Source: a virus (taxonomy: Duplodnaviria > Caudoviricetes). Taken from it: DNA of 58,166 bases. Under the pieces are notes generated by a model. That model saw only the letters and a program-made list of their open reading frames with translations, searched no databases and had not been told where the DNA came from. How positions within the stretch are numbered: the stretch's first letter is position 1; each line of letters starts with the position of its first letter. A program made the position numbers and the translations under genes. The stretch is from positions 1 through 58,166 of IMG/VR virus record IMGVR_UViG_3300010371_000006; one strand, given 5' to 3'. This document shows positions 1-58,166 of this stretch, piece after piece.

Positions 1-123
1 TGCAGCTCGGTGTCACGCAGGAGCTCGCGCTCCCAATCCGCGAGGTCGGGCAAGAGGTGGAAGGCGAGGCCGATCGCGTGGTTCGTCATACATACATCAT
101 ACCACCCCAGCATACCCTGTCAA
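1..123. repeat. Terminal direct repeat copy 1 (circular-assembly overlap)
   Basis: Identical to 58044-58166; the gene starting at 58132 and its promoter read across the junction. Confidence 0.95.
96..123 (-). promoter_or_regulatory. SigA-type promoter, leaderless (same site as 58139-58166)
   Basis: TTGACA-N16-TATGAT with a TGn extension; ATG lies 6 nt after the -10 box. Confidence 0.75.
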
Positions 124-145
124 TGATGGGTGCGCGGCGATATCG

Positions 146-211
146 AGCCCCCTCAGACAAGATCGGACCGTGCGGAATGCCAGCATACCTCATCTCGAGA
201 TCTTGCCTCAG
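146..211. repeat. 66-bp tripartite element, copy A
   Basis: Aligns without gaps to 977-1042 and 56553-56618; inverted arms flank a GGAATGC(C/T)AGCAT core. Confidence 0.85.
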
Positions 212-326
212 CGGCGCTCAGGAACAGATACACCCCTATACATACTACGTATCATCCCCACACCTTAAGATGCGCCGGCGCATACACACCGGTGCGCCCC
301 GAGGGGCGCATGGTAAGCGGTGTATG

Positions 327-761
327 TCAGACCTCGTCGAGTTCGATGTCGTCGAGCTCGTCGTCGGTCTCGTTCATGATCCCGTCGAGATCGGACTCCG
401 AGGGCTCGTCGGCGTCGTCGGCGATCAGCGCCTCCTCGTTGGTGTACTCCTCGTCGAGTTCGGCGATGTCGGCCTCGGTGACCGCGCCCTTGGCGGCCTC
501 GGCGGTCGCCGCCTCGACGGCGGCGGCGATGCGGGCGTTGGCCCGCTCGATCTTGGCGGCCTCCTGCGCGGCGGACCAGCTGGCCCAATTCTTCTTGACC
601 TTCGCGAGCTGCGTCGCGGTCAGCTCGATGTTGTACCGGCCGCCCTTGCCGACCGACTCGATCCCCGAGAGATCGGAGCGCAGGAACTTGCGCAGCTCCT
701 TCGGGTTCGGCGCGCCGATCGCCTCGGTGAGCGTCGCGGTCGTGTACGAAACCTTCGCCAT
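327..761 (-). CDS. HTH-type DNA-binding protein with acidic C-terminal tail
   Basis: PKELRKFLRS...VGKGGRY motif shared with 10835-11434; RBS GAAGGGGA; own promoter. Confidence 0.7.
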   Translation of the reverse strand: MAKVSYTTATLTEAIGAPNPKELRKFLRSDLSGIESVGKGGRYNIELTATQLAKVKKNWASWSAAQEAAKIERANARIAAAVEAATAEAAKGAVTEADIAELDEEYTNEEALIADDADEPSESDLDGIMNETDDELDDIELDEV

Positions 762-811
762 GATGTTCCCCTTCGTTCGTCGGGGGGCGATTGCCCCCTT
801 GCGATGAGATA

Positions 812-840
812 ATCATTGCACCCCCAGCGCCCCCTGTCAA
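812..840 (-). promoter_or_regulatory. SigA-type promoter
   Basis: TTGACA-N17-AATGAT with a TG extension. Confidence 0.7.
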
Positions 841-976
841 GCTCCAAATCACCTCAAATCGGACGACTTTCGAAGATCTTTTGGGATTTTGCTTGGTAAA
901 ACTTCGGCGCGCAGCCTTGACAACGTTAGATCAGTATGGTATCGCGCGTGCGCGCCATATATAATCGCCCCGTATA

Positions 977-1042
977 AGCCCCCTAAGGCAAGATCGGTCT
1001 CGCCGGAATGCCAGCATGCCCCGTCATCTGATCATGCCTCAG
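977..1042. repeat. 66-bp tripartite element, copy B
   Basis: AGCCCCCTAAGGCAAGATCGG-N6-CGGAATGCCAGCAT-N12-GATCATGCCTCAG. Confidence 0.85.
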
Positions 1043-1118
1043 AATTCCCGTGCGGAATTCCATTCTTTGTTATCCATTCGTTATGTAGCTCGTATTCGCT
1101 CGCCTTTGACCCCCGTTA

Positions 1119-1159
1119 CGTGATTGATATGATCCATTTATGAGATCATATCAATCACG
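1119..1159. repeat. Perfect 16-bp inverted repeat
   Basis: CGTGATTGATATGATC-N9-GATCATATCAATCACG. Confidence 0.85.
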
Positions 1160-2005
1160 GGGCGCCATTTCTTACTCTCACGATTGGATAACGCCGCCAA
1201 CCGATCACGTCTGGGATGTCCGTTTTGACGTGGTATGTCCCGGTACCGGAGATCGGAGAGATTTTTCCGGCGGAAAGTCCCCAAGAGTCTGATTTATATA
1301 TCTATATATATCTATATATCTTTTTTCTGACCGCGCGCGCCTCGTTTCTTCCCACACCGCCGACGTGTGATGCCGCGAGCGCAGGTTAGACCGACCGTTT
1401 CGCCCTTCATTCCCTCCGTTGGTTCTCAGGATCTCAGGAGCGAAAATCTGGGGTTTAAACCGAGATTAACCATGGTTCTACCGTGTTCTCTCGAGAGTTT
1501 TCCGAAGGTAATGCCCGAGTAAAATAACCACGTGTCTGTTTATTGCTGCTCGGCTTTTTATTGTCAGTGTCGATTGATGTACACCTATTTGCATCATCTT
1601 CTATCAGGCATTTCGCACTTTCCATCAGCGTTTTGATCATGAAATCTCTGAGCGTGATCGGCGATTTTACTAGGTTTTTGCCAAAGATTATCTCAGGGTT
1701 TTACTCTCAATCCTACCCATTCCTCTCGGAGTGTTGACTCAACCCCAGTAGAGTGTATACGGAACCCCAGCTATTCCGTGAAAGGTCGCCACGTGACCGA
1801 ACTCCAGCGAGTCGTGGATAGCTGTCGCACCTCTGATTCACCCCACGTGGATATATCGTCGCCTCAGTGTTCAATCGTGGTAGGGTATGATCCTCCCCGA
1901 TCTATGAAAGCCTTCAGACACACTCCTAAGACTCGAGCATAGCGTCGACGATCAATCAGTCGCACCCATATATGCCCGAGCCTTAGAAGAGCGATTCGTC
2001 AATCC

Positions 2006-2668
2006 CTAGGTAGCACGATTATCAATCGCATCGATCGCGTCGACGATCGCTTGCCCGACGATCGCACCCTTAGGACCGTTGCCCCTGCCCCCTTCAACCC
2101 TTCCCTTCAGGGGCATCACCGCCATAAGCTCCCCAGTGCCCAGATCAACGCCCACGCCCAGAGCTGCAAGCTCTGCAGCCACATCACGAGCGATGGCACG
2201 AAGTCGCTTGTCCGCCCTCCCCTTGATCTCAGCAGCCTCCTCCATTCCCACCCCAGCGACGCGACCAGTGCTTCCCCGTGATGCGCCACGCGAACCGCGG
2301 CGAGCAGAGCCACCGCTACGGACAACGAGCTCCGCCATTCGGGCTTCAGAGCGATCAGTGACTCGAGTGCGACCCCCAGCTCCACCTCCCATATTCTTCG
2401 GATCAGCAGCCACGGCCACCTCTTCAGCACGGCTCTGTCCATCACCTCCCGCACCAAAACCAGCCCCTCCCTCACCTATCAGCGATAAATCCCACAACAG
2501 CTCGTAGGCCCTCACCAGCTGCGGCGGCAGCATGTAGAGCACCTCCACACCCACCCGGCTGTGAGCGACGCCGGCGGCGGCGCCTATCTCATGCAGCCGG
2601 GCCCTCACCATGGCGTCGACCTGCGACATCGGCACCATCTTCTGCCGGTCATCCTTACTCGCCATCAT
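2006..2668 (-). CDS. Hypothetical protein (Gly/Arg-rich)
   Basis: Last of a chain of abutting leftward ORFs; start inferred. Confidence 0.6.
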   Translation of the reverse strand: MMASKDDRQKMVPMSQVDAMVRARLHEIGAAAGVAHSRVGVEVLYMLPPQLVRAYELLWDLSLIGEGGAGFGAGGDGQSRAEEVAVAADPKNMGGGAGGRTRVTDRSEARMAELVVRSGGSARRGSRGASRGSTGRVAGVGMEEAAEIKGRADKRLRAIARDVAAELAALGVGVDLGTGELMAVMPLKGRVEGGRGNGPKGAIVGQAIVDAIDAIDNRAT

Positions 2669-3011
2669 CACTCTTCCTGTGTCGGCCAGCCTCACGTCGC
2701 TCCGATATAGCCCGAGCTATGATGACGTTGGAGGTGTGGGGTGGAAATGTGTGGAGCGCCCACATCCACTCCTCGTCGGTCAGCGTAGCGACGATCCCAT
2801 CAGCGGCCCGCTCACGTTCGATCATGGCCAGTGTGCGGGCCTTGATCAGCCTCAGCAACTCCACCCTCGGCGTGTCGTCGTTCACGGTCGTGTCAGACCA
2901 CAGCACGTGGATAGCCTCGCGGTCGGCTATCGCCCTGTGTTCGTCGGACAGACCGAGCCGCCAGCGCAGATAGTCCGTGCTGGCGGCCCACTCCTTGGTG
3001 CCTGTGTTCAC
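2655..3011 (-). CDS. Hypothetical protein
   Basis: Tightly packed between neighbouring ORFs. Confidence 0.6.
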   Translation of the reverse strand: MNTGTKEWAASTDYLRWRLGLSDEHRAIADREAIHVLWSDTTVNDDTPRVELLRLIKARTLAMIERERAADGIVATLTDEEWMWALHTFPPHTSNVIIARAISERREAGRHRKSDDGE

Positions 3012-3013
3012 TA

Positions 3014-3280
3014 CTAGCTCAACCTCAGATCATCCCAGTCGGTGATGTAGTTCAGATCCAGCGTGTGGTCAGGGTCGAGCATGTCCCACAGCTCGGTGGT
3101 GTCGATGCCGAACGGACCCGGTGTCAGATCGCCGGCGGCGTCGACGACCTTCTTCAACATCGGAGCGATATACTCCGTGATGAGCTGAGAGACTACGGCG
3201 TCAACCTCTCGACCCTCGCCCTGTCGCAGCTCCTCGGTGAACATCTCCGAGAGAGCCTGCATCATGCTCCGATCAGACAT
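3014..3280 (-). CDS. Hypothetical acidic protein
   Basis: TGATG start/stop coupling with the upstream ORF. Confidence 0.65.
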   Translation of the reverse strand: MSDRSMMQALSEMFTEELRQGEGREVDAVVSQLITEYIAPMLKKVVDAAGDLTPGPFGIDTTELWDMLDPDHTLDLNYITDWDDLRLS

Positions 3281-3759
3281 CAGAGCTCCACCCAGTCGAC
3301 GACCGGCTCGTGCAGATACCAGTCCTCGAACTTGGGCGAGACCGGCGATCCGGTGGCCACCCCGGCGATGGCGTCAGCGACTCCAGCCTCATAGGCGGCC
3401 TTGACCATCGCCTGCAGGTCGTCGACCACCCGGCGAGCAGAGATCCTGAGGTTCTCCTGAGTGACCGAGGGCAGCTTCTTGTATCCCTCAGCCTCACCAC
3501 TCATGACCTCGTCCACACCAGCCCGAGAGACTGCCCCGAAGCCGGCCCTCCCGTCCATGGCGGCGCCCAGCAGCGTCTTCTTGACGGTGGCCATCATCTT
3601 GGCCCGCCGGGAGTTGAACCGGCCCTTCACGACCCCCCGAGCGCTGTTCTTCAGCGCGGTGGTCTCGGCAGGCACACCGAGTCCGAGCTCGAGTCCATCA
3701 TGATCTCGCCTCTGATCCATCCCATCCTCCTCATCCACTTGTACAATGTCCTGAACCAT
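3280..3759 (-). CDS. Hypothetical protein
   Basis: ORF in the leftward operon; start uncertain. Confidence 0.6.
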   Translation of the reverse strand: MVQDIVQVDEEDGMDQRRDHDGLELGLGVPAETTALKNSARGVVKGRFNSRRAKMMATVKKTLLGAAMDGRAGFGAVSRAGVDEVMSGEAEGYKKLPSVTQENLRISARRVVDDLQAMVKAAYEAGVADAIAGVATGSPVSPKFEDWYLHEPVVDWVEL

Positions 3760-3926
3760 CCGAGACTGACCTGCAGTCCCACGACCCAGACTCCTCGTAT
3801 CTCAGCCGGGCCCTCGGTCCACATCGTCCAGCCTGCGGCGATCACTGTGCCCATGGCCAGCCCAGTGATCAGGCATCCCACCCAGAGGCCCAGATACATA
3901 CCCACCCATCGGGCCAGCCTGCTCAT
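3651..3926 (-). CDS. Putative membrane protein
   Basis: Hydrophobic N-terminal segment; RBS GAGAGGA. Confidence 0.5.
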   Translation of the reverse strand: MSRLARWVGMYLGLWVGCLITGLAMGTVIAAGWTMWTEGPAEIRGVWVVGLQVSLGWFRTLYKWMRRMGWIRGEIMMDSSSDSVCLPRPPR

Positions 3927-3933
3927 TCCTCTC

Positions 3934-4224
3934 TCACTCTCTCGTGTCGGTGGCTTCCTCGTTGTTGAGCCTCGAGATCTCCTCGAGACATCCCAGGCAG
4001 GTGACGTGGCGGTGATTGTAGGTCGACTTGAGCTTCGACCTCATCATCCCCTTGGCCGGCTCGTTCAGCCCGCACCCGATGATCTTGGTGCCGCCGGAGC
4101 CTCCCTTGTTGCGGTCAACGACCTCCTTGATCCAGTGGATGTCGCCGGCGACCTTATCCGCCCGCACTATCACCGGGGTGAGCGACTGGTGTCGCTCGGG
4201 CACCCGCTCGTAGTTGCTGCCCAT
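3934..4224 (-). CDS. Hypothetical protein, possibly zinc-binding
   Basis: H...CG...VTCLGC pattern. Confidence 0.6.
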   Translation of the reverse strand: MGSNYERVPERHQSLTPVIVRADKVAGDIHWIKEVVDRNKGGSGGTKIIGCGLNEPAKGMMRSKLKSTYNHRHVTCLGCLEEISRLNNEEATDTRE

Positions 4225-4227
4225 ATG

Positions 4228-4674
4228 TCAGACTCCCGCCCCATCCTTGTAGTCCTTGATCCCCAGACTGTCGTCCGGAGTGTCACTGAGTGAGGCCTGA
4301 CCTCCCCACACCCGGGCTGTCGAGGTGACCCGGGAGATTCTCCCCTTGATCTCGACGGTGGTCGAGTGCGTGGCGATCGTTCGCCCCACTTCAAGCATCA
4401 TAGCCTCTCTCACCTCCCTCGTCAATAGCCGGCCCTCGTTCTGCGCCAGCATGTGATCTACCTCGCGAAAGATGGCGATGCCGTCGACCAGCGGGGCGAT
4501 GATCTCCCACAGGGGGGTGTGAGCCTTCATCATGTCGTCGCTGGCGTCAGAGGTCCAGCCGTTCATGATCATCTCGGCGATGTCGACCCAGTGGTTGGAG
4601 TCGGGGTTCAGGAGCTCCTTCAACCGTGAGGCGAGGTGGGTGGTGATGAGCAGCTTTCTCTCTTCGGGTGTCAT
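4228..4674 (-). CDS. Hypothetical protein
   Basis: ATGA overlap with the upstream ORF. Confidence 0.65.
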   Translation of the reverse strand: MTPEERKLLITTHLASRLKELLNPDSNHWVDIAEMIMNGWTSDASDDMMKAHTPLWEIIAPLVDGIAIFREVDHMLAQNEGRLLTREVREAMMLEVGRTIATHSTTVEIKGRISRVTSTARVWGGQASLSDTPDDSLGIKDYKDGAGV

Positions 4675-4892
4675 GTCAGCATGTTCCTCTCTCGTTGTTT
4701 AACACCCATCTCCTTCATCAGGAAATAGATGTCGGCGATAACGGCCCAACAGTCCTGGCAGTCGACATCGCCCACTCGGTTGTAGCCGCCGCCGAGGGCT
4801 ACCAGCGAGTCGCCCGACTCCATGCGTCGATACTTACCATCTCCACAGATGGGGCCGTACTGGCTGTCCGGGCCGGGCGTTAGGTGTTTCAC
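4671..4892 (-). CDS. Hypothetical protein, possibly zinc-binding
   Basis: H...ICG...VDCQDC; GTGA overlap. Confidence 0.6.
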   Translation of the reverse strand: MKHLTPGPDSQYGPICGDGKYRRMESGDSLVALGGGYNRVGDVDCQDCWAVIADIYFLMKEMGVKQRERNMLT

Positions 4893-5158
4893 CCTCGCCC
4901 CGCCTCGTAGTTGTTGGTGAAGTTGGGCCGAGCCCGTCGCATATAGAACCGGCCGGTCTTACTCTGAGCGACGAAGCGGCTGAGCGGGATACGCTCACCG
5001 GGCACGTAGGTCCAGGGCATCTTGGCGAGCCGGCGGTTGAAGCAGTAGAGACAGACGGTGTCCTTGTCGTGCTCCTTGTGCATATCCATCAGACTCATGC
5101 GCATGCCCCGCATGATCTGAGCACGAAGCTCAGCTTCCTGCATGTCGCCGTTGATCAT
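4889..5158 (-). CDS. Hypothetical protein
   Basis: RBS AGGAGG; CxxC motif. Confidence 0.65.
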   Translation of the reverse strand: MINGDMQEAELRAQIMRGMRMSLMDMHKEHDKDTVCLYCFNRRLAKMPWTYVPGERIPLSRFVAQSKTGRFYMRRARPNFTNNYEAGRG

Positions 5159-5229
5159 CTTATCCTCCTTCTACCTGAGACCCGGTGCAGAGAGTTACCT
5201 CCACACCGGGCGATCGGCGGTCGGGGCGA

Positions 5230-5517
5230 TCAGCCTTCGCCCCATGGGATGGTGAGGCCTCGGTGGGCGAGTACATTGACCGGTTCACCCATGCCCAGAG
5301 CTCGGAGCTTCCTGGCGATCTCGGGTGGCATGTTGCGTCGGTTCTTGTTCATCCACTCGATGAGAGCCTTGCAGGCGGTGCAGGTCAGCTCGTTGTGGTC
5401 GAGGCTGAGTTCCTCGGGAGTCAGGTCGGCGAAGGGCACGAGCTGACAGATGACCTCCCGCTCCTGGTAGGATGGGTAGTGTACGTGGCCGAGTTCGGGG
5501 GTTTCCTTGGGTGGCAT
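5230..5517 (-). CDS. Hypothetical protein, possibly zinc-binding
   Basis: RBS AAGGAGGT; HY...IC...LTCTAC. Confidence 0.7.
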   Translation of the reverse strand: MPPKETPELGHVHYPSYQEREVICQLVPFADLTPEELSLDHNELTCTACKALIEWMNKNRRNMPPEIARKLRALGMGEPVNVLAHRGLTIPWGEG

Positions 5518-5541
5518 TGTTGATCACCTCCTTTCCTTGTT

Positions 5542-5570
5542 AGTATATCAGATCCCGACTTCTCGCGCAA
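5542..5570 (-). promoter_or_regulatory. SigA-type promoter
   Basis: TTGCGC-N17-TATACT. Confidence 0.7.
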
Positions 5571-5820
5571 TGAGCTAGTATCCTACCCCTTACTTTGTCA
5601 CTCAATGGAGCCTGACTACGATGTTATATTATGACCCCGCTGAAGCGAAGCGGGAAGCGGGGGCATAGTATAGTATCCGTGGACCAAGGGGCCAGGGACT
5701 GACCTGCCCTGATCGTTGATCGGGCCGCTTATCATCGGCCGATTTTTTTACCGAAGGTAAAATGCGCGCGCGAGGAGATAATGAGGGGGTATGATTCCTC
5801 GCGTGCGCCCGCGGACTTTT

Positions 5821-7899
5821 TCATTCCTGAAACAGGGCCCACTCGCGGCCTTCTTTGACCACGAGGCCGTAGGTGTGGGCTCGCTGGAGGGCGGAGTGGG
5901 CGTTGGAGGGGGCCATGTTGGCCTCGCGGGCGATGTCAGCGCAGCGGTGTGGACCGGGGCCCAGACGGCGAAGGGCGTTGACGACCTTGGGCTTTCGGGC
6001 GTGGGTCCATTGTTTGGGGGTGTTATCGATGACGGTGGTGCGAGCCTTCGGCTGTGTGACCTCCTCTACTCTGGGGTCGTGTATCTGGGCGCCCACGTCG
6101 AGGGTGTGACGGGGCGACCAGGTGCGCTGGGTGGGGTCGGTGACGAACTCCCAGCGGTTGCTGGGGGCTGTCTTCGACTCTAGCTCCATGGCGAAACCGT
6201 GTTCGCGGGCGGTGAGATAGAGTGAGTCCTCCGCCCAGGCGTGAAGCGCCTGAGAGCCGAGCAGGCGGGTGCCGCCGCGTACCTCGCCCTCGGGCTTGCC
6301 CTTGTTGAAGTGGTGGACGAGCATGATCGTGGTGTCCTCGCGCTTGGCGATACGCGTGAGGGGGTCGAGGATGGTGTTCATCATCTCGCCCATGTGGTTG
6401 ATGTCTGCGCCGCCCATGCCGCGCATGAGGGTGTCTATCAGCACCAGGGCGAACTTCGACTTGCTGCCGTCGCTGTGGGTGACCCCCTCGCGTATGCGCT
6501 GATGTATCATGGCGATGCAGTCGGGGTCGCTCAGGTTCACCCGCTGGTTGTGCACCAGCGTCAGCGGTATGCCCATGGTGTGGGAGGCTTTCGGCGCCCA
6601 GTCGAGACCACCTGAGCTGTTGCGCACGAGGCCCACACCGTCGAACTTAGTCTTCGACTCCCAGATCTGCCTCATACGAGCGCTGAAGAGATACTGACCG
6701 TCCTCGAGTACGAAGTACAGCACGGGGCCTGCGCTCATCACCGAGAACTTGTCGAGGAAGGGTGCGTTGTAGCCTCGGCTCGTGGCGGCGATGGACATGG
6801 CGAGATCCAGTGCCACCCAGCTCTTGCGAGCCTTCGGCTCGCCGCCGATGAATCCCACACTGCCGCGAACCAGCATGTCCTTCACGAGCCACTTCGGCGC
6901 TTTCGCAGTTCGGATGAACTCGTCGGCGGTCATGCCAGCGTAGCTCACCTCCTCGCGCAGTGACTTCTTGCGCTTCTTCCAGGCCGAGGTCGCCTGGTTG
7001 CCCAGGTCCTCGATCTCGGTCGGCCGCCCCTTGAACTTATTCCATCGTGTGGGACGAATGACCGCGACTATCTCTGCGACGGTGCAGCCCACGTCTGCCA
7101 GGCATCGCATGAAGTAGAACATCGGACGGCTACGATCTTCGCCGTCTTCAGGCCCCTTCTCCATACGCGCAAGCGCTGCGGGCGGCATATCATGCCTCAC
7201 CCGATTCAGAACCCGCTCAGCTTCGATGCTATCGACCTGGTCGAACAGCTCAGCGTCGATCGGCACCTCTTCCGAGAGGTTAGGAATCTCAGGCAGAGCG
7301 TTGAAATCCTCGGCCTGGTAGTAGGGGCCGGGCTTCTTATCCCCCCACAGCAGGCGGCCTTTCGGAAACTCCCCGTCGACCTCATACTGTGATTTGTGGT
7401 TGACCCACCCCGGCAACCTGAGCAGCTGGGTGGTGTCCCACCCACTGGGGTCGGCGTCGACCAGGTAGGTCATGCGATGGTTGTCCGCCCCCTTACGAGA
7501 GGCGCCGTAGAGATCCTCAGCCTCAGGATCCTCGAGCAACCACAGCGCCTGATATCTGCCCGGCGAAGTCTCCCACGCTACGGTCGGCCTCCACTGAGGG
7601 TCGATCTGCCGAGGGTCAGCCTCGTCGAGATCCGCCCACAGGCAGTACTCTTCCTGCGCGTAGGGCACCCGGCGCTGATCCTCGCTGAAGAGCATCGGAC
7701 ACCAGTAGAGGTCGTGATCCTCGTGAGCCACCATGTGGTCGAGGACCTCAAGGCGATCGGTCGGCCAGTAGAACGACTTGGTGTGGAACGTGCGGTTGCT
7801 GCCTTCCACCCAGGGAAAGAAGCAATAACCTTCGTTGTCATCCGACCCCCATGCCTGCGATATAATCGCCAGTATGCGGTCGGCTTCGTTAATCATCAT
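5821..7899 (-). CDS. DNA primase-helicase (RepB-like primase, RecA-family AAA_25-like helicase, C-terminal HTH)
   Basis: LWADLD, WETSPGRYQALW and LLRLPG primase motifs; Walker A GEPKARKS; Walker B LVLIDT; VHHFNK and RLLGS motifs. Confidence 0.88.
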   Translation of the reverse strand: MMINEADRILAIISQAWGSDDNEGYCFFPWVEGSNRTFHTKSFYWPTDRLEVLDHMVAHEDHDLYWCPMLFSEDQRRVPYAQEEYCLWADLDEADPRQIDPQWRPTVAWETSPGRYQALWLLEDPEAEDLYGASRKGADNHRMTYLVDADPSGWDTTQLLRLPGWVNHKSQYEVDGEFPKGRLLWGDKKPGPYYQAEDFNALPEIPNLSEEVPIDAELFDQVDSIEAERVLNRVRHDMPPAALARMEKGPEDGEDRSRPMFYFMRCLADVGCTVAEIVAVIRPTRWNKFKGRPTEIEDLGNQATSAWKKRKKSLREEVSYAGMTADEFIRTAKAPKWLVKDMLVRGSVGFIGGEPKARKSWVALDLAMSIAATSRGYNAPFLDKFSVMSAGPVLYFVLEDGQYLFSARMRQIWESKTKFDGVGLVRNSSGGLDWAPKASHTMGIPLTLVHNQRVNLSDPDCIAMIHQRIREGVTHSDGSKSKFALVLIDTLMRGMGGADINHMGEMMNTILDPLTRIAKREDTTIMLVHHFNKGKPEGEVRGGTRLLGSQALHAWAEDSLYLTAREHGFAMELESKTAPSNRWEFVTDPTQRTWSPRHTLDVGAQIHDPRVEEVTQPKARTTVIDNTPKQWTHARKPKVVNALRRLGPGPHRCADIAREANMAPSNAHSALQRAHTYGLVVKEGREWALFQE

Positions 7900-7973
7900 G
7901 TTAGCGATAATATCATCATCATGAACGGGGATTCAATACCGGCGCCAACTGAGAAGCCGATCATCCAGGATAG

Positions 7974-8003
7974 TTGACCAACCGCGCGGCGAAGCGATAT
8001 ACT
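7974..8003 (+). promoter_or_regulatory. SigA-type promoter
   Basis: TTGACC-N18-TATACT. Confidence 0.7.
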
Positions 8004-8033
8004 GGTAGCACGCAATCGATTGAAGGGGCGCAC

Positions 8034-8459
8034 ATGGCAGACTTTGAGCCCAAGACCTGGGTGGTGGCGAGGGACACACCGACACTGCTCGGTGTTGGAC
8101 GGGTCATAGACACGCCATCGTACTCCTCGCCCCGCCTGACCTGGGCTGAGTTCGGGCCGCGAGGCAGCAAGACCACTTCGGCCTTCGAGCCTGGTGAGCT
8201 GATGCCGTACGGTGAGTGGATCGCCACTCATAACCACCAGACGCCTCGAGTCGGGATCATCTACGACAAGGTCGTGATGCCCGACACCGATATGCCGTGC
8301 ACCCACATCGACATCCCAGGCCCGAGACAGCCCCATATGGCCGTCTCGCTCGATCGATTGCGCGAGATGATCGACCAGGAAGAGTTCACTGAAACGCACA
8401 GAATTGGGAGGTCTAGGCATGAACAAGCGACAGATGATCAAGGCTGCGCAAGAGCTTAA
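8034..8459 (+). CDS. Hypothetical protein
   Basis: ATG after RBS GAAGGGG, downstream of the promoter. Confidence 0.6.
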   Translation: MADFEPKTWVVARDTPTLLGVGRVIDTPSYSSPRLTWAEFGPRGSKTTSAFEPGELMPYGEWIATHNHQTPRVGIIYDKVVMPDTDMPCTHIDIPGPRQPHMAVSLDRLREMIDQEEFTETHRIGRSRHEQATDDQGCARA

Positions 8460-8670
8460 GGAGACGTTCAACCCCCTGACCGACCCGGCGAGTCAGGGCG
8501 ACGACGTCATGCTGACCGTCGAGATGGCGGCCAAGATCGTGGCAGTCGCCGAGCGGTACCTGCTCGTCCAGTCGATCATCGACAACAACACCCGGCGCAA
8601 GCCCAAGAAGTCGACTGCCCACTTCGCCGGCACCGCCAACTGCGGTCCGGACTGCTGCGAAGCCCGCTGA
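8419..8670 (+). CDS. Hypothetical protein
   Basis: RBS GGGAGG; GC3-biased codons. Confidence 0.65.
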   Translation: MNKRQMIKAAQELKETFNPLTDPASQGDDVMLTVEMAAKIVAVAERYLLVQSIIDNNTRRKPKKSTAHFAGTANCGPDCCEAR

Positions 8671-8679
8671 GAGAGTTAC

Positions 8680-9201
8680 ATGATTCCGCTGCCCGAGCTC
8701 CTCAAGAACGACAAGACGTACGCCAAGTTCTTCCGCACAGTACCGCCGTTGTACCCGATACAGGTTGAGAAGGGCCGCGAACCCTGGCGGCTGTGGGTCA
8801 AGATGACCCCTGATGGTCCTTGGAGGAAGAAGAATGTCGGTCTCTACTCCGCCGCGGTGGGATACGTTCTCGATCGGATCGACGACGTATACGACGCGGC
8901 TGTCCAGTCACGGTCTCGATCGTATGGCCCGCCTGATCGTCTCATCCGCCTTACGCAGGGAGGAAAGCCGATTCCGGGGCCAGAAGGTGTGCGCCGCACT
9001 ACCTGGCGACCCGCCCCAGAGCTCATACGGGAGTACGGCCCACACGACTGGTGCTACCAGTGCCGCCGGCCGACCGAGTTCGGGTACTACGCAGACCATC
9101 CCGCTTTTCGGGGCACTCTCCTTGAAGGCTTTGCTTCGAACGCTGTTCGTCGTTGCGCTCTGTGCGGCATCAGCCACACTTTCATTCGTTCTTCCCGCTG
9201 A
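8680..9201 (+). CDS. Hypothetical protein with two CxxC motifs
   Basis: WCYQCRRPT...RRCALCG. Confidence 0.7.
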   Translation: MIPLPELLKNDKTYAKFFRTVPPLYPIQVEKGREPWRLWVKMTPDGPWRKKNVGLYSAAVGYVLDRIDDVYDAAVQSRSRSYGPPDRLIRLTQGGKPIPGPEGVRRTTWRPAPELIREYGPHDWCYQCRRPTEFGYYADHPAFRGTLLEGFASNAVRRCALCGISHTFIRSSR

Positions 9202-9215
9202 GATAAGGGGCAACC

Positions 9216-9437
9216 ATGTCCGCAGAGGTATCGTCCGACGTGCAGTGCGACGACTCGCCTACGGGGTTGCACGAGTGGATGGCTATATCCATACAGCACG
9301 GCGTCATAGTCGGTGTGGACAGCACGGGCGCCCCCGTTTTCATCCCGGACGACACTGCGGAATACGGGCTCGATTCCCCGTCCTTGGCCGTGCCGGCTTA
9401 TGGGTGCGCACACTGCAGCGCGCCCTGGGCAGCCTGA
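9216..9437 (+). CDS. Hypothetical protein
   Basis: RBS AAGGGG; C...HEW...CAHC. Confidence 0.6.
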   Translation: MSAEVSSDVQCDDSPTGLHEWMAISIQHGVIVGVDSTGAPVFIPDDTAEYGLDSPSLAVPAYGCAHCSAPWAA

Positions 9438-9454
9438 TCGATCACCAGCTCGCC

Positions 9455-9483
9455 TTGACAAGGCAGCGCTGGGATAGTATACT
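9455..9483 (+). promoter_or_regulatory. SigA-type promoter
   Basis: TTGACA-N17-TATACT. Confidence 0.8.
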
Positions 9484-9515
9484 GCTTAGCGAACTGCCCC
9501 CCATTTTTGGAGACG

Positions 9516-9878
9516 ATGATGACGCACCCCTCCATACCCCTCGAGAAGACGCCGACCTTCGCGTCGATGCTCACCGACCCCAGGTTCGCGGAGATCGCTC
9601 GGGAGCTCTTGGACAACCCTCGCCCGCCGGCCGGCGACCCGTACAATGGGTCCTCTCACTCGGTCTACCTGCGACGTCACACGGGGCTGGACAACTGCCC
9701 CATCTGCCAGCCGATTTCACTCAGCTTCGAGCTGACCAACCCGCGCCCCCCGCGCGACGACCGGCACCTGGCTATCTGCGCCGTGCCGGCGACCGACCCC
9801 TCCCGCCTCGAGCCGGTGAAGACACACAACAAGAAGCCGGGTACCCCCCGCCGCCGTTCAACGAAGGTGTCCCGCTGA
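9516..9878 (+). CDS. Hypothetical protein
   Basis: Follows the promoter; H...CPIC. Confidence 0.6.
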   Translation: MMTHPSIPLEKTPTFASMLTDPRFAEIARELLDNPRPPAGDPYNGSSHSVYLRRHTGLDNCPICQPISLSFELTNPRPPRDDRHLAICAVPATDPSRLEPVKTHNKKPGTPRRRSTKVSR

Positions 9879-9879
9879 C

Positions 9880-10293
9880 ATGGCGCCCACCGGTACCCTT
9901 CGAGGCATCATCATCCCGGCGAACCCCGGCGACACGCTGATCGAGATCACGATCGACGGCGGCTACAGCGCCTGGCTGGAACGCATGGCGGATCGCATCG
10001 CCTACGGAGACATGATCGAGATGGTCCACTCCACTAAGCTGTGCGAGTTGTTGCGCAAGCCGTGGTACAACCACATTCTCTCGATGGTGGTCCACGAAGA
10101 CGGGCATAAGGTAGGGTTGGCCGTCAACCCCCGGGCCACCATCTTCTACCCTCACTACCCGGGCATCGCCGGCGACGCCATGATCATCGGCGAGGACCGC
10201 AGTGACCCCTACGAGGGCGCTTGGCCAGAGACGCTGCCCGACTATATCACAGTCGGTCGGCTCAACGAATACATCCACCACAACTCCCGCTAG
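9880..10293 (+). CDS. Hypothetical protein (DUF3846-like)
   Basis: VHEDG..GLAVNPRAT...IAGDAMIIG pattern. Confidence 0.6.
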   Translation: MAPTGTLRGIIIPANPGDTLIEITIDGGYSAWLERMADRIAYGDMIEMVHSTKLCELLRKPWYNHILSMVVHEDGHKVGLAVNPRATIFYPHYPGIAGDAMIIGEDRSDPYEGAWPETLPDYITVGRLNEYIHHNSR

Positions 10294-10305
10294 GATATCA
10301 CGCAG

Positions 10306-10533
10306 TTGAGCCTCTTTCTTAAGGGGATCGTCGAGTTCGGCCTCTCTCTCGGGGTCGGACTCGGCGTTCCTGTCGGCCTCTTCATCTACCTCGGCATGGT
10401 CACTGAGCAGTGGCTTGAGAACCGCAAAGCTCTCCGCATACGGAAGAACTCCACCCGCCGCCCCCCATCCATCTCGGGCAACACTGAGCCGATACCCATG
10501 GTTATCCCCGACGGTGTGGAGCACGAGCTGTGA
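10306..10533 (+). CDS. Putative membrane protein
   Basis: Hydrophobic N-terminus followed by basic residues. Confidence 0.5.
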   Translation: MSLFLKGIVEFGLSLGVGLGVPVGLFIYLGMVTEQWLENRKALRIRKNSTRRPPSISGNTEPIPMVIPDGVEHEL

Positions 10534-10769
10534 CCGTCAACATCCCCCGACCCACACTTGAGGCTCAGCCTTTCAAGTCCCTAGTAGTCAACGCGCTTGA
10601 GCCTCTCACTGGCATGCAGTGCGCCCAATGCGGCGAGCCCATCGTCGCCTGTGGATTCGACTGCGCCTTCCACGGCTACCTGCATAGCGAAGGGCCTCGC
10701 CGCGGCAGCCATAAATGTGGCGATATCAACGGCGACCGGACCGTAGTCAACGCATCTCTCCTGCCTTGA
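10530..10769 (+). CDS. Hypothetical Cys/His-rich protein
   Basis: CAQCGEPI...YLH...HKC; GTGA overlap. Confidence 0.6.
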   Translation: MTVNIPRPTLEAQPFKSLVVNALEPLTGMQCAQCGEPIVACGFDCAFHGYLHSEGPRRGSHKCGDINGDRTVVNASLLP

Positions 10770-10796
10770 CAAACCTTAATTGCCTGGTGATATATT
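10766..10796 (+). promoter_or_regulatory. SigA-type promoter (long spacer)
   Basis: TTGACA-N19-TATATT with a TG extension. Confidence 0.55.
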
Positions 10797-10834
10797 GGTA
10801 AACGACGCATCAAATCACACAGGCAACAGGAGGC

Positions 10835-11434
10835 ATGATGGGCACGTCCCTCTCGACGGGTGAGATAGCCGCATCCTTCGGCACCACCGCTCGTATTCTT
10901 CGAAAGTTCTTGCGATCGCCGCAGTCTCCATTCGAAGCAGTCGGTCAGGGGGCCCGGTACAACATCGGGACCGAAGACCTCGACGACCTCAAGGTGAAGT
11001 TCGAGGCCTGGGCCACTCGGCCCGGGTCTCGCTCCACTTCGACGGCGACGGATGAAGAACCCTCGAAGGCGGCTAAGCGATCGAAGGCGGTGCCCCAGCG
11101 ACGCAACCCGCTCGACGAGGACGACCTCCAGACCCGACTCAGCGGCTCCATTTTGGATCGCCGGCGAGCTCATGGCATGACCTGCAACTTCAGCTGGAAG
11201 CATTCGAAGGTGGCGGGCCTCGACATAAGCTGCAAGCACGACACCCACAACGGTACTAGGTTCTGCATCATGCACCAGCAGATCACCTTCTGCGGCGATC
11301 TCGACACTCCCCAGCCGGGCTACTGCGGTCCGGGCCCATACCCCAAGCCCTTCTGCAAGTGGCACAACGGGGAGATAAGCGAGGAGGAACTCGAAGCTCA
11401 TCTCGCCCTACCGGTCGAGCAGTGGGATAAGTGA
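10835..11434 (+). CDS. HTH DNA-binding protein with C-terminal Cys/His zinc-binding motifs
   Basis: STGEIAASFGTTARILRKFLRS...VGQGARY; FCIMH and FCKWH; RBS AGGAGG. Confidence 0.75.
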   Translation: MMGTSLSTGEIAASFGTTARILRKFLRSPQSPFEAVGQGARYNIGTEDLDDLKVKFEAWATRPGSRSTSTATDEEPSKAAKRSKAVPQRRNPLDEDDLQTRLSGSILDRRRAHGMTCNFSWKHSKVAGLDISCKHDTHNGTRFCIMHQQITFCGDLDTPQPGYCGPGPYPKPFCKWHNGEISEEELEAHLALPVEQWDK

Positions 11435-11470
11435 CCCCATAAACTTCCCTCTTCGTTCAGAGGGACAGAG

Positions 11471-11543
11471 CTGAGCGACTGCCGCTTCCCCTAGGCCGGG
11501 TTAAACCATATCCTCGTACCGCCCGGCGCCGGCAGTCGCTCAG
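11471..11543 (+). ncRNA. Intergenic stem-loop with a C-rich internal loop (candidate sRNA element)
   Basis: 14-bp stem CTGAGCGACTGCCG/CGGCAGTCGCTCAG, inner stem GCCGGG/CCCGGC, bulge CTTCCCCTAG. Confidence 0.45.
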
Positions 11544-11558
11544 TGGTGTGTGGGGAGG

Positions 11559-11587
11559 TTGACAAACCCGCACATCGTTGGTATACT
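11559..11587 (+). promoter_or_regulatory. SigA-type promoter, leaderless
   Basis: TTGACA-N17-TATACT; ATG follows 6 nt later at 11594. Confidence 0.8.
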
Positions 11588-11593
11588 GGGGCT

Positions 11594-11863
11594 ATGCAGA
11601 ATTACACCAAGCGAAAGCTCATGGAGCTGCTCGAGAAGCTGCCCGAGGATGCGATGATCGCCTTCGTGGCTGCGCACGACATGGAGTCGGGCGACATATT
11701 CATCCCCCTGGGTGAGTACGACCCCGACCACCCGAGCTCCGACTGCTTCTACATCGCGGCGGGTGACCCGGACGAAGCCGAGCTCGGCGAAGTCAGTGCC
11801 ACTCCGATCCCGGACTACGATGACGGCATGAGCAACTTCATGCCCGACCGGGAGGAGCCGTGA
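11594..11863 (+). CDS. Hypothetical acidic protein
   Basis: Leaderless start; TKRKLMELLEKLPEDA N-terminus. Confidence 0.7.
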   Translation: MQNYTKRKLMELLEKLPEDAMIAFVAAHDMESGDIFIPLGEYDPDHPSSDCFYIAAGDPDEAELGEVSATPIPDYDDGMSNFMPDREEP

Positions 11864-12102
11864 CTGAGAACGCCGAGAATGCCGCGCAGGCCGCGCTGAG
11901 GCTGGACAGGATGATCGACAACACCGTCGATGACCAGGGCACTATTAACGCCCAGGACATCATGGACATCGAGACGATCATCTACCGCCTGAGGATGCTC
12001 GAGTCCGCCCTTCAGTTCGGCATCGTCACCATCGGAGGAGGTTCGCCGGGCATCAACATCCCTCCCGGCGAGTACACGCTCGTACCAGTGGTCAGGAGTT
12101 AG
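11860..12102 (+). CDS. Hypothetical protein
   Basis: GTGA overlap; RBS GGAGGAG. Confidence 0.65.
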   Translation: MTENAENAAQAALRLDRMIDNTVDDQGTINAQDIMDIETIIYRLRMLESALQFGIVTIGGGSPGINIPPGEYTLVPVVRS

Positions 12103-12103
12103 C

Positions 12104-12322
12104 GTGAGACTCTGGCTCGGACTCGGGGAACGACTTGGACCCTTCTGGGCCGGAGTCACTCTCCTCTCCACACGCAGGCACAGCAGCATCGAAGACTGGC
12201 CCGACCCCCGAGTGCCAGCGAAGATCAACCCCTGGGCCATGACCTGCGCTGGGGTATTCGTGTTGATCGGGGTGGCTGTAGCCACTACCCTCTTCGTAGC
12301 TTTTCTTGTCCTTCTGCTCTAA
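12104..12322 (+). CDS. Putative membrane protein
   Basis: C-terminal hydrophobic helix; RBS AGGAG. Confidence 0.55.
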   Translation: MRLWLGLGERLGPFWAGVTLLSTRRHSSIEDWPDPRVPAKINPWAMTCAGVFVLIGVAVATTLFVAFLVLLL

Positions 12323-12326
12323 GCTA

Positions 12327-12355
12327 TTGACACCTTGGCGCAGAGATGGCATCAT
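12327..12355 (+). promoter_or_regulatory. Promoter for the tRNA/ncRNA cluster
   Basis: TTGACA-N17-CATCAT with a TG extension. Confidence 0.7.
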
Positions 12356-12443
12356 CTAATCATCGCACCCGACGAACGACCCCTTCGGTACATCGGCTGC
12401 GATTGCTCCCTTACCTTCTCCCCCCCGAGGCGAGGGAGTACAA

Positions 12444-12517
12444 TGCGGGATAGAGCAGCTAGGTAGCTCGCCAGACCCATACTCTGGAGGTCGCAGGTTC
12501 AAATCCTGCTCCCGCTA
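12444..12517 (+). tRNA. tRNA-Met(CAT), initiator-like with an atypical anticodon arm
   Basis: Cloverleaf: acceptor TGCGGGA/TCCCGCT, D stem GAGC/GCTC, anticodon arm CCAGA-CCCATAC-TCTGG, T arm GCAGG-TTCAAAT-CCTGC. Confidence 0.85.
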
Positions 12518-12520
12518 CAA

Positions 12521-12586
12521 GGAACTCCTATCGGCGATGAGCTTGGTCCCACCACCTTACTCATCCACGGAACCGGTAGGAGTTCC
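12521..12586 (+). ncRNA. Long stem-loop directly after the tRNA
   Basis: GGAACTCCTATCGG/CCGGTAGGAGTTCC with inner stem GATGAG/CTCATC. Confidence 0.5.
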
Positions 12587-12601
12587 GTTCCATGTTACCC
12601 C

Positions 12602-12673
12602 TAGGGCCATCAGGACGCTGACATATGGGAAAGCCGGCAGGCGAGCGGTTCGAATCCGCGAGGCCCACTACCA
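12602..12673 (+). ncRNA. tRNA-like element (T arm, acceptor-like stem, CCA; no canonical D or anticodon arm)
   Basis: GCGG-TTCGAAT-CCGC; GGGCC/GGCCC; ends in ACCA. Confidence 0.45.
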
Positions 12674-12724
12674 TCAGGAGCCTGATGAGCGAGATCTAAC
12701 CTTGCGTCTACACTACCAGGCCAT

Positions 12725-12753
12725 TTGACGGACCTGTACCTGGCCCCTATAGT
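12725..12753 (+). promoter_or_regulatory. SigA-type promoter
   Basis: TTGACG-N17-TATAGT. Confidence 0.75.
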
Positions 12754-12952
12754 TATCTTATCGCCCCTACGCAGGGGGCCGAACTAGGAGGGGCGCCATG
12801 AACGGTACCTCTGCCGGCATAATATCGCCTGCCAACGGCGCGAAGGTCGTGAGGAGCCCGTTGGCAGGGACGACCACCACTCTCACGACGGCCCCATAGG
12901 GGTTACTGCCACCTCCCCGTACGGTCTGCAGCAACTTCATGAGGGTGACACC

Positions 12953-13114
12953 ATGAGCGCCAAGGACTACGTTCCTCCGCCGGGTTACCGGCCCCCGTTT
13001 CCCCCGCACGCCCCGGCTCCTGACGACAGCGATTGTCCCCACGACAAGGAAGTCGTCCTAGCCGGTCGACGCATCTGCCAGGCTGGCTGTAGCAGGGACC
13101 TCGGTCCCGCCTAG
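12953..13114 (+). CDS. Small Pro-rich, Cys/His protein (53 aa, below the ORF-track cutoff)
   Basis: MSAKDYVPPPGYRPPFPPHAPAPDDSDCPHDKEVVLAGRRICQAGCSRDLGPA; RBS GAGGGTG. Confidence 0.5.
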   Translation: MSAKDYVPPPGYRPPFPPHAPAPDDSDCPHDKEVVLAGRRICQAGCSRDLGPA

Positions 13115-13228
13115 CCCCTCTATCCTCGGTGGTACTCCCCCTCGGCCGCCGATGAACACTGCCTCCCGCTCCTCGCGCCCCGCCCCGGGCGGGAGGCAGT
13201 AGGCCGGATGAGCACCGGAAGCCCGGCC

Positions 13229-13268
13229 CCAGAAGACCCTCCCACTCTGCTCAGGGAGGGTCTTTTGG
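13229..13268 (+). terminator. Intrinsic terminator
   Basis: CCAGAAGACCCTCCC-loop-GGGAGGGTCTTTTGG. Confidence 0.7.
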
Positions 13269-13290
13269 CGTGGTCGTGCCATTAGCCGCC

Positions 13291-13319
13291 TTGACAAACC
13301 CACACCCGGCCCATATACT
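13291..13319 (+). promoter_or_regulatory. SigA-type promoter
   Basis: TTGACA-N17-TATACT. Confidence 0.8.
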
Positions 13320-13364
13320 TTACTCATCGCCCCCCGTCGGGGGGCACGACACCTAGGGGATGGT

Positions 13365-13553
13365 ATGAGCACGAAGCTGACCACCAAGCTGATGGGGCTC
13401 CACAAGTACCTGGCGCCGAGCGCCGGCGACATACAGTCCGGCCGCTGCCAGCCCTACCCCTTCGAGCAGTTCCAGCGCGAGTGGGCCGAGCTCAGCCCCC
13501 ACGCCAAGAACCAGCTCACCACCGGCATCAACTCGCTGGCCTTCACCTACTGA
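13365..13553 (+). CDS. Hypothetical protein (monocistronic)
   Basis: Own promoter, RBS AGGGGA and terminator. Confidence 0.75.
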   Translation: MSTKLTTKLMGLHKYLAPSAGDIQSGRCQPYPFEQFQREWAELSPHAKNQLTTGINSLAFTY

Positions 13554-13561
13554 CCCACATT

Positions 13562-13603
13562 CCAGGAGCCCCTGCCTACTCTTCCCAGGCAGGGGCTCTT
13601 TGG
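13562..13603 (+). terminator. Intrinsic terminator
   Basis: GAGCCCCTGCCT/AGGCAGGGGCTC followed by TTT. Confidence 0.7.
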
Positions 13604-13717
13604 CGTGTCGCATCGATCAAAGCTCCTAGTGTCTTCTCTAAGCGAAGGGCATATAGCGCGCGACTCATTTATCGCACCGCTATATGCCCAAGCTTCAGGA
13701 ATGCTTCCCAGCAATCC

Positions 13718-14044
13718 CTAGGCCTTCTTTTTGTGCGATGCGCGCATCGATGCGCGCATGCCCTCGACGGCCGAGACGGCTTCATCGACCGTGCAGACCA
13801 CGACGCACACACCGCCAGCCTTGCGGATCTGGTCGTGCATATGGGCCTGCTTCGCAGACACGTTGTCTATCGTCTGAGGTGTCTTGACCTCCAGACCGAG
13901 AAATGCCCCGTCCACGCAAGCGATCAGATCAGGCAGGCCTGCCGGCATGAGCGCGCTACCATGCACCTTGAAGACGAACACCCCCAGCTTACGCAGCTCC
14001 TTTTGTATGTTGGCCTGTATTCGCCCCTCGGGTGTGGAACCCAT
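13718..14044 (-). CDS. VRR-NUC nuclease (Holliday junction resolvase-like)
   Basis: E..IQ, GLPDL, LEVK and KQ motifs. Confidence 0.9.
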   Translation of the reverse strand: MGSTPEGRIQANIQKELRKLGVFVFKVHGSALMPAGLPDLIACVDGAFLGLEVKTPQTIDNVSAKQAHMHDQIRKAGGVCVVVCTVDEAVSAVEGMRASMRASHKKKA

Positions 14045-14086
14045 ATTCTCACCGTCTCTTCTTGGCCTTCATCTATTCAAACAACA

Positions 14087-14137
14087 GTAAGACCGCCGGC
14101 TGACGCACCCCAGGCAAAGGAGTACCGGCGGTCTTAC
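14087..14137 (-). terminator. Stem-loop/terminator
   Basis: GTAAGACCGCCGG/CCGGCGGTCTTAC followed by TGTTGTTT on the minus strand. Confidence 0.6.
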
Positions 14138-14184
14138 CGGAGAACTAGCACCACCCACAGGCGCTTTATCTCTGCTGCCAAGTC

Positions 14185-14214
14185 ATTATCTCATCGAGAT
14201 CAACGGCTTGTCAA
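14185..14214 (-). promoter_or_regulatory. SigA-type promoter
   Basis: TTGACA-N18-GATAAT. Confidence 0.65.
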
Positions 14215-14220
14215 CATGTC

Positions 14221-14937
14221 CTACAGGTCGTCCAGGTCCAGGTCCTCAAGGTCGTCGTCGGTGACCGTGCGCTGAGCCGACGGCTTCTTCTTGGAGGCTG
14301 CCTTCTTGGCCGGCCGCTTCGGAGGCTCGGGCTCTTCCTCCTCGTCCTCCGGCTCCTCCTCGTCCTCCTCCGGCTCGGGCTCGGGCTGACGCTTGGCAGA
14401 CCGCTTCTTGGCCGGCGGCGGAGTGGGCTCCTCGTCCTCCTCTTCCTCCTCGTCGTCGTCCTCAGTGGTCTCGTCCTCCGGCTCCTCCTCGTCTTCGTCC
14501 TCGTCGTCGTCGACCTCCTGGCCGCTGGTCACCTCGGAGGCGGGGATGGTGTACTGCACCTCGGACTGCAGCCGGCCGTTGTACTCGGTGTCCTGCAGCG
14601 TCACGCCGATGGTGCGGCCGACGATCTTGTTGGGGTCGAGGGCGACCCGCTTCTTGGGTATGACAGTGCCGGCGGCCGCGAAGAGCTGGCGCAGCTTCCA
14701 CAGCGAGTTCTCTTCGAGCTTGCAGTAGACCGGGTAGGTGCCGACCTGGCTGACGCCCTTGGTCGTGACCTTGACTTCGATCGTGTACAGGTACATCGGC
14801 GTCTTGTCCTTGGCGACGACGTCCTGGACGTCCTTGATCCTCGCCAGGTAGTCGCCCTCACGGAGGCGCAGCTTGTTGAACTGACCGCCCCCGTCCTTCA
14901 CGTTCGTGAAGTCGACTGTCTGCTTCTTGGCAGGCAT
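14221..14937 (-). CDS. ssDNA-binding protein (DUF669-like) with acidic tail
   Basis: LREGDYLARI...LWKLRQLFAA...YNGR; long Asp/Glu tail; sits next to a Sak4-like ATPase. Confidence 0.75.
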   Translation of the reverse strand: MPAKKQTVDFTNVKDGGGQFNKLRLREGDYLARIKDVQDVVAKDKTPMYLYTIEVKVTTKGVSQVGTYPVYCKLEENSLWKLRQLFAAAGTVIPKKRVALDPNKIVGRTIGVTLQDTEYNGRLQSEVQYTIPASEVTSGQEVDDDEDEDEEEPEDETTEDDDEEEEEDEEPTPPPAKKRSAKRQPEPEPEEDEEEPEDEEEEPEPPKRPAKKAASKKKPSAQRTVTDDDLEDLDLDDL

Positions 14938-14988
14938 GTGCTTAACTCCTTCGGTGTGGATGTGCGAGTATCATGCTATCGCACTAGA

Positions 14989-15777
14989 TTACTGAGATCT
15001 GACTTTCCCCGTGACCGTGCCAGTCGCCAGAAGCCGTTCGAGCTTCGGGATCGTGGGGTTCTTGAGGTAGTCGGGCAGCTCGTACTCCGAGCGCCCACCC
15101 GTGTCGTACAGCGGGTGCTCGCCGAGCCACAGTCGCCGCTGCTTCTTGACGACCCCATTGACCTCGACTTGGACGACGTAGATGCGTCCGATGACGTCGA
15201 CGAGCGAGTTGACGCAGCTGCGTGACCCCTTGGGCAGGTCGGCCACGAAACCCATAGGTGCCTCTGCGACATCCTCGTCGGCCTCTGCACCGTCTTGCTC
15301 GAGCGGTCGCTCCTGAGCGGTGTATATCACGCCCATGTCACGGAGCTGGTGGAAGTTGGTCATCATGGTCTTCATGACCTTGCCAGCCTGGCCCCAGTCC
15401 TTCTGGGCCACCATCCCCGGCTGGGCGTCGAGGGAGCGCTCCTCACGTACCCGCATCGTAAAGTCGAGCGCCATGTCGTTCAGCTTGGTGAGGCCGTCGA
15501 CTACCACCCATCGGTAAGGATGGTTGCCGGTTCGCAGGTAGTTGTAGACCTCGTTCAGGTCCTCCCAGCGGCGGACTTCCCAGGTGTCGGGATCCTGCCC
15601 CGTCATCCAGTCGGTGCCCTGCTCCGGGTCTATGACCAGCACGTCGGGCGCGGTGGCCGCCAGTGTGGACTTACCCTTCTTGTTGCGCCCGTAGATCAGG
15701 ACGCGAGGGAGCCGCTTCTTCTGGGAGGGCTTCATTATTCGTTTCGCGGCTATCGCCGCGTAGTCCTTGTCCGGCAT
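14989..15777 (-). CDS. AAA_24/Sak4-like ATPase (recombinase)
   Basis: LIYGRNKKGKST, IDPEQG, VVVDGLT, YTAQE. Confidence 0.85.
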   Translation of the reverse strand: MPDKDYAAIAAKRIMKPSQKKRLPRVLIYGRNKKGKSTLAATAPDVLVIDPEQGTDWMTGQDPDTWEVRRWEDLNEVYNYLRTGNHPYRWVVVDGLTKLNDMALDFTMRVREERSLDAQPGMVAQKDWGQAGKVMKTMMTNFHQLRDMGVIYTAQERPLEQDGAEADEDVAEAPMGFVADLPKGSRSCVNSLVDVIGRIYVVQVEVNGVVKKQRRLWLGEHPLYDTGGRSEYELPDYLKNPTIPKLERLLATGTVTGKVRSQ

Positions 15778-16842
15778 CTAGGATCGGGTCCCTTCGCGCT
15801 CGTCCTGGTAGTAGTACATCGGGTCTTTCTCGATATAGCCGTTGGTACGAACGGTTCGAGGGTTGCCGCCCATCAGCTCCACAGTACAGAGATCGCCGTA
15901 GCTGCAGGTGTACTCGCAGCTGCGATCCACGACGCGCTCGATCGAGTCTTCGTGAGCAAACGGGTACCGTTGGATGCGCTGCACCGTGTGGTAATACTCC
16001 TTGGCCACCTTCTGCAGCATCACATGGTCTTTGTCAAGCGACTCACGTCTGAAGAAGGGGGAGGTTTGGATCTCGCCGGGCTTGTACTTCTGCTTCTTGA
16101 GGTATGTCAGTTTGGCCTTGATCTGTTCAAGGTCGACCGGCCTCCGCTGCAGCTGACCCGAGCGCATTAGCGCCTCCACACCTCGCCGCATCGTGAGGTA
16201 GTCGGTCTCGCCCATGACCTTCGAGAGGCGGGTGCCGTCCTTAAGAGCCTTTGGCTTCGACGGCGGCACGGTGCGGATGTAGTTCCATTTGAAACCACAG
16301 ATGCCCAGGTTCTTCTTCAACGCAGCCCACAGGTAGAGGGCAGATTGGCCGTCGAGCAGCCGGAAGGTGAGATCGGGCATCTTCTTATGGGTCTTGTGGT
16401 CCCAGATCCAGAGACCGAACTGGTCCTCCATGAGGGCGTCGACCCGGCCACGATAGAGCACCCCGTTGGGCAGTTCGGCCTCTATGGTGTACTCAGTGGC
16501 GATGCAGGTGACTGGGTCGTCCTCGTAGTACCAGAGGTAGGACTCCATGAGGTCGGCCAGCTCTGTGGGAAGATCGCCGTAGTAGTCCTTCTCCTCGTCG
16601 AAGATCTGGTTGAACTTCGCCGACCGCCGCTCGTGTTCGGCCTTCCAGTCACGCCCCGAGTGATGCTCTTCGAGAAGGGCGTGCATCCAGGTGCCTCGTT
16701 CGAGCGGCTTCGAGAGGCGCTTCGGAGCGAGTCGCTGCAGGTACTTGTAGTCGTACTGCTTGGGGCAACGACGGAAGACCTTCAGTGAGGAGTGAGTGAC
16801 CACCTCCTTACCAATAGCCGGGTCGACGTAGAGATTACTCAT
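15778..16842 (-). CDS. PD-(D/E)XK Cas4/RecB-like exonuclease
   Basis: SSLKVFRRCP, GTWMHALLE, GRVD, DHKT, Q..LY and a C-terminal Cys cluster. Confidence 0.88.
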   Translation of the reverse strand: MSNLYVDPAIGKEVVTHSSLKVFRRCPKQYDYKYLQRLAPKRLSKPLERGTWMHALLEEHHSGRDWKAEHERRSAKFNQIFDEEKDYYGDLPTELADLMESYLWYYEDDPVTCIATEYTIEAELPNGVLYRGRVDALMEDQFGLWIWDHKTHKKMPDLTFRLLDGQSALYLWAALKKNLGICGFKWNYIRTVPPSKPKALKDGTRLSKVMGETDYLTMRRGVEALMRSGQLQRRPVDLEQIKAKLTYLKKQKYKPGEIQTSPFFRRESLDKDHVMLQKVAKEYYHTVQRIQRYPFAHEDSIERVVDRSCEYTCSYGDLCTVELMGGNPRTVRTNGYIEKDPMYYYQDEREGTRS

Positions 16843-17029
16843 CTTTCTCCTCTACTACCACGTTTTGAAGAGCGACAGAGCCGGTCTCACCCATATACAG
16901 GCCCACCGCTGCGTCAAGCACCTGGTAAGAGATGCCCTCGGAGTTGATCCGTTGTCCCTTGTTGAGGATAGGCAACTGACCCTGCCAGATGATCTTACCC
17001 TCTCGGTTCATGACCTGTGTGGCTAGCAT
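16835..17029 (-). CDS. Hypothetical protein
   Basis: RBS GGGAGG; promoter TTGCCT-N18-TATACT at 17065-17094. Confidence 0.6.
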   Translation of the reverse strand: MLATQVMNREGKIIWQGQLPILNKGQRINSEGISYQVLDAAVGLYMGETGSVALQNVVVEEKDE

Positions 17030-17086
17030 CTGCTCATCCTCCCTTCGTTGTCGTCGTAATCTCTAGTATATCATGGCCGTCAACTG

Positions 17087-19609
17087 CTAGGCAACCAACC
17101 CCATCTTGTCGAGGGTCGTGAAGTTGTAGATCTGGTCTTCGGTGAGCTCCTTCGAGTCGCCCCAGTGCCGCCCGACCTTGACGTCGGCGATGATCGGGAT
17201 GTCCATCTCAAGGCCGAAGAGTCGGTGCATGTTGTCCATATCCTGCATGGACTCCTTCAGCAGAACCATCGCTTCGCCGGCGATCTCATCATCTGCCTCG
17301 ATGTTGATCGCGTCGTGCACGAGCCCGAGCACTGCGACTCGGTCTTGAAGATCTCTCTCCTCGAGCCGCTGGTTGAAGAGATTCATGCCGGCGAGTGCCA
17401 TATCGGAGGCGAGCCCCTGCACAGGCGAGTTGATCGCCTGTCGCTCAGCCTCTGCACGAACCCCCGCCTCAGGCGAGTAGATGTCGGGCAGGTGTCGGAT
17501 TCGCCCGATGGGCGACTGCACCCGGCCGTTGGCGGCGACCAATCGGCGCTGACGGTTGTGCCAAGATTCGAGATCAGGATAGAGATCGAAGTACGCCTTA
17601 CGGTATTGCTGAGCCTCGTACTCAGTGAACTTGACCCCATAGTTGTTGAACGCGGTGATGATGAACTTTCGCCAGCCCATCCCATAGAGGAAGCCGAAGT
17701 TCACTGGCTTGGCCTTCTTGCGTTCTTCCTTCGTGACGTGCTTCTCGCTCTTGCCCGTCATGCGCATGGCGGTGACCATGTGAATGTCTGCGCCCTGGCG
17801 GTAGAGCGACATCATCATGCGCTCACGGGCTATGAACGCAGCGACCCTAAGCTCGATCTGAGAGAAGTCAGCTTCGATCCATGTTCTGCCAGGAGTCGCT
17901 CCGAAGAGACCACGAATAAACGGGTCTCTTGGTACCTGCTGGAGATTGAGTCCGCGCAGCGCAGAAGTTCTGCCACTGAGCTTTGAAGCATCTTCCTTAC
18001 CGCTACTAAGCCGCCCGGTGACAGTGCCGGCCAACTTGAACGAGGTGTGGACATGGTGGGTGTCATCATAGAGCGTCGAATACGGGCCGAAGAACGACGA
18101 CATGGCCTTCTGCCATTCGATGCGAGCCAGCATACTCGGCACGACAGGGTGTGGATTTGGCACGTCGTTGAGTAGGAGTAGAACTCCCTCAGCCATGCTT
18201 GGATCGCCGGGCCGGCCATCAGGTTTCTCTTTACCTCGAGCCAGTACAGGTAGCCCGAGATGTTCGAAGAGGAGCCACTTGGAGAAGATTGAAGCGTTGA
18301 GATTAACCTCCACCTTCTTGCCAGCTTTGTTCCTCGGCCACGTTTCGATGTCGGCGTCGGGAATGTGCAGCCTGACCTGGCTCTCGATCTCGTCGAGCTT
18401 AGCCTGGGCGATCGGGGTGCGTTCGCGTAGCCTCTCGACGTCAATCCAGACACCATGACCCTCCGCGGTCGTGAGATTGTTGCTCGCCGGCATCATCAAC
18501 TTCATGAAGATACGCAGCAGGCGAGGCTGGGCGATCAGCTCTTCGCGGAGCTGGAGATAGATCAAGTAGCCGTAGTAAGTGTCGAGGAAGTTGTACTCGA
18601 GCACCTCATCTATCGCCATCTCCAAGAGGTTCTTCGTGTCGACGCCCCATGGTGCGACGCCAAGACGCATCTGCCCCTGGGGCTTGAGGCCTTTCTGCAC
18701 ATTCTCATCGAGTAGATGCACAGCAAGCATGGTGTCGAATGATAGTTCAAGTTTGACCCCGGTGAATCTTCGGAGCCACCTGCAGTCGAACTTACCGTTG
18801 TGAGCGATGCGAATCTTGATCTTCGCCATGATGGGTACGATATGGCGGAGCACGGATCGCCAGGTAGTACGCCAGGGTGACTCAGGGTGGAAGAGTGGCA
18901 GTTTGAATCCGAGCAGCTCGCCGTCGACCATATAGGTTCCACACATCGAGATGATGCGCGCGCTCGGGTCGAACTCTTGCAGTGGGACGATGTTGGTCTC
19001 GATGTCGAAGTAGATCAGTGAGGCCTTCTTGAGTCGGCCCATGAGCTGTGAGAGATCACGCTTCGACTCGATCACCTTGGCGGGGATGATCTCGACCTGA
19101 TCTGCCTGCTGCCCACTCACAAGTGTGGAGAAGAACTTCAGATCGGCCTGGTAGCTGGGCCGGTTCTGAGGTCGAGCGAGCACCGCTGAGGGGGATATCG
19201 TCGGAAAGACTATGTATCCGTCCTTCTCAACAGGGCGGCCTCGATACTTGGTGATGCCGCTGTGACCCGTTGTCGACAGTAGCGCCTCGTTGCCCAGTGA
19301 GAGGATGTACTTGGGCTTGACCTGAGCTATCTCGGCTTCAAGATACTGTCGGCAGGCCTTCACATCCGAGTTACTCGCGTTGGCGTCGAAGTTCCGGCAC
19401 TTCAGCGCGGTTGACCACCAGACCCGCCTCAGGTCCACCCCAGCCTGCGCGAGGTCTTCCTCGAGCGCATCCTGATAGCGTTTGGAGTTTGGCATCTTCG
19501 ACACCACCATGATGTCGGCCTGCTTCGGTCCGAAGCCCGGCTCGCAGACTTCGTCCATCCCGCGATGAAGCTTGCAGGCGGTGCAACTGGAATTGTAGAT
19601 CATCTGCAC
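17087..19609 (-). CDS. Family A DNA polymerase with N-terminal UDG family 4-like domain and 3'-5' exonuclease
   Basis: FDIET, AHNGKFD and YNFLD (exonuclease); TGRLSS, NLQQVP, ADFSQIELR, RKKAKPVNFGFLYG and VHDA (polymerase); N-terminal CTAC...KC...AC. Confidence 0.95.
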   Translation of the reverse strand: MQMIYNSSCTACKLHRGMDEVCEPGFGPKQADIMVVSKMPNSKRYQDALEEDLAQAGVDLRRVWWSTALKCRNFDANASNSDVKACRQYLEAEIAQVKPKYILSLGNEALLSTTGHSGITKYRGRPVEKDGYIVFPTISPSAVLARPQNRPSYQADLKFFSTLVSGQQADQVEIIPAKVIESKRDLSQLMGRLKKASLIYFDIETNIVPLQEFDPSARIISMCGTYMVDGELLGFKLPLFHPESPWRTTWRSVLRHIVPIMAKIKIRIAHNGKFDCRWLRRFTGVKLELSFDTMLAVHLLDENVQKGLKPQGQMRLGVAPWGVDTKNLLEMAIDEVLEYNFLDTYYGYLIYLQLREELIAQPRLLRIFMKLMMPASNNLTTAEGHGVWIDVERLRERTPIAQAKLDEIESQVRLHIPDADIETWPRNKAGKKVEVNLNASIFSKWLLFEHLGLPVLARGKEKPDGRPGDPSMAEGVLLLLNDVPNPHPVVPSMLARIEWQKAMSSFFGPYSTLYDDTHHVHTSFKLAGTVTGRLSSGKEDASKLSGRTSALRGLNLQQVPRDPFIRGLFGATPGRTWIEADFSQIELRVAAFIARERMMMSLYRQGADIHMVTAMRMTGKSEKHVTKEERKKAKPVNFGFLYGMGWRKFIITAFNNYGVKFTEYEAQQYRKAYFDLYPDLESWHNRQRRLVAANGRVQSPIGRIRHLPDIYSPEAGVRAEAERQAINSPVQGLASDMALAGMNLFNQRLEERDLQDRVAVLGLVHDAINIEADDEIAGEAMVLLKESMQDMDNMHRLFGLEMDIPIIADVKVGRHWGDSKELTEDQIYNFTTLDKMGLVA

Positions 19610-19827
19610 CATTCGCACTTTCTATGTGTGTGGCTGTGTTTCTCTTGACCCTCGGGATGAGTGTGGGCGAAATAGCCCCCACACCTGGCGAGATGCTCGT
19701 GCCAGTTCGGTCCGAACTTCTCGCCAGGAAAGAGGCCTACCAACTTCTCTCGGTCGCCCGACCACTCATCAACACCGTAGCCCTTGTCAGGAGCTATGTC
19801 GGGCGCCTTAGTGCCACGATCTTTCAT
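19600..19827 (-). CDS. Hypothetical protein
   Basis: ATGA-coupled to the deaminase gene. Confidence 0.5.
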   Translation of the reverse strand: MKDRGTKAPDIAPDKGYGVDEWSGDREKLVGLFPGEKFGPNWHEHLARCGGYFAHTHPEGQEKHSHTHRKCEWCR

Positions 19828-20324
19828 GTACCAAATTTTACCACACTCAGGCCGCCGGATCTAAGGAGGTCCTGCCCCTCGTGAGATCGGTAGGTCTCCA
19901 GGTACTGGACCTCCACTATGCCCGCATTGATAATGAGCTGAGCGCAGGCATAGCAAGGAGTCAGCGTGGAGAACAACCTCGCGCCGGCGAGTGCGATGCC
20001 GTTACGTGCAGCGAAGGCGATGGCGTTGGCTTCACCATGTACTGCGATCTTGCACGGCGTCTGAGTAGCGCAGGTCGTCGCGTGCAACTGGACTCGACGG
20101 TACGGAGCTTTATTCTCGCAGTTGCACCGGTGGTCGCAGTGGGGCATGCCCGACGGCGCGCCGTTGTAGCCGGTGCAGAGGATGCGATTGTCGGCCGAGG
20201 CGATCACTACTCCTACGTTGTTGCGGTCGCAGGTGGATCGTCGCGCCCAGACCTGGGCGCTGTGCATAAGCGTCTCCTCGATCGGGGGACGTTTGCGCGG
20301 GGGGAAATTATCGGTGACGGTCAT
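19824..20324 (-). CDS. dCMP deaminase
   Basis: RSTC.R..VG, TGYNGAP, VHGEANAI, PCYAC. Confidence 0.92.
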   Translation of the reverse strand: MTVTDNFPPRKRPPIEETLMHSAQVWARRSTCDRNNVGVVIASADNRILCTGYNGAPSGMPHCDHRCNCENKAPYRRVQLHATTCATQTPCKIAVHGEANAIAFAARNGIALAGARLFSTLTPCYACAQLIINAGIVEVQYLETYRSHEGQDLLRSGGLSVVKFGT

Positions 20325-21202
20325 CTCAAGCTCCTAAGCAAGCTCTCAGACTTCCTACGGCCGTACCCATCAGCGAATTGCTCGAGCGCATGCAAGTCGC
20401 CAGCGAAGCAGTGCATGGACATGGTGTGCATAGTCAGGTTGCCCATCATGACCTTGGGATTACTGACATCCAGGTTGAACTGGTGGTTGACCCACTGGGC
20501 GAGACGAATCGCCATGTAGACGTCGTCGCGGAAGTGTCGAACGAAGTCGACCGCCCGTATCAGATACGTGACGTGAAGCTGGTTGTCACGTATCATGAAG
20601 TGGTAGCCGAGAGTACATGGCACTCGCTGACCCTGAGTGGCACCCGTGTCCTCGGAGAACCATACGGGCAGATAAGCCTGACGGGTCTCGGGATCCTTGA
20701 TCAACAAGTTAACCACGTCACGCAAGTCACCAAGCTGAAACCGGATACCTGCCTGGGGTCCAGCCGGGCACATTTCATCGGCTCGGGCTGTGCTGCAGTA
20801 CCCAGAGATATCGTGGCCCGCGTGCCTGGGCCAGAATCGCTCGGGGTATGTGTGGGAAAATTGACCCCAGTGGTCCGTATGGCTACTGTGACCTGCCTGA
20901 GCATGGGGCCAATGAGCTGCGCTCGGAGGCGGATTCAGAGGCACACCTCCGACCCGCTCTTGGAAGTGGTCCTCCGCCCACGGCAGGTTAGGCTGGGTGT
21001 AACTGGCGGCGACGTCCTTGCGTGCCGGCATGTTCATCTCGAAGATGACGTTCTGGAGCTCGATCGGTACCATGTCAGGCTGGGTACGTATGTCCTGCCC
21101 CTGCCATCGTGTGGAACCCTCGACCCGCTGGCCCAACGCCAGCAGGCGCTGAGCGATGTCCTCATAGATCTGAGGAAAGCTGTGTGAACTGATGACGTGC
21201 AC
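20321..21202 (-). CDS. Thymidylate-synthase-fold enzyme 1 (dCMP hydroxymethylase-like)
   Basis: DPETRQA, VPCTLGYHF, RAVDFVRHFRDD, SMH; GTG start after GAAGGAGG. Confidence 0.85.
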   Translation of the reverse strand: MHVISSHSFPQIYEDIAQRLLALGQRVEGSTRWQGQDIRTQPDMVPIELQNVIFEMNMPARKDVAASYTQPNLPWAEDHFQERVGGVPLNPPPSAAHWPHAQAGHSSHTDHWGQFSHTYPERFWPRHAGHDISGYCSTARADEMCPAGPQAGIRFQLGDLRDVVNLLIKDPETRQAYLPVWFSEDTGATQGQRVPCTLGYHFMIRDNQLHVTYLIRAVDFVRHFRDDVYMAIRLAQWVNHQFNLDVSNPKVMMGNLTMHTMSMHCFAGDLHALEQFADGYGRRKSESLLRSLR

Positions 21203-21459
21203 TATGCCCTCCTTCTCTTGATAGCGATACCTGCGTTCATCTGACTCCTCATCTGCAGCCGGTGACGGATCTCGATCAGCTGCAGAGTCTGTACCAGATA
21301 GGCCGCGTCCTTCATCGTGGGGTAGGTCATGATGTGGATCTTGTGCTGCGGTGAGCCTTCGATCCATCGTACAACATCCCACTGATCGCCGCTAGGCTCC
21401 GCGGCGAACTCGTAGACGATGCCCTCGTTGAGGGCGACTCCGCTGCTACCCTTCGCCAT
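21202..21459 (-). CDS. Hypothetical protein between the two TS-fold genes
   Basis: Fills the gap and is coupled to both neighbours; start inferred. Confidence 0.55.
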   Translation of the reverse strand: MAKGSSGVALNEGIVYEFAAEPSGDQWDVVRWIEGSPQHKIHIMTYPTMKDAAYLVQTLQLIEIRHRLQMRSQMNAGIAIKRRRA

Positions 21460-22510
21460 CCTCTTCATCCTCCCCACACAAGATGCAGAACGCATCCGAC
21501 GTCTCGATTTCGTCGAGCGCCTTCGGCATCTCGCCGGGCTTGAACTTGATCGGCGAGAGATCGAGACCCGACGTCCAGCAGTTGGGCAGAGGCTTGTAGG
21601 CGGCGAAGAACTCCCGCTCCTGCCCAGCCTTCTCGTGGCCATTCTTGTAGTAGGAGTAACCTTCGAACTCCTGGGCCTTCTTGTGCCCGAGCACCTCGGT
21701 GTGCCACCGCCGGCGGACTCGCCGGTAGGTGTTGTACGTTGTGTCGCCGAGCGTGTAGCCGAGCTGATCCTCTTTGCGGACCATGTTCAGCCACCGCCGA
21801 GAGATGTTCATCGCCGGCGTGGTAGCCAGCGCCATCATCTCGGGATTGTCGTCCCAGGCGCTGAGCTTCTTGAGCAGAATCCTGCGGTACAGCGAACGGA
21901 TGTCTTCGTCGGTGTTGGTCAGGGCGAAGGGCAGCGACTTGAAAGCGTGCCACTGCACCGACTCGGCCATCCACACGAATCGGAAGTCGCTCATCTGCAG
22001 CTTGAGCTGCTGGGCGAGGTATCGCGCCAGCACTTCGGCGATCGTGAAGTCCAGCGCCGAGAGGTACCCGAGATAGGATGTGCGACTGTGGAGTGTGATG
22101 GTCGGCTGGGGCTTCGCGCGATAGCTGATGCTCAGCATGCACGAGCCCCATCGCCGGGTCTCCATGTTGGTGTGACCTGTGGCGGCACCCCCGCGCGGCT
22201 TGACCACTCGGGTACGCAGCACTGCCTGGCCCCGGTCGCGGCGACCGATGCGGTTGACGCACTGGCTCATCCAGACCGCCACATCGAGCGGGTCGAGGTA
22301 CTGCCGGACCATCATGGACCATCGGGAGCTGGTGAGCCACAACGACTTGAGGTCGAAGTCCCACTCCATCGAGTCGGCCTGACCGACAATGTTGTCGATG
22401 GTCACGTCGACGTTCGAGATAACCCCGAGCTGCTCCCTCGGCGCTTGCATGATGTCCAAACACATCTTAGTGTGCAGGGCGTTCATGTCTTCGGCCGTGT
22501 AAGTCTTCAC
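21446..22510 (-). CDS. Divergent thymidylate-synthase-fold protein 2
   Basis: GSCMLSISY...ITLHSRTSYLGYLSALD...FRFVW parallels the TS pattern PC...QF...QRS.D......N...FVW. Confidence 0.6.
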   Translation of the reverse strand: MKTYTAEDMNALHTKMCLDIMQAPREQLGVISNVDVTIDNIVGQADSMEWDFDLKSLWLTSSRWSMMVRQYLDPLDVAVWMSQCVNRIGRRDRGQAVLRTRVVKPRGGAATGHTNMETRRWGSCMLSISYRAKPQPTITLHSRTSYLGYLSALDFTIAEVLARYLAQQLKLQMSDFRFVWMAESVQWHAFKSLPFALTNTDEDIRSLYRRILLKKLSAWDDNPEMMALATTPAMNISRRWLNMVRKEDQLGYTLGDTTYNTYRRVRRRWHTEVLGHKKAQEFEGYSYYKNGHEKAGQEREFFAAYKPLPNCWTSGLDLSPIKFKPGEMPKALDEIETSDAFCILCGEDEEDGEG

Positions 22511-22647
22511 TAGAACCCTTCGATGATCTTGATGGCCAGGTAGACGACGCATAGGAATGCGAGAAGGAGACCGCCCCCGCAGATCACGAGGGCGGCCACC
22601 TGCCCGAAGACCTTGGCTACCCTAGTAGCCGGTGGTCTGTCGCTCAC
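22510..22647 (-). CDS. Small membrane protein (45 aa, below the ORF-track cutoff)
   Basis: MSDRPPATRVAKVFGQVAALVICGGGLLLAFLCVVYLAIKIIEGF; TAGTG coupling to the TS2 gene. Confidence 0.5.
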   Translation of the reverse strand: MSDRPPATRVAKVFGQVAALVICGGGLLLAFLCVVYLAIKIIEGF

Positions 22648-23110
22648 GGTTCTTCTCCCAGGCGTGGAAGTAGCCCCAGAACAGGTCGTTCGGCGTGATG
22701 CCGGCGACGATGCAGAACTCGATGAAAAAGTGCAGGGTGTCCGAGACCTCCTCGACGAACTCCTGCCGATCGGTCGGCCGGGGGTTGTCCTTCCAGGGCT
22801 TCATGTCGAGATGGCTCATGGCCTCGGCCATCTCGCGGGACATGAAGCCGTAGAGGCTGTGGAGGCGCATCTGCACGGTGCGGGACTCGAGGATGCCGTG
22901 GTCGTCGACCTCGGGCATGGGCTCGCCGTTGCGCTTCTCCTGCTCGTGGTACTTCTGCATGAGCGCGGTCTGGCCGGCGAAGATGGTCGCCAGCATGTCG
23001 TAGGTGTGGCGCTGCGGGTATCCGTCCTCCACACGGTTGGCGGGGACGAACGGCACGCCGGACTTGCTGGAGTTCTCGTTGTCTTCGGGGTCGGCGGGTA
23101 TCTCGATCAT
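22622..23110 (-). CDS. All-alpha dimeric dUTPase/dCTPase (MazG superfamily)
   Basis: EMAE....KPWK...EEVSDTLHF. Confidence 0.85.
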   Translation of the reverse strand: MIEIPADPEDNENSSKSGVPFVPANRVEDGYPQRHTYDMLATIFAGQTALMQKYHEQEKRNGEPMPEVDDHGILESRTVQMRLHSLYGFMSREMAEAMSHLDMKPWKDNPRPTDRQEFVEEVSDTLHFFIEFCIVAGITPNDLFWGYFHAWEKNRERQTTGY

Positions 23111-23655
23111 CTGTGGATCCATTTCTTGTAGGTCTGGTCGAAGTGGTCGAGCCACTGGGACATGTCGTGCTCGTCGTACTTGTAGACCAGCTGATACTGC
23201 TGGCCCATCTCCCACAGGGCGGTCCATCGCGCGATCTCGGCCATGTAGCCCCGGTAGATCTTGCCGATGAACGGCCGGACGAACTCGTTCTCCTTGCCGG
23301 CGCAGTTCTTCTCGACGACGTCGAAGTTCGGCATGCACCAGATGATGAGCGGCTTGAGCGAGTAGAACTCAGCGATCTGGGACCGCAGCCAGTCGACATC
23401 CCAGAAGGTCTCGTCGCGGTTGCCGCCGATGGCGAGCGAGTAGATCGGCTCCGAGATCAGGCGGTGCCGGTCGTACAAGATCTCCGGTTCGCCGATGTCC
23501 TTCTGGAGATTCTGCTCGACCCAGAGCCGCAGGTTAGTGAGCGGGTTGGTGTTCTGATCGACTACCCGAGCAGCTACGGGCAGCTTGTACACCTTGGCTA
23601 GGTGTTTGATGAGCGTGGTCTTGCCGGCCCCATCGGGACCCTCGAGTATGATCAC
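23107..23655 (-). CDS. dNMP/thymidylate kinase-like protein
   Basis: IILEGPDGAGKTT; YDRH..SEPIY. Confidence 0.88.
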   Translation of the reverse strand: MIILEGPDGAGKTTLIKHLAKVYKLPVAARVVDQNTNPLTNLRLWVEQNLQKDIGEPEILYDRHRLISEPIYSLAIGGNRDETFWDVDWLRSQIAEFYSLKPLIIWCMPNFDVVEKNCAGKENEFVRPFIGKIYRGYMAEIARWTALWEMGQQYQLVYKYDEHDMSQWLDHFDQTYKKWIHR

Positions 23656-23996
23656 TTTCGGGCCACCAGAGCCCGGACGATCTTACCCACCCCGTAGCAG
23701 GCGGCGTCCGGATGGGTCGTCTCACCCCGGTAGTGCAGGAGTGCTCGGCCACTCTCGTTGGCCGGCACAGTCTGCAGGCACTCGGGACACCTGCCCTCGT
23801 GGGTGGCCGGGTGCTCGGGCGGTGCGGGCTTGTTACTACCCCGCTCGAAGTAGATGTAGATCGGGTTGTTGCCGTTGCGGTTGTTGGCGATCGGCTCGTC
23901 CGCGTCATAGCCCTCGGCGCGACCCGCCTGGATCAATGCCTCGAGATCGCCGAGCGTCTCGACGACGATGCCTATTCGACGATGTATCTCACTCAT
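23652..23996 (-). CDS. Hypothetical protein with zinc-ribbon-like C-terminus
   Basis: RBS AAGGAGGT; CPEC...H...C. Confidence 0.6.
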   Translation of the reverse strand: MSEIHRRIGIVVETLGDLEALIQAGRAEGYDADEPIANNRNGNNPIYIYFERGSNKPAPPEHPATHEGRCPECLQTVPANESGRALLHYRGETTHPDAACYGVGKIVRALVARK

Positions 23997-24048
23997 GGGT
24001 GGTACCTCCTTCACTACATACTCTATCATCGAGTCGACGGTTAGTAAA

Positions 24049-25533
24049 CTACGAGCTGAGACCGAGAAGCAGTCGGGGGCTGGCCATGATCCGCTTGGCC
24101 ACATCGCCGTCGCCCTGGAGCGTGTCGTAGATCGCCTCTTCGACCGTATCGCGCGCTACGAAATATACGTATCGGGTGCCCTTCGGATTCAGGGCGATGC
24201 GGTCCTCAGCCTGGGTGTAGTCGACGTAGGAGTTGGTCAGAGAGAACCAGATGAAGGTCCCTGACGTCGAGAGATCGATGCCGAGCGATCCTGCCTGAGG
24301 CTGCATGATGAACGCTGCAGCGTCGTCAGTCGCTCGGAAGTCCTTGATGTTCTTGTCGCGATCTGTTCGCTTGACCGCGCCGTACAACATGAAGGTCTTC
24401 ATCTTGAGTCGCTTACAGATCGTCTCGATCGCCAGCAGATCTGCCTTAAACTGTGCGCCGATGACCACCTTCTCGCCCTGCTCGACCAAGTCCTGGAGAT
24501 AGTCTTCGAGCGCATCGAGCTTCTCCTGACCCACCCGGTAGAGTCGGCCCTCGGGGTATTCTTCGGTCGGCAGTGTTCTCGCGACTCCTGAAGCGATCTG
24601 TCGCAATCGAAGAGTCTGGGTGATCACCAAGGCAGCTTCAGTGATCTCGCCAGTCTCGATCTCATGGATCATCTTCTCGGCCATGTCGTTGTAGGCTGGT
24701 CGAGATTTCTCGAGGTCGACATAGACGATCTGGTTATCCACACGGGGGGGCAGATCGAAGCACTCAGCTCGAGTGATCGCGTAGGCGTCCTGGTGAATCT
24801 GCTTGTGCAGCAGATCGGTGTTGTTGTTCTTGACCCAGAGGGAGAAGCCGTTCATCGGCACGAACTTACCGTACGTGGACTTGAACTCTGCGTGACTCAT
24901 GGGGAAGCGCTCGGGGTTCAGGAACTTCCACTGAGCCCAGATGTCGTGCATCCGCTTCTTCTTCGTCACCACAGTACCGGTCATGATCACCCGGTAGTCC
25001 ACCCCCTCGCCAAGCTTAATGATCATCTTGGTCTTTTTGGCGGTGGCGGTCTTGATACGGTGTGACTCGTCGAGCGCGATGAGGTGAGGACCCCAGGCGC
25101 TCAACGCCTTGTAGACGTCGAAGCGACCACCTCGATTCCTCGACCGAACGTCGTAACCGTCCTTGTTCACGTACCTCGCCCCAGGTGTGGAGAGAGCGTC
25201 GTAGTTCAGAATGACCACGTCAAGAATACCTGACTTACGTGGAGGCAGTGCACCCGTCTTACGAGCCTTACGGTCCCACACCGTGATACGGTATGGCACC
25301 GGGCAGTGCATCTCGAACTGATCCTCCCACACCCCAAGCACTGACACCGGGCAGAAGATGATCATTCGCTCTATCCGACCAAGCTGGTGGAGGATGGATG
25401 CGTAGTCGATGACCGTCTTGGTCTTGCCCGTTCTCGGCTCCATCAGCAGGGCGCCACCGAAGCCCGTGGACATCAGCTTGAGGATCGCCTCTACCTGGTG
25501 CTTGTACGGGCGGGTCTTCCACTTATACTTCAC
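24049..25533 (-). CDS. SNF2-family DNA helicase
   Basis: PYKHQ, PRTGKT, LDESH, MTGT, GIDLS, QAEDR. Confidence 0.92.
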   Translation of the reverse strand: MKYKWKTRPYKHQVEAILKLMSTGFGGALLMEPRTGKTKTVIDYASILHQLGRIERMIIFCPVSVLGVWEDQFEMHCPVPYRITVWDRKARKTGALPPRKSGILDVVILNYDALSTPGARYVNKDGYDVRSRNRGGRFDVYKALSAWGPHLIALDESHRIKTATAKKTKMIIKLGEGVDYRVIMTGTVVTKKKRMHDIWAQWKFLNPERFPMSHAEFKSTYGKFVPMNGFSLWVKNNNTDLLHKQIHQDAYAITRAECFDLPPRVDNQIVYVDLEKSRPAYNDMAEKMIHEIETGEITEAALVITQTLRLRQIASGVARTLPTEEYPEGRLYRVGQEKLDALEDYLQDLVEQGEKVVIGAQFKADLLAIETICKRLKMKTFMLYGAVKRTDRDKNIKDFRATDDAAAFIMQPQAGSLGIDLSTSGTFIWFSLTNSYVDYTQAEDRIALNPKGTRYVYFVARDTVEEAIYDTLQGDGDVAKRIMASPRLLLGLSS

Positions 25534-25615
25534 GGACTCACCCTTCTTCTGGCCTGTCAGCGTTCGCCGCTGAATCGCGACCCCATTATATCGCCTGACT
25601 TCTGGGACGAAGATC

Positions 25616-25972
25616 TCACTTGAAGCTAGGGTGGTATCCCTGGTCCCAGAGGGTAAGCTGCTGGACGTATGTGGGCGGCGCCTGAACACTGTGTTCCACA
25701 TCCTTGGAGTCGATCAGGTTCTTGGTCAACTGAGCCCCATAGCCGGCACGGTGGCACTTGTCGTGGACCCACCACCCGAAGAGACGCCCCCTGAGCGACC
25801 TCTTCTCCGCCGGCACCCGACGACCGAAGCGCATCTCGAAGTTGTCGCACTTACAGCGTGCCTTCGGCACCTGGAACATGCCCGCGATACGCGCCGACTT
25901 CAGCGAACTGAACTTCGTCACGAGCTTCTCAGCAGCTTCATCATCATCGACTTCTATCAAAATCAATCGCAT
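25616..25972 (-). CDS. Hypothetical protein (leaderless)
   Basis: ATG 6 nt after the -10 box; CKC...WWVHDKC. Confidence 0.7.
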   Translation of the reverse strand: MRLILIEVDDDEAAEKLVTKFSSLKSARIAGMFQVPKARCKCDNFEMRFGRRVPAEKRSLRGRLFGWWVHDKCHRAGYGAQLTKNLIDSKDVEHSVQAPPTYVQQLTLWDQGYHPSFK

Positions 25973-25978
25973 GCTTAC

Positions 25979-26084
25979 ATGGTATCATTGCGCCTATGAC
26001 CATGTCAACTTCCGTGGCGATATATATAGGCGTGCCGCGCAAGGCTTCCGTCGCCTTGACATGAGGCCCCACCTCGTATAAAGT
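25979..26084. promoter_or_regulatory. Divergent SigA-type promoter pair
   Basis: Minus strand TTGACA-N18-TACCAT (26008-25979); plus strand TTGACA-N17-TAAAGT (26056-26084). Confidence 0.75.
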
Positions 26085-26130
26085 AGGCCTTGTTCAAATC
26101 GATAGCTGATCCACTCATCAGGAGGCGATT

Positions 26131-26670
26131 ATGCCCACCCGCAGCCGCAGCACGAAGGCGAAGGCCGCGCCGAAGGTCGAAGAGCCCGAGGTCGAAGAGG
26201 TCATCGAGGACGAGGAGTTCGACGAGGTCGAGGAGGTCGAGGCCACCGAGGCGCCGGCCAAGAAGACGGGCAGTCGACCGACCGTCGACTTCGGCATCCG
26301 ACAGGTCTGCGACCTCATCAAGCAGAAGACCGGCAAGGAGGTCACCCCCCGCGACCTCCGGGTGCTGGCCCGGAAGCTGGCCAAGGACGGCTCCAACCGC
26401 ATCGACCGCGAGATCGTCGCCGGCAACCGCTCGCAGTACAGCTGGTCCGGCCCGAAGGACCCGGAGGTCGTGGCGCTGGTCGCGGCCTACACCGCCGGCG
26501 AGGGCGACGCCGAGAAGAAGGCGAAGCTGCAGGAGCTCAAGGACCGCCAGGCCGCCAAGAAGTCGGCCGCGCCGGCGAAGGCCCCCAAGAAGACCGCCAA
26601 GAAGGCCGCGCCGCCGGTCGAGGAGATCGACGAGGACGAGGACTTCGACCTCGACGAGGACGACGAGTAA
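26131..26670 (+). CDS. HTH-like DNA-binding protein with acidic and Lys/Ala-rich low-complexity tails
   Basis: TPRDLRVLARKL...RSQYSW core; PAKAPKKTAKK; RBS AGGAGG; strong codon bias. Confidence 0.7.
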   Translation: MPTRSRSTKAKAAPKVEEPEVEEVIEDEEFDEVEEVEATEAPAKKTGSRPTVDFGIRQVCDLIKQKTGKEVTPRDLRVLARKLAKDGSNRIDREIVAGNRSQYSWSGPKDPEVVALVAAYTAGEGDAEKKAKLQELKDRQAAKKSAAPAKAPKKTAKKAAPPVEEIDEDEDFDLDEDDE

Positions 26671-26692
26671 CCATTCACCGCATCGCCGGCGA

Positions 26693-26733
26693 GAGGCCGG
26701 CAGCCTAAACTGAATCACTAGGCTGCCGGCCTC
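26693..26733 (+). terminator. Stem-loop/terminator
   Basis: GAGGCCGGCAGCCTA/TAGGCTGCCGGCCTC. Confidence 0.65.
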
Positions 26734-26756
26734 CGGTGTAGCCTGAGAGAGAGTCC

Positions 26757-27293
26757 ATGATCTTACCAGTGATACTGGGTCAGGCACCATCCCGTCAGGG
26801 AGATGGCCGACCTTTCACCGGCCCTAGTGGGGACCGGTTGCTCAAGATGATCGGGGTGGCGACTCGAGACGACCTGCTCACGTTGTTCCGCCTGGAGAAC
26901 TTGTTCAACACTCCGTTGCCCCCACACCCGCCGCGCAAGCCCAACGGCCACACGGTGAAGAACACCTTCAACAAGGCCCGAGGTCGTGAGGCTGCGTTGG
27001 ACTTCGTCCAGCGGCAGAACGACTACCTGATCAACCAGCTGGGTCCGAAGGGTGCCGAAGACTTCCACAAGGTCCACAATTACATCGAGGTCATCGTCCT
27101 CGGCAAGAAGGTGTGGGAATCGTTCGGACTGAGGGGTGACGCGAGCTTGTTCTCCTCGGTGCGTAGTCGCCGGTGGTACATCCAGTTCTACCGGTTCCCT
27201 CATCCGAGCGGGCTGAACCATCAGCTCAACGATCCCGAGATCCTCCAAGCAGCTTCTCAGCACTTGAAGCGCATCGCCGGCATTACCTCTTGA
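26757..27293 (+). CDS. Uracil-DNA glycosylase superfamily protein
   Basis: LGQAP, PFTGPSG, ENL, VLGKK, FPHPSGLN. Confidence 0.8.
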   Translation: MILPVILGQAPSRQGDGRPFTGPSGDRLLKMIGVATRDDLLTLFRLENLFNTPLPPHPPRKPNGHTVKNTFNKARGREAALDFVQRQNDYLINQLGPKGAEDFHKVHNYIEVIVLGKKVWESFGLRGDASLFSSVRSRRWYIQFYRFPHPSGLNHQLNDPEILQAASQHLKRIAGITS

Positions 27294-27348
27294 CCGAGGG
27301 CTGCCAGCGATCCTAATCGCTTCCCTAGAATCTCCTCGACACACAAAA

Positions 27349-27391
27349 GATCGCCCCCCGCTGATGGCCATGATATCAGCGAGGGGCGATC
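27349..27391. terminator. Stem-loop between convergent genes
   Basis: GATCGCCCC.CGCTGAT/ATCAGCG.GGGGCGATC. Confidence 0.65.
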
Positions 27392-27415
27392 CACTGTCAG
27401 TATATGATGAACGTG

Positions 27416-28474
27416 CTACAGTTGCAACGCAGCGTTGGTCTCCTTGCCCGCGACCCCGTCGGCCTTGAGCTCAGCCGAGGTCTGGAAGTGGACGACCGCG
27501 TCGTGAGTCAGGTGGCCGAAGTTCCCATCCACCTTGAGACCGTAGCCGTGCAGGGCGTTCAGCCGAGTCTGCAGCCACTTCACCGCTGAGCCAGTGTTAC
27601 CCTGCTTCAGCTGCGGGCGAGTCGTGTCGTAGATCAAGTTCAGCTTCTGCCAGGTGACCGGGCCAACGACCCCATCGTCCGCAATCTCCGCCGCGTGCTG
27701 GAAGACGATGATCGCGTGCTGGGTGTGAACCCCGAGATCATCGTCCACTTGGAGTGTGGGGGAGAATGGCCAGCGGTTGAGCTGGATCTGCACCTGCTTG
27801 ACAGTGGCCACCCAACCGTGAGGGATCGCCGGCAGATGCTGGGGCGGTTTCGGAACTGTGGGCGGGGTATCCCACACCACATTGGCGTCGGCCGCGTCAG
27901 CGTCGACGTGCTGCCCACCCACGATCGCGTTGCTCGTGAACTGCAGAATGTCGGGCTTCTTGTTGCCGTACTGGTTCCAGCCGGCGAAGCCATCGCCCGG
28001 ATACAGCGACGAGGCGTAGCCGGGGGCGTTGGTCGGGTAGTCGCTGGCGATCAGGTAGCGGATGCGCAGCTTGGACAGATCGGGCGAGCCGATCTCGACC
28101 CATCGCCAGTGGGGCAGGTAGAGGTCGACAGCGTCGAACTCTTCGGTGTGGGCCGCCTCGACATGTTCAGTCAGCTCGGCCAGGTTACGAGCGCCGCCCG
28201 TCTCCTCGTCGAGCATGCACTCCTTGACGTTGGGACCGACGATGTGGCGCAGGTACTTCATCTGCGCGTCGCCGTCCTCCAGCGTGCAGTAGTGGTAGGG
28301 AATCTCATGGAGGCCGCCGGGGTTCGCTGCCCAGGTGGCGTAGTAGGGATCGACGTAGTTAGTGCCCTGCGTGGCCTTGACGTAGGCGAACGCGAAGCCC
28401 TCGCCATGAACCTCAGATAGGTTCATTCCCTTCTGATACGAGGCTATATCCACCCCGTACATCTTCGGTGCCAT
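27416..28474 (-). CDS. Endolysin: GH25 muramidase with two peptidoglycan-binding domains
   Basis: GVDIASYQ, KATQG, YHY, LDEE, ILQFT; DGVVGPVTW and DGVAGKET repeats. Confidence 0.92.
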   Translation of the reverse strand: MAPKMYGVDIASYQKGMNLSEVHGEGFAFAYVKATQGTNYVDPYYATWAANPGGLHEIPYHYCTLEDGDAQMKYLRHIVGPNVKECMLDEETGGARNLAELTEHVEAAHTEEFDAVDLYLPHWRWVEIGSPDLSKLRIRYLIASDYPTNAPGYASSLYPGDGFAGWNQYGNKKPDILQFTSNAIVGGQHVDADAADANVVWDTPPTVPKPPQHLPAIPHGWVATVKQVQIQLNRWPFSPTLQVDDDLGVHTQHAIIVFQHAAEIADDGVVGPVTWQKLNLIYDTTRPQLKQGNTGSAVKWLQTRLNALHGYGLKVDGNFGHLTHDAVVHFQTSAELKADGVAGKETNAALQL

Positions 28475-28799
28475 CCAGTCTCTCCCTTCGATATCTACCC
28501 CTGAACAGGGTGTAGGTCACCTTGCCACCTCGCCACGTCATCGCCAGTAGCACGATCCACTCTGCGACGAGGAAGTACCATTGCCACCCAGACGTAGCGG
28601 TCCTGACATGGTAGAGCCGGCGAAGCTCGATGGGCATGTCGAGCATCCACAGGCCGAGGTCCATGATCATGACCATCCAGCCGAAGTCGTAGGTGTACCA
28701 GTTCCCCCACCATGTCCAGAACACGAAGATGAGAAGGGGCACTATCAAGAAACCATAGCTTGCGGTAGCGCTAAGCCAACCTTCTACGCCCGTGTTCAT
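28413..28799 (-). CDS. Membrane protein, putative holin
   Basis: About three hydrophobic segments; adjacent to the endolysin. Confidence 0.55.
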   Translation of the reverse strand: MNTGVEGWLSATASYGFLIVPLLIFVFWTWWGNWYTYDFGWMVMIMDLGLWMLDMPIELRRLYHVRTATSGWQWYFLVAEWIVLLAMTWRGGKVTYTLFRGRYRRERLDGTEDVRGGYSLVSEGNEPI

Positions 28800-28806
28800 G
28801 GTTCCC

Positions 28807-29046
28807 TTATGTCTCCTTTGGTCTAGCCTCGCTCAACTTCTCGAGGAGTTGGCCGAAGCCGTTGCGCTGGTCGATACGCCTAGCTCGAGCACCCACCGCC
28901 TCAGCTCGACGACGGTGGGACTGAGCTTCTTCAAGAGCGAGCCTGCTCTCCTCCACAGCCTGGAGTACCGGACCGAAATCCGTCTCCTCGGCCTCGCCCC
29001 CGGAAGACTCAGCCTTGTGAAGATGCTTGAAGATGTGCAACTTCAT
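28807..29046 (-). CDS. Hypothetical lysis-cassette protein
   Basis: Helical, with an RNGFG motif; lies between membrane-protein genes. Confidence 0.6.
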   Translation of the reverse strand: MKLHIFKHLHKAESSGGEAEETDFGPVLQAVEESRLALEEAQSHRRRAEAVGARARRIDQRNGFGQLLEKLSEARPKET

Positions 29047-29365
29047 CCGGTTCTCCCTGGTGTGCGCTAGCAGTCAGCGCGTGGAGTGCCTTAGTAGTTA
29101 CCTCACCCACAGTGATGAGGTTGTTGGAAGATCGCATGATCTCGAGGTTAGCTGTCCGGTAGTTCTCAGCTATCTCTCGCCAGAGAGCGATCTCCTTGTC
29201 CTTCTGTTCGAGCTGTCGATCCTTGGACTTGATGTCCTCGTTCTTGGACTTGACGATCTGGTTGTGTGTCCACCGGGGAATCAAGTAACCGAAGAGTACC
29301 GACAGAATGAAGATGGCGACAAGCGCGCCGGCGCCGTACTGCAGATTAGAAACCCCGGTGATCAC
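29009..29365 (-). CDS. Membrane protein with coiled coil (lysis cassette)
   Basis: N-terminal TM helix, LIPRW, coiled coil. Confidence 0.65.
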   Translation of the reverse strand: MITGVSNLQYGAGALVAIFILSVLFGYLIPRWTHNQIVKSKNEDIKSKDRQLEQKDKEIALWREIAENYRTANLEIMRSSNNLITVGEVTTKALHALTASAHQGEPDEVAHLQASSQG

Positions 29366-29380
29366 GGTCTCCCTCTTCTG

Positions 29381-29752
29381 TTACTCCTCGTCGGACTCCG
29401 CATCGATCATGGTGGCCCGCTTGTTCACCCTGAGCACGGTGCCCCCGAGGTTGCCGTTGTTCATCTCCCCGATGAAGGTGTCCGGTTCGAAGCCGTGGCT
29501 CCGCAGCGAGTCCTTGAACAACTGGAAGTCACGGAGCTGGGCTCCCTGGGCCTCGCACTGGATGGCGAGCCGACGGTGTTCGCGGGCCTCGTGCTCGTGC
29601 ATCCCCCGAAGCTGTTCGAAGCCGGCTCGCTGCAGGGTGAGCTGCTGGTTGAGCTCGCTGTTGTCCTTCTGCAGCTGGGCCATCAGGTACTGCGGATCGA
29701 CGCGGAATTCGTCCGTCGGCGTCATGGTCGTGAGTTCTTCAGAGTTATCCAC
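29381..29752 (-). CDS. Hypothetical coiled-coil protein
   Basis: GTG after AGGAGG. Confidence 0.65.
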   Translation of the reverse strand: MDNSEELTTMTPTDEFRVDPQYLMAQLQKDNSELNQQLTLQRAGFEQLRGMHEHEAREHRRLAIQCEAQGAQLRDFQLFKDSLRSHGFEPDTFIGEMNNGNLGGTVLRVNKRATMIDAESDEE

Positions 29753-29789
29753 TGTGCCTCCTAGTAGGGGTTACATCCCTCCCATCATA

Positions 29790-30239
29790 TCATCTGCCCA
29801 TCTGACTTCGAAGGTCCCGAACGTGTTTACGTTGTATAGCAAGTGCTGGATGGTGTGGGTTCCAAGCCCTCCGGATGACATCCAGCTGGTTGTTAGGATC
29901 GAGATGTACGACCCGAGATTTAGCCGCTTCCACACGGCCGAGGTGAGCCTGCCGAGCCGTCGCCTCGTCAGTATTCCACAGGTGGGTGGGGTTGCTGTGA
30001 ACGTTGTCGGTCATGTGGAATTCGTAGATCGCGACTTCGATCAACTTGTCGATGTCGTTCGGATCGAGGTTGTACTCCGCGACTCGCCATTGAAGCCTGC
30101 TGTGTGGGAAGATGTACATCCAGGAGGAACCCCCCTCGATGTCATGATCGATGAACCAAAGCGGCTCAGGGTAGTGAGACTTCTGCTCGGATGATGCATC
30201 CCGAACCCGAGTGATGGTGCGCTTCTCCACTGTCATCAT
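29790..30239 (-). CDS. Hypothetical protein downstream of the tail tip gene
   Basis: TAATG coupling to the tail protein gene. Confidence 0.65.
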   Translation of the reverse strand: MMTVEKRTITRVRDASSEQKSHYPEPLWFIDHDIEGGSSWMYIFPHSRLQWRVAEYNLDPNDIDKLIEVAIYEFHMTDNVHSNPTHLWNTDEATARQAHLGRVEAAKSRVVHLDPNNQLDVIRRAWNPHHPALAIQRKHVRDLRSQMGR

Positions 30240-33200
30240 TACCTCAATCGCCAAGCCCAGAAGAAGATTGACCAGGTGGCAGGCGACGACCCTGACAGAG
30301 TGAAGGCGAAGCCAGTGCTGGTCAGGCCGTTGACGTTACCACCCGTCTGACCTATTGTACCACAAGAGTACTGAACCACGGGAACAGTCGTGCTGATGGG
30401 CGTCGGGCCGAATCCGATGTTCGCCCCACCGGCAGTAGCCGTTAGACCACCGATGTCCGCTGTGATAATTCCCGTCCAGGCAAAGACCCCAGTCCAGTTA
30501 GGCTGAAATCCGTCAATCTCCCACTTCGAGTCTGTAGACGAGGCGTCGTAGTCGAAACGCAACTGACCGCCATGTGCAGCCCCCTCGATGAACGTGCCGA
30601 TGACCGAGAAGGTGGGACCGATGTAGACAAGCCCCCCATTAGCCACTTCGTTGTTGTAGTCTATGCAACGGTAGCTTGAACCGACTTCATCCGCCATCAG
30701 TAGCTGGTAGGCGTAGGTACCGGCAGAATGGGGGAAAGAACCACTCATCAGCATAACGCCGGCTGAGTTACCGCCCACATGAGCGGTGGACAACACGGAG
30801 CTGTTGCTATTGCTGGAGTCGAACATACGCATGGTGGGATAGACTGCCGTGGCTGCTGAACCTCCGCCAATCTGATTGCCGAAGAGGTTCGGCACTAGAG
30901 TGACGTCCTGAGAGTTCATGACTATCTTGGCAGTGCCACTCTGAGCTGACAGAGTCAACGAAGTACTACTGTCATTGACATCGAAGGTGAGAGCACCGGT
31001 TGCATCGTAAGCATGGAAGCCGGTGCCATCCATGACGCATCGCTGACCCGAGGCGGCTGTGCCGATCGACCCTGAGATGATCACTCCGGCGGACAGCGTG
31101 CCGGCGATGATCTTGTTGGCGGAGACTGTGCCGATCTTGGCGTCGGTGATCGCCGCGTTAGCTATGAGGAAGTTGTCCTGCTGCATCCGCACTTCGATGT
31201 TGTCCGCCCACACCTGCCCCGCTGTGTGGGAGGATGTAGCCAGGACGAACTGCGCAATCACTGCCCCAGTCGGCGCTGTCACAGCCTGAGTGGCGATGCG
31301 ACTTCGCCAGGTGTTGTCGTTGGTCGACGGGGCTGTCTGACAGTAGCTCAGGTCGGAGTACCCCAGCGACGCGCCGGTGATGTCACGGAAGGTTACTCCC
31401 ACAGCCACACGCATGGTTCCCGTAACCGCAGCGCTGACCTTCCAGTCAGCTGCACCCATGAACGTCTGGCCCACCGTGCAGTTGACCGTGTTGAGCACGA
31501 TCGTCTCAGTGGTCTGACCACCGGTGCCGAAGTGGGTGATAGACCAGGTGCCTGAGGAGGAGGTGGTGTTGTCCAGGCCCCAGTGACTACCACCGAACTG
31601 AGCGTTGCGGGTGGCTCGCCAGTTCGCGTCTTCGAACGAGCCGTTGTCGATCAGGTTACCGACGTCAGAGAAGGACAGGTTGGAGATGCTGACCTGACCT
31701 GTGTTGATGTCGGTGGCTACGACCTGCGCAAGAGTAGCCGAGCCAGCAGCCGACGGAGTCGAAGCGTTGCCCGTACGATCGAAGGCGACCAGTCGTGCAT
31801 AGTATGTTGTTCCATAAGTGAGTACTGCAGATGGGACTGTGACTGTGCCTCCGCCACGCATGTTCTGGTACAGGTTGGCGGATGAGGGGGTGAAGGTGGG
31901 GGAGGAGGAATCGACGTAGACTGCGACATGGTCGAAGTCGCCCGGCATGTTGCCGCCGAGGTTGTCCTTCGCATCCCACGTGATCGACAGCTGACCCAGC
32001 AGCGAAGTCACCCCAGGTGTGGAGGGTGTGTTCGGCGGGAGGGTGTCTGATGCAGTCGTGATCGTCTGAGTGGCTGACCAACCCGAGTAGTTCGCCTGCG
32101 AGTCGTAGCACTGAACCCGGTAGTCGTACTGCACGGCAGGCTGGAGCGCGCCGACATAGAATGACAGGGTGTTGCTGTCGCAGTTGAAGGTGGTCCAGTC
32201 GGTGGAGCCGTGCACCGTGACCTGAATCTGATACCCGGCGATGTTGGTGTCGACTTTGCCGGTGGTGTCCTCGGTGACTGCTGACCACGCCACGGTGATC
32301 TCAGCCATGGTGTGGCCCTGGTTGTCCAGGTACGGTGCGGTGCCGGCGGACACAGTGGCAGGTACAGCCGGAGGATTGAGAATCTCGTTGACCTTGGTAG
32401 TCTCCGAGCCACCAAGAATCGTGCTACCATTCTCGATCGCATCGACCTGAGCCTGCAGCCTGGTGAGGAACTCCCCGAAGATGTTGTCCAGGGCTGTGGT
32501 GCCGGTCAGCACTCCTTCGTTGTCTTCAGTGATGGAGTACTGCAGAACTCGCTGACGGTAGTTGGTGCCGTCGATACTTGTCCACACCCAGTCGCCGAGT
32601 TCGAAGTCGACGCTTGGCACGGGACTGCTGGGATCACTGAAGATCAATTCATTGGTGCGTGCGATCACGTCGATCGACGCCGCCTCAGCAGCCTGATCTC
32701 CCAGTTGTACGAGCTGCAGCAGATCGGTGATGCCCGATGCACTTGTGCCAGTTTCGCGACGGCCTCTCAGGGCGACTGCAGGAGTGTATTGGGTTTCTGC
32801 GTACAGGTTGGCCGACCCACTGGCAAGCACGACCGTCTTCAGATCCCTGGTGCTCTCCTGGACGCTCGACTGGGTGAGGTCGCGCCCCTTACGGATGATC
32901 ACCGGCGGACTCTGGGTCGTACGGTCCACCCCTAGCGTCTGGTAGTTGTACAGCTTCAGGCTGTACACATCCATGACCGCGTCACACTGGGCGTAGGACT
33001 GCAGGTCCTGTACCACCTGTAGGTAGGTAGTTTGGGCGTCCCATGAGATCGAGATCGCCGTGGCCCAGGGCTGACCTGCCGAGTCGTGGGTGTCGGTGAA
33101 GCTGGAGATGTCGATCTCGACGATCGTGCCTCGCAGCTGAGCCGCCTGAACTAGCGTACGCAGAATGAAGCCCGGAGTGTCTGCGGTGAAGGAGAAGCTC

Positions 33201-33556
33201 GGCGGATCGCTGCTGTGGGGCCAGTTCTCGGGGTAGACGATCGCCCGCTCCATGCGAGCCATGGAGGTACGGCAGGTGATCTGAGCGAGGGCGCCCTCCT
33301 CGGCAGGATCCGCATCATTCCAGGATCGCTGCTCCATGGTCGAGCGAAGCAGGCCCAGCTCCACACCACCGTAGAAAACCGCGAGGTCGCGGTCCATGAC
33401 GACCTGCTCGTAGTTGTTGCCGTTGTTTGGGTAGGAGAACTGTACTGTGCCTGCGTCGCTGATGACGGGCGAGACCGTCCATCCAGCAGTGTCGCCAAGC
33501 ACCCACTCAGGCTTACCCGTGGTCGGATCGATGACTCGGAGTTCGAAGGTCTTCAT
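30239..33556 (-). CDS. Minor tail protein (Tal/central fibre) with FN3 and carbohydrate-binding-like domains
   Basis: 1105 aa, follows the Dit gene; FN3 signatures (LQPAVQYDYRVQ, YYARLVAFD); NLIDNGSFE; AITDAKIGTVSANKI. Confidence 0.85.
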   Translation of the reverse strand: MKTFELRVIDPTTGKPEWVLGDTAGWTVSPVISDAGTVQFSYPNNGNNYEQVVMDRDLAVFYGGVELGLLRSTMEQRSWNDADPAEEGALAQITCRTSMARMERAIVYPENWPHSSDPPSFSFTADTPGFILRTLVQAAQLRGTIVEIDISSFTDTHDSAGQPWATAISISWDAQTTYLQVVQDLQSYAQCDAVMDVYSLKLYNYQTLGVDRTTQSPPVIIRKGRDLTQSSVQESTRDLKTVVLASGSANLYAETQYTPAVALRGRRETGTSASGITDLLQLVQLGDQAAEAASIDVIARTNELIFSDPSSPVPSVDFELGDWVWTSIDGTNYRQRVLQYSITEDNEGVLTGTTALDNIFGEFLTRLQAQVDAIENGSTILGGSETTKVNEILNPPAVPATVSAGTAPYLDNQGHTMAEITVAWSAVTEDTTGKVDTNIAGYQIQVTVHGSTDWTTFNCDSNTLSFYVGALQPAVQYDYRVQCYDSQANYSGWSATQTITTASDTLPPNTPSTPGVTSLLGQLSITWDAKDNLGGNMPGDFDHVAVYVDSSSPTFTPSSANLYQNMRGGGTVTVPSAVLTYGTTYYARLVAFDRTGNASTPSAAGSATLAQVVATDINTGQVSISNLSFSDVGNLIDNGSFEDANWRATRNAQFGGSHWGLDNTTSSSGTWSITHFGTGGQTTETIVLNTVNCTVGQTFMGAADWKVSAAVTGTMRVAVGVTFRDITGASLGYSDLSYCQTAPSTNDNTWRSRIATQAVTAPTGAVIAQFVLATSSHTAGQVWADNIEVRMQQDNFLIANAAITDAKIGTVSANKIIAGTLSAGVIISGSIGTAASGQRCVMDGTGFHAYDATGALTFDVNDSSTSLTLSAQSGTAKIVMNSQDVTLVPNLFGNQIGGGSAATAVYPTMRMFDSSNSNSSVLSTAHVGGNSAGVMLMSGSFPHSAGTYAYQLLMADEVGSSYRCIDYNNEVANGGLVYIGPTFSVIGTFIEGAAHGGQLRFDYDASSTDSKWEIDGFQPNWTGVFAWTGIITADIGGLTATAGGANIGFGPTPISTTVPVVQYSCGTIGQTGGNVNGLTSTGFAFTLSGSSPATWSIFFWAWRLR

Positions 33557-34434
33557 TACGCGACCACGTACTTCCTGTAGCCAGTGACTGTGAGCTGGGT
33601 GTGGGAGTCGGGATTAGTGCAGCTCCATGCGATCTGAGGCGCAGAGTTCTGCCAGCCTGGCGGCAACGACAGCCAGAAGTTAGATCCCGAATGGGTGATG
33701 TCGGACACCAGTGGTGATCCACTCGATGCAGACACACCCCAGTCACTAGAGTCCAGTGTCAGAGTAGCTGCCGAGTTCACCCCTGCGTTGTACTGCACCC
33801 AGCAGTCGAGCTCCAGGGGTGAGCCATTCTCCAGCGCTTGCAGCTTGAACTGGGACACCTTGCCGGTCACTGTGAACTGCAGGTCTTCCATGGGTGCCGT
33901 GGCCCCGATGAAAGACTGGAGCGTCAAGATCTCAGAGACAGGCAGGCCTGCCGGTGAGGCCCATGTCACCGGGTTTACATCTCGCCAGAATGGGTTCGGT
34001 AGAGTGAACGCCACGTTGAACTTGGCGAGCGGATTCGCCGCCGAGCTCTCGGGAGTGATGACAGCCAGCACCTCAGCGTCACACTGTCGAACACTGCCGT
34101 CCGGTTTGACCTGCTGTATGTTGATCAGACCGGTTCGTCGGGTGAAGACTTGCATCAGCATGTCCAGGTTCTCGTAGAACAACCGACGCTGTATCTTCTG
34201 TGTGGGAACGGATCCGTCGCTGAGCGCGCCCTTCACCCACATGGTGAGAGTGAAGGAGCCCTCCTGGAACTTCTTGTTCCGAACACGCAGCGTGCCATGA
34301 CGACCCGGGATCTCCACGTTCTTGGTTCGGAGATCTGGGGTCGTCATACGACCGGTGATGGTCGATATGTTGTACGCATACGTGTTGAGAACAACTCCAT
34401 CGACAGAGACCGTCTCGGCGGTTGATACTGCCAT
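33556..34434 (-). CDS. Distal tail (Dit-like) protein
   Basis: Follows the tape measure gene; EIPGRHG and F.LPNPFW motifs. Confidence 0.8.
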   Translation of the reverse strand: MAVSTAETVSVDGVVLNTYAYNISTITGRMTTPDLRTKNVEIPGRHGTLRVRNKKFQEGSFTLTMWVKGALSDGSVPTQKIQRRLFYENLDMLMQVFTRRTGLINIQQVKPDGSVRQCDAEVLAVITPESSAANPLAKFNVAFTLPNPFWRDVNPVTWASPAGLPVSEILTLQSFIGATAPMEDLQFTVTGKVSQFKLQALENGSPLELDCWVQYNAGVNSAATLTLDSSDWGVSASSGSPLVSDITHSGSNFWLSLPPGWQNSAPQIAWSCTNPDSHTQLTVTGYRKYVVA

Positions 34435-37241
34435 TAGAATGCTCCCAAGTTGGCGAGTGACTGCAGTTTCTTGGTGGTAGAACTTGCCGCGTATTCTGCA
34501 GTCGGATTGAAGACGTTGACCTCGAGCACCTTGGTCGGCTGACCCCCCACACCGTTGGCGAATGCGGTGGTAGAGGCGGTCTGCCATCCAGGCACGGAGA
34601 CTGCGCCCGAGACTCCGATCTGCTTGAGCTGACTCTGCTGGTTCGCAGCGAGCTGGCGTAGAGCAGCCTGAGAGTTCAGCGAAGCCTGTAGCACGGGGTT
34701 GCTATTCTTCAGGTCGTTGCCCAGCCCGTGTATCTGACGGACGTACCGGTCGATGTTGCGGGTCTCATCGTCCATGCACTTACTGATCTGCACCATCTGC
34801 TTCTCAATGAAGGATGGGGAGTTGATCCCAAGACCCTTCTTGAAGCCATCCCACAGACTGCCGGCGAAGTTCTTCGCTGACTGGAACGCGCTAGAGACCC
34901 AGCCTTCGATGGTGTTGATCACGTTGTTCATGATGTTCCACATCAGCGACGGCAGCTGGCTGATCCAATTGACGATGCCACTGACGATGTTGCTACCGAT
35001 GCTCTCTGCATCGGTGATCATGCGCAGACCGATGTTGACGAAGTCGTTGTACGCGGTCGTGGCGAAGTTGACGATCTCGCCAGGCAGCTTCTCGAAGAAG
35101 TTGATGACAGCGTTCAGAACATCCGACCCCCACTGCCGGGTGTCGTTCAACATACGGACCTGGAAGTTGATCCATGCGTTGAACGCGGCGGTGGCGAAGC
35201 TGGCGATGTATCCTGGCAATCTCTCGAAGAAGCCGATGATCGCGTTCAGGATGTCGGAGCCCCACTGTCGAGCATCCTCGATCATGCGAATCTGGAAGGC
35301 GACCCAGTCGTGGTACAGATCCTCAGCGTACTGCATGATGCGGCCGGGCAGCTTCTCGAAGAAGTTGACGATCGCCTGGGCCAGATCTTGCATGCCTGTG
35401 TTGATAGCTTCGACCAGCTCGATGTTCCACCGAAGCAGGCGACCCAGGGCGAAGCCCAGCCAGTAGGCGAACTGATCAGGCAGCTTGCCTAGTTCGGTGA
35501 TGATCGCCTTACCAAAGTTCTCCATACCAGTGAGGGCGTCGCTGCCCATCCGCTCGAAGAACTTGGTGATCGTGCCGCCGAACCTATCCCACAGCAGCTT
35601 ACCGATTTCACCGATGGGGTCGAGGATGAACCCGACAATCGTCTCCCAGTGCTTCTTCAGCCAGTCTAGGGCAGTGTCGAACACCTTCTCGACTGCGTGG
35701 AGAGCGTCTTCGAAGTACTGAGGAACCTTCTTGAACCAGTTGACCGTGGCTTCGAAGGCGGTCTTGAACGCATGACCTATGTCGTTGATGATGTTTCGGA
35801 AGGCCTGACAGTGCTCATACAGCTCGTAGAATGCGACCGCCAGCGCGATCACGGCTACTACGATCAGCACGATCGGGTTCTCCAACAGAGCCACGGAGAG
35901 AGTTCGGACCATGGTGATCAGACTCTTGCCCACACCCCAGAGAAACTTCATCGCCTCGCTCAAGTCCTGGATCGTCTTCCAGAGCTTGAGACCTATGGAG
36001 ATGGTCTTGCCCACGATACCAAGGAACAACGCCAGCCCGGCGACGATGGCGAGAACGTGGATGATGAGAGTCTGTGTCTGGGGCGACAGCTTGGCGAAGC
36101 CCTGCACCACTCCGGTGATCGCCTTGACGATTCCGTTGAGGAAGTTCTGCAGCGGCTGACCTGCGGTGATGGCCATCGTCTTCAGCGACGAGGTCAAGAT
36201 CTTCAGGCTGCCCTGGAGGTTGTCCATTCGCTTGGCTGCGACGTCAGCGGCGGTGGTCTTGTTGATCGCCGCGTTCATCGTGTCGAAGCCCTTGGCTCCG
36301 GCCTTGGTCAGGATCTCCGCGCCGGCGAGAGCTCGAGAGTTGAAGATGGTCTTCAGAGCGGCAGTCTGCTGCTCAGCCCCCATCTTCGAGGTCGCGTTCT
36401 GCAGAATCTGGAAGACTTGCCCCAGCGATTTAGCTGTACCGTTCGCGTTGAACAGCTGGTTGGTGCCGTTCTTCGTGATGATGCCGAGCTTCTGCAGCTC
36501 AGCGGATGCAGCCTTAGTGGGGGCAGTCAGCTGCAGGAACATCTGCCGAAGTTCAGTACCGCCCATCGAACCCTGGATGCCTGCTCGACCCATCAGGGTC
36601 AGGGCGGTCGTGGTGTCACTCATCGAGACGTGAAGAGTGTCAGCGACCGCGCCGGCATACTTCATTGAGGTCGCCAAGTCGTCCACAGATAGGACCGAGT
36701 TGTTGCTTGCGCCGGCGAGCTCGTTCGCCACCATCTGTGCGTCAGACGCCTTCAGATTGAAGGCGGACATGATGGTAACAACATCCTTGGTGGCGTTAGC
36801 CAGGGGAATCTGTGCGGCCTGTGCGAGGTTGGTGCACGCGTCAGCCACACCGCCGAGGATGTCCTTGGTGGACTCACCCGACTTCGCCAGCTGCGTGAAC
36901 ATCTGAGCGATGTCCTCTGTGGAGAACATCGTCGTCTGGTCGAGCTGGATCGCCTTCTGACGGATAGCCTCCATCTGAGACTGTGTCGCATTAGACACAG
37001 CCTGGAAGTAGTCCATCTCGGCGTTGAACTTGGCCGCTTGGTCAGCAGCATATCCCAGGGCGCCGGCGATCGCTATGCCGAAGCCGAGGAACATGTTGCT
37101 GACCTCGCCGATGGTCTTGCTCGAGCGCGTCAGGGCGCTCATCGTGGAGGCGTTCGCAGATCGGGCCGCAGCGTATGCGGCGACAGCCTGGGATACGTCA
37201 ACCTTCAGCTGACCAGTAACTGTCCCCAGCAGATTAGCCAC
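34434..37241 (-). CDS. Tape measure protein (TP901-like core)
   Basis: GIQGSMGGTELR, MDNLQGSL; 44-aa repeats containing NFFEKLPG; GINSPS. Confidence 0.93.
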   Translation of the reverse strand: MANLLGTVTGQLKVDVSQAVAAYAAARSANASTMSALTRSSKTIGEVSNMFLGFGIAIAGALGYAADQAAKFNAEMDYFQAVSNATQSQMEAIRQKAIQLDQTTMFSTEDIAQMFTQLAKSGESTKDILGGVADACTNLAQAAQIPLANATKDVVTIMSAFNLKASDAQMVANELAGASNNSVLSVDDLATSMKYAGAVADTLHVSMSDTTTALTLMGRAGIQGSMGGTELRQMFLQLTAPTKAASAELQKLGIITKNGTNQLFNANGTAKSLGQVFQILQNATSKMGAEQQTAALKTIFNSRALAGAEILTKAGAKGFDTMNAAINKTTAADVAAKRMDNLQGSLKILTSSLKTMAITAGQPLQNFLNGIVKAITGVVQGFAKLSPQTQTLIIHVLAIVAGLALFLGIVGKTISIGLKLWKTIQDLSEAMKFLWGVGKSLITMVRTLSVALLENPIVLIVVAVIALAVAFYELYEHCQAFRNIINDIGHAFKTAFEATVNWFKKVPQYFEDALHAVEKVFDTALDWLKKHWETIVGFILDPIGEIGKLLWDRFGGTITKFFERMGSDALTGMENFGKAIITELGKLPDQFAYWLGFALGRLLRWNIELVEAINTGMQDLAQAIVNFFEKLPGRIMQYAEDLYHDWVAFQIRMIEDARQWGSDILNAIIGFFERLPGYIASFATAAFNAWINFQVRMLNDTRQWGSDVLNAVINFFEKLPGEIVNFATTAYNDFVNIGLRMITDAESIGSNIVSGIVNWISQLPSLMWNIMNNVINTIEGWVSSAFQSAKNFAGSLWDGFKKGLGINSPSFIEKQMVQISKCMDDETRNIDRYVRQIHGLGNDLKNSNPVLQASLNSQAALRQLAANQQSQLKQIGVSGAVSVPGWQTASTTAFANGVGGQPTKVLEVNVFNPTAEYAASSTTKKLQSLANLGAF

Positions 37242-37251
37242 GGTCCACCTC

Positions 37252-37552
37252 CTATGCCTTGGCACCGCCAAACATCAGTGCAGGGTCTGCGTACAGCCCC
37301 GGCGTCGGGGCACTTTCTGGGGTCTTGAAGTATTTGTCGAAGACCCTCTGGCGGTTCCTCAGCAGATCGTTGCCGCTTCCTTCGCATTGGTTGAGCTCGC
37401 TCTCAACCATGTTGCCGAAGTAGCTGACGGCCTCGTCGAGGCAGTACCTTACGTATGGATCACTTAGCGCGAGGAGGTCGCTTGGCCGGCTTGACCACGT
37501 TTTCGCGTTGTTGTACAAGATCCACACCTGCGGCAAGTTCTCCACGAAAGGA
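37252..37552 (-). CDS. Tail assembly chaperone frameshift extension (G-T fusion part)
   Basis: Open frame +1 relative to the chaperone gene, entered at TCC-TTT-CGT (37552-37544). Confidence 0.65.
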
Positions 37553-37984
37553 TTCGAGGTCCGTGGTACCTCCTGTCGCGATCGTGAAGATGTACATCTT
37601 GTCGGCGTCCTCGAGCTCGTCGATGTAGAGCAGATCGTCGTCCCGGTCGTCCTCGTCATCGGGAATCGGGTGGCACTTGGGCTCGATCATGAGCACCATG
37701 ACCACCGTGTCGACGATGTCGAACATGCTTTTCAGCTGTTCGGGGTTCTCCAGAAGGTCGTGCATGACCTCCTCCTCTGTACCCCCTTGACGAGCGACGG
37801 AGATGGAGTTGATCACACTCAGCAGCGAGTTGGGAATCTGGCCGCTGATGATGAAGCTCTGCAGGGACTTGTGGCTCAGTTTCACGACCTGGCCCGAAGG
37901 CAGCTCGACGTCGCGACCCCTGTTCTTCTTCTTGAAATCCGCGGCGGAACTTGTCTTCTTCGGGATGTTGTTACGGGCAGGCAT
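37460..37984 (-). CDS. Tail assembly chaperone
   Basis: Between the major tail and tape measure genes; VELPSG. Confidence 0.8.
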   Translation of the reverse strand: MPARNNIPKKTSSAADFKKKNRGRDVELPSGQVVKLSHKSLQSFIISGQIPNSLLSVINSISVARQGGTEEEVMHDLLENPEQLKSMFDIVDTVVMVLMIEPKCHPIPDDEDDRDDDLLYIDELEDADKMYIFTIATGGTTDLESFRGELAAGVDLVQQRENVVKPAKRPPRAK

Positions 37985-38018
37985 TGGTCCTCCTGGGGAT
38001 CAGCCGGTGAGCGAGTTG

Positions 38019-38564
38019 TTACGAGGCGATCGCGGTGACCGTCTCGTTCTGGATGAAGTCGTACAGCTTCAGGTCGCCGCCCTCCTGGACGTTGCCGAAG
38101 CCGGTGCCGGTGGCCTTGGAGACGAGGAACTTCGAGTTGGCCATGGAGCCGTCGAAGCCGCCGTCCGCCTTGCAGCGGTAGACCACGCCGTGGAAGTCGC
38201 CACCGGAGTCGGAGATCGCCTGGCCCTCGACCTGGAAGTACGGTCGCTGGTCGAGCGCACCCTTGGTGTAGGTCTTGATCTGGTTGGGCGTGGTGCCGGA
38301 TAGGGTGACCGTGCCACCCATGATGACCGCGTAGGCCTCGAGCGAGATGCCGCCGGACTCCAGCTCCCAGGTGACGGTCGGACCTCCACCGTGACTGGCG
38401 AGGTTCAGGTCGTCGCCCTTCAGGATCTCGAAGGTCTCGGCCTCCTTGAAGCTGAAGGTCTGGGCCGCCGGCAAGTCCACACCTGCGCCGAGGTTGCCGG
38501 CGTCGTCGATCGGGTAGACCTTGACGTCACGCAGTCCGAACGGGAGGGACTGTCCCAGGGTCAT
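38019..38564 (-). CDS. Major tail protein
   Basis: PFGLRDVKVY, GDD, RPYF; position and strong codon bias. Confidence 0.85.
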   Translation of the reverse strand: MTLGQSLPFGLRDVKVYPIDDAGNLGAGVDLPAAQTFSFKEAETFEILKGDDLNLASHGGGPTVTWELESGGISLEAYAVIMGGTVTLSGTTPNQIKTYTKGALDQRPYFQVEGQAISDSGGDFHGVVYRCKADGGFDGSMANSKFLVSKATGTGFGNVQEGGDLKLYDFIQNETVTAIAS

Positions 38565-38760
38565 GTCGACCCTCCTTTCTTGTTGCGGGGTCGCGGAACT
38601 GCCGGGTGTGAAGCAGCTTGCCAGTGTCGAGCGAGAAGGTGTGGAGGGCTATCACTCCTGGCCCGTGTCCACACCCTCGGCGCTTGCACTTGACCTCGAG
38701 CACGCGACTCTCGAGGTCGATGCGTGCGTGCATCGTTCCCGGACATCTCAATTCAATCAT
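38527..38760 (-). CDS. Small zinc-ribbon protein (Com-like signature)
   Basis: ELRC...H...LEVKCKRRGCG. Confidence 0.55.
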   Translation of the reverse strand: MIELRCPGTMHARIDLESRVLEVKCKRRGCGHGPGVIALHTFSLDTGKLLHTRQFRDPATRKEGRHDPGTVPPVRTA

Positions 38761-38883
38761 CGGATCTCCTAAGCGCTCGGGTATCGTCGCGCGCTCGATG
38801 ACTCGACGATCAGGTGCCGACATGACGAGAGGCGCTTCCCAGGCCGTCCTAGGTAGCACCCCTCGTCAATCGATCGCGTGCGA

Positions 38884-39333
38884 TCAGTTGGTGCCGGTGT
38901 CCGGCTGGTCGGCCGCGACGGCCGTGGTCGCCGGCGTCTCCACCGGGGCAGCCACGTTCTCCCCGACGGTCTCGGCGTCGGTCTCCGGCTCGGCGGTCGG
39001 CAGGGAGGTGCCGTCGGTCGGAGTCGTGCCCGCCGGCGACGAGTCGCCCGGGCCGGCGCCCTCGGTGACCGGGTTGGTCACGTTGGCCAGGTCCTCGTCC
39101 GCCGCCTCGTCGTCGGCCAGCACGTGGAACTCGGCCGAGAGGGTCGGGTGGCTGGCGATGAAGTGGGCCAGGCCGGTCTCGAGCTCGTGTACCGCGTTCT
39201 TGGCGAAGGTCAGGACCGAGTTGCCGGAGAGCGACTTGAGGTCCTCCTCGGTGGCACCGATGTTCTTGAGATCTTCGGTGGTGAACACCCGCTTGGCGGC
39301 GTCGCCGATGTACTTGATCAGGTTGAAGCTCAT
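38884..39333 (-). CDS. Hypothetical protein with low-complexity acidic tail
   Basis: Strong GC3 bias; inside the structural operon. Confidence 0.7.
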   Translation of the reverse strand: MSFNLIKYIGDAAKRVFTTEDLKNIGATEEDLKSLSGNSVLTFAKNAVHELETGLAHFIASHPTLSAEFHVLADDEAADEDLANVTNPVTEGAGPGDSSPAGTTPTDGTSLPTAEPETDAETVGENVAAPVETPATTAVAADQPDTGTN

Positions 39334-39346
39334 GGGATCTCTTTTT

Positions 39347-39766
39347 CTACTGGGACTGGATCAGTTGGTATCGACTGTACCTCACGACCGTGTCCATGGT
39401 GTGGTCGTCCATGTCATCACTGGTCTCAAGGAACTTCACAGCCATTATATGCGCGTCGGTCGAAGTTTGATCCGTCCTCAGCGCATCCTTCACCAGACTC
39501 AGCACCTGATCGACCTGGACATAACTGGGTCGAGCATCGTGGCACCAGACCTCGAGAAACTGACGGTGGGGCCGGAAGGCGATGTCTGGATCGTCGAACT
39601 GCTGCTCGTCGCTGTCGGTGCCGAACTTGAGCACCAGAAACGGCCGCTGAATCTGAGCGGTCATAGCGCTCTGGCCCGGTAAGATGGATGACGGCGGCAC
39701 TATCTCAGTGAGCGCCTGACTTGCGCAAAGCGTCTGATAGACCCATTGACGGGCGGTAGCCATCAT
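39347..39766 (-). CDS. Tail terminator-like protein
   Basis: RPFLV, EVWCHD; position. Confidence 0.7.
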   Translation of the reverse strand: MMATARQWVYQTLCASQALTEIVPPSSILPGQSAMTAQIQRPFLVLKFGTDSDEQQFDDPDIAFRPHRQFLEVWCHDARPSYVQVDQVLSLVKDALRTDQTSTDAHIMAVKFLETSDDMDDHTMDTVVRYSRYQLIQSQ

Positions 39767-40128
39767 TCACCTCCTGAGCTGAGTTGAGCATGTAGTTCCT
39801 CGAGAAGAGGAAGCGAGTAGTCTTGAAGAGTCGGCATGATGATCGAGAAGTTGCCGCTCTGAATAACCTCCAGCCAAAGCCCGTACTCAACCGTGTGGTA
39901 GAGCTGCATGTACAGCATCCCGGAGTCGCCGTCGACGTTCACGCTGAGGCCGTTGCGCGCGTCGCCAGTTCGATCCTCCCAAGGCGCGTTGGCCTTCGCG
40001 TAGTCGAGCGACTTCCGAGCAACTTCCTCTAGCAGCTCTTTGGCCTGCTCGACAACCTCCACGTCAGCTTCTGCCAGGCCGATGGTCAGCGAGTCTTGCA
40101 GCACGAAGAACCCGCTCAGCCCGGCCAT
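39763..40128 (-). CDS. Neck protein (HK97 gp10-like)
   Basis: NAPWEDRTGDAR, VEYGLWLE. Confidence 0.75.
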   Translation of the reverse strand: MAGLSGFFVLQDSLTIGLAEADVEVVEQAKELLEEVARKSLDYAKANAPWEDRTGDARNGLSVNVDGDSGMLYMQLYHTVEYGLWLEVIQSGNFSIIMPTLQDYSLPLLEELHAQLSSGGE

Positions 40129-40544
40129 CAGGTCGCCTTGTCGCGGATCTCGATCAGGATCGTGAGACGGTCGGACATCTCGGGCAGCTCCGTCTTCGGT
40201 TCCACACCGATGACCTTCATCCAGGCATCGCCGAGCATGAACTCGTCGTAGCGTTGGACGTCGGCGTTGTACGCAGCGACCAGCGAATACTGGACGTTGG
40301 GCACGTCGCCGGCGGTGATCATGTCGGTCAGAGCAGCGAGCCGGCGCTTGTAAGGCACCAACCTCATCACCTGTGGAGCCACCGGGATGGTCGGCCCCTT
40401 CTTCCAGCCTCCCGCACCATCGTCGATACGGGAGTATCGCGTGAAGACGATCGTGACCGGGTCAGCGTTGATGTAGACCTGGAGATTACGCCGGCGAGCA
40501 CGCATCTCAATCGTCTGTTGTGCGGTGAGTACCATGACCACCAC
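40128..40544 (-). CDS. Head-to-tail stopper-like protein
   Basis: DDGAGGW; position. Confidence 0.65.
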   Translation of the reverse strand: MVVMVLTAQQTIEMRARRRNLQVYINADPVTIVFTRYSRIDDGAGGWKKGPTIPVAPQVMRLVPYKRRLAALTDMITAGDVPNVQYSLVAAYNADVQRYDEFMLGDAWMKVIGVEPKTELPEMSDRLTILIEIRDKAT

Positions 40545-40887
40545 CTACCAGGGCATAGTGCGTCGGTTGACGATCTGACGAGACCTGCCGATGTAGGCGT
40601 TGTTGTCAGGCTGGTTGGCCCAGTACTTCGCCTGAGAGTTGGCCTGGGTGTAGGCCTGGCTCATCTTGCGCTGTGAGTTACCCTCCACCACGTCAACCTG
40701 AGAGGCGAACCAGGCAGCCTTGACTCGCCAGGCGTTAGCGGTCGAGGCGTTGACGCTGTTGTTGTTCATGGTCAGGAAGGTTTGGATCTGGTCGTCGGTG
40801 AACATCGTGTCGGCGTCGGATCCCCCCGGGGGGATTGACTCGCCGCACTGCAGACGCACCAGATCCGCCGCCGACACGTCGCTCATG
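40545..40887 (-). CDS. Head-to-tail adaptor
   Basis: VRLQCGE...MFTDDQIQ...W..KA. Confidence 0.7.
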
Positions 40888-41226
40888 CTACTTGCTCGCC
40901 TTCTCGGCGTCGGCCGCCTGGAGCATCTCGATGAGCTTGCTCCGGTTGGACTTGGTGCCGGACTCGACCAGGCCACGCTGCTTGGCCTCGGCGAGCAGGT
41001 CCTTGGACTGCATCTCCGAGTACTGGATCACGCCGTCGCCGTTGTCCGGTTCGACCGTCTCGTCCTCTTCGACCTCGTCGTCCGGGCTGCCGGCCTGCTC
41101 CCACAGGGCCTGCGCCATCGGGTAGTCCGGGTGGTTCGAGAAGAACGAACCGTCGGGCCGACGGAACACCACGATCGGCTCGCCGTCGCGGTCCTTCAGA
41201 GCCGGAGGCTCCTTCATGTTAGCCAT
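40888..41226 (-). CDS. Hypothetical protein with a HeH/Rho-N-like C-terminus
   Basis: YSEMQSKDLLAEAKQRGL...KLIEML. Confidence 0.6.
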   Translation of the reverse strand: MANMKEPPALKDRDGEPIVVFRRPDGSFFSNHPDYPMAQALWEQAGSPDDEVEEDETVEPDNGDGVIQYSEMQSKDLLAEAKQRGLVESGTKSNRSKLIEMLQAADAEKASK

Positions 41227-41241
41227 GTTCAGTTACCTCCC

Positions 41242-42486
41242 TTACTGGTTGTACGCGGCCGGGACCGTGTAGGTGGTCGAGGTGGAGGCGACGAGCTGGA
41301 CGACGTAACCGCCCCCTCGCTGCCGGACGCCGGTGCCGAAGCCGCGGCGGTAGTGCGCCTCCTTCAGGGGGTAGGCGCCGTTGTCGCCGGCGACCAGCTG
41401 CAGACCGCCGAGCGCCGGGTTGATGTGCTCGCGGAAGCCGACGGGGTTGTTGATGTTGAGCTGACCGCCCGAGACCAGGGCCACGATGTAGCCGGCCGGG
41501 ATGTACGGCTCCTCGATGATGTGCCACGGGCCGTAAGTGCCGATCTCGCCCTGGACCGGGCTGCCGTCGGGACGACCGACGATGCCCATGGACGCCGGCA
41601 GGATCACGCCGCCACCCACGTGCTGCGACGGGATGAAGTCGTAGGTCGCGCCGTTCAGGACCTTGAACTTGCGGATGGCGACACCCTGGGCACGGTTCAC
41701 CCAGAGGACCAGGTCGTAGCCGTTCTGCAGCGTGTAGCCGTGGTTGTAGAAGTCCGACTCGAGGTCGTCCAGCGTCTGCGGCTGCAGCTGCGCGTTGTTG
41801 ACCTGCGAGGGCAGGCCGTAGGAGGTCGCGTAGTGGCTGTGGGAGCCGGTGAAGGTGATGTTCTTGTAGGTCGGCGGCACTTCGCCGTCGCCGTTGTAGA
41901 ACTTGTACACCGTCGTCGGGATGTTCTTGTCGGCGATTCCCACACCGTTGGCGCTGTTGAACACGGTCGACATGACCTTGTTGAACAGCAGCCGGTTGTC
42001 GGCCTCGAGCGCCATGTTCGTGTACTGGTCGATCTGGGCCCGGCCGGCCTCCGCGAGGAAGAGCCAGGTGTAGCGGATCGCCAGGTCGTAGAACTTGAAG
42101 TCGTAGCCACGGGTGTAGAAGCCTTGGCCCCGGATGCCCTTCGGCTTGCCGTACTCGGTCGCTTCCTCGAAGTCGACCTCGACCGGCACGCCGACGTAGT
42201 CGATGACGTCCGTCACCTGGAAGGTGAGGTAGTCGATCAGCCGGTCTCGCTGGCTGTTCCAGACCGAGAGGATCTGCTGGATCTCGGCCCAGATCTCGTT
42301 GATGTCCGAACCGTCGGCGGTCGGCACCAGGACGTCGGCGCGCTCGAGGGTACCGCCGTCGAAGCCTCGGACCATCAGGTCCTGCAGCGACTCCCCTTCC
42401 AGCATTCGCTGGAAGAGGTTCTTGCGGGTAACCGGGTTCGAGTAGACCACCGGCTCCTCGCCATACAGCAGAGGGATGTTGTCCAT
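41242..42486 (-). CDS. Major capsid protein
   Basis: 414 aa, follows scaffold and decoration genes; FEEATEYG; very strong codon bias. Confidence 0.88.
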   Translation of the reverse strand: MDNIPLLYGEEPVVYSNPVTRKNLFQRMLEGESLQDLMVRGFDGGTLERADVLVPTADGSDINEIWAEIQQILSVWNSQRDRLIDYLTFQVTDVIDYVGVPVEVDFEEATEYGKPKGIRGQGFYTRGYDFKFYDLAIRYTWLFLAEAGRAQIDQYTNMALEADNRLLFNKVMSTVFNSANGVGIADKNIPTTVYKFYNGDGEVPPTYKNITFTGSHSHYATSYGLPSQVNNAQLQPQTLDDLESDFYNHGYTLQNGYDLVLWVNRAQGVAIRKFKVLNGATYDFIPSQHVGGGVILPASMGIVGRPDGSPVQGEIGTYGPWHIIEEPYIPAGYIVALVSGGQLNINNPVGFREHINPALGGLQLVAGDNGAYPLKEAHYRRGFGTGVRQRGGGYVVQLVASTSTTYTVPAAYNQ

Positions 42487-42508
42487 GTTCGGCTACCTCC
42501 TTCCTTGG

Positions 42509-42967
42509 TTAGGAGCCCGCGACCTGGGCGAAGCCGGTGCGGACGATGAGTCGGGTGGCCTCGACGGTCCAGCCCACGAGGGGGCCGTCGGTCGAAGTCG
42601 CGGACAGGGTGCCGTCGGACTTGGCGTAGTACTTCGTCCCGGCCACGAGAGCGGTGCCGAGGATGATCTCGCCCGCCGTCATGATGTCGACGACGTTGCC
42701 CGCCTTGCCACCCATCGGGACCGCGGCGTTGACCTGGCCGGCGATGTTGCCCAGTCGCGGATACTGGGGCAGGTTCTTGACGAGGACTCCGACGAAGCCG
42801 GACGCGCCGGCGGTGCCGACCACGACCTGTCCGCTCGCGTTCAGCGAGACACCGACCGGGCCGTAGCCGCCGGAGGCGCTGATCGAGCCGCTCGGCAGGT
42901 CCGCAGCCAGCGGCGCTCGGAAGATGCCGACTTCGGGATTGACCTTGTCGTAGCGCGAGTCAGCCAT
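42509..42967 (-). CDS. Capsid decoration/minor capsid protein
   Basis: RYDK.NP..G.FRAPLAAD; Gly-rich beta protein upstream of the capsid gene. Confidence 0.7.
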   Translation of the reverse strand: MADSRYDKVNPEVGIFRAPLAADLPSGSISASGGYGPVGVSLNASGQVVVGTAGASGFVGVLVKNLPQYPRLGNIAGQVNAAVPMGGKAGNVVDIMTAGEIILGTALVAGTKYYAKSDGTLSATSTDGPLVGWTVEATRLIVRTGFAQVAGS

Positions 42968-42988
42968 CGTTCACCTACTTTCGTGTTG

Positions 42989-43735
42989 TTACCGAACGTT
43001 TCGCAGGGCGGGAAGGCGTTCCTTCCACCCGTTGACCGTCTCGGCGGGAGTGGGGGTCTTGCTGGCGTTCCCTGCCGGGCCGGAGAACTTGGAGCCACTC
43101 GGCCGTGTGGGAGTCTTGGGGGTGCCCTTGCCGTCGTCGTTCGCCGGCTTCAGGAAGTGGGGCTTGCGCTTGGCGAGATCCTTCAGTGCGGTCTTGATCT
43201 CGGACTCATCCCACACCACGTTGGACGGGTCGTCGTCGTCCTGCGCGTGGGTGATCAGGGACATGTCGAGCGCGGCCACCGCGTCGTCGGGATCGACGAA
43301 GTTGGAGGCCAGCTCGCGAACGGTGGTTCGGAAGGAGGTCTTCACGAATGCGGCGTTGAGCTTCTGGAGCTTCTCCTCAGCCGCTCGGGCAGCAGGGCTG
43401 CGTGACGCCTTGCCCTTGCCCTTCTCGGGCTCCTGCGGCTCTTCCTCGGGCTCCTCATCGCCTTCCCCGGTCGCGCCCTTCGATGCGGTCGCCTCACGCA
43501 GCCGCTTCTCGAGGTTCTTCGTCCGGAGTCGTTCGGCGGCGAGGGCCTTCTTTAGGCCGTCGTTGTCCGGCTCCTTGTCCGCGTCGGTCTCGCCACCTTC
43601 ACCGGGATCACCCTCGGTTCCGGTACCGCCCTGCGGGTCCTCGTCTTCGTAGCCGATGAGCATCACGCTCTTGAGCCACAGGGCGAGCTCACTCTTAGGA
43701 AGCATCACGCTTCTCCTTCCTGGCCTAGGCATCAC
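42989..43735 (-). CDS. Scaffolding protein
   Basis: Acidic and coiled-coil; LKKALAAER, KPHFLK. Confidence 0.8.
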   Translation of the reverse strand: MMPRPGRRSVMLPKSELALWLKSVMLIGYEDEDPQGGTGTEGDPGEGGETDADKEPDNDGLKKALAAERLRTKNLEKRLREATASKGATGEGDEEPEEEPQEPEKGKGKASRSPAARAAEEKLQKLNAAFVKTSFRTTVRELASNFVDPDDAVAALDMSLITHAQDDDDPSNVVWDESEIKTALKDLAKRKPHFLKPANDDGKGTPKTPTRPSGSKFSGPAGNASKTPTPAETVNGWKERLPALRNVR

Positions 43736-43738
43736 GCC

Positions 43739-45475
43739 TTAGCGGCCTCTGGGTTTCTTAGCAGTTGTCTGCTTCGCCAACTTCTGACCCGACTCAGTCC
43801 CGTCGGACTCGTTGGTCTTGTTGGCGTTGTTACTCTGGTTGGGCTTCGGAGGCAGAGTCGTCGACTTCTGTCCGTTGACCCCGGCGGGCATCTGATCAGG
43901 ACCCCCACCACCCTGAAGAGCGGCGGCCGCTGCAGCAGCTGCGGTCTCAGCAGGGACGTTTCCGAGTTGACCGGCAGGCGTGTTGTACTTGAGTTCCTTC
44001 TCACGCTCAGCGTCGATCTGGTCCTGGATGTCGTCAGGGAACTCGTACCCGAGGAGGGAGACCTCCTGGCGGTAGTATTCGATCGAGATGACATCACGGT
44101 CAAGCATGTTGTTCAGCTCGTTGATCCGCTCAGTGCGGTCCTTGGGCAGCTTGTCGCCAACCTCGACGCAGATCTCGAGACCATCCGGCCAGGCCTCGCC
44201 TTCGTACGCCTCGCGGAACTGAGTCCACATCCAGAAGATGTGCTCGAGCTTGGCGATGCCGAAGAGGTCCCGCTCCTGAACCTTAGACGCGGTAGGCAAG
44301 AAGTTGACCGCGAGAGCCATCGGGTTCGAGGCGACCGCCGGCGGGACGTCGCCCATAGCTGCCGCACTGATACCCGAGGCTTCCTTGATCTTGTTCTCAG
44401 CGTACTTCACTGCATCAAGTGAGGGAGTGACTGAGGTGACCCCATCGATCCGCTTCATGAAGTTGCCGTTGGGGACTTCGAGCACCTGACCGGGCTCGAT
44501 GTTCCAGGGCAGCTCCTGACCCTGAGGTCCAGTCGGGGGAGGCGCGTCGGTGACGAACTGACCCAGACCGTCGAGCGCCAGAGCCACGTTCAGGTCAGTG
44601 ATCTGCTGGCTGACCCCGCGCATGACCCGCTCCATGCCCCGCATGTCCGAAGAGCCGAAGGGCTGACCGTCCATGGCGATGTTCTTGAACCAGAACACCG
44701 GAATGTGGTTGATTTGGTCAGGTAGCTGGTCGCCGGCGTTGAGGACCTTGTAGACTTCCTCTTGATCGGTCCAGAGCTTGTCGTTCTGAACGAGGATTTC
44801 CTCCTCGCTCCACACGTACCGATCCTTACCGGCCTGGGCGAGTTCGAGATCCGGCGGCACGGGCGTGTCCGGGTCGTCAGTGTTGGTCGAGACCTTGCCG
44901 ATCTCGTACCAGTAGTGGAGCCGGCGGACGAGCAGCTTGTCCTTGTCGGCCGGGTTGACGTAGGGCTCGACGATCCAGACTTCGGTGATGTGCTCGCCGT
45001 CGTCGTCGTCGAACTTACGCAGCACCTTGCCCGGATGCACCGAAGTGAGCGAGATGCGCTTGCCCTCAGGTTTGTCCGGGTCGGCCGTCATGTGGAGAAC
45101 GAAGTCGCCTCGGATGCACCCGCTGTGCTTCGCGGTGTGGAAACGAGGATAGAACATCTCTCGCTTCAGGAAGGCCTGGAGGTCGTCGTTCTCCTTCTTG
45201 TTCTTCTCCACATCCTCCAGCTTGATCAGGAGGCCCTTGAGGAGATAGTGGCTGATCGTGTCGACGACGATGCGGCCGTTCGGCACGTAGATCGGCTGCT
45301 CGGTGACCAACACGCGAAGGGCGTAGGACGAGTCCTCGGTCCAGTACATCGAGTCGAGCGAGTCGTAGACTGCAGCTCGCTGGGCGTCGTCCTTGGGCAG
45401 CCACGCCGGCGGCTGGCAAGTCGGGAACGGGTATGCCTGCCAGGGAGGCTGACCGCCGAAGTACTTAGTGCTCAT
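43739..45475 (-). CDS. Portal protein
   Basis: Follows TerL; IPVFWFKN, PFGSSD. Confidence 0.88.
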   Translation of the reverse strand: MSTKYFGGQPPWQAYPFPTCQPPAWLPKDDAQRAAVYDSLDSMYWTEDSSYALRVLVTEQPIYVPNGRIVVDTISHYLLKGLLIKLEDVEKNKKENDDLQAFLKREMFYPRFHTAKHSGCIRGDFVLHMTADPDKPEGKRISLTSVHPGKVLRKFDDDDGEHITEVWIVEPYVNPADKDKLLVRRLHYWYEIGKVSTNTDDPDTPVPPDLELAQAGKDRYVWSEEEILVQNDKLWTDQEEVYKVLNAGDQLPDQINHIPVFWFKNIAMDGQPFGSSDMRGMERVMRGVSQQITDLNVALALDGLGQFVTDAPPPTGPQGQELPWNIEPGQVLEVPNGNFMKRIDGVTSVTPSLDAVKYAENKIKEASGISAAAMGDVPPAVASNPMALAVNFLPTASKVQERDLFGIAKLEHIFWMWTQFREAYEGEAWPDGLEICVEVGDKLPKDRTERINELNNMLDRDVISIEYYRQEVSLLGYEFPDDIQDQIDAEREKELKYNTPAGQLGNVPAETAAAAAAAALQGGGGPDQMPAGVNGQKSTTLPPKPNQSNNANKTNESDGTESGQKLAKQTTAKKPRGR

Positions 45476-46878
45476 CGTCTACCTCCCACCGTCTTAGTGG
45501 TTCGAGTTTGCCGGGAACGACCCGCTCCGCCAGTCTTGGCAGCGCCGATGTGACCCTTGAAGAATCGACCTAGCGCCTCGGGGCCGTGGTTGTCTCGGTC
45601 GAGCGGCAGCTCGCCGGGATTCTTGCCTTCGCCGTACTTGGGATCCTTGTGCTCGGGCCAGCGGTAACCTTGACGCATCTCCCAGATAAGCTGCTCGCAG
45701 CTGCGGTCTACCCACAGGCTGGGCTGCTTGTCAGGGTGGTCGTCAGGCAGATGCTCAGGACGAACCTTCAGCGCGCGTCGTATCATGCGCACCCGGTCGA
45801 TGATCTCACCACCGGTGTTGTTGTTCGTATTCTTCTGCAGCTTCCTGCGAAGTATGTTGGCGTCAGAGGGTGCGGCCGGGTCGACATAGATCATGTTGAC
45901 GTGCTGGGTGAGTGGGTGCTCCAGCAACTCAGCGGCGATCTCTTCGGTGTCCCTCATCTGCCAGCGCTGTTCGTAGATGACGTAGACCTTACCCCATACG
46001 TCGATCTGTATCAGCAGCCAGACCCAGTCGTTGACGTAGCCGAAGTCGACTGCGGCATAGAGAGGAAGCGCCCGGTTGTACTCGATGTCCTTGACATGGA
46101 TGTCGGAGTCCCACTCCTTCATCACTCGTCCCACACGTTCGACGAACTTGGCCCCATACTGGCGGTCGAACTCGTCGTCGGTCAGGTCGTCCTTGGCCTC
46201 CTGAATCTCAGGATCATTGTATCCGCCAGGGAACACGATCTGGTTGGTCCAGGAGGGCATACGGATCGACCACCATGACTGCTTGGTGGGATCCTGACCC
46301 CGTTGGTACAGCGAGTAGAGCAGCGAGTCCTCCGCTGCCCCCTCAGGCACTCCCGACGTCAGCGACCAACCCCGCTTGTCGGAGAGCGCGGGTCGAACGT
46401 AGTCACCCCACATCTTCCGGCGTTGGCGGCCAGCCTCGACGATGAGCACAAAGTCGAGACCCTCACCGACAAGGGATTCCGGGTGTCGAGCCGATCGACA
46501 CTGCAGGTCGAATCCCCACTTGGTCTTGATGTGCATGTTGCCGTTCTCAACGTTGTTGAGAAACCGCTCGGAGAGGGTGTCGATGCCGAGAGCTCGGAAG
46601 GAGTTGTAGATGACACGGAACTCCTTCTCACAGTCGGTGTACTCAGGGCCGATGATCCACCCGATCATGGGCTGGCCCAGGAAGTTCCTGACGAAGGCCG
46701 CTGCTTCGCACTCCTTGCCGCCGACCAGCGTCTTGCCCCACCGTCGTCCGTTGCACAGCACCCGGTGTCGAGCCGGGTTATAGTGCACGAGCCGCTGCCC
46801 CCCGTGGGGGGTGTAGCCGGTGTTCTCGAAGTACAGATCCTTGCGGAAGACCTTGCCGCCGGGCGTCAGGGCGCTCAT
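45472..46878 (-). CDS. terL: Terminase large subunit
   Basis: PHGGQ, GRRWGKT, LVGEGLDFVLIVEA, VDFG, DPA, NHGPEAL. Confidence 0.93.
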   Translation of the reverse strand: MSALTPGGKVFRKDLYFENTGYTPHGGQRLVHYNPARHRVLCNGRRWGKTLVGGKECEAAAFVRNFLGQPMIGWIIGPEYTDCEKEFRVIYNSFRALGIDTLSERFLNNVENGNMHIKTKWGFDLQCRSARHPESLVGEGLDFVLIVEAGRQRRKMWGDYVRPALSDKRGWSLTSGVPEGAAEDSLLYSLYQRGQDPTKQSWWSIRMPSWTNQIVFPGGYNDPEIQEAKDDLTDDEFDRQYGAKFVERVGRVMKEWDSDIHVKDIEYNRALPLYAAVDFGYVNDWVWLLIQIDVWGKVYVIYEQRWQMRDTEEIAAELLEHPLTQHVNMIYVDPAAPSDANILRRKLQKNTNNNTGGEIIDRVRMIRRALKVRPEHLPDDHPDKQPSLWVDRSCEQLIWEMRQGYRWPEHKDPKYGEGKNPGELPLDRDNHGPEALGRFFKGHIGAAKTGGAGRSRQTRTTKTVGGRR

Positions 46879-46888
46879 GACGACCTCC

Positions 46889-47092
46889 TTACTTTGAACT
46901 GGGCAGGTTCGGGTATCGCCGCTTGACGGCGGCCCTCACCTGCGCCTTCTGCTGTGGCGTGCCGTCAGCGTTCACACGAGCGAGGGCGTCGACGGCGTGA
47001 GCCTTGTCCATGATCGGGTATTCCCGGGTGGCAGGGATGGCGAAGGCGGAGGCCGGGAGATTCTTCCGCATCTTCGTCGTCAGTTTGGCCAT
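46889..47092 (-). CDS. Small basic protein (DUF6582-like)
   Basis: LT...RKNLPASAFA.P..REYPI.DKAHA..ALAR. Confidence 0.6.
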   Translation of the reverse strand: MAKLTTKMRKNLPASAFAIPATREYPIMDKAHAVDALARVNADGTPQQKAQVRAAVKRRYPNLPSSK

Positions 47093-47094
47093 CG

Positions 47095-47415
47095 CTACAT
47101 CCAGTTCTGCGTGGCGTCGATGACGTCCTGGGTCGCCTGCCAGGCCTCGCCATACGTGGGGCCGTACGGCTGGCCGGTGACGAACCACGAAGGACGACCG
47201 TCGTTATAACGAAGTCCCACCCAGTTACGACGGTCCTCAAGAGCCATGCTGTTGTTGGGCTGACCCGTGAGAGCAGCAAGTCGAATCCGCTCCGTCTGGG
47301 TCAGGGCAGATGCCGCCTTGGGCTGTATGGTGTTCTTGACGGCGCGGGATTCGTACTGGACCCCGCCGTACTCGGAGCCCATCCGCTGGTCGTTGACGAA
47401 CTGGAAGGGCATCAT
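47095..47415 (-). CDS. Hypothetical protein
   Basis: RBS AGGAGGT. Confidence 0.65.
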   Translation of the reverse strand: MMPFQFVNDQRMGSEYGGVQYESRAVKNTIQPKAASALTQTERIRLAALTGQPNNSMALEDRRNWVGLRYNDGRPSWFVTGQPYGPTYGEAWQATQDVIDATQNWM

Positions 47416-47422
47416 GCACCTC

Positions 47423-47758
47423 CTAGATGGCGTAGGCCGCCAGGTGGATCAGCGCCGAGTCGGCGGTGACCTCGAGGCTGGAGCTGTAGTCGGCCACCGA
47501 GAAGGGACCGAACTTGATCGGCACGGTGGTGTTCGCCGGGATGGGGATCGGCGCCGGGTTGACCGAGGCGCCGGCGACCATGCGCGTCGGCTGGATGGTG
47601 ATGTGGTGGATCGAGGTGTCGGTGTTCGTGACCTCGATCCAGGTGGACAGGCCGGTGTTCTGCACCGAGTTGCCATTGACTGCGTCGGCCGCGACTCCCG
47701 CGGAACCCGCCGTGCCGGCGGCGGTGACTTGATTCACCGTGATGGCGGTACGAGGCAT
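47423..47758 (-). CDS. Putative small virion protein
   Basis: Beta-rich, FGPF motif, strong codon bias. Confidence 0.6.
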   Translation of the reverse strand: MPRTAITVNQVTAAGTAGSAGVAADAVNGNSVQNTGLSTWIEVTNTDTSIHHITIQPTRMVAGASVNPAPIPIPANTTVPIKFGPFSVADYSSSLEVTADSALIHLAAYAI

Positions 47759-47766
47759 CTTGACTC

Positions 47767-48000
47767 CTAGCTGAAAGCGGCCGGCGTGCCGCCAGCGACT
47801 GAGGTTAGTGTTTCGACTTCGGCCTTGTTGACCACGAAACTCGTGCCCTCAGGCCAGGTAAGTGCTTCGAGAGCGGTCTGAAGAGACAGGGCGAACTCAT
47901 CGGTCCAACCATCGTTGTTGCTAGTCATGGAGATGAGGCCGTTGGATGCGTTGCCCGAGATCATCAAGCTATAGACAGTCTGACTATTCTGATTGCTCAT
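47767..48000 (-). CDS. Hypothetical protein
   Basis: TGATG coupling to the fibre gene. Confidence 0.6.
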   Translation of the reverse strand: MSNQNSQTVYSLMISGNASNGLISMTSNNDGWTDEFALSLQTALEALTWPEGTSFVVNKAEVETLTSVAGGTPAAFS

Positions 48001-49910
48001 CAGTTCTCCACTACCGTGATGCTCATGGATGTGTGAGTCGCCTTCACGGCGTTACCTACGTTGTTCACACTGCAGCTGGCACGCAACTTGCAGACGTAGG
48101 TGCCGGCGGTTACACCAGTGACTCGCCAGGTCTGTCCCACACTAGCGCGGTAGCCGTTCGCTGCGGCGATGAACACCGCCTGGCGGGTGAGGTCAGATCC
48201 GTTCCAACTGCAGAAGCCGTTCATGGTGCAGGCGCCACCGTTGATCAGCATGTCGAAGGTGCCGTCGATCTCGATCGTGGCGTTCGAACCGGTAACTACC
48301 ACGCTCACCGAGCAGCCGGGGATATCTGTCTCAGTGCCGAAAGTGTTGAGATCGGAGGTGGAGCCTACGTCGTAGGTGCGCACCATGCCCAGAGTCAGGC
48401 CAGTGGAGCTGCTGTCCCGCCAGACCGGCACCCCGCTCTTGGCGTATAGAACACCACCACCGGCGGGGTTGGCCGTCGGGGCTGTGGTGGTGTTAGCCAG
48501 CTCCAGGCCACCGACCGTGCCAGACCCGAGCGTGGCAGAGGCGCCCAGCAGCAGGGTGGTGCCGATGTACAGCACCTTAGCGGCAGCACGACCCATCATG
48601 ATGTCTCGAGTCGCCGAGCCGCTGCCCCAGTTGTGGCCGCCGTTCACGTCGACCATGTATCGACCGACTGTGTCGCCTGCCACCGTGCCGCTCACCAGCC
48701 GACCCGTGTTGTCGACCGCGTTGTAGGCGATCGCCGCGTTGGTGGCGTTAGTCGTCGTGGTGTAGGTGATGTTGATCGCCGACGAGTCGGATGTTCGGTT
48801 GATCGCCGTCTGGTTGTTGACCGTCAGCTGGTTGCTGAAGATCTTGTTGCCGGCGATCGTCTGACCCGTGGTCAGGTCGACGAAGTTCTGAGTCGCCGAG
48901 CCGGTGCCTCCGTTGGCGACGCTCACCGGTGTGGAGAGGGCAAGGGTGTTGCCGGTCTTCGTCAGACCCGTGCCGGCGGTGATCTCACCTGCACCAGAGA
49001 ACTGGGTCCAGTTGATCGCCGTGGTGCCGACCACGAAGGGTCCAGCAGATCCCACGGTCCACCCTGAGGCACCGTTGGTTGTGCCCGACTCGACGAATAC
49101 GAAGGCGCCGGCGATCTCTGACGCCTGATCCATGTCCACATGACGGGTCAGGATGTACGGATGAGTGCCGTCGCCGACCTGGGTGAGGGTGTAGAGACCG
49201 TTGTTGGCCGCTGTCGCCTCATTTTTGACCAGCAGAAGCTGTCCTGCGGTCAGCGTCACACCGTCCTGAGCCGTCAGAGCCGCGTTGCTGGTCGCCGTGA
49301 GGGTCGCCCCCACACCGCTGGCGCCGTTGGCGTACGTGTTCGCCGGCAGAGTGCCTGTCGTGGCAGCCACTGCGCTCGGTTTGGCGGCGACACCCTGGAC
49401 GAAGGCGTCGACATACTGCTTAGTAGCTGCCTGAAGGTTGCTGGTCGGGTCGGCCGCGAGCGTCAGGGCGCCCGTCATCGTCCCGCCGCTTAGAGACAGC
49501 TTCAGAGCCGTCTGAGAGTCAACATACGACTTGCGCGACAGCTGATTCGCGGTCGTCGGGTCGCTGGCAGGTCCCACAGGAATCGAGCCGAAGGTCTTCA
49601 CCCCGTTGACCGTCTGCGTGGTGGCGAGGTCGACGAAGTTGCCGGCGAGGCCTGACAGGGGCAGCTGAGCGATTGGCACGAGCGCCGAGGCGTCGAGCGA
49701 CGGAACTCCGTTGGCCACACCCACGGCGGTGAGCGCGACAGCCCCTACATCTGCCGCATTCAGAGTGATGGAGCCGCCAGACTTGCCGTTGACGACCGTC
49801 GGGTTGCCCTGAGGACCCTGCATACCCGCCTGAGAGACCACGACCTGAGTCGTCGGTCCTGCGTCGGTGACTGAGACCTCGCGCATGGCGTCCAGAACAA
49901 GCACTGTCAT
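48000..49910 (-). CDS. Fibre-like virion protein
   Basis: Gly/Ala/Thr-rich; QTVNGVKTF, GGTMTGAL, AATKQYVD and AANNGLY motifs; start inferred. Confidence 0.75.
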   Translation of the reverse strand: MTVLVLDAMREVSVTDAGPTTQVVVSQAGMQGPQGNPTVVNGKSGGSITLNAADVGAVALTAVGVANGVPSLDASALVPIAQLPLSGLAGNFVDLATTQTVNGVKTFGSIPVGPASDPTTANQLSRKSYVDSQTALKLSLSGGTMTGALTLAADPTSNLQAATKQYVDAFVQGVAAKPSAVAATTGTLPANTYANGASGVGATLTATSNAALTAQDGVTLTAGQLLLVKNEATAANNGLYTLTQVGDGTHPYILTRHVDMDQASEIAGAFVFVESGTTNGASGWTVGSAGPFVVGTTAINWTQFSGAGEITAGTGLTKTGNTLALSTPVSVANGGTGSATQNFVDLTTGQTIAGNKIFSNQLTVNNQTAINRTSDSSAINITYTTTTNATNAAIAYNAVDNTGRLVSGTVAGDTVGRYMVDVNGGHNWGSGSATRDIMMGRAAAKVLYIGTTLLLGASATLGSGTVGGLELANTTTAPTANPAGGGVLYAKSGVPVWRDSSSTGLTLGMVRTYDVGSTSDLNTFGTETDIPGCSVSVVVTGSNATIEIDGTFDMLINGGACTMNGFCSWNGSDLTRQAVFIAAANGYRASVGQTWRVTGVTAGTYVCKLRASCSVNNVGNAVKATHTSMSITVVEN

Positions 49911-50143
49911 GCTGAAATCCATCCCCCGTCTCGCCAAAAGCCGTGAGTTCCACACCTAAGGCAGTGCACCGACGGGTGTATAGTCTGTCCGGGCTCACCA
50001 ATCCATACCCAACCAGAAACACCCGGCTTATCGAGCGGCAATTGACGCCTGTTGTTGGGGTTCTCCGTCTTCTTGTCTGCCATCAGACAGTCGTGGATAA
50101 AGGTGAAGGTGTCCGTGTCACCTATCTCACAGCGAGGCGTCAT
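49907..50143 (-). CDS. Small metal-binding protein (DUF6527-like)
   Basis: W.W....TIHPSVHCLRCGTHGFWRDGGW. Confidence 0.5.
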   Translation of the reverse strand: MTPRCEIGDTDTFTFIHDCLMADKKTENPNNRRQLPLDKPGVSGWVWIGEPGQTIHPSVHCLRCGTHGFWRDGGWISA

Positions 50144-50541
50144 GGCTTCGCCACCCTGTTCGGAGTGATCTGACCTGCCAGGATGTCGTACGCCGAGTCC
50201 GTGCCGGGGTTCGCCCACAGGGCCCAGAAGCAGTAGCCACCCCGACTGTCGAAGATCGCCTCAGTGGCGGTCGGCGACAGCGTCAGAGTGACCGTGCCAT
50301 TCGTAGGTGTGGGAATGCTGACCGACCCCATGGGGTTGCTGACGTCGGTGCTCAGGATCTTGACGGCCTGCACGAAGTCAGTTCCCTCAGCGGTGAACTC
50401 GACCACGACGCCGGTGAGATTCTGATTGCTACCGTCAGGATTCTGACACTGTATGGTCAGCACCCGCTGAGCTCCTCGGTCGACAGAGAAGTTAAGCTGA
50501 TCGCCCGAGCCGGTGTTCGTCGGCATCTTATCACCGCCCAT
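50140..50541 (-). CDS. Putative virion protein (BppU N-terminal-like)
   Basis: NLTG, G.VTLTLSP..T; lies between fibre genes. Confidence 0.55.
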   Translation of the reverse strand: MGGDKMPTNTGSGDQLNFSVDRGAQRVLTIQCQNPDGSNQNLTGVVVEFTAEGTDFVQAVKILSTDVSNPMGSVSIPTPTNGTVTLTLSPTATEAIFDSRGGYCFWALWANPGTDSAYDILAGQITPNRVAKP

Positions 50542-52213
50542 ACATGACGTAGTGACCCGTGTTCAGCGAGAAGCTCGACGGGGTGAAGTTGGATGGGAAC
50601 GTGGTCTGACCTGTCTTGAAGACTGATATGTAGTGGCCGTTCAACACCGGGATGTTGGCGGTCGAGGCAGTACCAGTGGCGGCTGCCTTCGGCACCGTGC
50701 CCGAGAAGTGGGTCAGCGCACAGAGGTAGTAGTTTGTGCCGGCGGTCACCGTGTGAGCCGAGGCCATCGTGCCCTCGGCGAAGCCGATAGAGCTCATGGC
50801 GGTGGTCATGTCGCCGGTCTGGTCGATCAGCACTCCGGCCTCGGTGAACAGTGCCAGGGCATTGACTCCCGAGCCGGTCACGCCCGCGGCCGTGATCTGA
50901 ATGCCCAGGGTCTGGATCGACTTCGTCTTCGTCGCCGTGACCAGGTTACAGACCATGTTGCCGGCCGTGATGTTGACCGTGAAGCCTGACTCGGTCGGTG
51001 GCACCGTCAACAAACCCAGGCCGAGCATGTCCAGCCAGTTGGCGGTCAGCGCGTTGATCGAGTCCGGCGACACCGGATCCGTCTGTCCCACACCATGGGA
51101 GGCGGCGTGAGCTGTGGGCGTCCGGCTGTTGCTGGTGGTCGCGTCGTTCGCTGAGAGCGCCTTAGCGGCGCCCGACCCGGCGGCACCGACCACTGGCACC
51201 TGGCTGAAGATCACATAGTCGGTGCCTGCTGAGGCGGCTGCACCCCCCGTGAGCTTCTGACCGTTGAGGTTCAACGCAGCCGTGGGCACAGCCATCTGAT
51301 CGAGCCGTACCGTGGCGACCTGACTCTTGAAGTTCGTGGTCGCCGAGACTTGCGGATTCGGATAAGTGCCCTGCAGGTCGCCCCCGGCCGTCCCTGATGG
51401 GGGCAGGGAGCTCGGGATCGTCGGCAGCTGACTCATGATGACGAAGTCGGTGCCCGCGACTCCCTGAGCGCCTCCAGTGATCCTGTGGCTGCCCATATCG
51501 AGCGCGCCTGTCAGCGCACCGCCGCTGAGGGGCAACAGCAAGCCCTCAGCCGTCATGGCGCGCTGTCGCTCAGTGGTCACCAGGCCGCTGGCGTAGGTCT
51601 CTGCGTTGTCCTGAGCTGTGGTGGCGTCGCCGGCGGAGTCGAAAGCTGAGGCGTTGGCGAAGGCCGCGCTGCCCAGCGACGCAGCGAGAGTGTTCAGGTT
51701 TTGGTTCGTCGTGTCGAGCGATGATTGCTCGGCGAGGCCAGTGACAGCGCCCGTGCGGCTGTTGACCGAGCTGACCGACGCAGCGGCGGCGTCCGACCAC
51801 TCAGCCTGGAAGTTGCCCAGCGACAGCAGAATCTGTCCGGCCGTGCCGGCGTTCGTCACTGTTAGGCCAGGCAGGGGCGTGGTGTCCACATCAACCGGCG
51901 TCTTGGCCGAGAGGTCGATCTCAGGCCCGTCAGACGACAGAATCTGTATGGGGTAGCTCTTCTCAGGCAAGCCCCGGAACTTCTGAGTGACCAGGTACGT
52001 CGAGTTGTCGGCGATCAGGTCGTTCGGCACCAACGGTGTGGGAGTCATGAAGCCGTTGACCACGGTCATGCGGACCGGAGCGGCCTTGATCAGTATCCCG
52101 TCGGTGGGATCTACGTAGTCAGAGGACAGAGTCAGTTCGACGAAGCCGTTGAGGCCGTCCAACGAAGGGTCGAACAGGTCTGTGCCGGTCAGTTTTACAG
52201 TAGTCAGGGACAT
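50531..52213 (-). CDS. Fibre-like virion protein
   Basis: VSSVNSRTGAV, AGGDLQGTYPNP and PTAHAASH fibre motifs. Confidence 0.75.
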   Translation of the reverse strand: MSLTTVKLTGTDLFDPSLDGLNGFVELTLSSDYVDPTDGILIKAAPVRMTVVNGFMTPTPLVPNDLIADNSTYLVTQKFRGLPEKSYPIQILSSDGPEIDLSAKTPVDVDTTPLPGLTVTNAGTAGQILLSLGNFQAEWSDAAAASVSSVNSRTGAVTGLAEQSSLDTTNQNLNTLAASLGSAAFANASAFDSAGDATTAQDNAETYASGLVTTERQRAMTAEGLLLPLSGGALTGALDMGSHRITGGAQGVAGTDFVIMSQLPTIPSSLPPSGTAGGDLQGTYPNPQVSATTNFKSQVATVRLDQMAVPTAALNLNGQKLTGGAAASAGTDYVIFSQVPVVGAAGSGAAKALSANDATTSNSRTPTAHAASHGVGQTDPVSPDSINALTANWLDMLGLGLLTVPPTESGFTVNITAGNMVCNLVTATKTKSIQTLGIQITAAGVTGSGVNALALFTEAGVLIDQTGDMTTAMSSIGFAEGTMASAHTVTAGTNYYLCALTHFSGTVPKAAATGTASTANIPVLNGHYISVFKTGQTTFPSNFTPSSFSLNTGHYVMYGR

Positions 52214-52280
52214 GTGGACCACCTCCCACACCAACCCACCCGGCGGCGTGTAAGCCGACCGGGTGGGAGCTTTTGTTGAC

Positions 52281-52430
52281 TCAGCTGTGCTTGAAGCCTC
52301 TCGCCAGACTAGCGCAAGCTATGGCGCAGGTCACCAGCGCCACCGACCAGGCCCAGCTGCCACCGTAGGCGCCGGCGAAGATCCCAGCGCCCGTGTAGAC
52401 GCAGGCCATGATCTTGAGGGCTAGGTTCAC
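52281..52430 (-). CDS. Small membrane protein
   Basis: Two short hydrophobic segments; GTGA overlap with thyX. Confidence 0.5.
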   Translation of the reverse strand: MNLALKIMACVYTGAGIFAGAYGGSWAWSVALVTCAIACASLARGFKHS

Positions 52431-53275
52431 GGTGCGACCCTCCCGTACTGCTGGAACGCCCGCCACGTGAACTGCATGTGCTGACCGAGGAACTGCTCCA
52501 TCGCCCGAGCCACCTGCTCGATCTCAGCCTGCGGCTTGCTCGGGTAGGCTGCCGACGGGGCCGAGGTGCGCAGGCTCAGGAAGTGCATGAGCGACCGGGC
52601 GTTGCAGGTGGCGTACATGGAGCTGTAGATGCCGACCGGCAGCACCGTGCGGGCGACCTCGCGAGCCACCCCGGCGTTCAGCATCTTACGGTAGGCGCGC
52701 CAGGCGACCTCGTAGGCGACGTGAGTGGCCTCAGTCACCGCCAGCTCCGTCTCAGGCGTGCCGTGTGTCAGCTCGTAGTGACCGGACTTGCCGATCTGCA
52801 CGAGCTTACGACCGACCTCAGGCACCCAGAAGTGAGGCTGCAGCTCACGGTACCGTGCCGACTCCTCGTTGTAGCTCCACCCCACACGGTGGCGGTGGAA
52901 CTCGCGCATCACGAAGACCGGCGCGGTGATCAGAAACGTGAACTGGTTGTGCTCGAACGGCGAGCCGTGACGGTTTCTCATCAGGTACTTGATCAGCAGC
53001 TCGCTGGGCTGGTCCTCGACGTAGGTGCCCGTGTCGGCACCGAGCGTGCTCACCCGGGCGGCGGCTACGACCATGTCGTCCGACGCGTTCACCGCCACCA
53101 GCTGCACGTGCATGTCGCTGTCGTACCGGATGTCGTACACCGGCACCGGATAGCCCTGCTCGTCCTGCTTGTGATGACGAGGCGTGCCTCCCGGCAGCCA
53201 CACGGTCGCCGAGTCACCCGCCTCGAACTGCTGGGGCGGATCGATCGGCGTCTCTCCCAGTACGTTGTCGTTCAA
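52427..53275 (-). CDS. thyX: Flavin-dependent thymidylate synthase
   Basis: AARVS, HGSPFEH, RHRVGWSYNEESARY, EVARTVLP, QAEI; alternative start at 53113. Confidence 0.95.
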   Translation of the reverse strand: MNDNVLGETPIDPPQQFEAGDSATVWLPGGTPRHHKQDEQGYPVPVYDIRYDSDMHVQLVAVNASDDMVVAAARVSTLGADTGTYVEDQPSELLIKYLMRNRHGSPFEHNQFTFLITAPVFVMREFHRHRVGWSYNEESARYRELQPHFWVPEVGRKLVQIGKSGHYELTHGTPETELAVTEATHVAYEVAWRAYRKMLNAGVAREVARTVLPVGIYSSMYATCNARSLMHFLSLRTSAPSAAYPSKPQAEIEQVARAMEQFLGQHMQFTWRAFQQYGRVAP

Positions 53276-53294
53276 GATATACTCACCCCTCCGG

Positions 53295-53693
53295 TTAGAA
53301 GAGAGTCGCCTGGAGGCCGGCCTCGGTCACCGCGATGACCATGTACTGCAGGCCCTCAAGCCTCTCTCTCATATCTCCTCGAGAGGGTCCCACCTGACCC
53401 GACGGGTGGCTGTGCCACAGAGTCAGTGAGCAGCCCTCGCTGATAGCAGTAAGTATATCACGACCACCATGACTAGCGAAGGCTCTCTTAATCTCAGCGA
53501 CCTCGACCTGGTAAGAGTGCTCAGGGTCTTCTGAGATGTTGGTGAGCGGTATCACCTCAGCGAAGGTGCCCGGCTGCTCCACGAGAAGGCCCACGGCCTC
53601 CCTGGGCAGCTCGTCGGCGATATAGCCCGCGATGCGCGCGAGGGCGTGATCAGGCAGCGGCGCCGAGGACAGCCAGTCAGCGTCAGCGGTCAC
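53295..53693 (-). CDS. JAB/MPN+ (Prok-JAB) metalloprotease
   Basis: PREAVGLL...WHSHPSG...PSRGD JAMM motif. Confidence 0.85.
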   Translation of the reverse strand: MTADADWLSSAPLPDHALARIAGYIADELPREAVGLLVEQPGTFAEVIPLTNISEDPEHSYQVEVAEIKRAFASHGGRDILTAISEGCSLTLWHSHPSGQVGPSRGDMRERLEGLQYMVIAVTEAGLQATLF

Positions 53694-53970
53694 TGGGAGT
53701 CTTGCCCACGAACAGCATGGCGTACTGCTCCTGCGTGATGACGCCCAGCTCAAGCAGCATCTTACGCAGCATGATGTCAGGCGACGGAGCGATCACGACC
53801 TGGGGCTGTTGGGGTCGGCTGGAGCCGAACGTGCCCGGCGGCGTCCGCTCCACAGGAGCGAGCTGACCGTCGCCGGAGAACTGGTGGTTCACCTCGCCGG
53901 ACTGCTCAGCGGGCTTGTGCTGGTCCTTCGTACGTCCACAGTGAGCGCACGGAGCGTGGTCAGCCTTCAC
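53683..53970 (-). CDS. Hypothetical protein
   Basis: CAHCG....H; LRKMLLELGVIT. Confidence 0.6.
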   Translation of the reverse strand: MKADHAPCAHCGRTKDQHKPAEQSGEVNHQFSGDGQLAPVERTPPGTFGSSRPQQPQVVIAPSPDIMLRKMLLELGVITQEQYAMLFVGKTPSDR

Positions 53971-55348
53971 CGGAGTCCTCCACCTCCTCGTCGTCCTCGA
54001 CGATCTCGGCGTCGATGTAGCCAGCGGCGGTGAGCGCCTTGATCTCTGGGTCGATGTAGTCCGTGCGGTAGCCCCGCTGACCTGCCAGCATGCGCCCTGT
54101 GGGAGCGACGCCCTGGTTGGGGTTCATCGAGAGCTGCTCAAGCGACGGCATCGCCACCTCGGGCGAGACCATCACACCTGCGAGGATGCGGGACAGCTTC
54201 ACCGAGATGTCTGTCTCGACCGTGGCCTTCGGCTTGCCCAGCAGATGCTCGATCAGGAACTTGGCCGCGTCAAGCTTCGTGCCGGCGGCGACCACCGGCT
54301 TGCCCTTAAAGTCCACGTCGTCGTTCTCAAGAATCTGGTTCATGAGAGTCAGCGCCGAGATCGTGGACTCGTTCATGCTGCCCCGGACCTTCTGCTTGAA
54401 AAGCTCCGCCGACCGCTCACGGATCTCCTGCTGCAGGTACTTGCCCGGCGCACGCCCAGTGAAGTTGCCGTGTATGTCGCGCGGACGGCCCTTAGCGAGC
54501 TCCTCAAGATCCCACTCTTCGAGCGGCCTGTCGTACAGAGCGAGAAACTCCTCGTCCGTCAGCCGCTCGCCGGCGCGTGCCTTACGACGAGCACGGGACC
54601 TGATCTGCCTGGGCGTCATCAGCACCGGTGTGTCGCCGGTGAACCGAGGATTGCCCGTGGTCTGGGGACGGTCGTCGCGCAGACTGACGCGGTGGTTGAA
54701 CGCGTCGTGCGCCGGCGAGCCCGGCAGGTATGGGTTGAAGTCCGCCGGGAGATTCTGCCTGTCCATCTGCTCCCAGTACCACTCGTTGCGCGACTGCCGG
54801 CCGAGTGCGCCCTTACGCGGATCGTGGGTGTGGGCCTGAGCCTTCGCCCACTTGTAGAGTGGCTTCTGAGGGTGCTGGGAGCCCTTGAAAGCCGGGTGCA
54901 ACCGCTCAGGGTTGATCGGCTCCTGGACGTTGGAGAAGTCGATGATCAGCGGCGTGGCGCCGATCGGTTCCCACACCCGCGAGTGGTGGGCGATGATGCC
55001 GCGCCGTTTGGCTTGGTAGCTGGGGTCTTCGGGGTCGAGCTGGGCGAGTAGGGCCTGACCCTCTTCGTCGACCTGTGTGGAGAGCGGGGAGAAGTTGCCG
55101 GCGTGGTCCGTCTGGACGTGTTCGCTGCGCTGACTGCGACGAGAGCGACGAGGTCGCTGGGCTTGCTCCTGCGCTGCGGGTGAGCGGGGCATCTCTGTGG
55201 AGACGATCAGGACGCCGGCTTCACGACGGAGAGCTCGCTCTCGACTCGCTTCGGGGTTTTTGGTGAAGTTGTCCGTGGAGCGAGGGTGAGTCTGAGAGGT
55301 GATCGATGAGTGAGCGGGAAACGCGAGGTGGGAGTTGTGTCCGCCCAT
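53960..55348 (-). CDS. Putative terminase small subunit with long N-terminal extension
   Basis: First gene of the virion operon; RDIHGNF and KLDAAKFLIEHLLGKP resemble actinophage TerS C-termini; start uncertain. Confidence 0.5.
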   Translation of the reverse strand: MGGHNSHLAFPAHSSITSQTHPRSTDNFTKNPEASRERALRREAGVLIVSTEMPRSPAAQEQAQRPRRSRRSQRSEHVQTDHAGNFSPLSTQVDEEGQALLAQLDPEDPSYQAKRRGIIAHHSRVWEPIGATPLIIDFSNVQEPINPERLHPAFKGSQHPQKPLYKWAKAQAHTHDPRKGALGRQSRNEWYWEQMDRQNLPADFNPYLPGSPAHDAFNHRVSLRDDRPQTTGNPRFTGDTPVLMTPRQIRSRARRKARAGERLTDEEFLALYDRPLEEWDLEELAKGRPRDIHGNFTGRAPGKYLQQEIRERSAELFKQKVRGSMNESTISALTLMNQILENDDVDFKGKPVVAAGTKLDAAKFLIEHLLGKPKATVETDISVKLSRILAGVMVSPEVAMPSLEQLSMNPNQGVAPTGRMLAGQRGYRTDYIDPEIKALTAAGYIDAEIVEDDEEVEDSGEG

Positions 55349-55393
55349 GGTAGATCACCTGCTCTCTTGGTGACAGTGATGTCCGATACGACT

Positions 55394-55423
55394 AGTTTAC
55401 TCCTGGGAGTGATCGTTTGTCAA
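55394..55423 (-). promoter_or_regulatory. Promoter of the virion operon
   Basis: TTGACA-N18-TAAACT. Confidence 0.7.
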
Positions 55424-55624
55424 TGAGGGGGTGATGGACGAGGAATCAAGTAATGGTGTTACACTTTTGGGGGAGAGCTCTCAGCCGGTCGACAACACCG
55501 TCCGGCAGATGGACAATCGCCCATACCCAGAGATTCCACCCGGGGGGGTTCAAATCGGACAGATGGGATACTATTCCGGATCGAGATAGATGAGATATTC
55601 GAGATTATGCTAGATATACATGGA

Positions 55625-55658
55625 TATACTGGGATATACCCATATATATCCCAGTATA
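55625..55658. repeat. Perfect 14-bp inverted repeat
   Basis: TATACTGGGATATA-N6-TATATCCCAGTATA. Confidence 0.8.
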
Positions 55659-55713
55659 AACACCCGTATATCCCCCGATGAAAGGGGATATAAGGGGATT
55701 TATTCAGATTGCA

Positions 55714-55962
55714 TTAGTTCGCATCAAGGGGATGATATCCCTCGCAGCAGATTGCAATGATAGGGGAAATTACTTCCCCAATCATGATGTGATTTGCATC
55801 GAAAAGCGAATCGATGATTTCCCCGCATTCGCTGCATTCATCCAGTTGCATTTCAGCGATTTCTGCGTTATCTTCATCATTGCGTCGCGTGATCGGCAGC
55901 TTGTTCTTGATCTTGTCGTCGAGCTTGATCAAGTATTCGAGATCAGATCGGTAAAGCATCAT
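55714..55962 (-). CDS. Small early protein, acidic, possibly zinc-binding
   Basis: CSECG...H...ICCEGY; promoter TTGACG-N18-TATGAT at 56035-56006. Confidence 0.7.
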   Translation of the reverse strand: MMLYRSDLEYLIKLDDKIKNKLPITRRNDEDNAEIAEMQLDECSECGEIIDSLFDANHIMIGEVISPIIAICCEGYHPLDAN

Positions 55963-56203
55963 GATGTTTCATCCCCTCATCATTTCGTGTTTTGTTGATG
56001 TATTCATCATATCCCCCCTAGGGCATGATCGTCAAGGGGGATTTCAAGATTTTTTGGATGATGTTTTAACCCCGTATCAATCCCCGTATACACGAGCTCG
56101 CATATATCAACTCGCATATATGAGCTCGATTCTCAAACCCCGTATATACAACGATACTTATCAACACGCTGATATGCCCCCTCATATCAAGGGGGCGATA
56201 TCA

Positions 56204-56449
56204 TCAGATCGAAGTGAGGGTGTTTTGGATCATCCCCATGATGTCGATCGGCGTGTGCATGATCATGCAGTCGTATGCAAGATCGTGCGCGAAGCGGAAG
56301 ATCATCATGTCAAGATCTTCAAGGGCGTCATCCTCATCGGCGACCATGAACTCGTTGATGAGGGCGCGCATGATCGCGTTGAAATCGTTCTCGATCATGT
56401 TCTCGAGCATGAGCTCGTTCGCGAGTTCGTTGATCAGTTCGTTGATCAT
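56204..56449 (-). CDS. Small highly acidic early protein
   Basis: 17 D/E against 2 R and no K; promoter TTGCGC-N17-TATGAT at 56510-56482; RBS GAAGGGGA. Confidence 0.7.
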   Translation of the reverse strand: MINELINELANELMLENMIENDFNAIMRALINEFMVADEDDALEDLDMMIFRFAHDLAYDCMIMHTPIDIMGMIQNTLTSI

Positions 56450-56552
56450 TTCGTTCCCCTTCGTTTTGATTTGATACCCCCATCATACCCCCTCATCGCG
56501 CGATGCGCAAGGGGGGAAATCAAGATCTTTTGCCGCGCCGATCTCGCTGAAA

Positions 56553-56618
56553 CGCCCCCTGCGGCATGATCGATCTGCAGGGAATGCTAGCATAGGGGAT
56601 TAAAGGATCATGCCTCAA
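56553..56618. repeat. 66-bp tripartite element, copy C
   Basis: CGCCCCCTGCGGCATGATCGA-N6-GGGAATGCTAGCAT-N12-GATCATGCCTCAA. Confidence 0.8.
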
Positions 56619-56635
56619 ATCCCCCTCGTACGCCC

Positions 56636-56664
56636 TTGACACCCCCATGATCCTCTGATACAAT
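56636..56664 (+). promoter_or_regulatory. SigA-type promoter with no evident downstream CDS
   Basis: TTGACA-N17-TACAAT with a TG extension. Confidence 0.7.
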
Positions 56665-56803
56665 GTAATTGATCCAAATCGAGCGATCGGAGAGAAAACG
56701 GACATGTCTAGACATCAGAAACATTTATCTCGAAAACAGACATATCTCCCATGTCCGACATGGCGGACACCTCCTCACGGGATTCCGCAGACTAAAACGT
56801 CCA

Positions 56804-56846
56804 AAGAGTCCGATTTATATGATTATCTCATATAAATCGGACTCTT
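56804..56846. repeat. Perfect 19-bp inverted repeat (terminator or binding site)
   Basis: AAGAGTCCGATTTATATGA-N5-TCATATAAATCGGACTCTT. Confidence 0.8.
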
Positions 56847-56858
56847 GGGATTTTTGTG

Positions 56859-57230
56859 TCAGTGTTTGGTCGTCGCCAGCCAGTTGCAAGCGTCGGCGAA
56901 GTGCTGTTGGCAGTCGTCCTGCTTCGCGGTGGCGAAGCCATCATTCCAATCGGCGACCTGCGGATCAACTCCCTTCTCGATCGGCTCGCAGACCTCAGGC
57001 GCGAAGCCGTCGCGATGCGCGAGCGTCAGGCAATCCTGCGCGGCTCCCTGAGCGCCGTGCGTCGGCATGGCACCGCGCGCGGCATCAATCACCGCCAGCA
57101 CGATGCCGATCGTCACCAGGAGCGCGAGGAAGCCGGCGATGATGATCAGCGGCAGCTTGATCAACTTCGGCATGCGCCGGCGAGCCTTCTTGGAGGTGAT
57201 CACGTGGGTGTAGCCCGAGATGTTGCTCAT
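56859..57230 (-). CDS. Membrane-anchored early protein
   Basis: Basic stretch, then a TM helix and four Cys; promoter TTGACA-N17-TAGTAT at 57333-57305; RBS GAAGGGGA. Confidence 0.7.
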   Translation of the reverse strand: MSNISGYTHVITSKKARRRMPKLIKLPLIIIAGFLALLVTIGIVLAVIDAARGAMPTHGAQGAAQDCLTLAHRDGFAPEVCEPIEKGVDPQVADWNDGFATAKQDDCQQHFADACNWLATTKH

Positions 57231-57353
57231 GGTGTCAGAATCCCCTTCGGAGTGTTGCCTAGAGCCCAGCCTTAACCCCAGCTTCATCGTGGGGCGTTAC
57301 TTATATACTACCCCCTGCCCCCCGCAGTGTCAAGGGGGCAGGAGGAAGATGTT

Positions 57354-57590
57354 TTAGTCGTTCGCGGCGTCGCCGGCGATCATCATCTCGCAGATAATCT
57401 CTTCGAGATCGAAAGCGTCAGCGTCGGAGAGATCATGAAACTCGCGGTAGTTCTCGATCAGACTGCCTGCGGCGATGGCGAAACCATTCTCATCGTCGGT
57501 CGCCTGATCATGCCCGTCGGCGATGATCTCCGCGATGTTCGGCAGGGCAAGCAGCGAGATCGCGAGCGCGTTCAGTTCGTTCTTCGTCAT
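57354..57590 (-). CDS. Small highly acidic early protein (leaderless)
   Basis: 18 D/E against 2 K/R; TTGACA-N17-TACAAT at 57625-57597 with ATG 6 nt later. Confidence 0.72.
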   Translation of the reverse strand: MTKNELNALAISLLALPNIAEIIADGHDQATDDENGFAIAAGSLIENYREFHDLSDADAFDLEEIICEMMIAGDAAND

Positions 57591-57731
57591 GATTCGATTG
57601 TATCCCCCCTCGCCCACGTTGTCAAGGCGCGTGGCGACGTGTTTCAGCGCCCTTCCCACACCAGGATAGCTGGCATTGCAGTCGAGTTTCGACGCCGCGA
57701 GCGGCCCCGTAGGGCCGTCGGGCTATGTAGG

Positions 57732-57932
57732 TCAATCCCCGAATACCATGCGATCGATTCGGATGATCTCAATCTCAGTACATCCCTTGATGAGGTCGGC
57801 GACGTACGCGGCCGCGTCGGTGACGTCCTTGCCGCTCTTCGCCTCCCGCCAGAGGTCGTAAGCGTCCATCCCTGCGGCCTGCGCGGTCTTGAGGATCTCA
57901 CGCACGAGATCGTTCAGCGTCGGCATGATCAC
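57732..57932 (-). CDS. Small early protein
   Basis: GTGA-coupled to the upstream gene. Confidence 0.65.
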   Translation of the reverse strand: MIMPTLNDLVREILKTAQAAGMDAYDLWREAKSGKDVTDAAAYVADLIKGCTEIEIIRIDRMVFGD

Positions 57933-58132
57933 TCCGAGTAGTAGTAGTTTTCGAAGGCGTTCCAGGCGTCGTCGTCGATCAGCGGGCGATTGATCTTGGG
58001 GTTGCAGTAGTTGTCGCTGTCGATCACCAGCGGCTCCCAGGCGTGCAGCTCGGTGTCACGCAGGAGCTCGCGCTCCCAATCCGCGAGGTCGGGCAAGAGG
58101 TGGAAGGCGAGGCCGATCGCGTGGTTCGTCAT
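57929..58132 (-). CDS. Small acidic early protein (leaderless)
   Basis: ATG 6 nt after TATGAT; LADWERELL. Confidence 0.65.
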   Translation of the reverse strand: MTNHAIGLAFHLLPDLADWERELLRDTELHAWEPLVIDSDNYCNPKINRPLIDDDAWNAFENYYYSE

Positions 58133-58166
58133 ACATACATCATACCACCCCAGCATACCCTGTCAA
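58044..58166. repeat. Terminal direct repeat copy 2
   Basis: Identical to 1-123. Confidence 0.95.

Follow-up and report, generated by a model that had tools for sequence, protein, structure and literature searches.

The Firmicutes RNAs RsaE/RoxS and RNAIII are known to pair with Shine-Dalgarno regions through exposed C-rich loops. In mycobacteria the small RNA 6C is called B11; the mycobacterial 6C regulon includes the replicative helicase dnaB, and over-expression of 6C stops growth. The phage T4 RNAs RNAC and RNAD are encoded within the tRNA gene cluster of T4 and excised from a tRNA precursor, and we know of no C-rich loops in either of them. The C-rich loops of 6C have been described to bind G-rich ribosome-binding sites and to repress translation without a chaperone (PMC6486639), and RNAC and RNAD are small stable phage RNAs whose function is still called unknown (PMC9697503). 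Mycobacteriophages L5, D29 and StarStuff express abundant stable non-coding small RNAs from the early promoter Pleft, which have no known function and are toxic to the host when cloned; the accessible text of that study describes neither tRNA linkage nor C-rich loops for them (PMC5712189). A 2025 review of phage-derived sRNAs makes no mention of Actinobacteria, Gram-positive, C-rich or tRNA (PMC12197685). Regulatory RNAs of actinobacterial phages are almost unknown, and in the literature we found no description of a tRNA-fusion/RNase P maturation route for a phage sRNA. The RNA considered here would fill this gap, since the segment 12362-12443 of an actinophage-like genome probably encodes a phage 6C-like RNA linked to a tRNA, for which a mechanism of action is proposed from the sequence.

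Results

A Predicted Non-coding Operon Begins With a Two-Hairpin RNA

The window, i.e., the whole stretch of DNA analysed (58,166 nucleotides), is a complete 58-kb actinophage-like genome whose source is a soil phage of actinobacteria. An earlier note had described the region 11471-13228 as an island of promoter-driven, non-coding hairpin RNAs with C-rich loops complementary to ribosome-binding sites of the phage, and all seven of the C-rich motifs that it listed are present where it placed them. The features of the region are given in Table 1. The operon predicted to be driven by promoter P2 contains, in this order, a two-hairpin RNA (hairpins H1 and H2), tRNA-Met, a long hairpin (HP-L) and a degenerate tRNA-like element, and the predicted P2 start (~12362) is where the Rfam 6C alignment begins.

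Table 1. Features of the region, with positions in the window.
Feature	Position	Strand	Remarks
Multi-hairpin 3′ UTR of gene 10835-11434	11435..11558	+	main hairpin 11470-11543
Promoter P1, TTGACA-17-TATACT	11559..11587	+	11/12 consensus matches
Promoter P2, TTGACA-17-CATCAT	12327..12355	+	predicted to drive the non-coding operon
Two-hairpin C-rich-loop RNA (6C-like), 82 nt	12362..12443	+	fold and Rfam 6C match
H1	12362-12403	+	20-nt loop 12373-12392, holds CCCUUCGGU
H2	12404-12440	+	11-nt loop 12417-12427, holds C7
tRNA-Met, anticodon CAU	12444..12518	+	ARAGORN; Rfam tRNA 59.9 bits, cut-off 29
Long hairpin HP-L	12521..12586	+	z -4.95 (12519-12592); conserved in G002
Degenerate tRNA-like element	12604..12666	+	consensus fold with G002
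Promoter P3	12725..12753	+	mRNA with ORFs 12798-12899 and 12953-13114
Two 3′-UTR hairpins, 13126-13152 (loop ACUCCCCCUCG) and 13158-13200	13123..13200	+	z -4.2 (13115-13205)
Terminator-like hairpin, 15-bp stem then UUUUGG	13229..13268	+	z -3.4; ends P3 transcript

The two-hairpin segment folds far better than its shuffled versions (z -4.3, 200 dinucleotide shuffles), and its unpaired positions have a C fraction of 0.61, versus 0.43 in dinucleotide shuffles, a value reached by 0/300 of them. The C7 run and the 9-mer of loop 1 each occur once in the window. The RNA lacks its own terminator, and no U run follows H2; in the window H2 is followed by CAA and then, 3 nt after its end, by the tRNA, and in the relative G002 a linker of 14 nt separates it from the tRNA-like element. 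A coding reading of this region was rejected, as the ORFs there have flat codon-position GC, and a 165-aa ORF in G002 was likewise set aside, not being conserved in the window.

Resemblance to the 6C RNA

Comparison with the Rfam 6C family (RF01066) gave a sole match in the window, at 12362-12443 (24.4 bits, E 0.013; the only one among 16 candidates), and a syntenic match in G002 (23.2 bits, E 0.019) that comes almost entirely from hairpin 2; among four other actinophage records, none had any match at E<=10. Both scores are about half of the gathering threshold of 47 bits. On the same pipeline, bacterial 6C RNAs scored 77.3 bits (Gordonia soli) and 39.1 bits (Microbacterium humicola). When folded here, these two examples carry C6 or C7 in both loops; the phage RNAs do not have C6 or longer in both, the H2 loop holding C7 in both phages and the H1 loop C4 (window) or C3UC3 (G002). 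The second hairpin of neither phage RNA is an intrinsic terminator with a U-rich tail, a feature taken from the two folded bacterial examples and not from a curated rule.

Complementarity of the Loops to Ribosome-Binding Sites

The G-run ribosome-binding sites that had been listed for early genes were confirmed: four minus-strand genes bear such a site, namely CGAAGGGGA in front of the ATGs at 761, 56449 and 57230 and GAGGGGA in front of 55962, and CTAGGGGA stands in front of 13365. Loop 1 is an exact complement of CGAAGGGG ribosome-binding sites, and its 8-mers match CGAAGGG(G/A)-type sites beyond shuffled loops. In the window these 8-mers are exact complements of 5/83 upstream regions (shuffled mean 0.37, with 0/2000 shuffles reaching 5), and in G002 they match 5/83 (shuffled mean 0.72, 7/2000 reaching 5), the 83 gene starts having been chosen by affinity to a Shine-Dalgarno probe, a choice that favours G-rich upstream regions.

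The proposed complementarity held against shuffled controls for these 8-mers of loop 1 and did not hold in the other comparisons. Loop 2 (C7) had no excess of exact ribosome-binding-site matches over shuffles, and a whole-genome duplex scan placed no recognised ribosome-binding site among the 14 best sites for each loop. The mean duplex energy of loop 1 with upstream regions was reached by 15/100 shuffled loops in the window and 4/100 in G002, and that of loop 2 by 89/100 and 81/100, respectively; composition explains most of the signal in the energy-based tests. For the one early gene that is orthologous (52% identity), CGAAGGGG lies opposite CCCCUUCG in the window and AAACCGAAGGGA opposite UCCCUUCGGUUU in G002, so that one G-to-A change in the site is matched by a C-to-U change in the loop. 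Orthology between the two phages is lacking for two of the three CGAAGGG-type genes.

Conservation of the RNA in One Relative, and Its tRNA Neighbors

Relatives were sought with several queries. The DNA polymerase retrieved only G001 and G002; an alignment of a 199-aa neighbour protein retrieved G001, G002 and a distant low-GC phage, G003, whose 6C match (17.4 bits) was dropped as weak and lying inside apparently coding sequence. Single proteins adjoining the island found no relatives among viral contigs, and a metagenome scan returned the G001 and G002 contigs again, plus one 2.4-kb fragment. Against 50,697 cultured-phage records, the sRNA region had no blastn match at E<=1, HP-L had no match, and the remainder of the operon matched only in short tRNA-type stretches; Clavibacter phage CN1A was rejected as a relative, its match being to tRNA-Met alone, with no 6C-like match. 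A scan with a pattern of promoter plus loop-1 motif gave three loci, i.e., G002 and two unrelated chance matches. G002 is therefore the sole relative with the island, and in the collections searched the element is known in two genomes only, so that every statement on covariation below is one pairwise comparison.

The conservation of the loops across relatives that the earlier note asked about was found for 12362-12443, where structure and loop sequence are both kept in this one relative. The P2 hexamers and their spacing are identical in G002, and the stems are almost wholly different, yet still pair, and both loops retain their motifs (CCCUUCGGU and C7). H2 is 37 nt long in both phages. In a gapless, coordinate-based comparison, in which position-by-position homology is an assumption given how different the stems are, the 13 positions of the H2 stem comprise five changed on both sides, three changed on one side, four that are the same and one unpaired in the window, and the H1 stem has changes on both sides at 7/9 positions (the stems were misaligned by MAFFT/RNAalifold when each hairpin was taken alone). 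Both copies of the RNA end in ACAA, directly before the 5′ end of the tRNA (window) or of the tRNA-like element (G002).

The tRNA-Met of the window, a cloverleaf above the RF00005 cut-off that ARAGORN also calls, is absent from G002. Its first acceptor pair is mismatched and it has a purine-11:pyrimidine-24 pair, both of which are reminiscent of initiator tRNA. Neither it nor the tRNA-like element had been remarked on previously. The latter combines an acceptor-like stem of 5 bp with a small arm (loop GACG), a variable middle part and a T arm that contains UUCGAAU; ACUACCA comes after it. The consensus fold of window and G002 has 13 pairs, two of them compensatory. ARAGORN called no tRNA here in either genome, Rfam gave no tRNA match at E<=10 in the window, and the only match of the G002 copy was to tRNA-Sec (19.8 bits, cut-off 47); by RF00005 the segment 12604-12666 does not qualify as a tRNA. 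A motif scan for the element found 16 viral loci, 15 of which are ordinary tRNA-Glu, Gln or Asn genes, the remaining one being G002. A further 34 bacterial loci found with an 18-base tRNA-like pattern were discarded as chance matches since none has a T arm downstream.

The inner stem of HP-L, which lies between these two elements, is GAUGAR/YUCAUC; CCACGGAAC, unpaired on the 3′ side of the hairpin, and the tail GUUCCAUGUU at 12587-12596 are both conserved. The architecture of HP-L is the same in G002 with a different outer-stem sequence and an apical loop that is not conserved, and a scan with its motif pattern found G002 alone. An Rfam F6 match (24.6 bits) to the G002 hairpin was judged to be a mere effect of a long GC-rich hairpin.

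That the RNA is joined to a tRNA or, after loss of the tRNA, to a degenerate tRNA-like fold suggests that RNase P sets the 3′ end of the RNA. The same arrangement would fit a simpler role, in which the two hairpins are a mere structured 5′ leader of the tRNA precursor that protects its 5′ end or aids its processing and is thrown away once RNase P has cut, without acting in trans. The RNA does lie directly upstream of tRNA-Met and the targeting statistics are weak; moreover, an AUCGC start and a 5′ hairpin recur in the P3 and P4 transcripts and in the leader of the gene that begins at 761, so that H1 may be a generic 5′ stabiliser. However, the generic leader hairpins of the other transcripts are short, with loops of 3-4 nt, and a mere stabiliser would need neither the conserved 9-nt loop motif nor the C7 loop. 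G002, furthermore, keeps the promoter, both hairpins and the loop motifs without a functional tRNA, which argues that the transcript is not made solely for tRNA supply. We therefore regard a role as leader only as unlikely.

Hairpins of the Flanking Transcripts

The other listed hairpins belong to transcripts on either side. The segment 11471-11543, which had been taken for part of a promoter-driven non-coding RNA, belongs to the 3′ UTR of the gene before it; the description as promoter-driven and non-coding applies to 12362-12443. The hairpin of this 3′ UTR has an unpaired CUUCCCC motif at 11485-11491, and the UTR is strongly structured (z -5.8 for 11435-11560 and -3.9 for the sub-segment 11462-11548), as are its counterparts in G002 (z -4.4) and G001 (z -4.3). 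CTTCCCC is the sole 7-mer common to these regions of the three genomes, a result reached in 115/5000 shuffles, and the outer stem has compensating changes between the window and G002. The element at 11435..11558 is probably a terminator or 3′-UTR structure and not promoter-driven. Promoter P1, which follows it, leads into a leaderless operon whose three genes (11594-11863, 11860-12102 and 12104-12322) have coding-type GC3 of 0.68-0.86; in all three genomes (the window, G002 and G001) the -10 hexamer is 7-8 nt upstream of the ATG.

The stretch after P3 was likewise not wholly non-coding: next to an uncertain ORF of 33 aa (12798-12899) it holds one for a Cys-rich protein of 53 aa (12953-13114) that has a homologue at a different position in G002. 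The 3′-UTR hairpins at 13123..13200 have a G002 counterpart with a 9-bp stem and the loop CCUCCCCCC in the same place, just before promoter P4. Elsewhere, a hairpin at 2080-2115 was rejected as a C-loop RNA, being the terminator of a minus-strand gene.

Taken as a series, the seven hairpins may be ordinary terminators or UTR structures in C-skewed, GC-rich DNA whose anti-Shine-Dalgarno likeness arose by chance, and for most of them this appears to be true. By shuffle z-scores, 6/7 are in segments whose folds are far more stable than chance would give, the second and third together in 12362-12443 and the sixth and seventh together in 13115-13205; the fifth (segment 12896-12952) is not significant, with z +0.9 (200 dinucleotide shuffles). 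The claimed C-enrichment of unpaired positions (300 dinucleotide shuffles for each of the seven segments) held for 12362-12443 alone, was marginal for 13115-13205 (reached by 17/300) and was lacking in the other five (45 to 243/300). In the first 14 kb, 11/13 gaps between genes are C-rich on the plus strand whatever the direction of transcription, so that part of the C-richness is composition skew, and a strict scan, which both H2 copies escaped, found C5-loop hairpins at six places in the genome. An array of C-loop sRNAs is accordingly not supported, the other hairpins being UTR or terminator structures. For 12362-12443 itself, however, an origin as an ordinary structure is improbable in view of its conserved promoter, the syntenic 6C matches in two phages versus none in the four control records, the single-copy C7 and 9-mer, and an unpaired C content that no shuffle reached.

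Discussion

The reading that we tentatively favour, and to which we give close to but below an even chance, is that P2, a host-type sigma-70-like promoter, transcribes the non-coding operon and that the first product is a two-hairpin RNA of ~82 nt. Its 3′ end would most likely be made by an RNase P cut at the 5′ end of tRNA-Met and, in G002, at the tRNA-like element in the tRNA's place. The freed RNA would then act like actinobacterial 6C, its single-stranded loops CCCUUCGG and C7 pairing, with no need of a chaperone, with G-rich parts of mRNA leaders, of which the CGAAGGG(G/A)-type sites of a subset of early phage genes would be the likeliest; similar sites of the host may perhaps also be hit. 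Pairing of the loops is predicted to lower translation.

The transcription terminator Rho is known to prefer C-rich RNA. That the RNA instead binds a protein such as Rho or a KH-type RNA-binding protein, serving as decoy or platform, is compatible with conserved features that are exposed C-rich single strands and with a C7 loop lacking excess complementary ribosome-binding sites, but it is improbable, as the sequence names no protein partner, loop 1 is specifically complementary to ribosome-binding sites and the nearest known RNA, 6C, pairs without a chaperone (PMC6486639).

Regulation of G-rich leaders by the two loops might be part of a larger scheme. The initiator-like features of tRNA-Met suggest that it could favour the leaderless mRNAs of the phage. 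One may then imagine the RNA as a mimic of host 6C made from a tRNA precursor, which takes over the host 6C regulon early and damps the phage's own early genes with G-run sites while tRNA-Met favours leaderless mRNAs, the operon being an RNA-only device for redirecting translation; we put this forward as a speculation with a small chance of being right.

Among described systems, the Pleft RNAs of mycobacteriophages are, like the predicted product of the P2 operon, promoter-driven non-coding RNAs of actinophages; they stem from ~500 bp at one end of the genome, and the two were compared by description only (PMC5712189). The same holds for T4 RNAC and RNAD, which are also phage-encoded small RNAs, from a phage of another host phylum, and for RsaE/RoxS and RNAIII, which share exposed C-rich loops with the phage RNA but belong to an unrelated lineage and have another architecture. 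Plant mitochondrial t-elements resemble the tRNA-like element in being degenerate tRNA-like folds beside an RNA that can define RNA ends (PMC1920247); they define organellar mRNA ends and not those of a phage sRNA, for which such cleavage is proposed here by analogy. The closest likeness is to 6C. Like 6C, the phage RNA is a pair of neighbouring GC-rich hairpins whose apical loops are rich in C, its H2 loop UCUCCCCCCCG is similar to the second loop of Gordonia soli and Microbacterium humicola 6C, it has a housekeeping-type promoter in an actinobacterial setting, and its C-rich loops would be expected, by analogy, to act on G-rich ribosome-binding sites as described for 6C (PMC6486639). It differs from 6C in being phage-encoded, in having a loop 1 of ~20 nt with C4 or C3UC3 then UUCGG versus a short C6 loop, and in carrying a tRNA or tRNA-like element after H2 and not a U-tail terminator. 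If the proposed action is true, phages would use the chaperone-free C-loop/G-tract pairing of high-GC bacteria on their own early genes or on genes of the host.

A putative two-hairpin RNA with similarity to 6C

Scanned permissively against Rfam, the region gave a match of 12362-12444 to the actinobacterial small RNA 6C (RF01066) across the full length of the model, with 24.4 bits where the cut-off is 47, and this was the only 6C match in the whole genome (E 0.013); for scale, the true 6C of Gordonia soli scores 77.3 bits and the best Microbacterium matches 39.1 and 27 bits. The match begins exactly at the predicted start site, which lies 7 nt past the -10 hexamer of P2, one of four plus-strand promoters (P1-P4) among the five sigma-70-like promoters found in a scan of 10,500-14,500, where shuffles predict 0.8. 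The RNA is predicted to form two hairpins, H1 and H2, with loops 1 and 2, respectively. Loop 2 carries the sole plus-strand C7 run of the window, and the 9-mer of loop 1 occurs once in the window, both strands counted. Codon-position GC in the ORFs crossing the RNA is flat (0.55-0.61), as compared with a GC3 of 0.68-0.98 in nearby real genes.

Features of the plus-strand segment 11,435-13,553 and its flanks
Feature	Position	Strand	Remark
Gene	10835-11434	+	Followed by multi-hairpin 3' UTR
Main hairpin of that 3' UTR	11470-11543	+	
Promoter P1	11559-11587	+	Drives leaderless three-gene operon 11594-12322
Promoter P2	12327-12355	+	Drives non-coding operon
Two-hairpin RNA	12362-12443	+	First in P2 operon
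tRNA-Met, anticodon CAU	12444-12518	+	Second in P2 operon
Long hairpin	12521-12586	+	Third in P2 operon
Degenerate tRNA-like element	12604-12666	+	Fourth in P2 operon
Promoter P3	12725-12753	+	Drives mRNA with 33-aa ORF and 53-aa Cys-rich ORF
Two 3'-UTR hairpins of P3 mRNA	13123-13200	+	
Terminator-like hairpin	13229-13268	+	3' of the P3 3'-UTR hairpins
Promoter P4	13291-13319	+	Drives gene 13365-13553
Starts with AUCGC and 5' hairpin	12362, ~12760, ~13326; minus-strand leader of gene starting at 761; L039 ~9282		

The earlier note had described the segment as an island of hairpin RNAs whose C-rich loops are complementary to the ribosome-binding sites of the phage. All seven C-rich motifs were found at its positions and the ribosome-binding sites match its description (with the genes at 761, 55962, 56449 and 57230 read from the minus strand); the tRNA had been overlooked. 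Folding far exceeds that of shuffles in the segments holding six of the seven listed hairpins (z -3.9 to -4.95), but not in segment 12896-12952 (z +0.9). Enrichment of unpaired C over dinucleotide shuffles held for the two-hairpin RNA alone (0.61 vs 0.43; 0/300), being marginal for 13115-13205 (17/300) and absent from the other five segments. Additionally, 11 of the 13 non-coding gaps in the first 14 kb have a C-rich plus strand regardless of transcription direction, so that C-rich loops elsewhere in the list require no special explanation. The notion of an island draws weak support from two further elements. Strong structure is seen in all three phages in the 3' UTR behind gene 10835-11434 (z -5.8, -4.4 and -4.3), and CTTCCCC is the sole 7-mer common to these regions (115/5000 shuffles reach that); a hairpin with CUCCCCC in its loop directly precedes P4 in both the window and the related phage G002. 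The simpler reading of both is as hairpins of UTRs or terminators.

Predicted transcripts of at least four promoters start with AUCGC and carry a hairpin at the extreme 5' end. A 12-nt stretch in the 5' part of the small RNA recurs in the leader of the gene that starts at 761, where it immediately precedes the ribosome-binding site, a hint that the small RNA gene was derived from a promoter-leader module.

Genome context and conservation

The window, a complete virus record, spans 58,166 bp, has a GC content of ~60% and carries an exact direct terminal repeat of 123 bp. An actinobacterial host is very probable, as the family-A DNA polymerase shares ~50% identity with its counterparts in phages of Curtobacterium, Microbacterium and Streptomyces; a megablast search of cultured phages gave no close relative. 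In a gene map drawn heuristically from GC3, most genes fall on the minus strand, with a plus-strand block at ~7,970-13,550 that has the island at its end. The DNA polymerase I (17087-19618, minus strand) has an N-terminal uracil-DNA-glycosylase-superfamily domain fused to its exonuclease and polymerase domains. The ~1.35 kb at 762-2115, without a convincing gene, are poorer in GC (0.49-0.55), contain AT-rich tandem repeats near 1296-1322, and may be a replication origin or regulatory region. A 144-aa early protein (327-761, minus strand) and the 199-aa neighbour of the island (10835-11434, plus strand), in which no Pfam match was found, have a common N-terminal motif, LRKFLRS ... VG.G.RY, and look like paralogues of a small DNA-binding-like domain.

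Only three related records were obtained from IMG/VR and JGI metagenomes. G002 (polymerase 80% identical) has the island, with identical P2 hexamers and spacing and a 6C match of 23.2 bits in the syntenic position; G001 (66%) lacks it, its first leaderless gene being followed directly by a P4-type promoter, and G003 is distant and uninformative. No 6C match was found even at E<=10 in four other actinophage records (Shrew, Huwbert, Zuko and G001). H2 is 37 nt long with an 11-nt loop in both phages, and between the window and G002 five of its 13 stem positions are changed on both sides yet pair, three are changed on one side, four are the same and one is unpaired in the window. In H1, nine stem positions were compared from the loop outward, and seven are changed on both sides with pairing retained. 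Loop 1 (20 or 21 nt) retains CCCUUCGGU at the same place, and the C7 of loop 2 is also retained. Variable stems with fixed loops are the pattern expected of an RNA that acts by loop-mediated pairing, as seen in this single pairwise comparison in which positional homology is assumed, the stems being so different.

Predicted targets of the loops

Of the 83 upstream regions (-25 to -1) scanned in each phage, 5 hold an exact 8-mer complement of loop 1, both in the window (shuffled mean 0.37; 0/2000 reach 5) and in G002 (shuffled mean 0.72; 7/2000 reach it), with gene starts picked by a Shine-Dalgarno probe that favours G-rich upstream regions. Three early genes per phage use CGAAGGGG-A (window) or CGAAGGG-A (G002); just one of these has its orthologue in the other phage (52% identity), and the other two are not orthologous. 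The site of the orthologous gene would form 8 bp with loop 1 in the window, as against 12 bp in G002, and a G-to-A change in this site is matched by a C-to-U change in the loop. No excess of loop 2 complements was found in upstream regions. Among the 14 best sites per loop no ribosome-binding site was recognised, and GC-rich coding sequence tops the unconstrained duplex scan on both strands. The mean duplex energy with upstream regions was better than with random windows and not clearly better than that of shuffled loops, so that most of the affinity is composition.

Neighbouring elements and proposed maturation

The two-hairpin RNA has no terminator and in both phages ends in ACAA directly before a tRNA or tRNA-like fold, which would make RNase P cleavage the likeliest way of generating its 3' end. 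In G002 the RNA is directly followed by the tRNA-like element and then the long hairpin, these two being swapped relative to the window, and no tRNA was found at the corresponding place. Retention of P2 and the two-hairpin RNA without a functional tRNA argues that this RNA, and perhaps the long hairpin too, is selected for itself.

The tRNA-like element (12604-12673; L030 7705-7771 in G002) is conserved in both phages, with 13 consensus pairs, two of them compensatory. It looks like a tRNA-Glu-type gene minus most of the D arm and anticodon arm, and could be a processing signal or decoy; in G002, G and then CCA come after its acceptor-like stem. In the long hairpin (12521-12596; L030 7775-7855) the inner stem and an unpaired CCACGGAAC are conserved and the apical loop is not, so that CCCACCACC, listed in the earlier note, is not a conserved feature. 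An unpaired GGAAC in its 3' bulge is complementary to GUUCC just past the hairpin, both conserved, and two alternative folds are therefore possible; as a U-rich tract comes next in G002, the element may be a terminator/anti-terminator switch. The small Cys-rich protein is kept in both phages (53 aa, 12953-13114; 45 aa, L030 8489-8626), its gene preceding the P4 gene in the window and following it in G002, which is local gene shuffling.

Comparison with known systems

A mismatched 1:72 pair and A11:U24 are features of bacterial initiator tRNA. The phage tRNA-Met is alike in both, having a first acceptor pair flagged by cmscan as non-standard (U opposite U) and A11:U24 in the D stem, but it lacks the initiator's three G:C pairs in the anticodon stem; C precedes the anticodon, where U33 is near-universal. 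Clavibacter phage CN1A (KF669650.1) has a tRNA-Met at 1503-1579 according to ARAGORN and Rfam (69.5 bits), unannotated in the public record, which annotates a terminator at 1580-1614, beginning at the tRNA 3' end, and a neighbouring tRNA-Trp.

Literature searches found no phage-encoded 6C-like RNA. T4 encodes the small RNAs RNAC and RNAD, whose function is given as still unknown in PMC9697503. No chaperone is needed by 6C: its C-rich loops bind ribosome-binding sites rich in G, that of panD among them, and repress translation (PMC6486639). By analogy the loops of the phage RNA would pair with G-rich leaders, which may belong to phage early genes, host genes or both. On paper the phage RNA, known from two genomes, would act like 6C, but it departs from the 6C family in its score, in the C-run of loop 1 and in having no terminator.

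Follow-up and report, generated by a model that had tools for sequence, protein, structure and literature searches.

A putative cytosine-modification gene cluster with two thymidylate-synthase-fold proteins beside the PolA gene of a soil metagenome virus

The gene cluster upstream of PolA

The window analysed here is the whole 58,166-nucleotide stretch IMGVR_UViG_3300010371_000006, from a soil metagenome virus. At 19824-23655 on its minus strand, just upstream of the gene for DNA polymerase I (PolA), lies a putative modified-cytosine cluster of five gene types: a kinase, a PF08761 pyrophosphatase, two proteins of the thymidylate synthase (TS) fold called TS2 and TS1, and a dCMP deaminase. A preliminary description had placed five co-oriented and coupled genes directly upstream of the polymerase, and all five are present on this strand with stop/start overlaps. 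Two small ORFs inside the cluster were absent from it. The features are listed in the order of transcription, with the separate ThyX gene last.

23107..23655, minus strand: P-loop nucleoside-monophosphate kinase, thymidylate-kinase-like, 182 aa (phrog_761)
22622..about 23131, minus strand: all-alpha NTP pyrophosphatase of the dimeric dUTPase family, putative dCTPase/dUTPase (PF08761, phrog_12184)
22510..22647, minus strand: small hydrophobic ORF of about 40-45 aa between the pyrophosphatase and TS2 (ORF list)
21446..22510, minus strand: TS2, TS-fold protein, 354 aa, GTG start (phrog_13667, AF2 and Foldseek)
21202..21468, minus strand: small ORF of about 88 aa between TS2 and TS1 (ORF list)
20321..21202, minus strand: TS1, divergent TS homologue, about 293 aa, GTG start (phrog_160, residue table)
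19824..20324, minus strand: zinc deaminase of the dCMP/cytidine deaminase family (PF00383, phrog_174)
19600..19827, minus strand: 75-aa ORF (orf75) between the deaminase and PolA (ORF list)
17087..19618, minus strand: PolA, DNA polymerase I carrying a 3'-5' exonuclease and, at the N-terminus, a domain of the UDG superfamily (PF00476, PF03167, PF01612)
52427..53275, minus strand: ThyX, flavin-dependent thymidylate synthase (PF02511, TIGR02170)

The cluster genes are translationally coupled, with stops overlapping the next starts. The overlaps are TAGTG at the TS2 and TS1 starts and of the ATGA type at the pyrophosphatase, deaminase and orf75 starts, the first of these overlapping the kinase stop. 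The ORF at 22510..22647 encodes a hydrophobic peptide and its terminal TAG overlaps the TS2 GTG. Likewise, the TAG of the 88-aa ORF overlaps the GTG of TS1, whose ribosome-binding site is AAGGAGGG.

The module order is kept across 48 related IMG/VR loci, where blastp finds TS1 in 47, the kinase in 46 and the deaminase in 44, the last lying between TS1 and PolA. The unmatched ORFs upstream of TS2 in related loci all belong to PF08761 (4/4). The cultured phages Muddy, Shrew and Serbin share the same module order, with the kinase position corresponding to Muddy gp49, Shrew gp72 and Serbin gp53. Shrew gene 75 is a small gene at the place of the 88-aa ORF. The 75-aa ORF has no Pfam or PHROG match and a blastp counterpart in only 1 of the 48 loci.

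The kinase matches phrog_761, 'thymidylate kinase', at 3e-13. Its Pfam and NCBIfam matches are to the P-loop only and all below the cut-offs, and its PDB relatives by sequence do not go beyond the P-loop. We propose that its substrate would be modified dCMP, dTMP or both. The deaminase matches PF00383 at 7e-19 and phrog_174 at 1.4e-46, and is 47% identical to Muddy gp45 with the HxE and PCxxC residues invariant. PolA carries PF00476 (1.3e-69), PF03167 (6.4e-13) and PF01612 (2.6e-8).

The pyrophosphatase matches PF08761 (dUTPase_2) at 1.7e-6, with 28.9 bits against a cut-off of 22.9, and phrog_12184 at 3.3e-27; no PDB relative was found by sequence. The same PF08761 model matches, also above the cut-off, a 180-aa T4 open frame at 16273-16428, which we take to be gene 56 (dCTPase/dUTPase). 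It matches the corresponding frames of RB69, above the cut-off, and of Muddy as well. On these family matches, the enzyme is proposed to be a putative dCTPase/dUTPase.

Residues and folds of TS1 and TS2

The preliminary description had counted two TS-fold genes. TS1 is one by sequence: it matches phrog_160 at 2.5e-27, and its best PDB sequence matches by phmmer are MilA (4e-4) and then the N229D mutant of L. casei TS. It is a divergent homologue, as PF00303 gives 17.5 bits, under the Pfam gathering cut-off of 24.3. Its AF2 model has a pLDDT of 76 with residues 91-158 poorly modelled, and its top Foldseek matches are 9iqu and MilA. Within this region, the folate-binding helix region of ThyA is replaced by an insert of its own that is conserved.

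We aligned TS1 by MAFFT with E. coli ThyA, T4 gp42, RB69 td, RB69 gp48, SPO1 gp29 and Xp12 TS, taken from public records. In E. coli numbering, TS1 retains the catalytic Cys146, Arg166 and the pterin-binding Asp169. It differs from ThyA by Asp for Asn177, Arg for Leu143 and Thr for His147; the alignment is unstable at Glu58 and Tyr94. The substitution at 177, claimed before, holds in both the PDB matches, where phmmer pairs it with the Asp of MilA and that of the N229D mutant, and these alignments. Position 177 is Asp in TS1, TS2, T4 gp42, RB69 gp48 and Xp12 TS, and Asn in E. coli ThyA, RB69 td and SPO1 gp29; the Asp of TS2 had gone unmentioned.

These residues are conserved among the 47 related TS1 ORFs, two of which have alignment gaps at each position. 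The catalytic Cys, Asp177 and Arg143 each occur in the other 45, while Asp169 occurs in 44 with one Glu. According to the accessible text of PMC8670742 and PMC13326640, an Asn177Asp change makes a TS into a dCMP methylase and Asp177 is enriched in modified-cytosine contigs. The Asp at position 177 together with the catalytic Cys would mark TS1 and TS2 as cytosine-acting enzymes.

A rival reading is a plain dTTP supply, with TS1 as an ordinary thymidylate synthase making dTMP from dUMP despite its Asp. GenBank annotations of all the cultured relatives call TS1 'thymidylate synthase', and its dUMP would come from the adjoining dUTPase-family enzyme and the dCMP deaminase. However, Asp177 is invariant, the Asn-to-Asp mutants in the two papers cited above switch to dCMP, and ThyX in this genome would make such a synthase superfluous. 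Neither protein has the marks of a canonical ThyA, with TS1 under the PF00303 cut-off, TS2 lacking a Pfam match and both carrying Asp177. The TS1 profile scores Xp12 TS the highest (35.1 bits), followed by RB69 gp48 (29.9), T4 gp42 (24.0), SPO1 gp29 (23.7), RB69 td (18.8) and E. coli ThyA (12.0), so the two thymidylate synthases, E. coli ThyA and RB69 td, come last. We consider the ordinary synthase very improbable.

TS1 is rather proposed to be a folate-dependent dCMP C5-methylase or hydroxymethylase. As the region 91-158 could not be modelled, Asp169 is the one residue from which folate use is predicted. The preliminary description left 5-methylcytosine (5mC), 5-hydroxymethylcytosine (5hmC), 5-hydroxycytosine or something new as the final base, and the residues favour the first of these. 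In the accessible text of PMC13326640, dCMP/dUMP hydroxymethylases (T4 gp42, MilA and SPO1 gp29) have Asp or Glu at the Leu143 position and 5-hydroxy-dCMP synthases have Asn at the Asp169 position. Residue 143 is Arg in TS1 and Trp in TS2, and residue 169 is Asp in TS1 and Tyr in TS2, pointing away from the T4-type 5hmC and 5-hydroxycytosine products, respectively.

The TS1 combination of Asp177, non-acidic 143 and Asp169 is instead that of the Xp12-type methylase. Across the enzymes, residue 143 is Arg in TS1, Asn in Xp12 TS with its methyl product, Asp in T4 gp42 and SPO1 gp29, and Glu in RB69 gp48. Arg143 itself has no characterised precedent, so our choice of methyl over hydroxymethyl is a weak call.

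TS2 is a TS by fold only and not by sequence family. It has no Pfam or NCBIfam match and matches phrog_13667, 'unknown function', at 5e-93. Its AF2 model (pLDDT 85) finds by Foldseek 9iqu (HY126 dCMP hydroxylase), T4 dCH, MilA and TS at the top; the PDB matches listed are TS-family enzymes with one exception (4f2v_B), at low TM-scores of 0.36 by query and 0.56 by target. TS2 is a member of an uncharacterised phage-only family.

At its active site, TS2 retains the Cys nucleophile and Arg166 and, like TS1, has Asp in place of Asn177. Asp169 and Leu143 are replaced by Tyr and Trp, respectively, and the Tyr94 region is missing. In the ORF pieces from related loci, the Cys, Arg and Asp are found in 49/49, Tyr169 in 49/49 and Trp143 in 48/49. 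Among 114 full-length representatives of TS2 clusters, the Cys and the Arg are each present in all 114, and position 177 is Asp in 109 and Glu in 5. TS2 adjoins TS1 in 47 of the 48 loci, the remaining one being truncated at a contig end. Serbin has a remote TS2-like gene at the same place (hhalign E 0.0026, probability 11.6%).

From these residues, TS2 is predicted to act on cytosine by covalent catalysis, as TS1 would, and it is the constant companion of TS1. Its role may be that of a partner subunit or of a second step. A complex prediction of TS1 with TS2 scores 0.55 against 0.00 for the best control, and the runs share at least 72% of contacts with a partner pLDDT of at least 80. Solved complexes reach the mark in 58 of 80 cases and mismatched pairs in 2 of 110; scores of at most 0.60 include only 7 of the 80 solved complexes but both passing mismatched pairs. 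Since TS homodimers are already solved, the score may reflect memory of those structures.

The two proteins may make a derivative other than 5mC or 5hmC, where TS1 would install a one-carbon unit and TS2 would alter or exchange the C5 substituent of the nucleotide by the same Cys-C6 covalent chemistry without folate. The loss of Asp169 and the Tyr94 region from TS2 while its Cys, Arg and acidic residue 177 stay agrees with it, as do its constant place next to TS1, the same arrangement in Muddy and Shrew, the remote Serbin gene and, weakly, the complex prediction. However, the second step is without precedent, no downstream transferase is found in the module across the 48 loci, the complex score may come from the solved homodimers and a regulatory or structural subunit is another role that TS2 could have. 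We hold this derivative to be unlikely. About equally doubtful is its broader form, a two-protein system acting as a heterodimer or in consecutive steps, with a cytosine derivative so far undescribed in DNA, across a very large siphovirus group of Actinomycetota and Proteobacteria including Muddy.

ThyX and the thymidine supply

The preliminary description had ThyX encoded separately at 52.4-53.3 kb, and the gene is there by PF02511 (8.9e-46, 156.5 bits) and TIGR02170 (178.6 bits against a cut-off of 87.9). It had further reasoned that ThyX frees the TS-fold enzymes for dCMP, which fails as a general rule. ThyX is missing from 4 of 5 near-complete metagenomic relatives, and also from Muddy, Shrew, Serbin and Xp12; in each of the two sets of five genomes, only one has it. 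Altogether 8 of 10 related genomes lack it. As these all carry an Asp-type TS1, the Asp does not depend on ThyX. The relatives with neither ThyX nor any Asn-type TS still retain the module, and ThyX is an accessory gene rather than its constant partner.

Where thymidine nucleotides come from bears on an indirect thymidylate route with canonical DNA. TS1 would methylate dCMP, the deaminase would turn all of the 5-methyl-dCMP into dTMP and the kinase would make dTDP, with no accumulation of 5-methyl-dCTP. This accords with the thymidylate-kinase-like match of the kinase, the deaminase directly downstream of TS1 in 44 of the 48 loci and the finding in Xp12, in the accessible text of bioRxiv 10.1101/2024.12.05.627091, that thymidine nucleotides derive from 5-methyl-dC nucleotides. 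Moreover, the only paper that we found discussing the operon reads it as thymine synthesis (PMC10353413).

The literature on relatives also fits the canonical DNA. Our literature searches on Muddy-, GTE2-, Shrew- and Serbin-type phages turned up no description of modified bases. For Muddy, which has been repeatedly sequenced and engineered, we came across no remark on unusual DNA, the accessible portions of PMC11604996 and PMC12646305 being silent on this point.

On the other hand, the route is a roundabout one to dTMP, given dUMP and the host TS, and the window phage already has ThyX. Without dCTP exclusion, the route offers little reason for a gp56-family pyrophosphatase, and it leaves TS2 without a role. 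As far as the cited sources extend, every system in which such a TS was tested had modified cytosine in its DNA. The indirect route thus appears improbable, although less so than the ordinary synthase.

Proposed pathway and known systems

The likeliest reading is a replacement of cytosine by a C5-modified cytosine, most likely 5mC. The cluster would probably act before replication, supplying the phage with a C5-modified deoxycytidine nucleotide to build into its DNA. From gene content, order, folds and active-site residues, we infer all substrates and products and the modified base in virion DNA, and likewise the completeness of the pathway and the replacement of cytosine that the preliminary description had claimed.

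In this pathway, the PF08761 pyrophosphatase would convert dCTP and dUTP to monophosphates, lowering the dCTP pool. The TS1 Cys would attack C6 of dCMP while Asp177 reads the 4-amino group, and a one-carbon unit would be transferred from methylene-tetrahydrofolate, as the retained pterin-binding Asp169 suggests. The foremost candidate for the product is 5-methyl-dCMP, which we favour tentatively. Next would be 5-hydroxymethyl-dCMP, in our estimate unlikely, and then another TS2-dependent derivative, more unlikely still. Phosphorylation of the product to the triphosphate would fall to the neighbouring kinase and the NDP kinase of the host, and the phage PolA is proposed as the polymerase that would incorporate it.

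The deaminase would supply thymidine nucleotides in either of two ways. It may provide dUMP for ThyX in the window phage, or it may directly deaminate 5-methyl-dC nucleotides as in Xp12. The latter would account for the dispensability of ThyX in most relatives.

The preliminary description had called the pathway T4-like. The same five roles as in the T4 5hmC pathway (gp56, gp42, gp1, Cd and Td) are indeed predicted from the genes here, and T4 gp56, presumably the matched T4 frame, shares the Pfam family of the pyrophosphatase. T4 gp42 and TS1 share Cys, Asp169, Asp177 and Thr147, whereas residue 143 is Asp in gp42. T4 also differs in its ThyA-type Td in place of ThyX, its scattered genes rather than one coupled operon and its lack of TS2, and its gp1 is a dNMP kinase while the window kinase is thymidylate-kinase-like. 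A Pfam scan of 29 window ORFs, all lying outside the structural-gene half of the genome, gave no glycosyltransferase, which differs from T4 and agrees with the earlier observation.

The 5-hydroxy-dCMP synthases (RB69 gp48, DLP3 gp80 and HY126 AfhB; PDB 9iqu) are the best Foldseek match of both models and share Asp177 and Thr147. However, their diagnostic Asp169-to-Asn change, seen in RB69 gp48, is absent from TS1 and TS2, RB69 gp48 has Glu143 against Arg143 of TS1, and no arabinosyl- or glycosyl-transferase genes were found among the scanned ORFs. A weak point in favour of the modified base, taken without a control genome, is that avoidance of palindromes is not marked in the window: among the 46 six-base palindromes expected at least 5 times, 1 has an observed/expected ratio below 0.3.

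Overall, the system looks more Xp12-like (5mC) than T4-like. The closest likeness is to the Xp12 5-methylcytosine system, whose TS homologue QNN97214 (MT664984) makes 5mdCMP. Like TS1, the Xp12 TS has the Cys nucleophile, Asp169, Asp177 and a non-acidic residue 143, and it scores best of the six references. Its deaminase gene directly adjoins the TS gene, and Xp12 lacks ThyX as most window relatives do. It differs in having a single TS-fold gene without TS2, flanked by DHFR and HAD hydrolase genes instead of the PF08761 pyrophosphatase and kinase. Its TS keeps the ThyA Arg21, Glu58, Trp80 and long C-terminus, whereas TS1 has its own insert at the folate-helix region, and residue 143 is Asn rather than Arg.

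The MetaGPA modified-cytosine phages, metagenomic like the window phage from soil, have the same neighbourhood and Asp177. In the accessible text of PMC8670742 and bioRxiv 10.1101/2024.12.05.627091, an Asp-type TS with dCMP deaminase and PolA marks the modified-cytosine phage contigs. In the preprint text, 104 of the 149 deaminase genes in modified-cytosine contigs lie within 3 kb of a TS gene, as do 17 of the 277 in unmodified contigs, and PolA and a pyrophosphohydrolase are among the top neighbours in the former. Five of seven such TS produced 5mdCMP and the deaminases favoured 5mdCTP. The pyrophosphatase there is PRA-PH (PF01503) rather than PF08761, and the accessible parts of these papers do not mention a second, Pfam-invisible TS-fold gene as in the window. 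The module seen here is common to many described phages, including the therapeutic, clinically used phage Muddy, which the preliminary description had not noted.

Organization and conservation of the gene cluster

The window, a virus record of 58,166 bp, is complete, with direct terminal repeats at its ends and a G+C content of about 0.6; its sequence is present in two soil-metagenome DNA runs, with no RNA run listed. The ORF list, Pfam, PHROG and, for TS2, a structure model bear out the cluster that the preliminary description had placed at 19824-23655, with all of its gene types, including two of the thymidylate-synthase (TS) fold, TS1 and TS2. It runs on the minus strand, from 23655 down to 19824.

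Genes of the cluster in the order from 23655 to 19824, and the two genes that follow
First in cluster, minus strand: P-loop kinase, 182 aa; phrog_761 'thymidylate kinase', 3e-13
After the kinase, minus strand: pyrophosphatase, dimeric-dUTPase family; PF08761, 28.9 bits against a cut-off of 22.9
22510-22647, minus strand: small hydrophobic ORF, ~40 aa, preceding TS2; its TAG end overlaps the GTG start of TS2
21446-22510, minus strand: TS2, 354 aa, between the small hydrophobic ORF and the 88-aa ORF; no Pfam match; phrog_13667 'unknown function', 5e-93
21202-21468, minus strand: 88-aa ORF between TS2 and TS1; its TAG end overlaps the GTG start of TS1
20321-21202, minus strand: TS1, ~293 aa, after the 88-aa ORF; PF00303, only 17.5 bits against a cut-off of 24.3; phrog_160, 2.5e-27
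Last of cluster, ending at 19824, minus strand: dCMP-deaminase-family protein; PF00383, 7e-19
Between the deaminase and PolA, minus strand: 75-aa ORF (orf75); no Pfam or PHROG match
17087-19618, minus strand: PolA with an N-terminal UDG-like domain, after orf75

Stop and start overlap at every junction read in the cluster, as TAGTG at the TS2 and TS1 starts and by four bases at the deaminase and orf75 starts, and the pyrophosphatase starts within the 3' end of the kinase gene. Sequence searches of the PDB with the kinase, the pyrophosphatase, TS2 and the UDG-like protein gave nothing useful.

The order SNF2 helicase, kinase, PF08761, TS2, TS1, deaminase, PolA, PD-(D/E)XK and AAA_24 is conserved across 48 IMG/VR loci from relatives. 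Of these, 47 have TS1, 46 have the kinase and 44 have the deaminase; the sole locus lacking TS1 ends just past TS2. The pyrophosphatase is matched by blastp in only 25, and the unmatched ORFs upstream of TS2 proved to be PF08761 in all four tested. The module also occurs in 85 GenBank phage records, including Gordonia, Mycobacterium, Streptomyces, Microbacterium and Curtobacterium phages, and TS2 has 1032 homologues in a collection of 5.8 billion proteins, forming 229 clusters at 50% identity.

The nearest cultured relatives for the module genes are actinophages, namely Curtobacterium phage Shrew, Microbacterium phage Triscuit, Streptomyces phage Zuko, many Gordonia phages and Mycobacterium phage Muddy. 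The virus may thus reasonably be called actinophage-like. Muddy (gp50-gp44) and Shrew keep the same module order. Muddy gp45 (5221-5763 of its locus), annotated as a hypothetical protein, belongs to the dCMP-deaminase family, with 47% identity to the window deaminase and conserved HxE and PCxxC motifs. Serratia phage Serbin has, in the place of TS2, a gene that resembles it only remotely (hhalign E 0.0026, probability 11.6%), with the Cys and Arg...Asp motifs in register.

Several neighbours were noted in passing. Shrew has a small gene at the place of the 88-aa ORF, in the gap between TS2 and TS1. In MW202777 (Manatee Spring virus), Cys and Arg...Asp motifs like those of TS2 occur in an unannotated plus-strand frame at about 5160-5950 of its locus, between a 'hypothetical protein' and a 'pyrimidine hmase' gene; the same phage has ThyX and a deaminase adjoining PolA. 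One relative (L039) carries a Tad3 anti-Thoeris gene at 7156-7641 on the plus strand between the SNF2 helicase and the kinase (PF25185, 3e-25), and a distant one (L067) an MT-A70 adenine-methyltransferase-family gene at 10733-11530, also plus, between TS1 and deaminase/PolA (PF05063, 4e-32). Downstream of the AAA_24 gene, the window encodes a 238-aa protein (14221-14937, minus strand) that matches phrog_14876 'DNA polymerase' at 1e-43 with no convincing Pfam match, and it is conserved in 36 of the 48 loci.

Folds and active sites of TS1 and TS2

TS2 is predicted to have a thymidylate-synthase fold. Its AF2 model (pLDDT 85) is matched by Foldseek in the PDB to the TS family, with HY126 dCMP hydroxylase, T4 dCMP hydroxymethylase and MilA followed by many ThyA; 4f2v_B is the single listed match outside the family. 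TM-scores reach a modest 0.36 when normalised by query and 0.56 by target. Profile-profile comparison of TS1 with TS2 detected no sequence similarity, so their kinship is visible at the fold level only.

Both were aligned by MAFFT with publicly deposited sequences of six reference enzymes, E. coli ThyA, T4 gp42, RB69 td, RB69 gp48, SPO1 gp29 and Xp12 TS; T4 td was excluded as its two exons need joining. In E. coli ThyA numbering, TS1 keeps Cys146, Arg166 and Asp169 and has Asn177 replaced by Asp, Leu143 by Arg and His147 by Thr. TS2 keeps Cys146 and Arg166 and has Asn177 replaced by Asp, Asp169 by Tyr and Leu143 by Trp. The Asp of TS1 at position 177, already read in the preliminary description, is reached independently by phmmer against the PDB, which aligns it with the Asp of MilA and of the L. 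casei N229D mutant.

Position 177 is Asp in 45 of 47 TS1 ORFs from the 48 loci, the other two being gaps, and in all 49 TS2 ORF pieces. Among 114 full-length TS2 cluster representatives, the Cys and the Arg are invariant (114/114 each) and position 177 is Asp in 109 and Glu in 5. The TS1 alignment is unstable around Glu58, Trp80 and Tyr94, where TS1 has a conserved insert of its own and residues 91-158 have pLDDT below 50 in AF2.

The conserved nucleophile and the acidic residue 177 argue for TS2 being a working cytosine-directed catalyst, and the lost Asp169 and folate-helix region argue against classical folate chemistry in it. A complex prediction for TS1 with TS2 scored 0.55 against 0.00 for the best control, with the runs agreeing on at least 72% of contacts and partner pLDDT of at least 80. 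Of 80 solved complexes, 58 attain the mark it passed, and so do 2 of 110 mismatched pairs; with scores of 0.60 or below, just 7 of the solved complexes attain it, along with both of the mismatched pairs. The support is weak, and since TS homodimers are solved, the pass may reflect structures already familiar to the predictor. TS2 may serve as a partner subunit or in a second step. It is the new, uncharacterised element.

The proposed modified cytosine and thymidine supply

According to PMC13326640 (sections 24 and 28), TS turns to dCMP as its substrate when Asn177 becomes Asp, an acidic residue 143 accompanies hydroxymethyl products and Asp169 to Asn marks the flavin-dependent 5-hydroxy-dCMP synthases. 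Asp177 is also enriched among modified-cytosine contigs, as PMC8670742 has it. TS1 hence reads as a cytosine-directed enzyme. Its retained Asp169 makes folate dependence probable, and its residues carry neither the hydroxymethylase nor the hydroxylase signature.

Among the six references, the TS1 profile scores Xp12 TS best at 35.1 bits, versus 12.0 for E. coli ThyA. Xp12 TS makes 5mdCMP and, like TS1, has a non-acidic residue 143, although it is Asn in Xp12 and Arg in TS1. With both signatures absent and Xp12 TS closest in these two respects, 5mC would rank first as the product, but weakly, as Arg143 is without characterised precedent. T4-type 5hmC is placed below 5mC since residue 143 is Arg, not acidic. 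The RB69-type 5-hydroxycytosine is out as first choice since the Asp169-to-Asn signature is absent, despite 9iqu being the top fold match. The module's likeness to Mesyanzhinovviridae replication modules suggested thymidine hypermodification via 5hmdU, of the M6 or SPO1 type, but this is rejected because such enzymes keep Asn177, as in SPO1 gp29.

A Pfam scan of 29 window ORFs revealed no glycosyl-, carbamoyl- or other transferase, the lack of a glycosyltransferase having been described before, and neither does the module of the 48 loci contain one. The search there for hypermodification genes gave divergent PF08761 genes, a single MT-A70 and a single Tad3, and nothing else. Palindromic 4- and 6-mers show no marked avoidance over the whole window: of the 46 six-mers expected at least 5 times, only ATGCAT falls below an observed/expected ratio of 0.3 (1 observed, 5.7 expected), computed for the window alone. 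This is compatible with protected DNA and, computed so, carries little weight.

ThyX at 52427-53275 is solid by Pfam and NCBIfam profile matches. It had been proposed to free the TS-fold enzymes for making modified dCMP, which is not general. Four of five near-complete metagenomic relatives lack it, as do Muddy, Shrew, Serbin and Xp12; MW202777 has it, and 2 of the 48 loci carry it no more than 9 kb from the module. Muddy has no further PF00303 match. Asp-type enzymes are thus usual whether or not a phage has ThyX, and ThyX is an accessory gene. Beside it, at 53295-55348 on the minus strand, lie a JAB-domain protein (PF14464, 1.5e-6; PHROG 'tail protein') and a 462-aa ORF that neither Pfam nor PHROG matches.

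In an Xp12-like scheme, thymidine nucleotides would be obtained by deaminating 5-methyl-dC nucleotides, which fits Asp-type enzymes without ThyX. In bioRxiv 10.1101/2024.12.05.627091, deaminase genes lie within 3 kb of a TS gene in 104 of 149 cases in modified-cytosine contigs versus 17 of 277 in unmodified ones, with PolA and a pyrophosphohydrolase among the top neighbours in the former; five of seven such TS yielded 5mdCMP, and the deaminases favoured 5mdCTP.

A cytosine-directed pre-replicative pathway is therefore the best reading of the module, one we hold to be somewhat more probable than not. The earlier interpretation as T4-like cytosine replacement is supported in part; the pathway appears closer to Xp12 than to T4. 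We found no literature report of DNA modification in these cultured phages or on the TS2 family. The accessible text of the Muddy papers (PMC11604996 and PMC12646305) is silent on modified cytosine; what the former terms 'epigenetic modification' relates to phage BPs. The Azira announcement labels the operon thymine synthesis (PMC10353413).

If the reading is true, a very common replication module yields cytosine-modified DNA, bearing on restriction evasion, host range and nanopore or enzymatic-methyl sequencing of these phages and on the behaviour of the therapeutic phage Muddy. Genes now labelled 'thymidylate synthase', 'hypothetical protein' or 'thymine synthesis operon' would be reassigned. 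TS2 would be an unstudied TS-fold branch whose nucleophile is conserved and whose chemistry may be new. Cultured members exist, so the prediction is cheap to test.

UDG-superfamily proteins

Residues ~27-154 of PolA form an N-terminal UDG-superfamily domain (PF03167, 6.4e-13). By eye, it has four cysteines spaced like what we take to be the Fe-S ligands of family-4 UDGs, and the motifs presumed to be catalytic, SKMPN and ISPS, both seem degenerate, so the domain may bind rather than excise.

A stand-alone UDG-superfamily protein is encoded at 26757-27293 on the plus strand (PF03167, 8.9e-9; phrog_12275), with GQAPS and HPSG motifs and no PDB or NCBIfam relative by sequence. In a phage possibly carrying modified C, this glycosylase could handle deamination products. 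It lies near the module in 5 of the 48 related loci.
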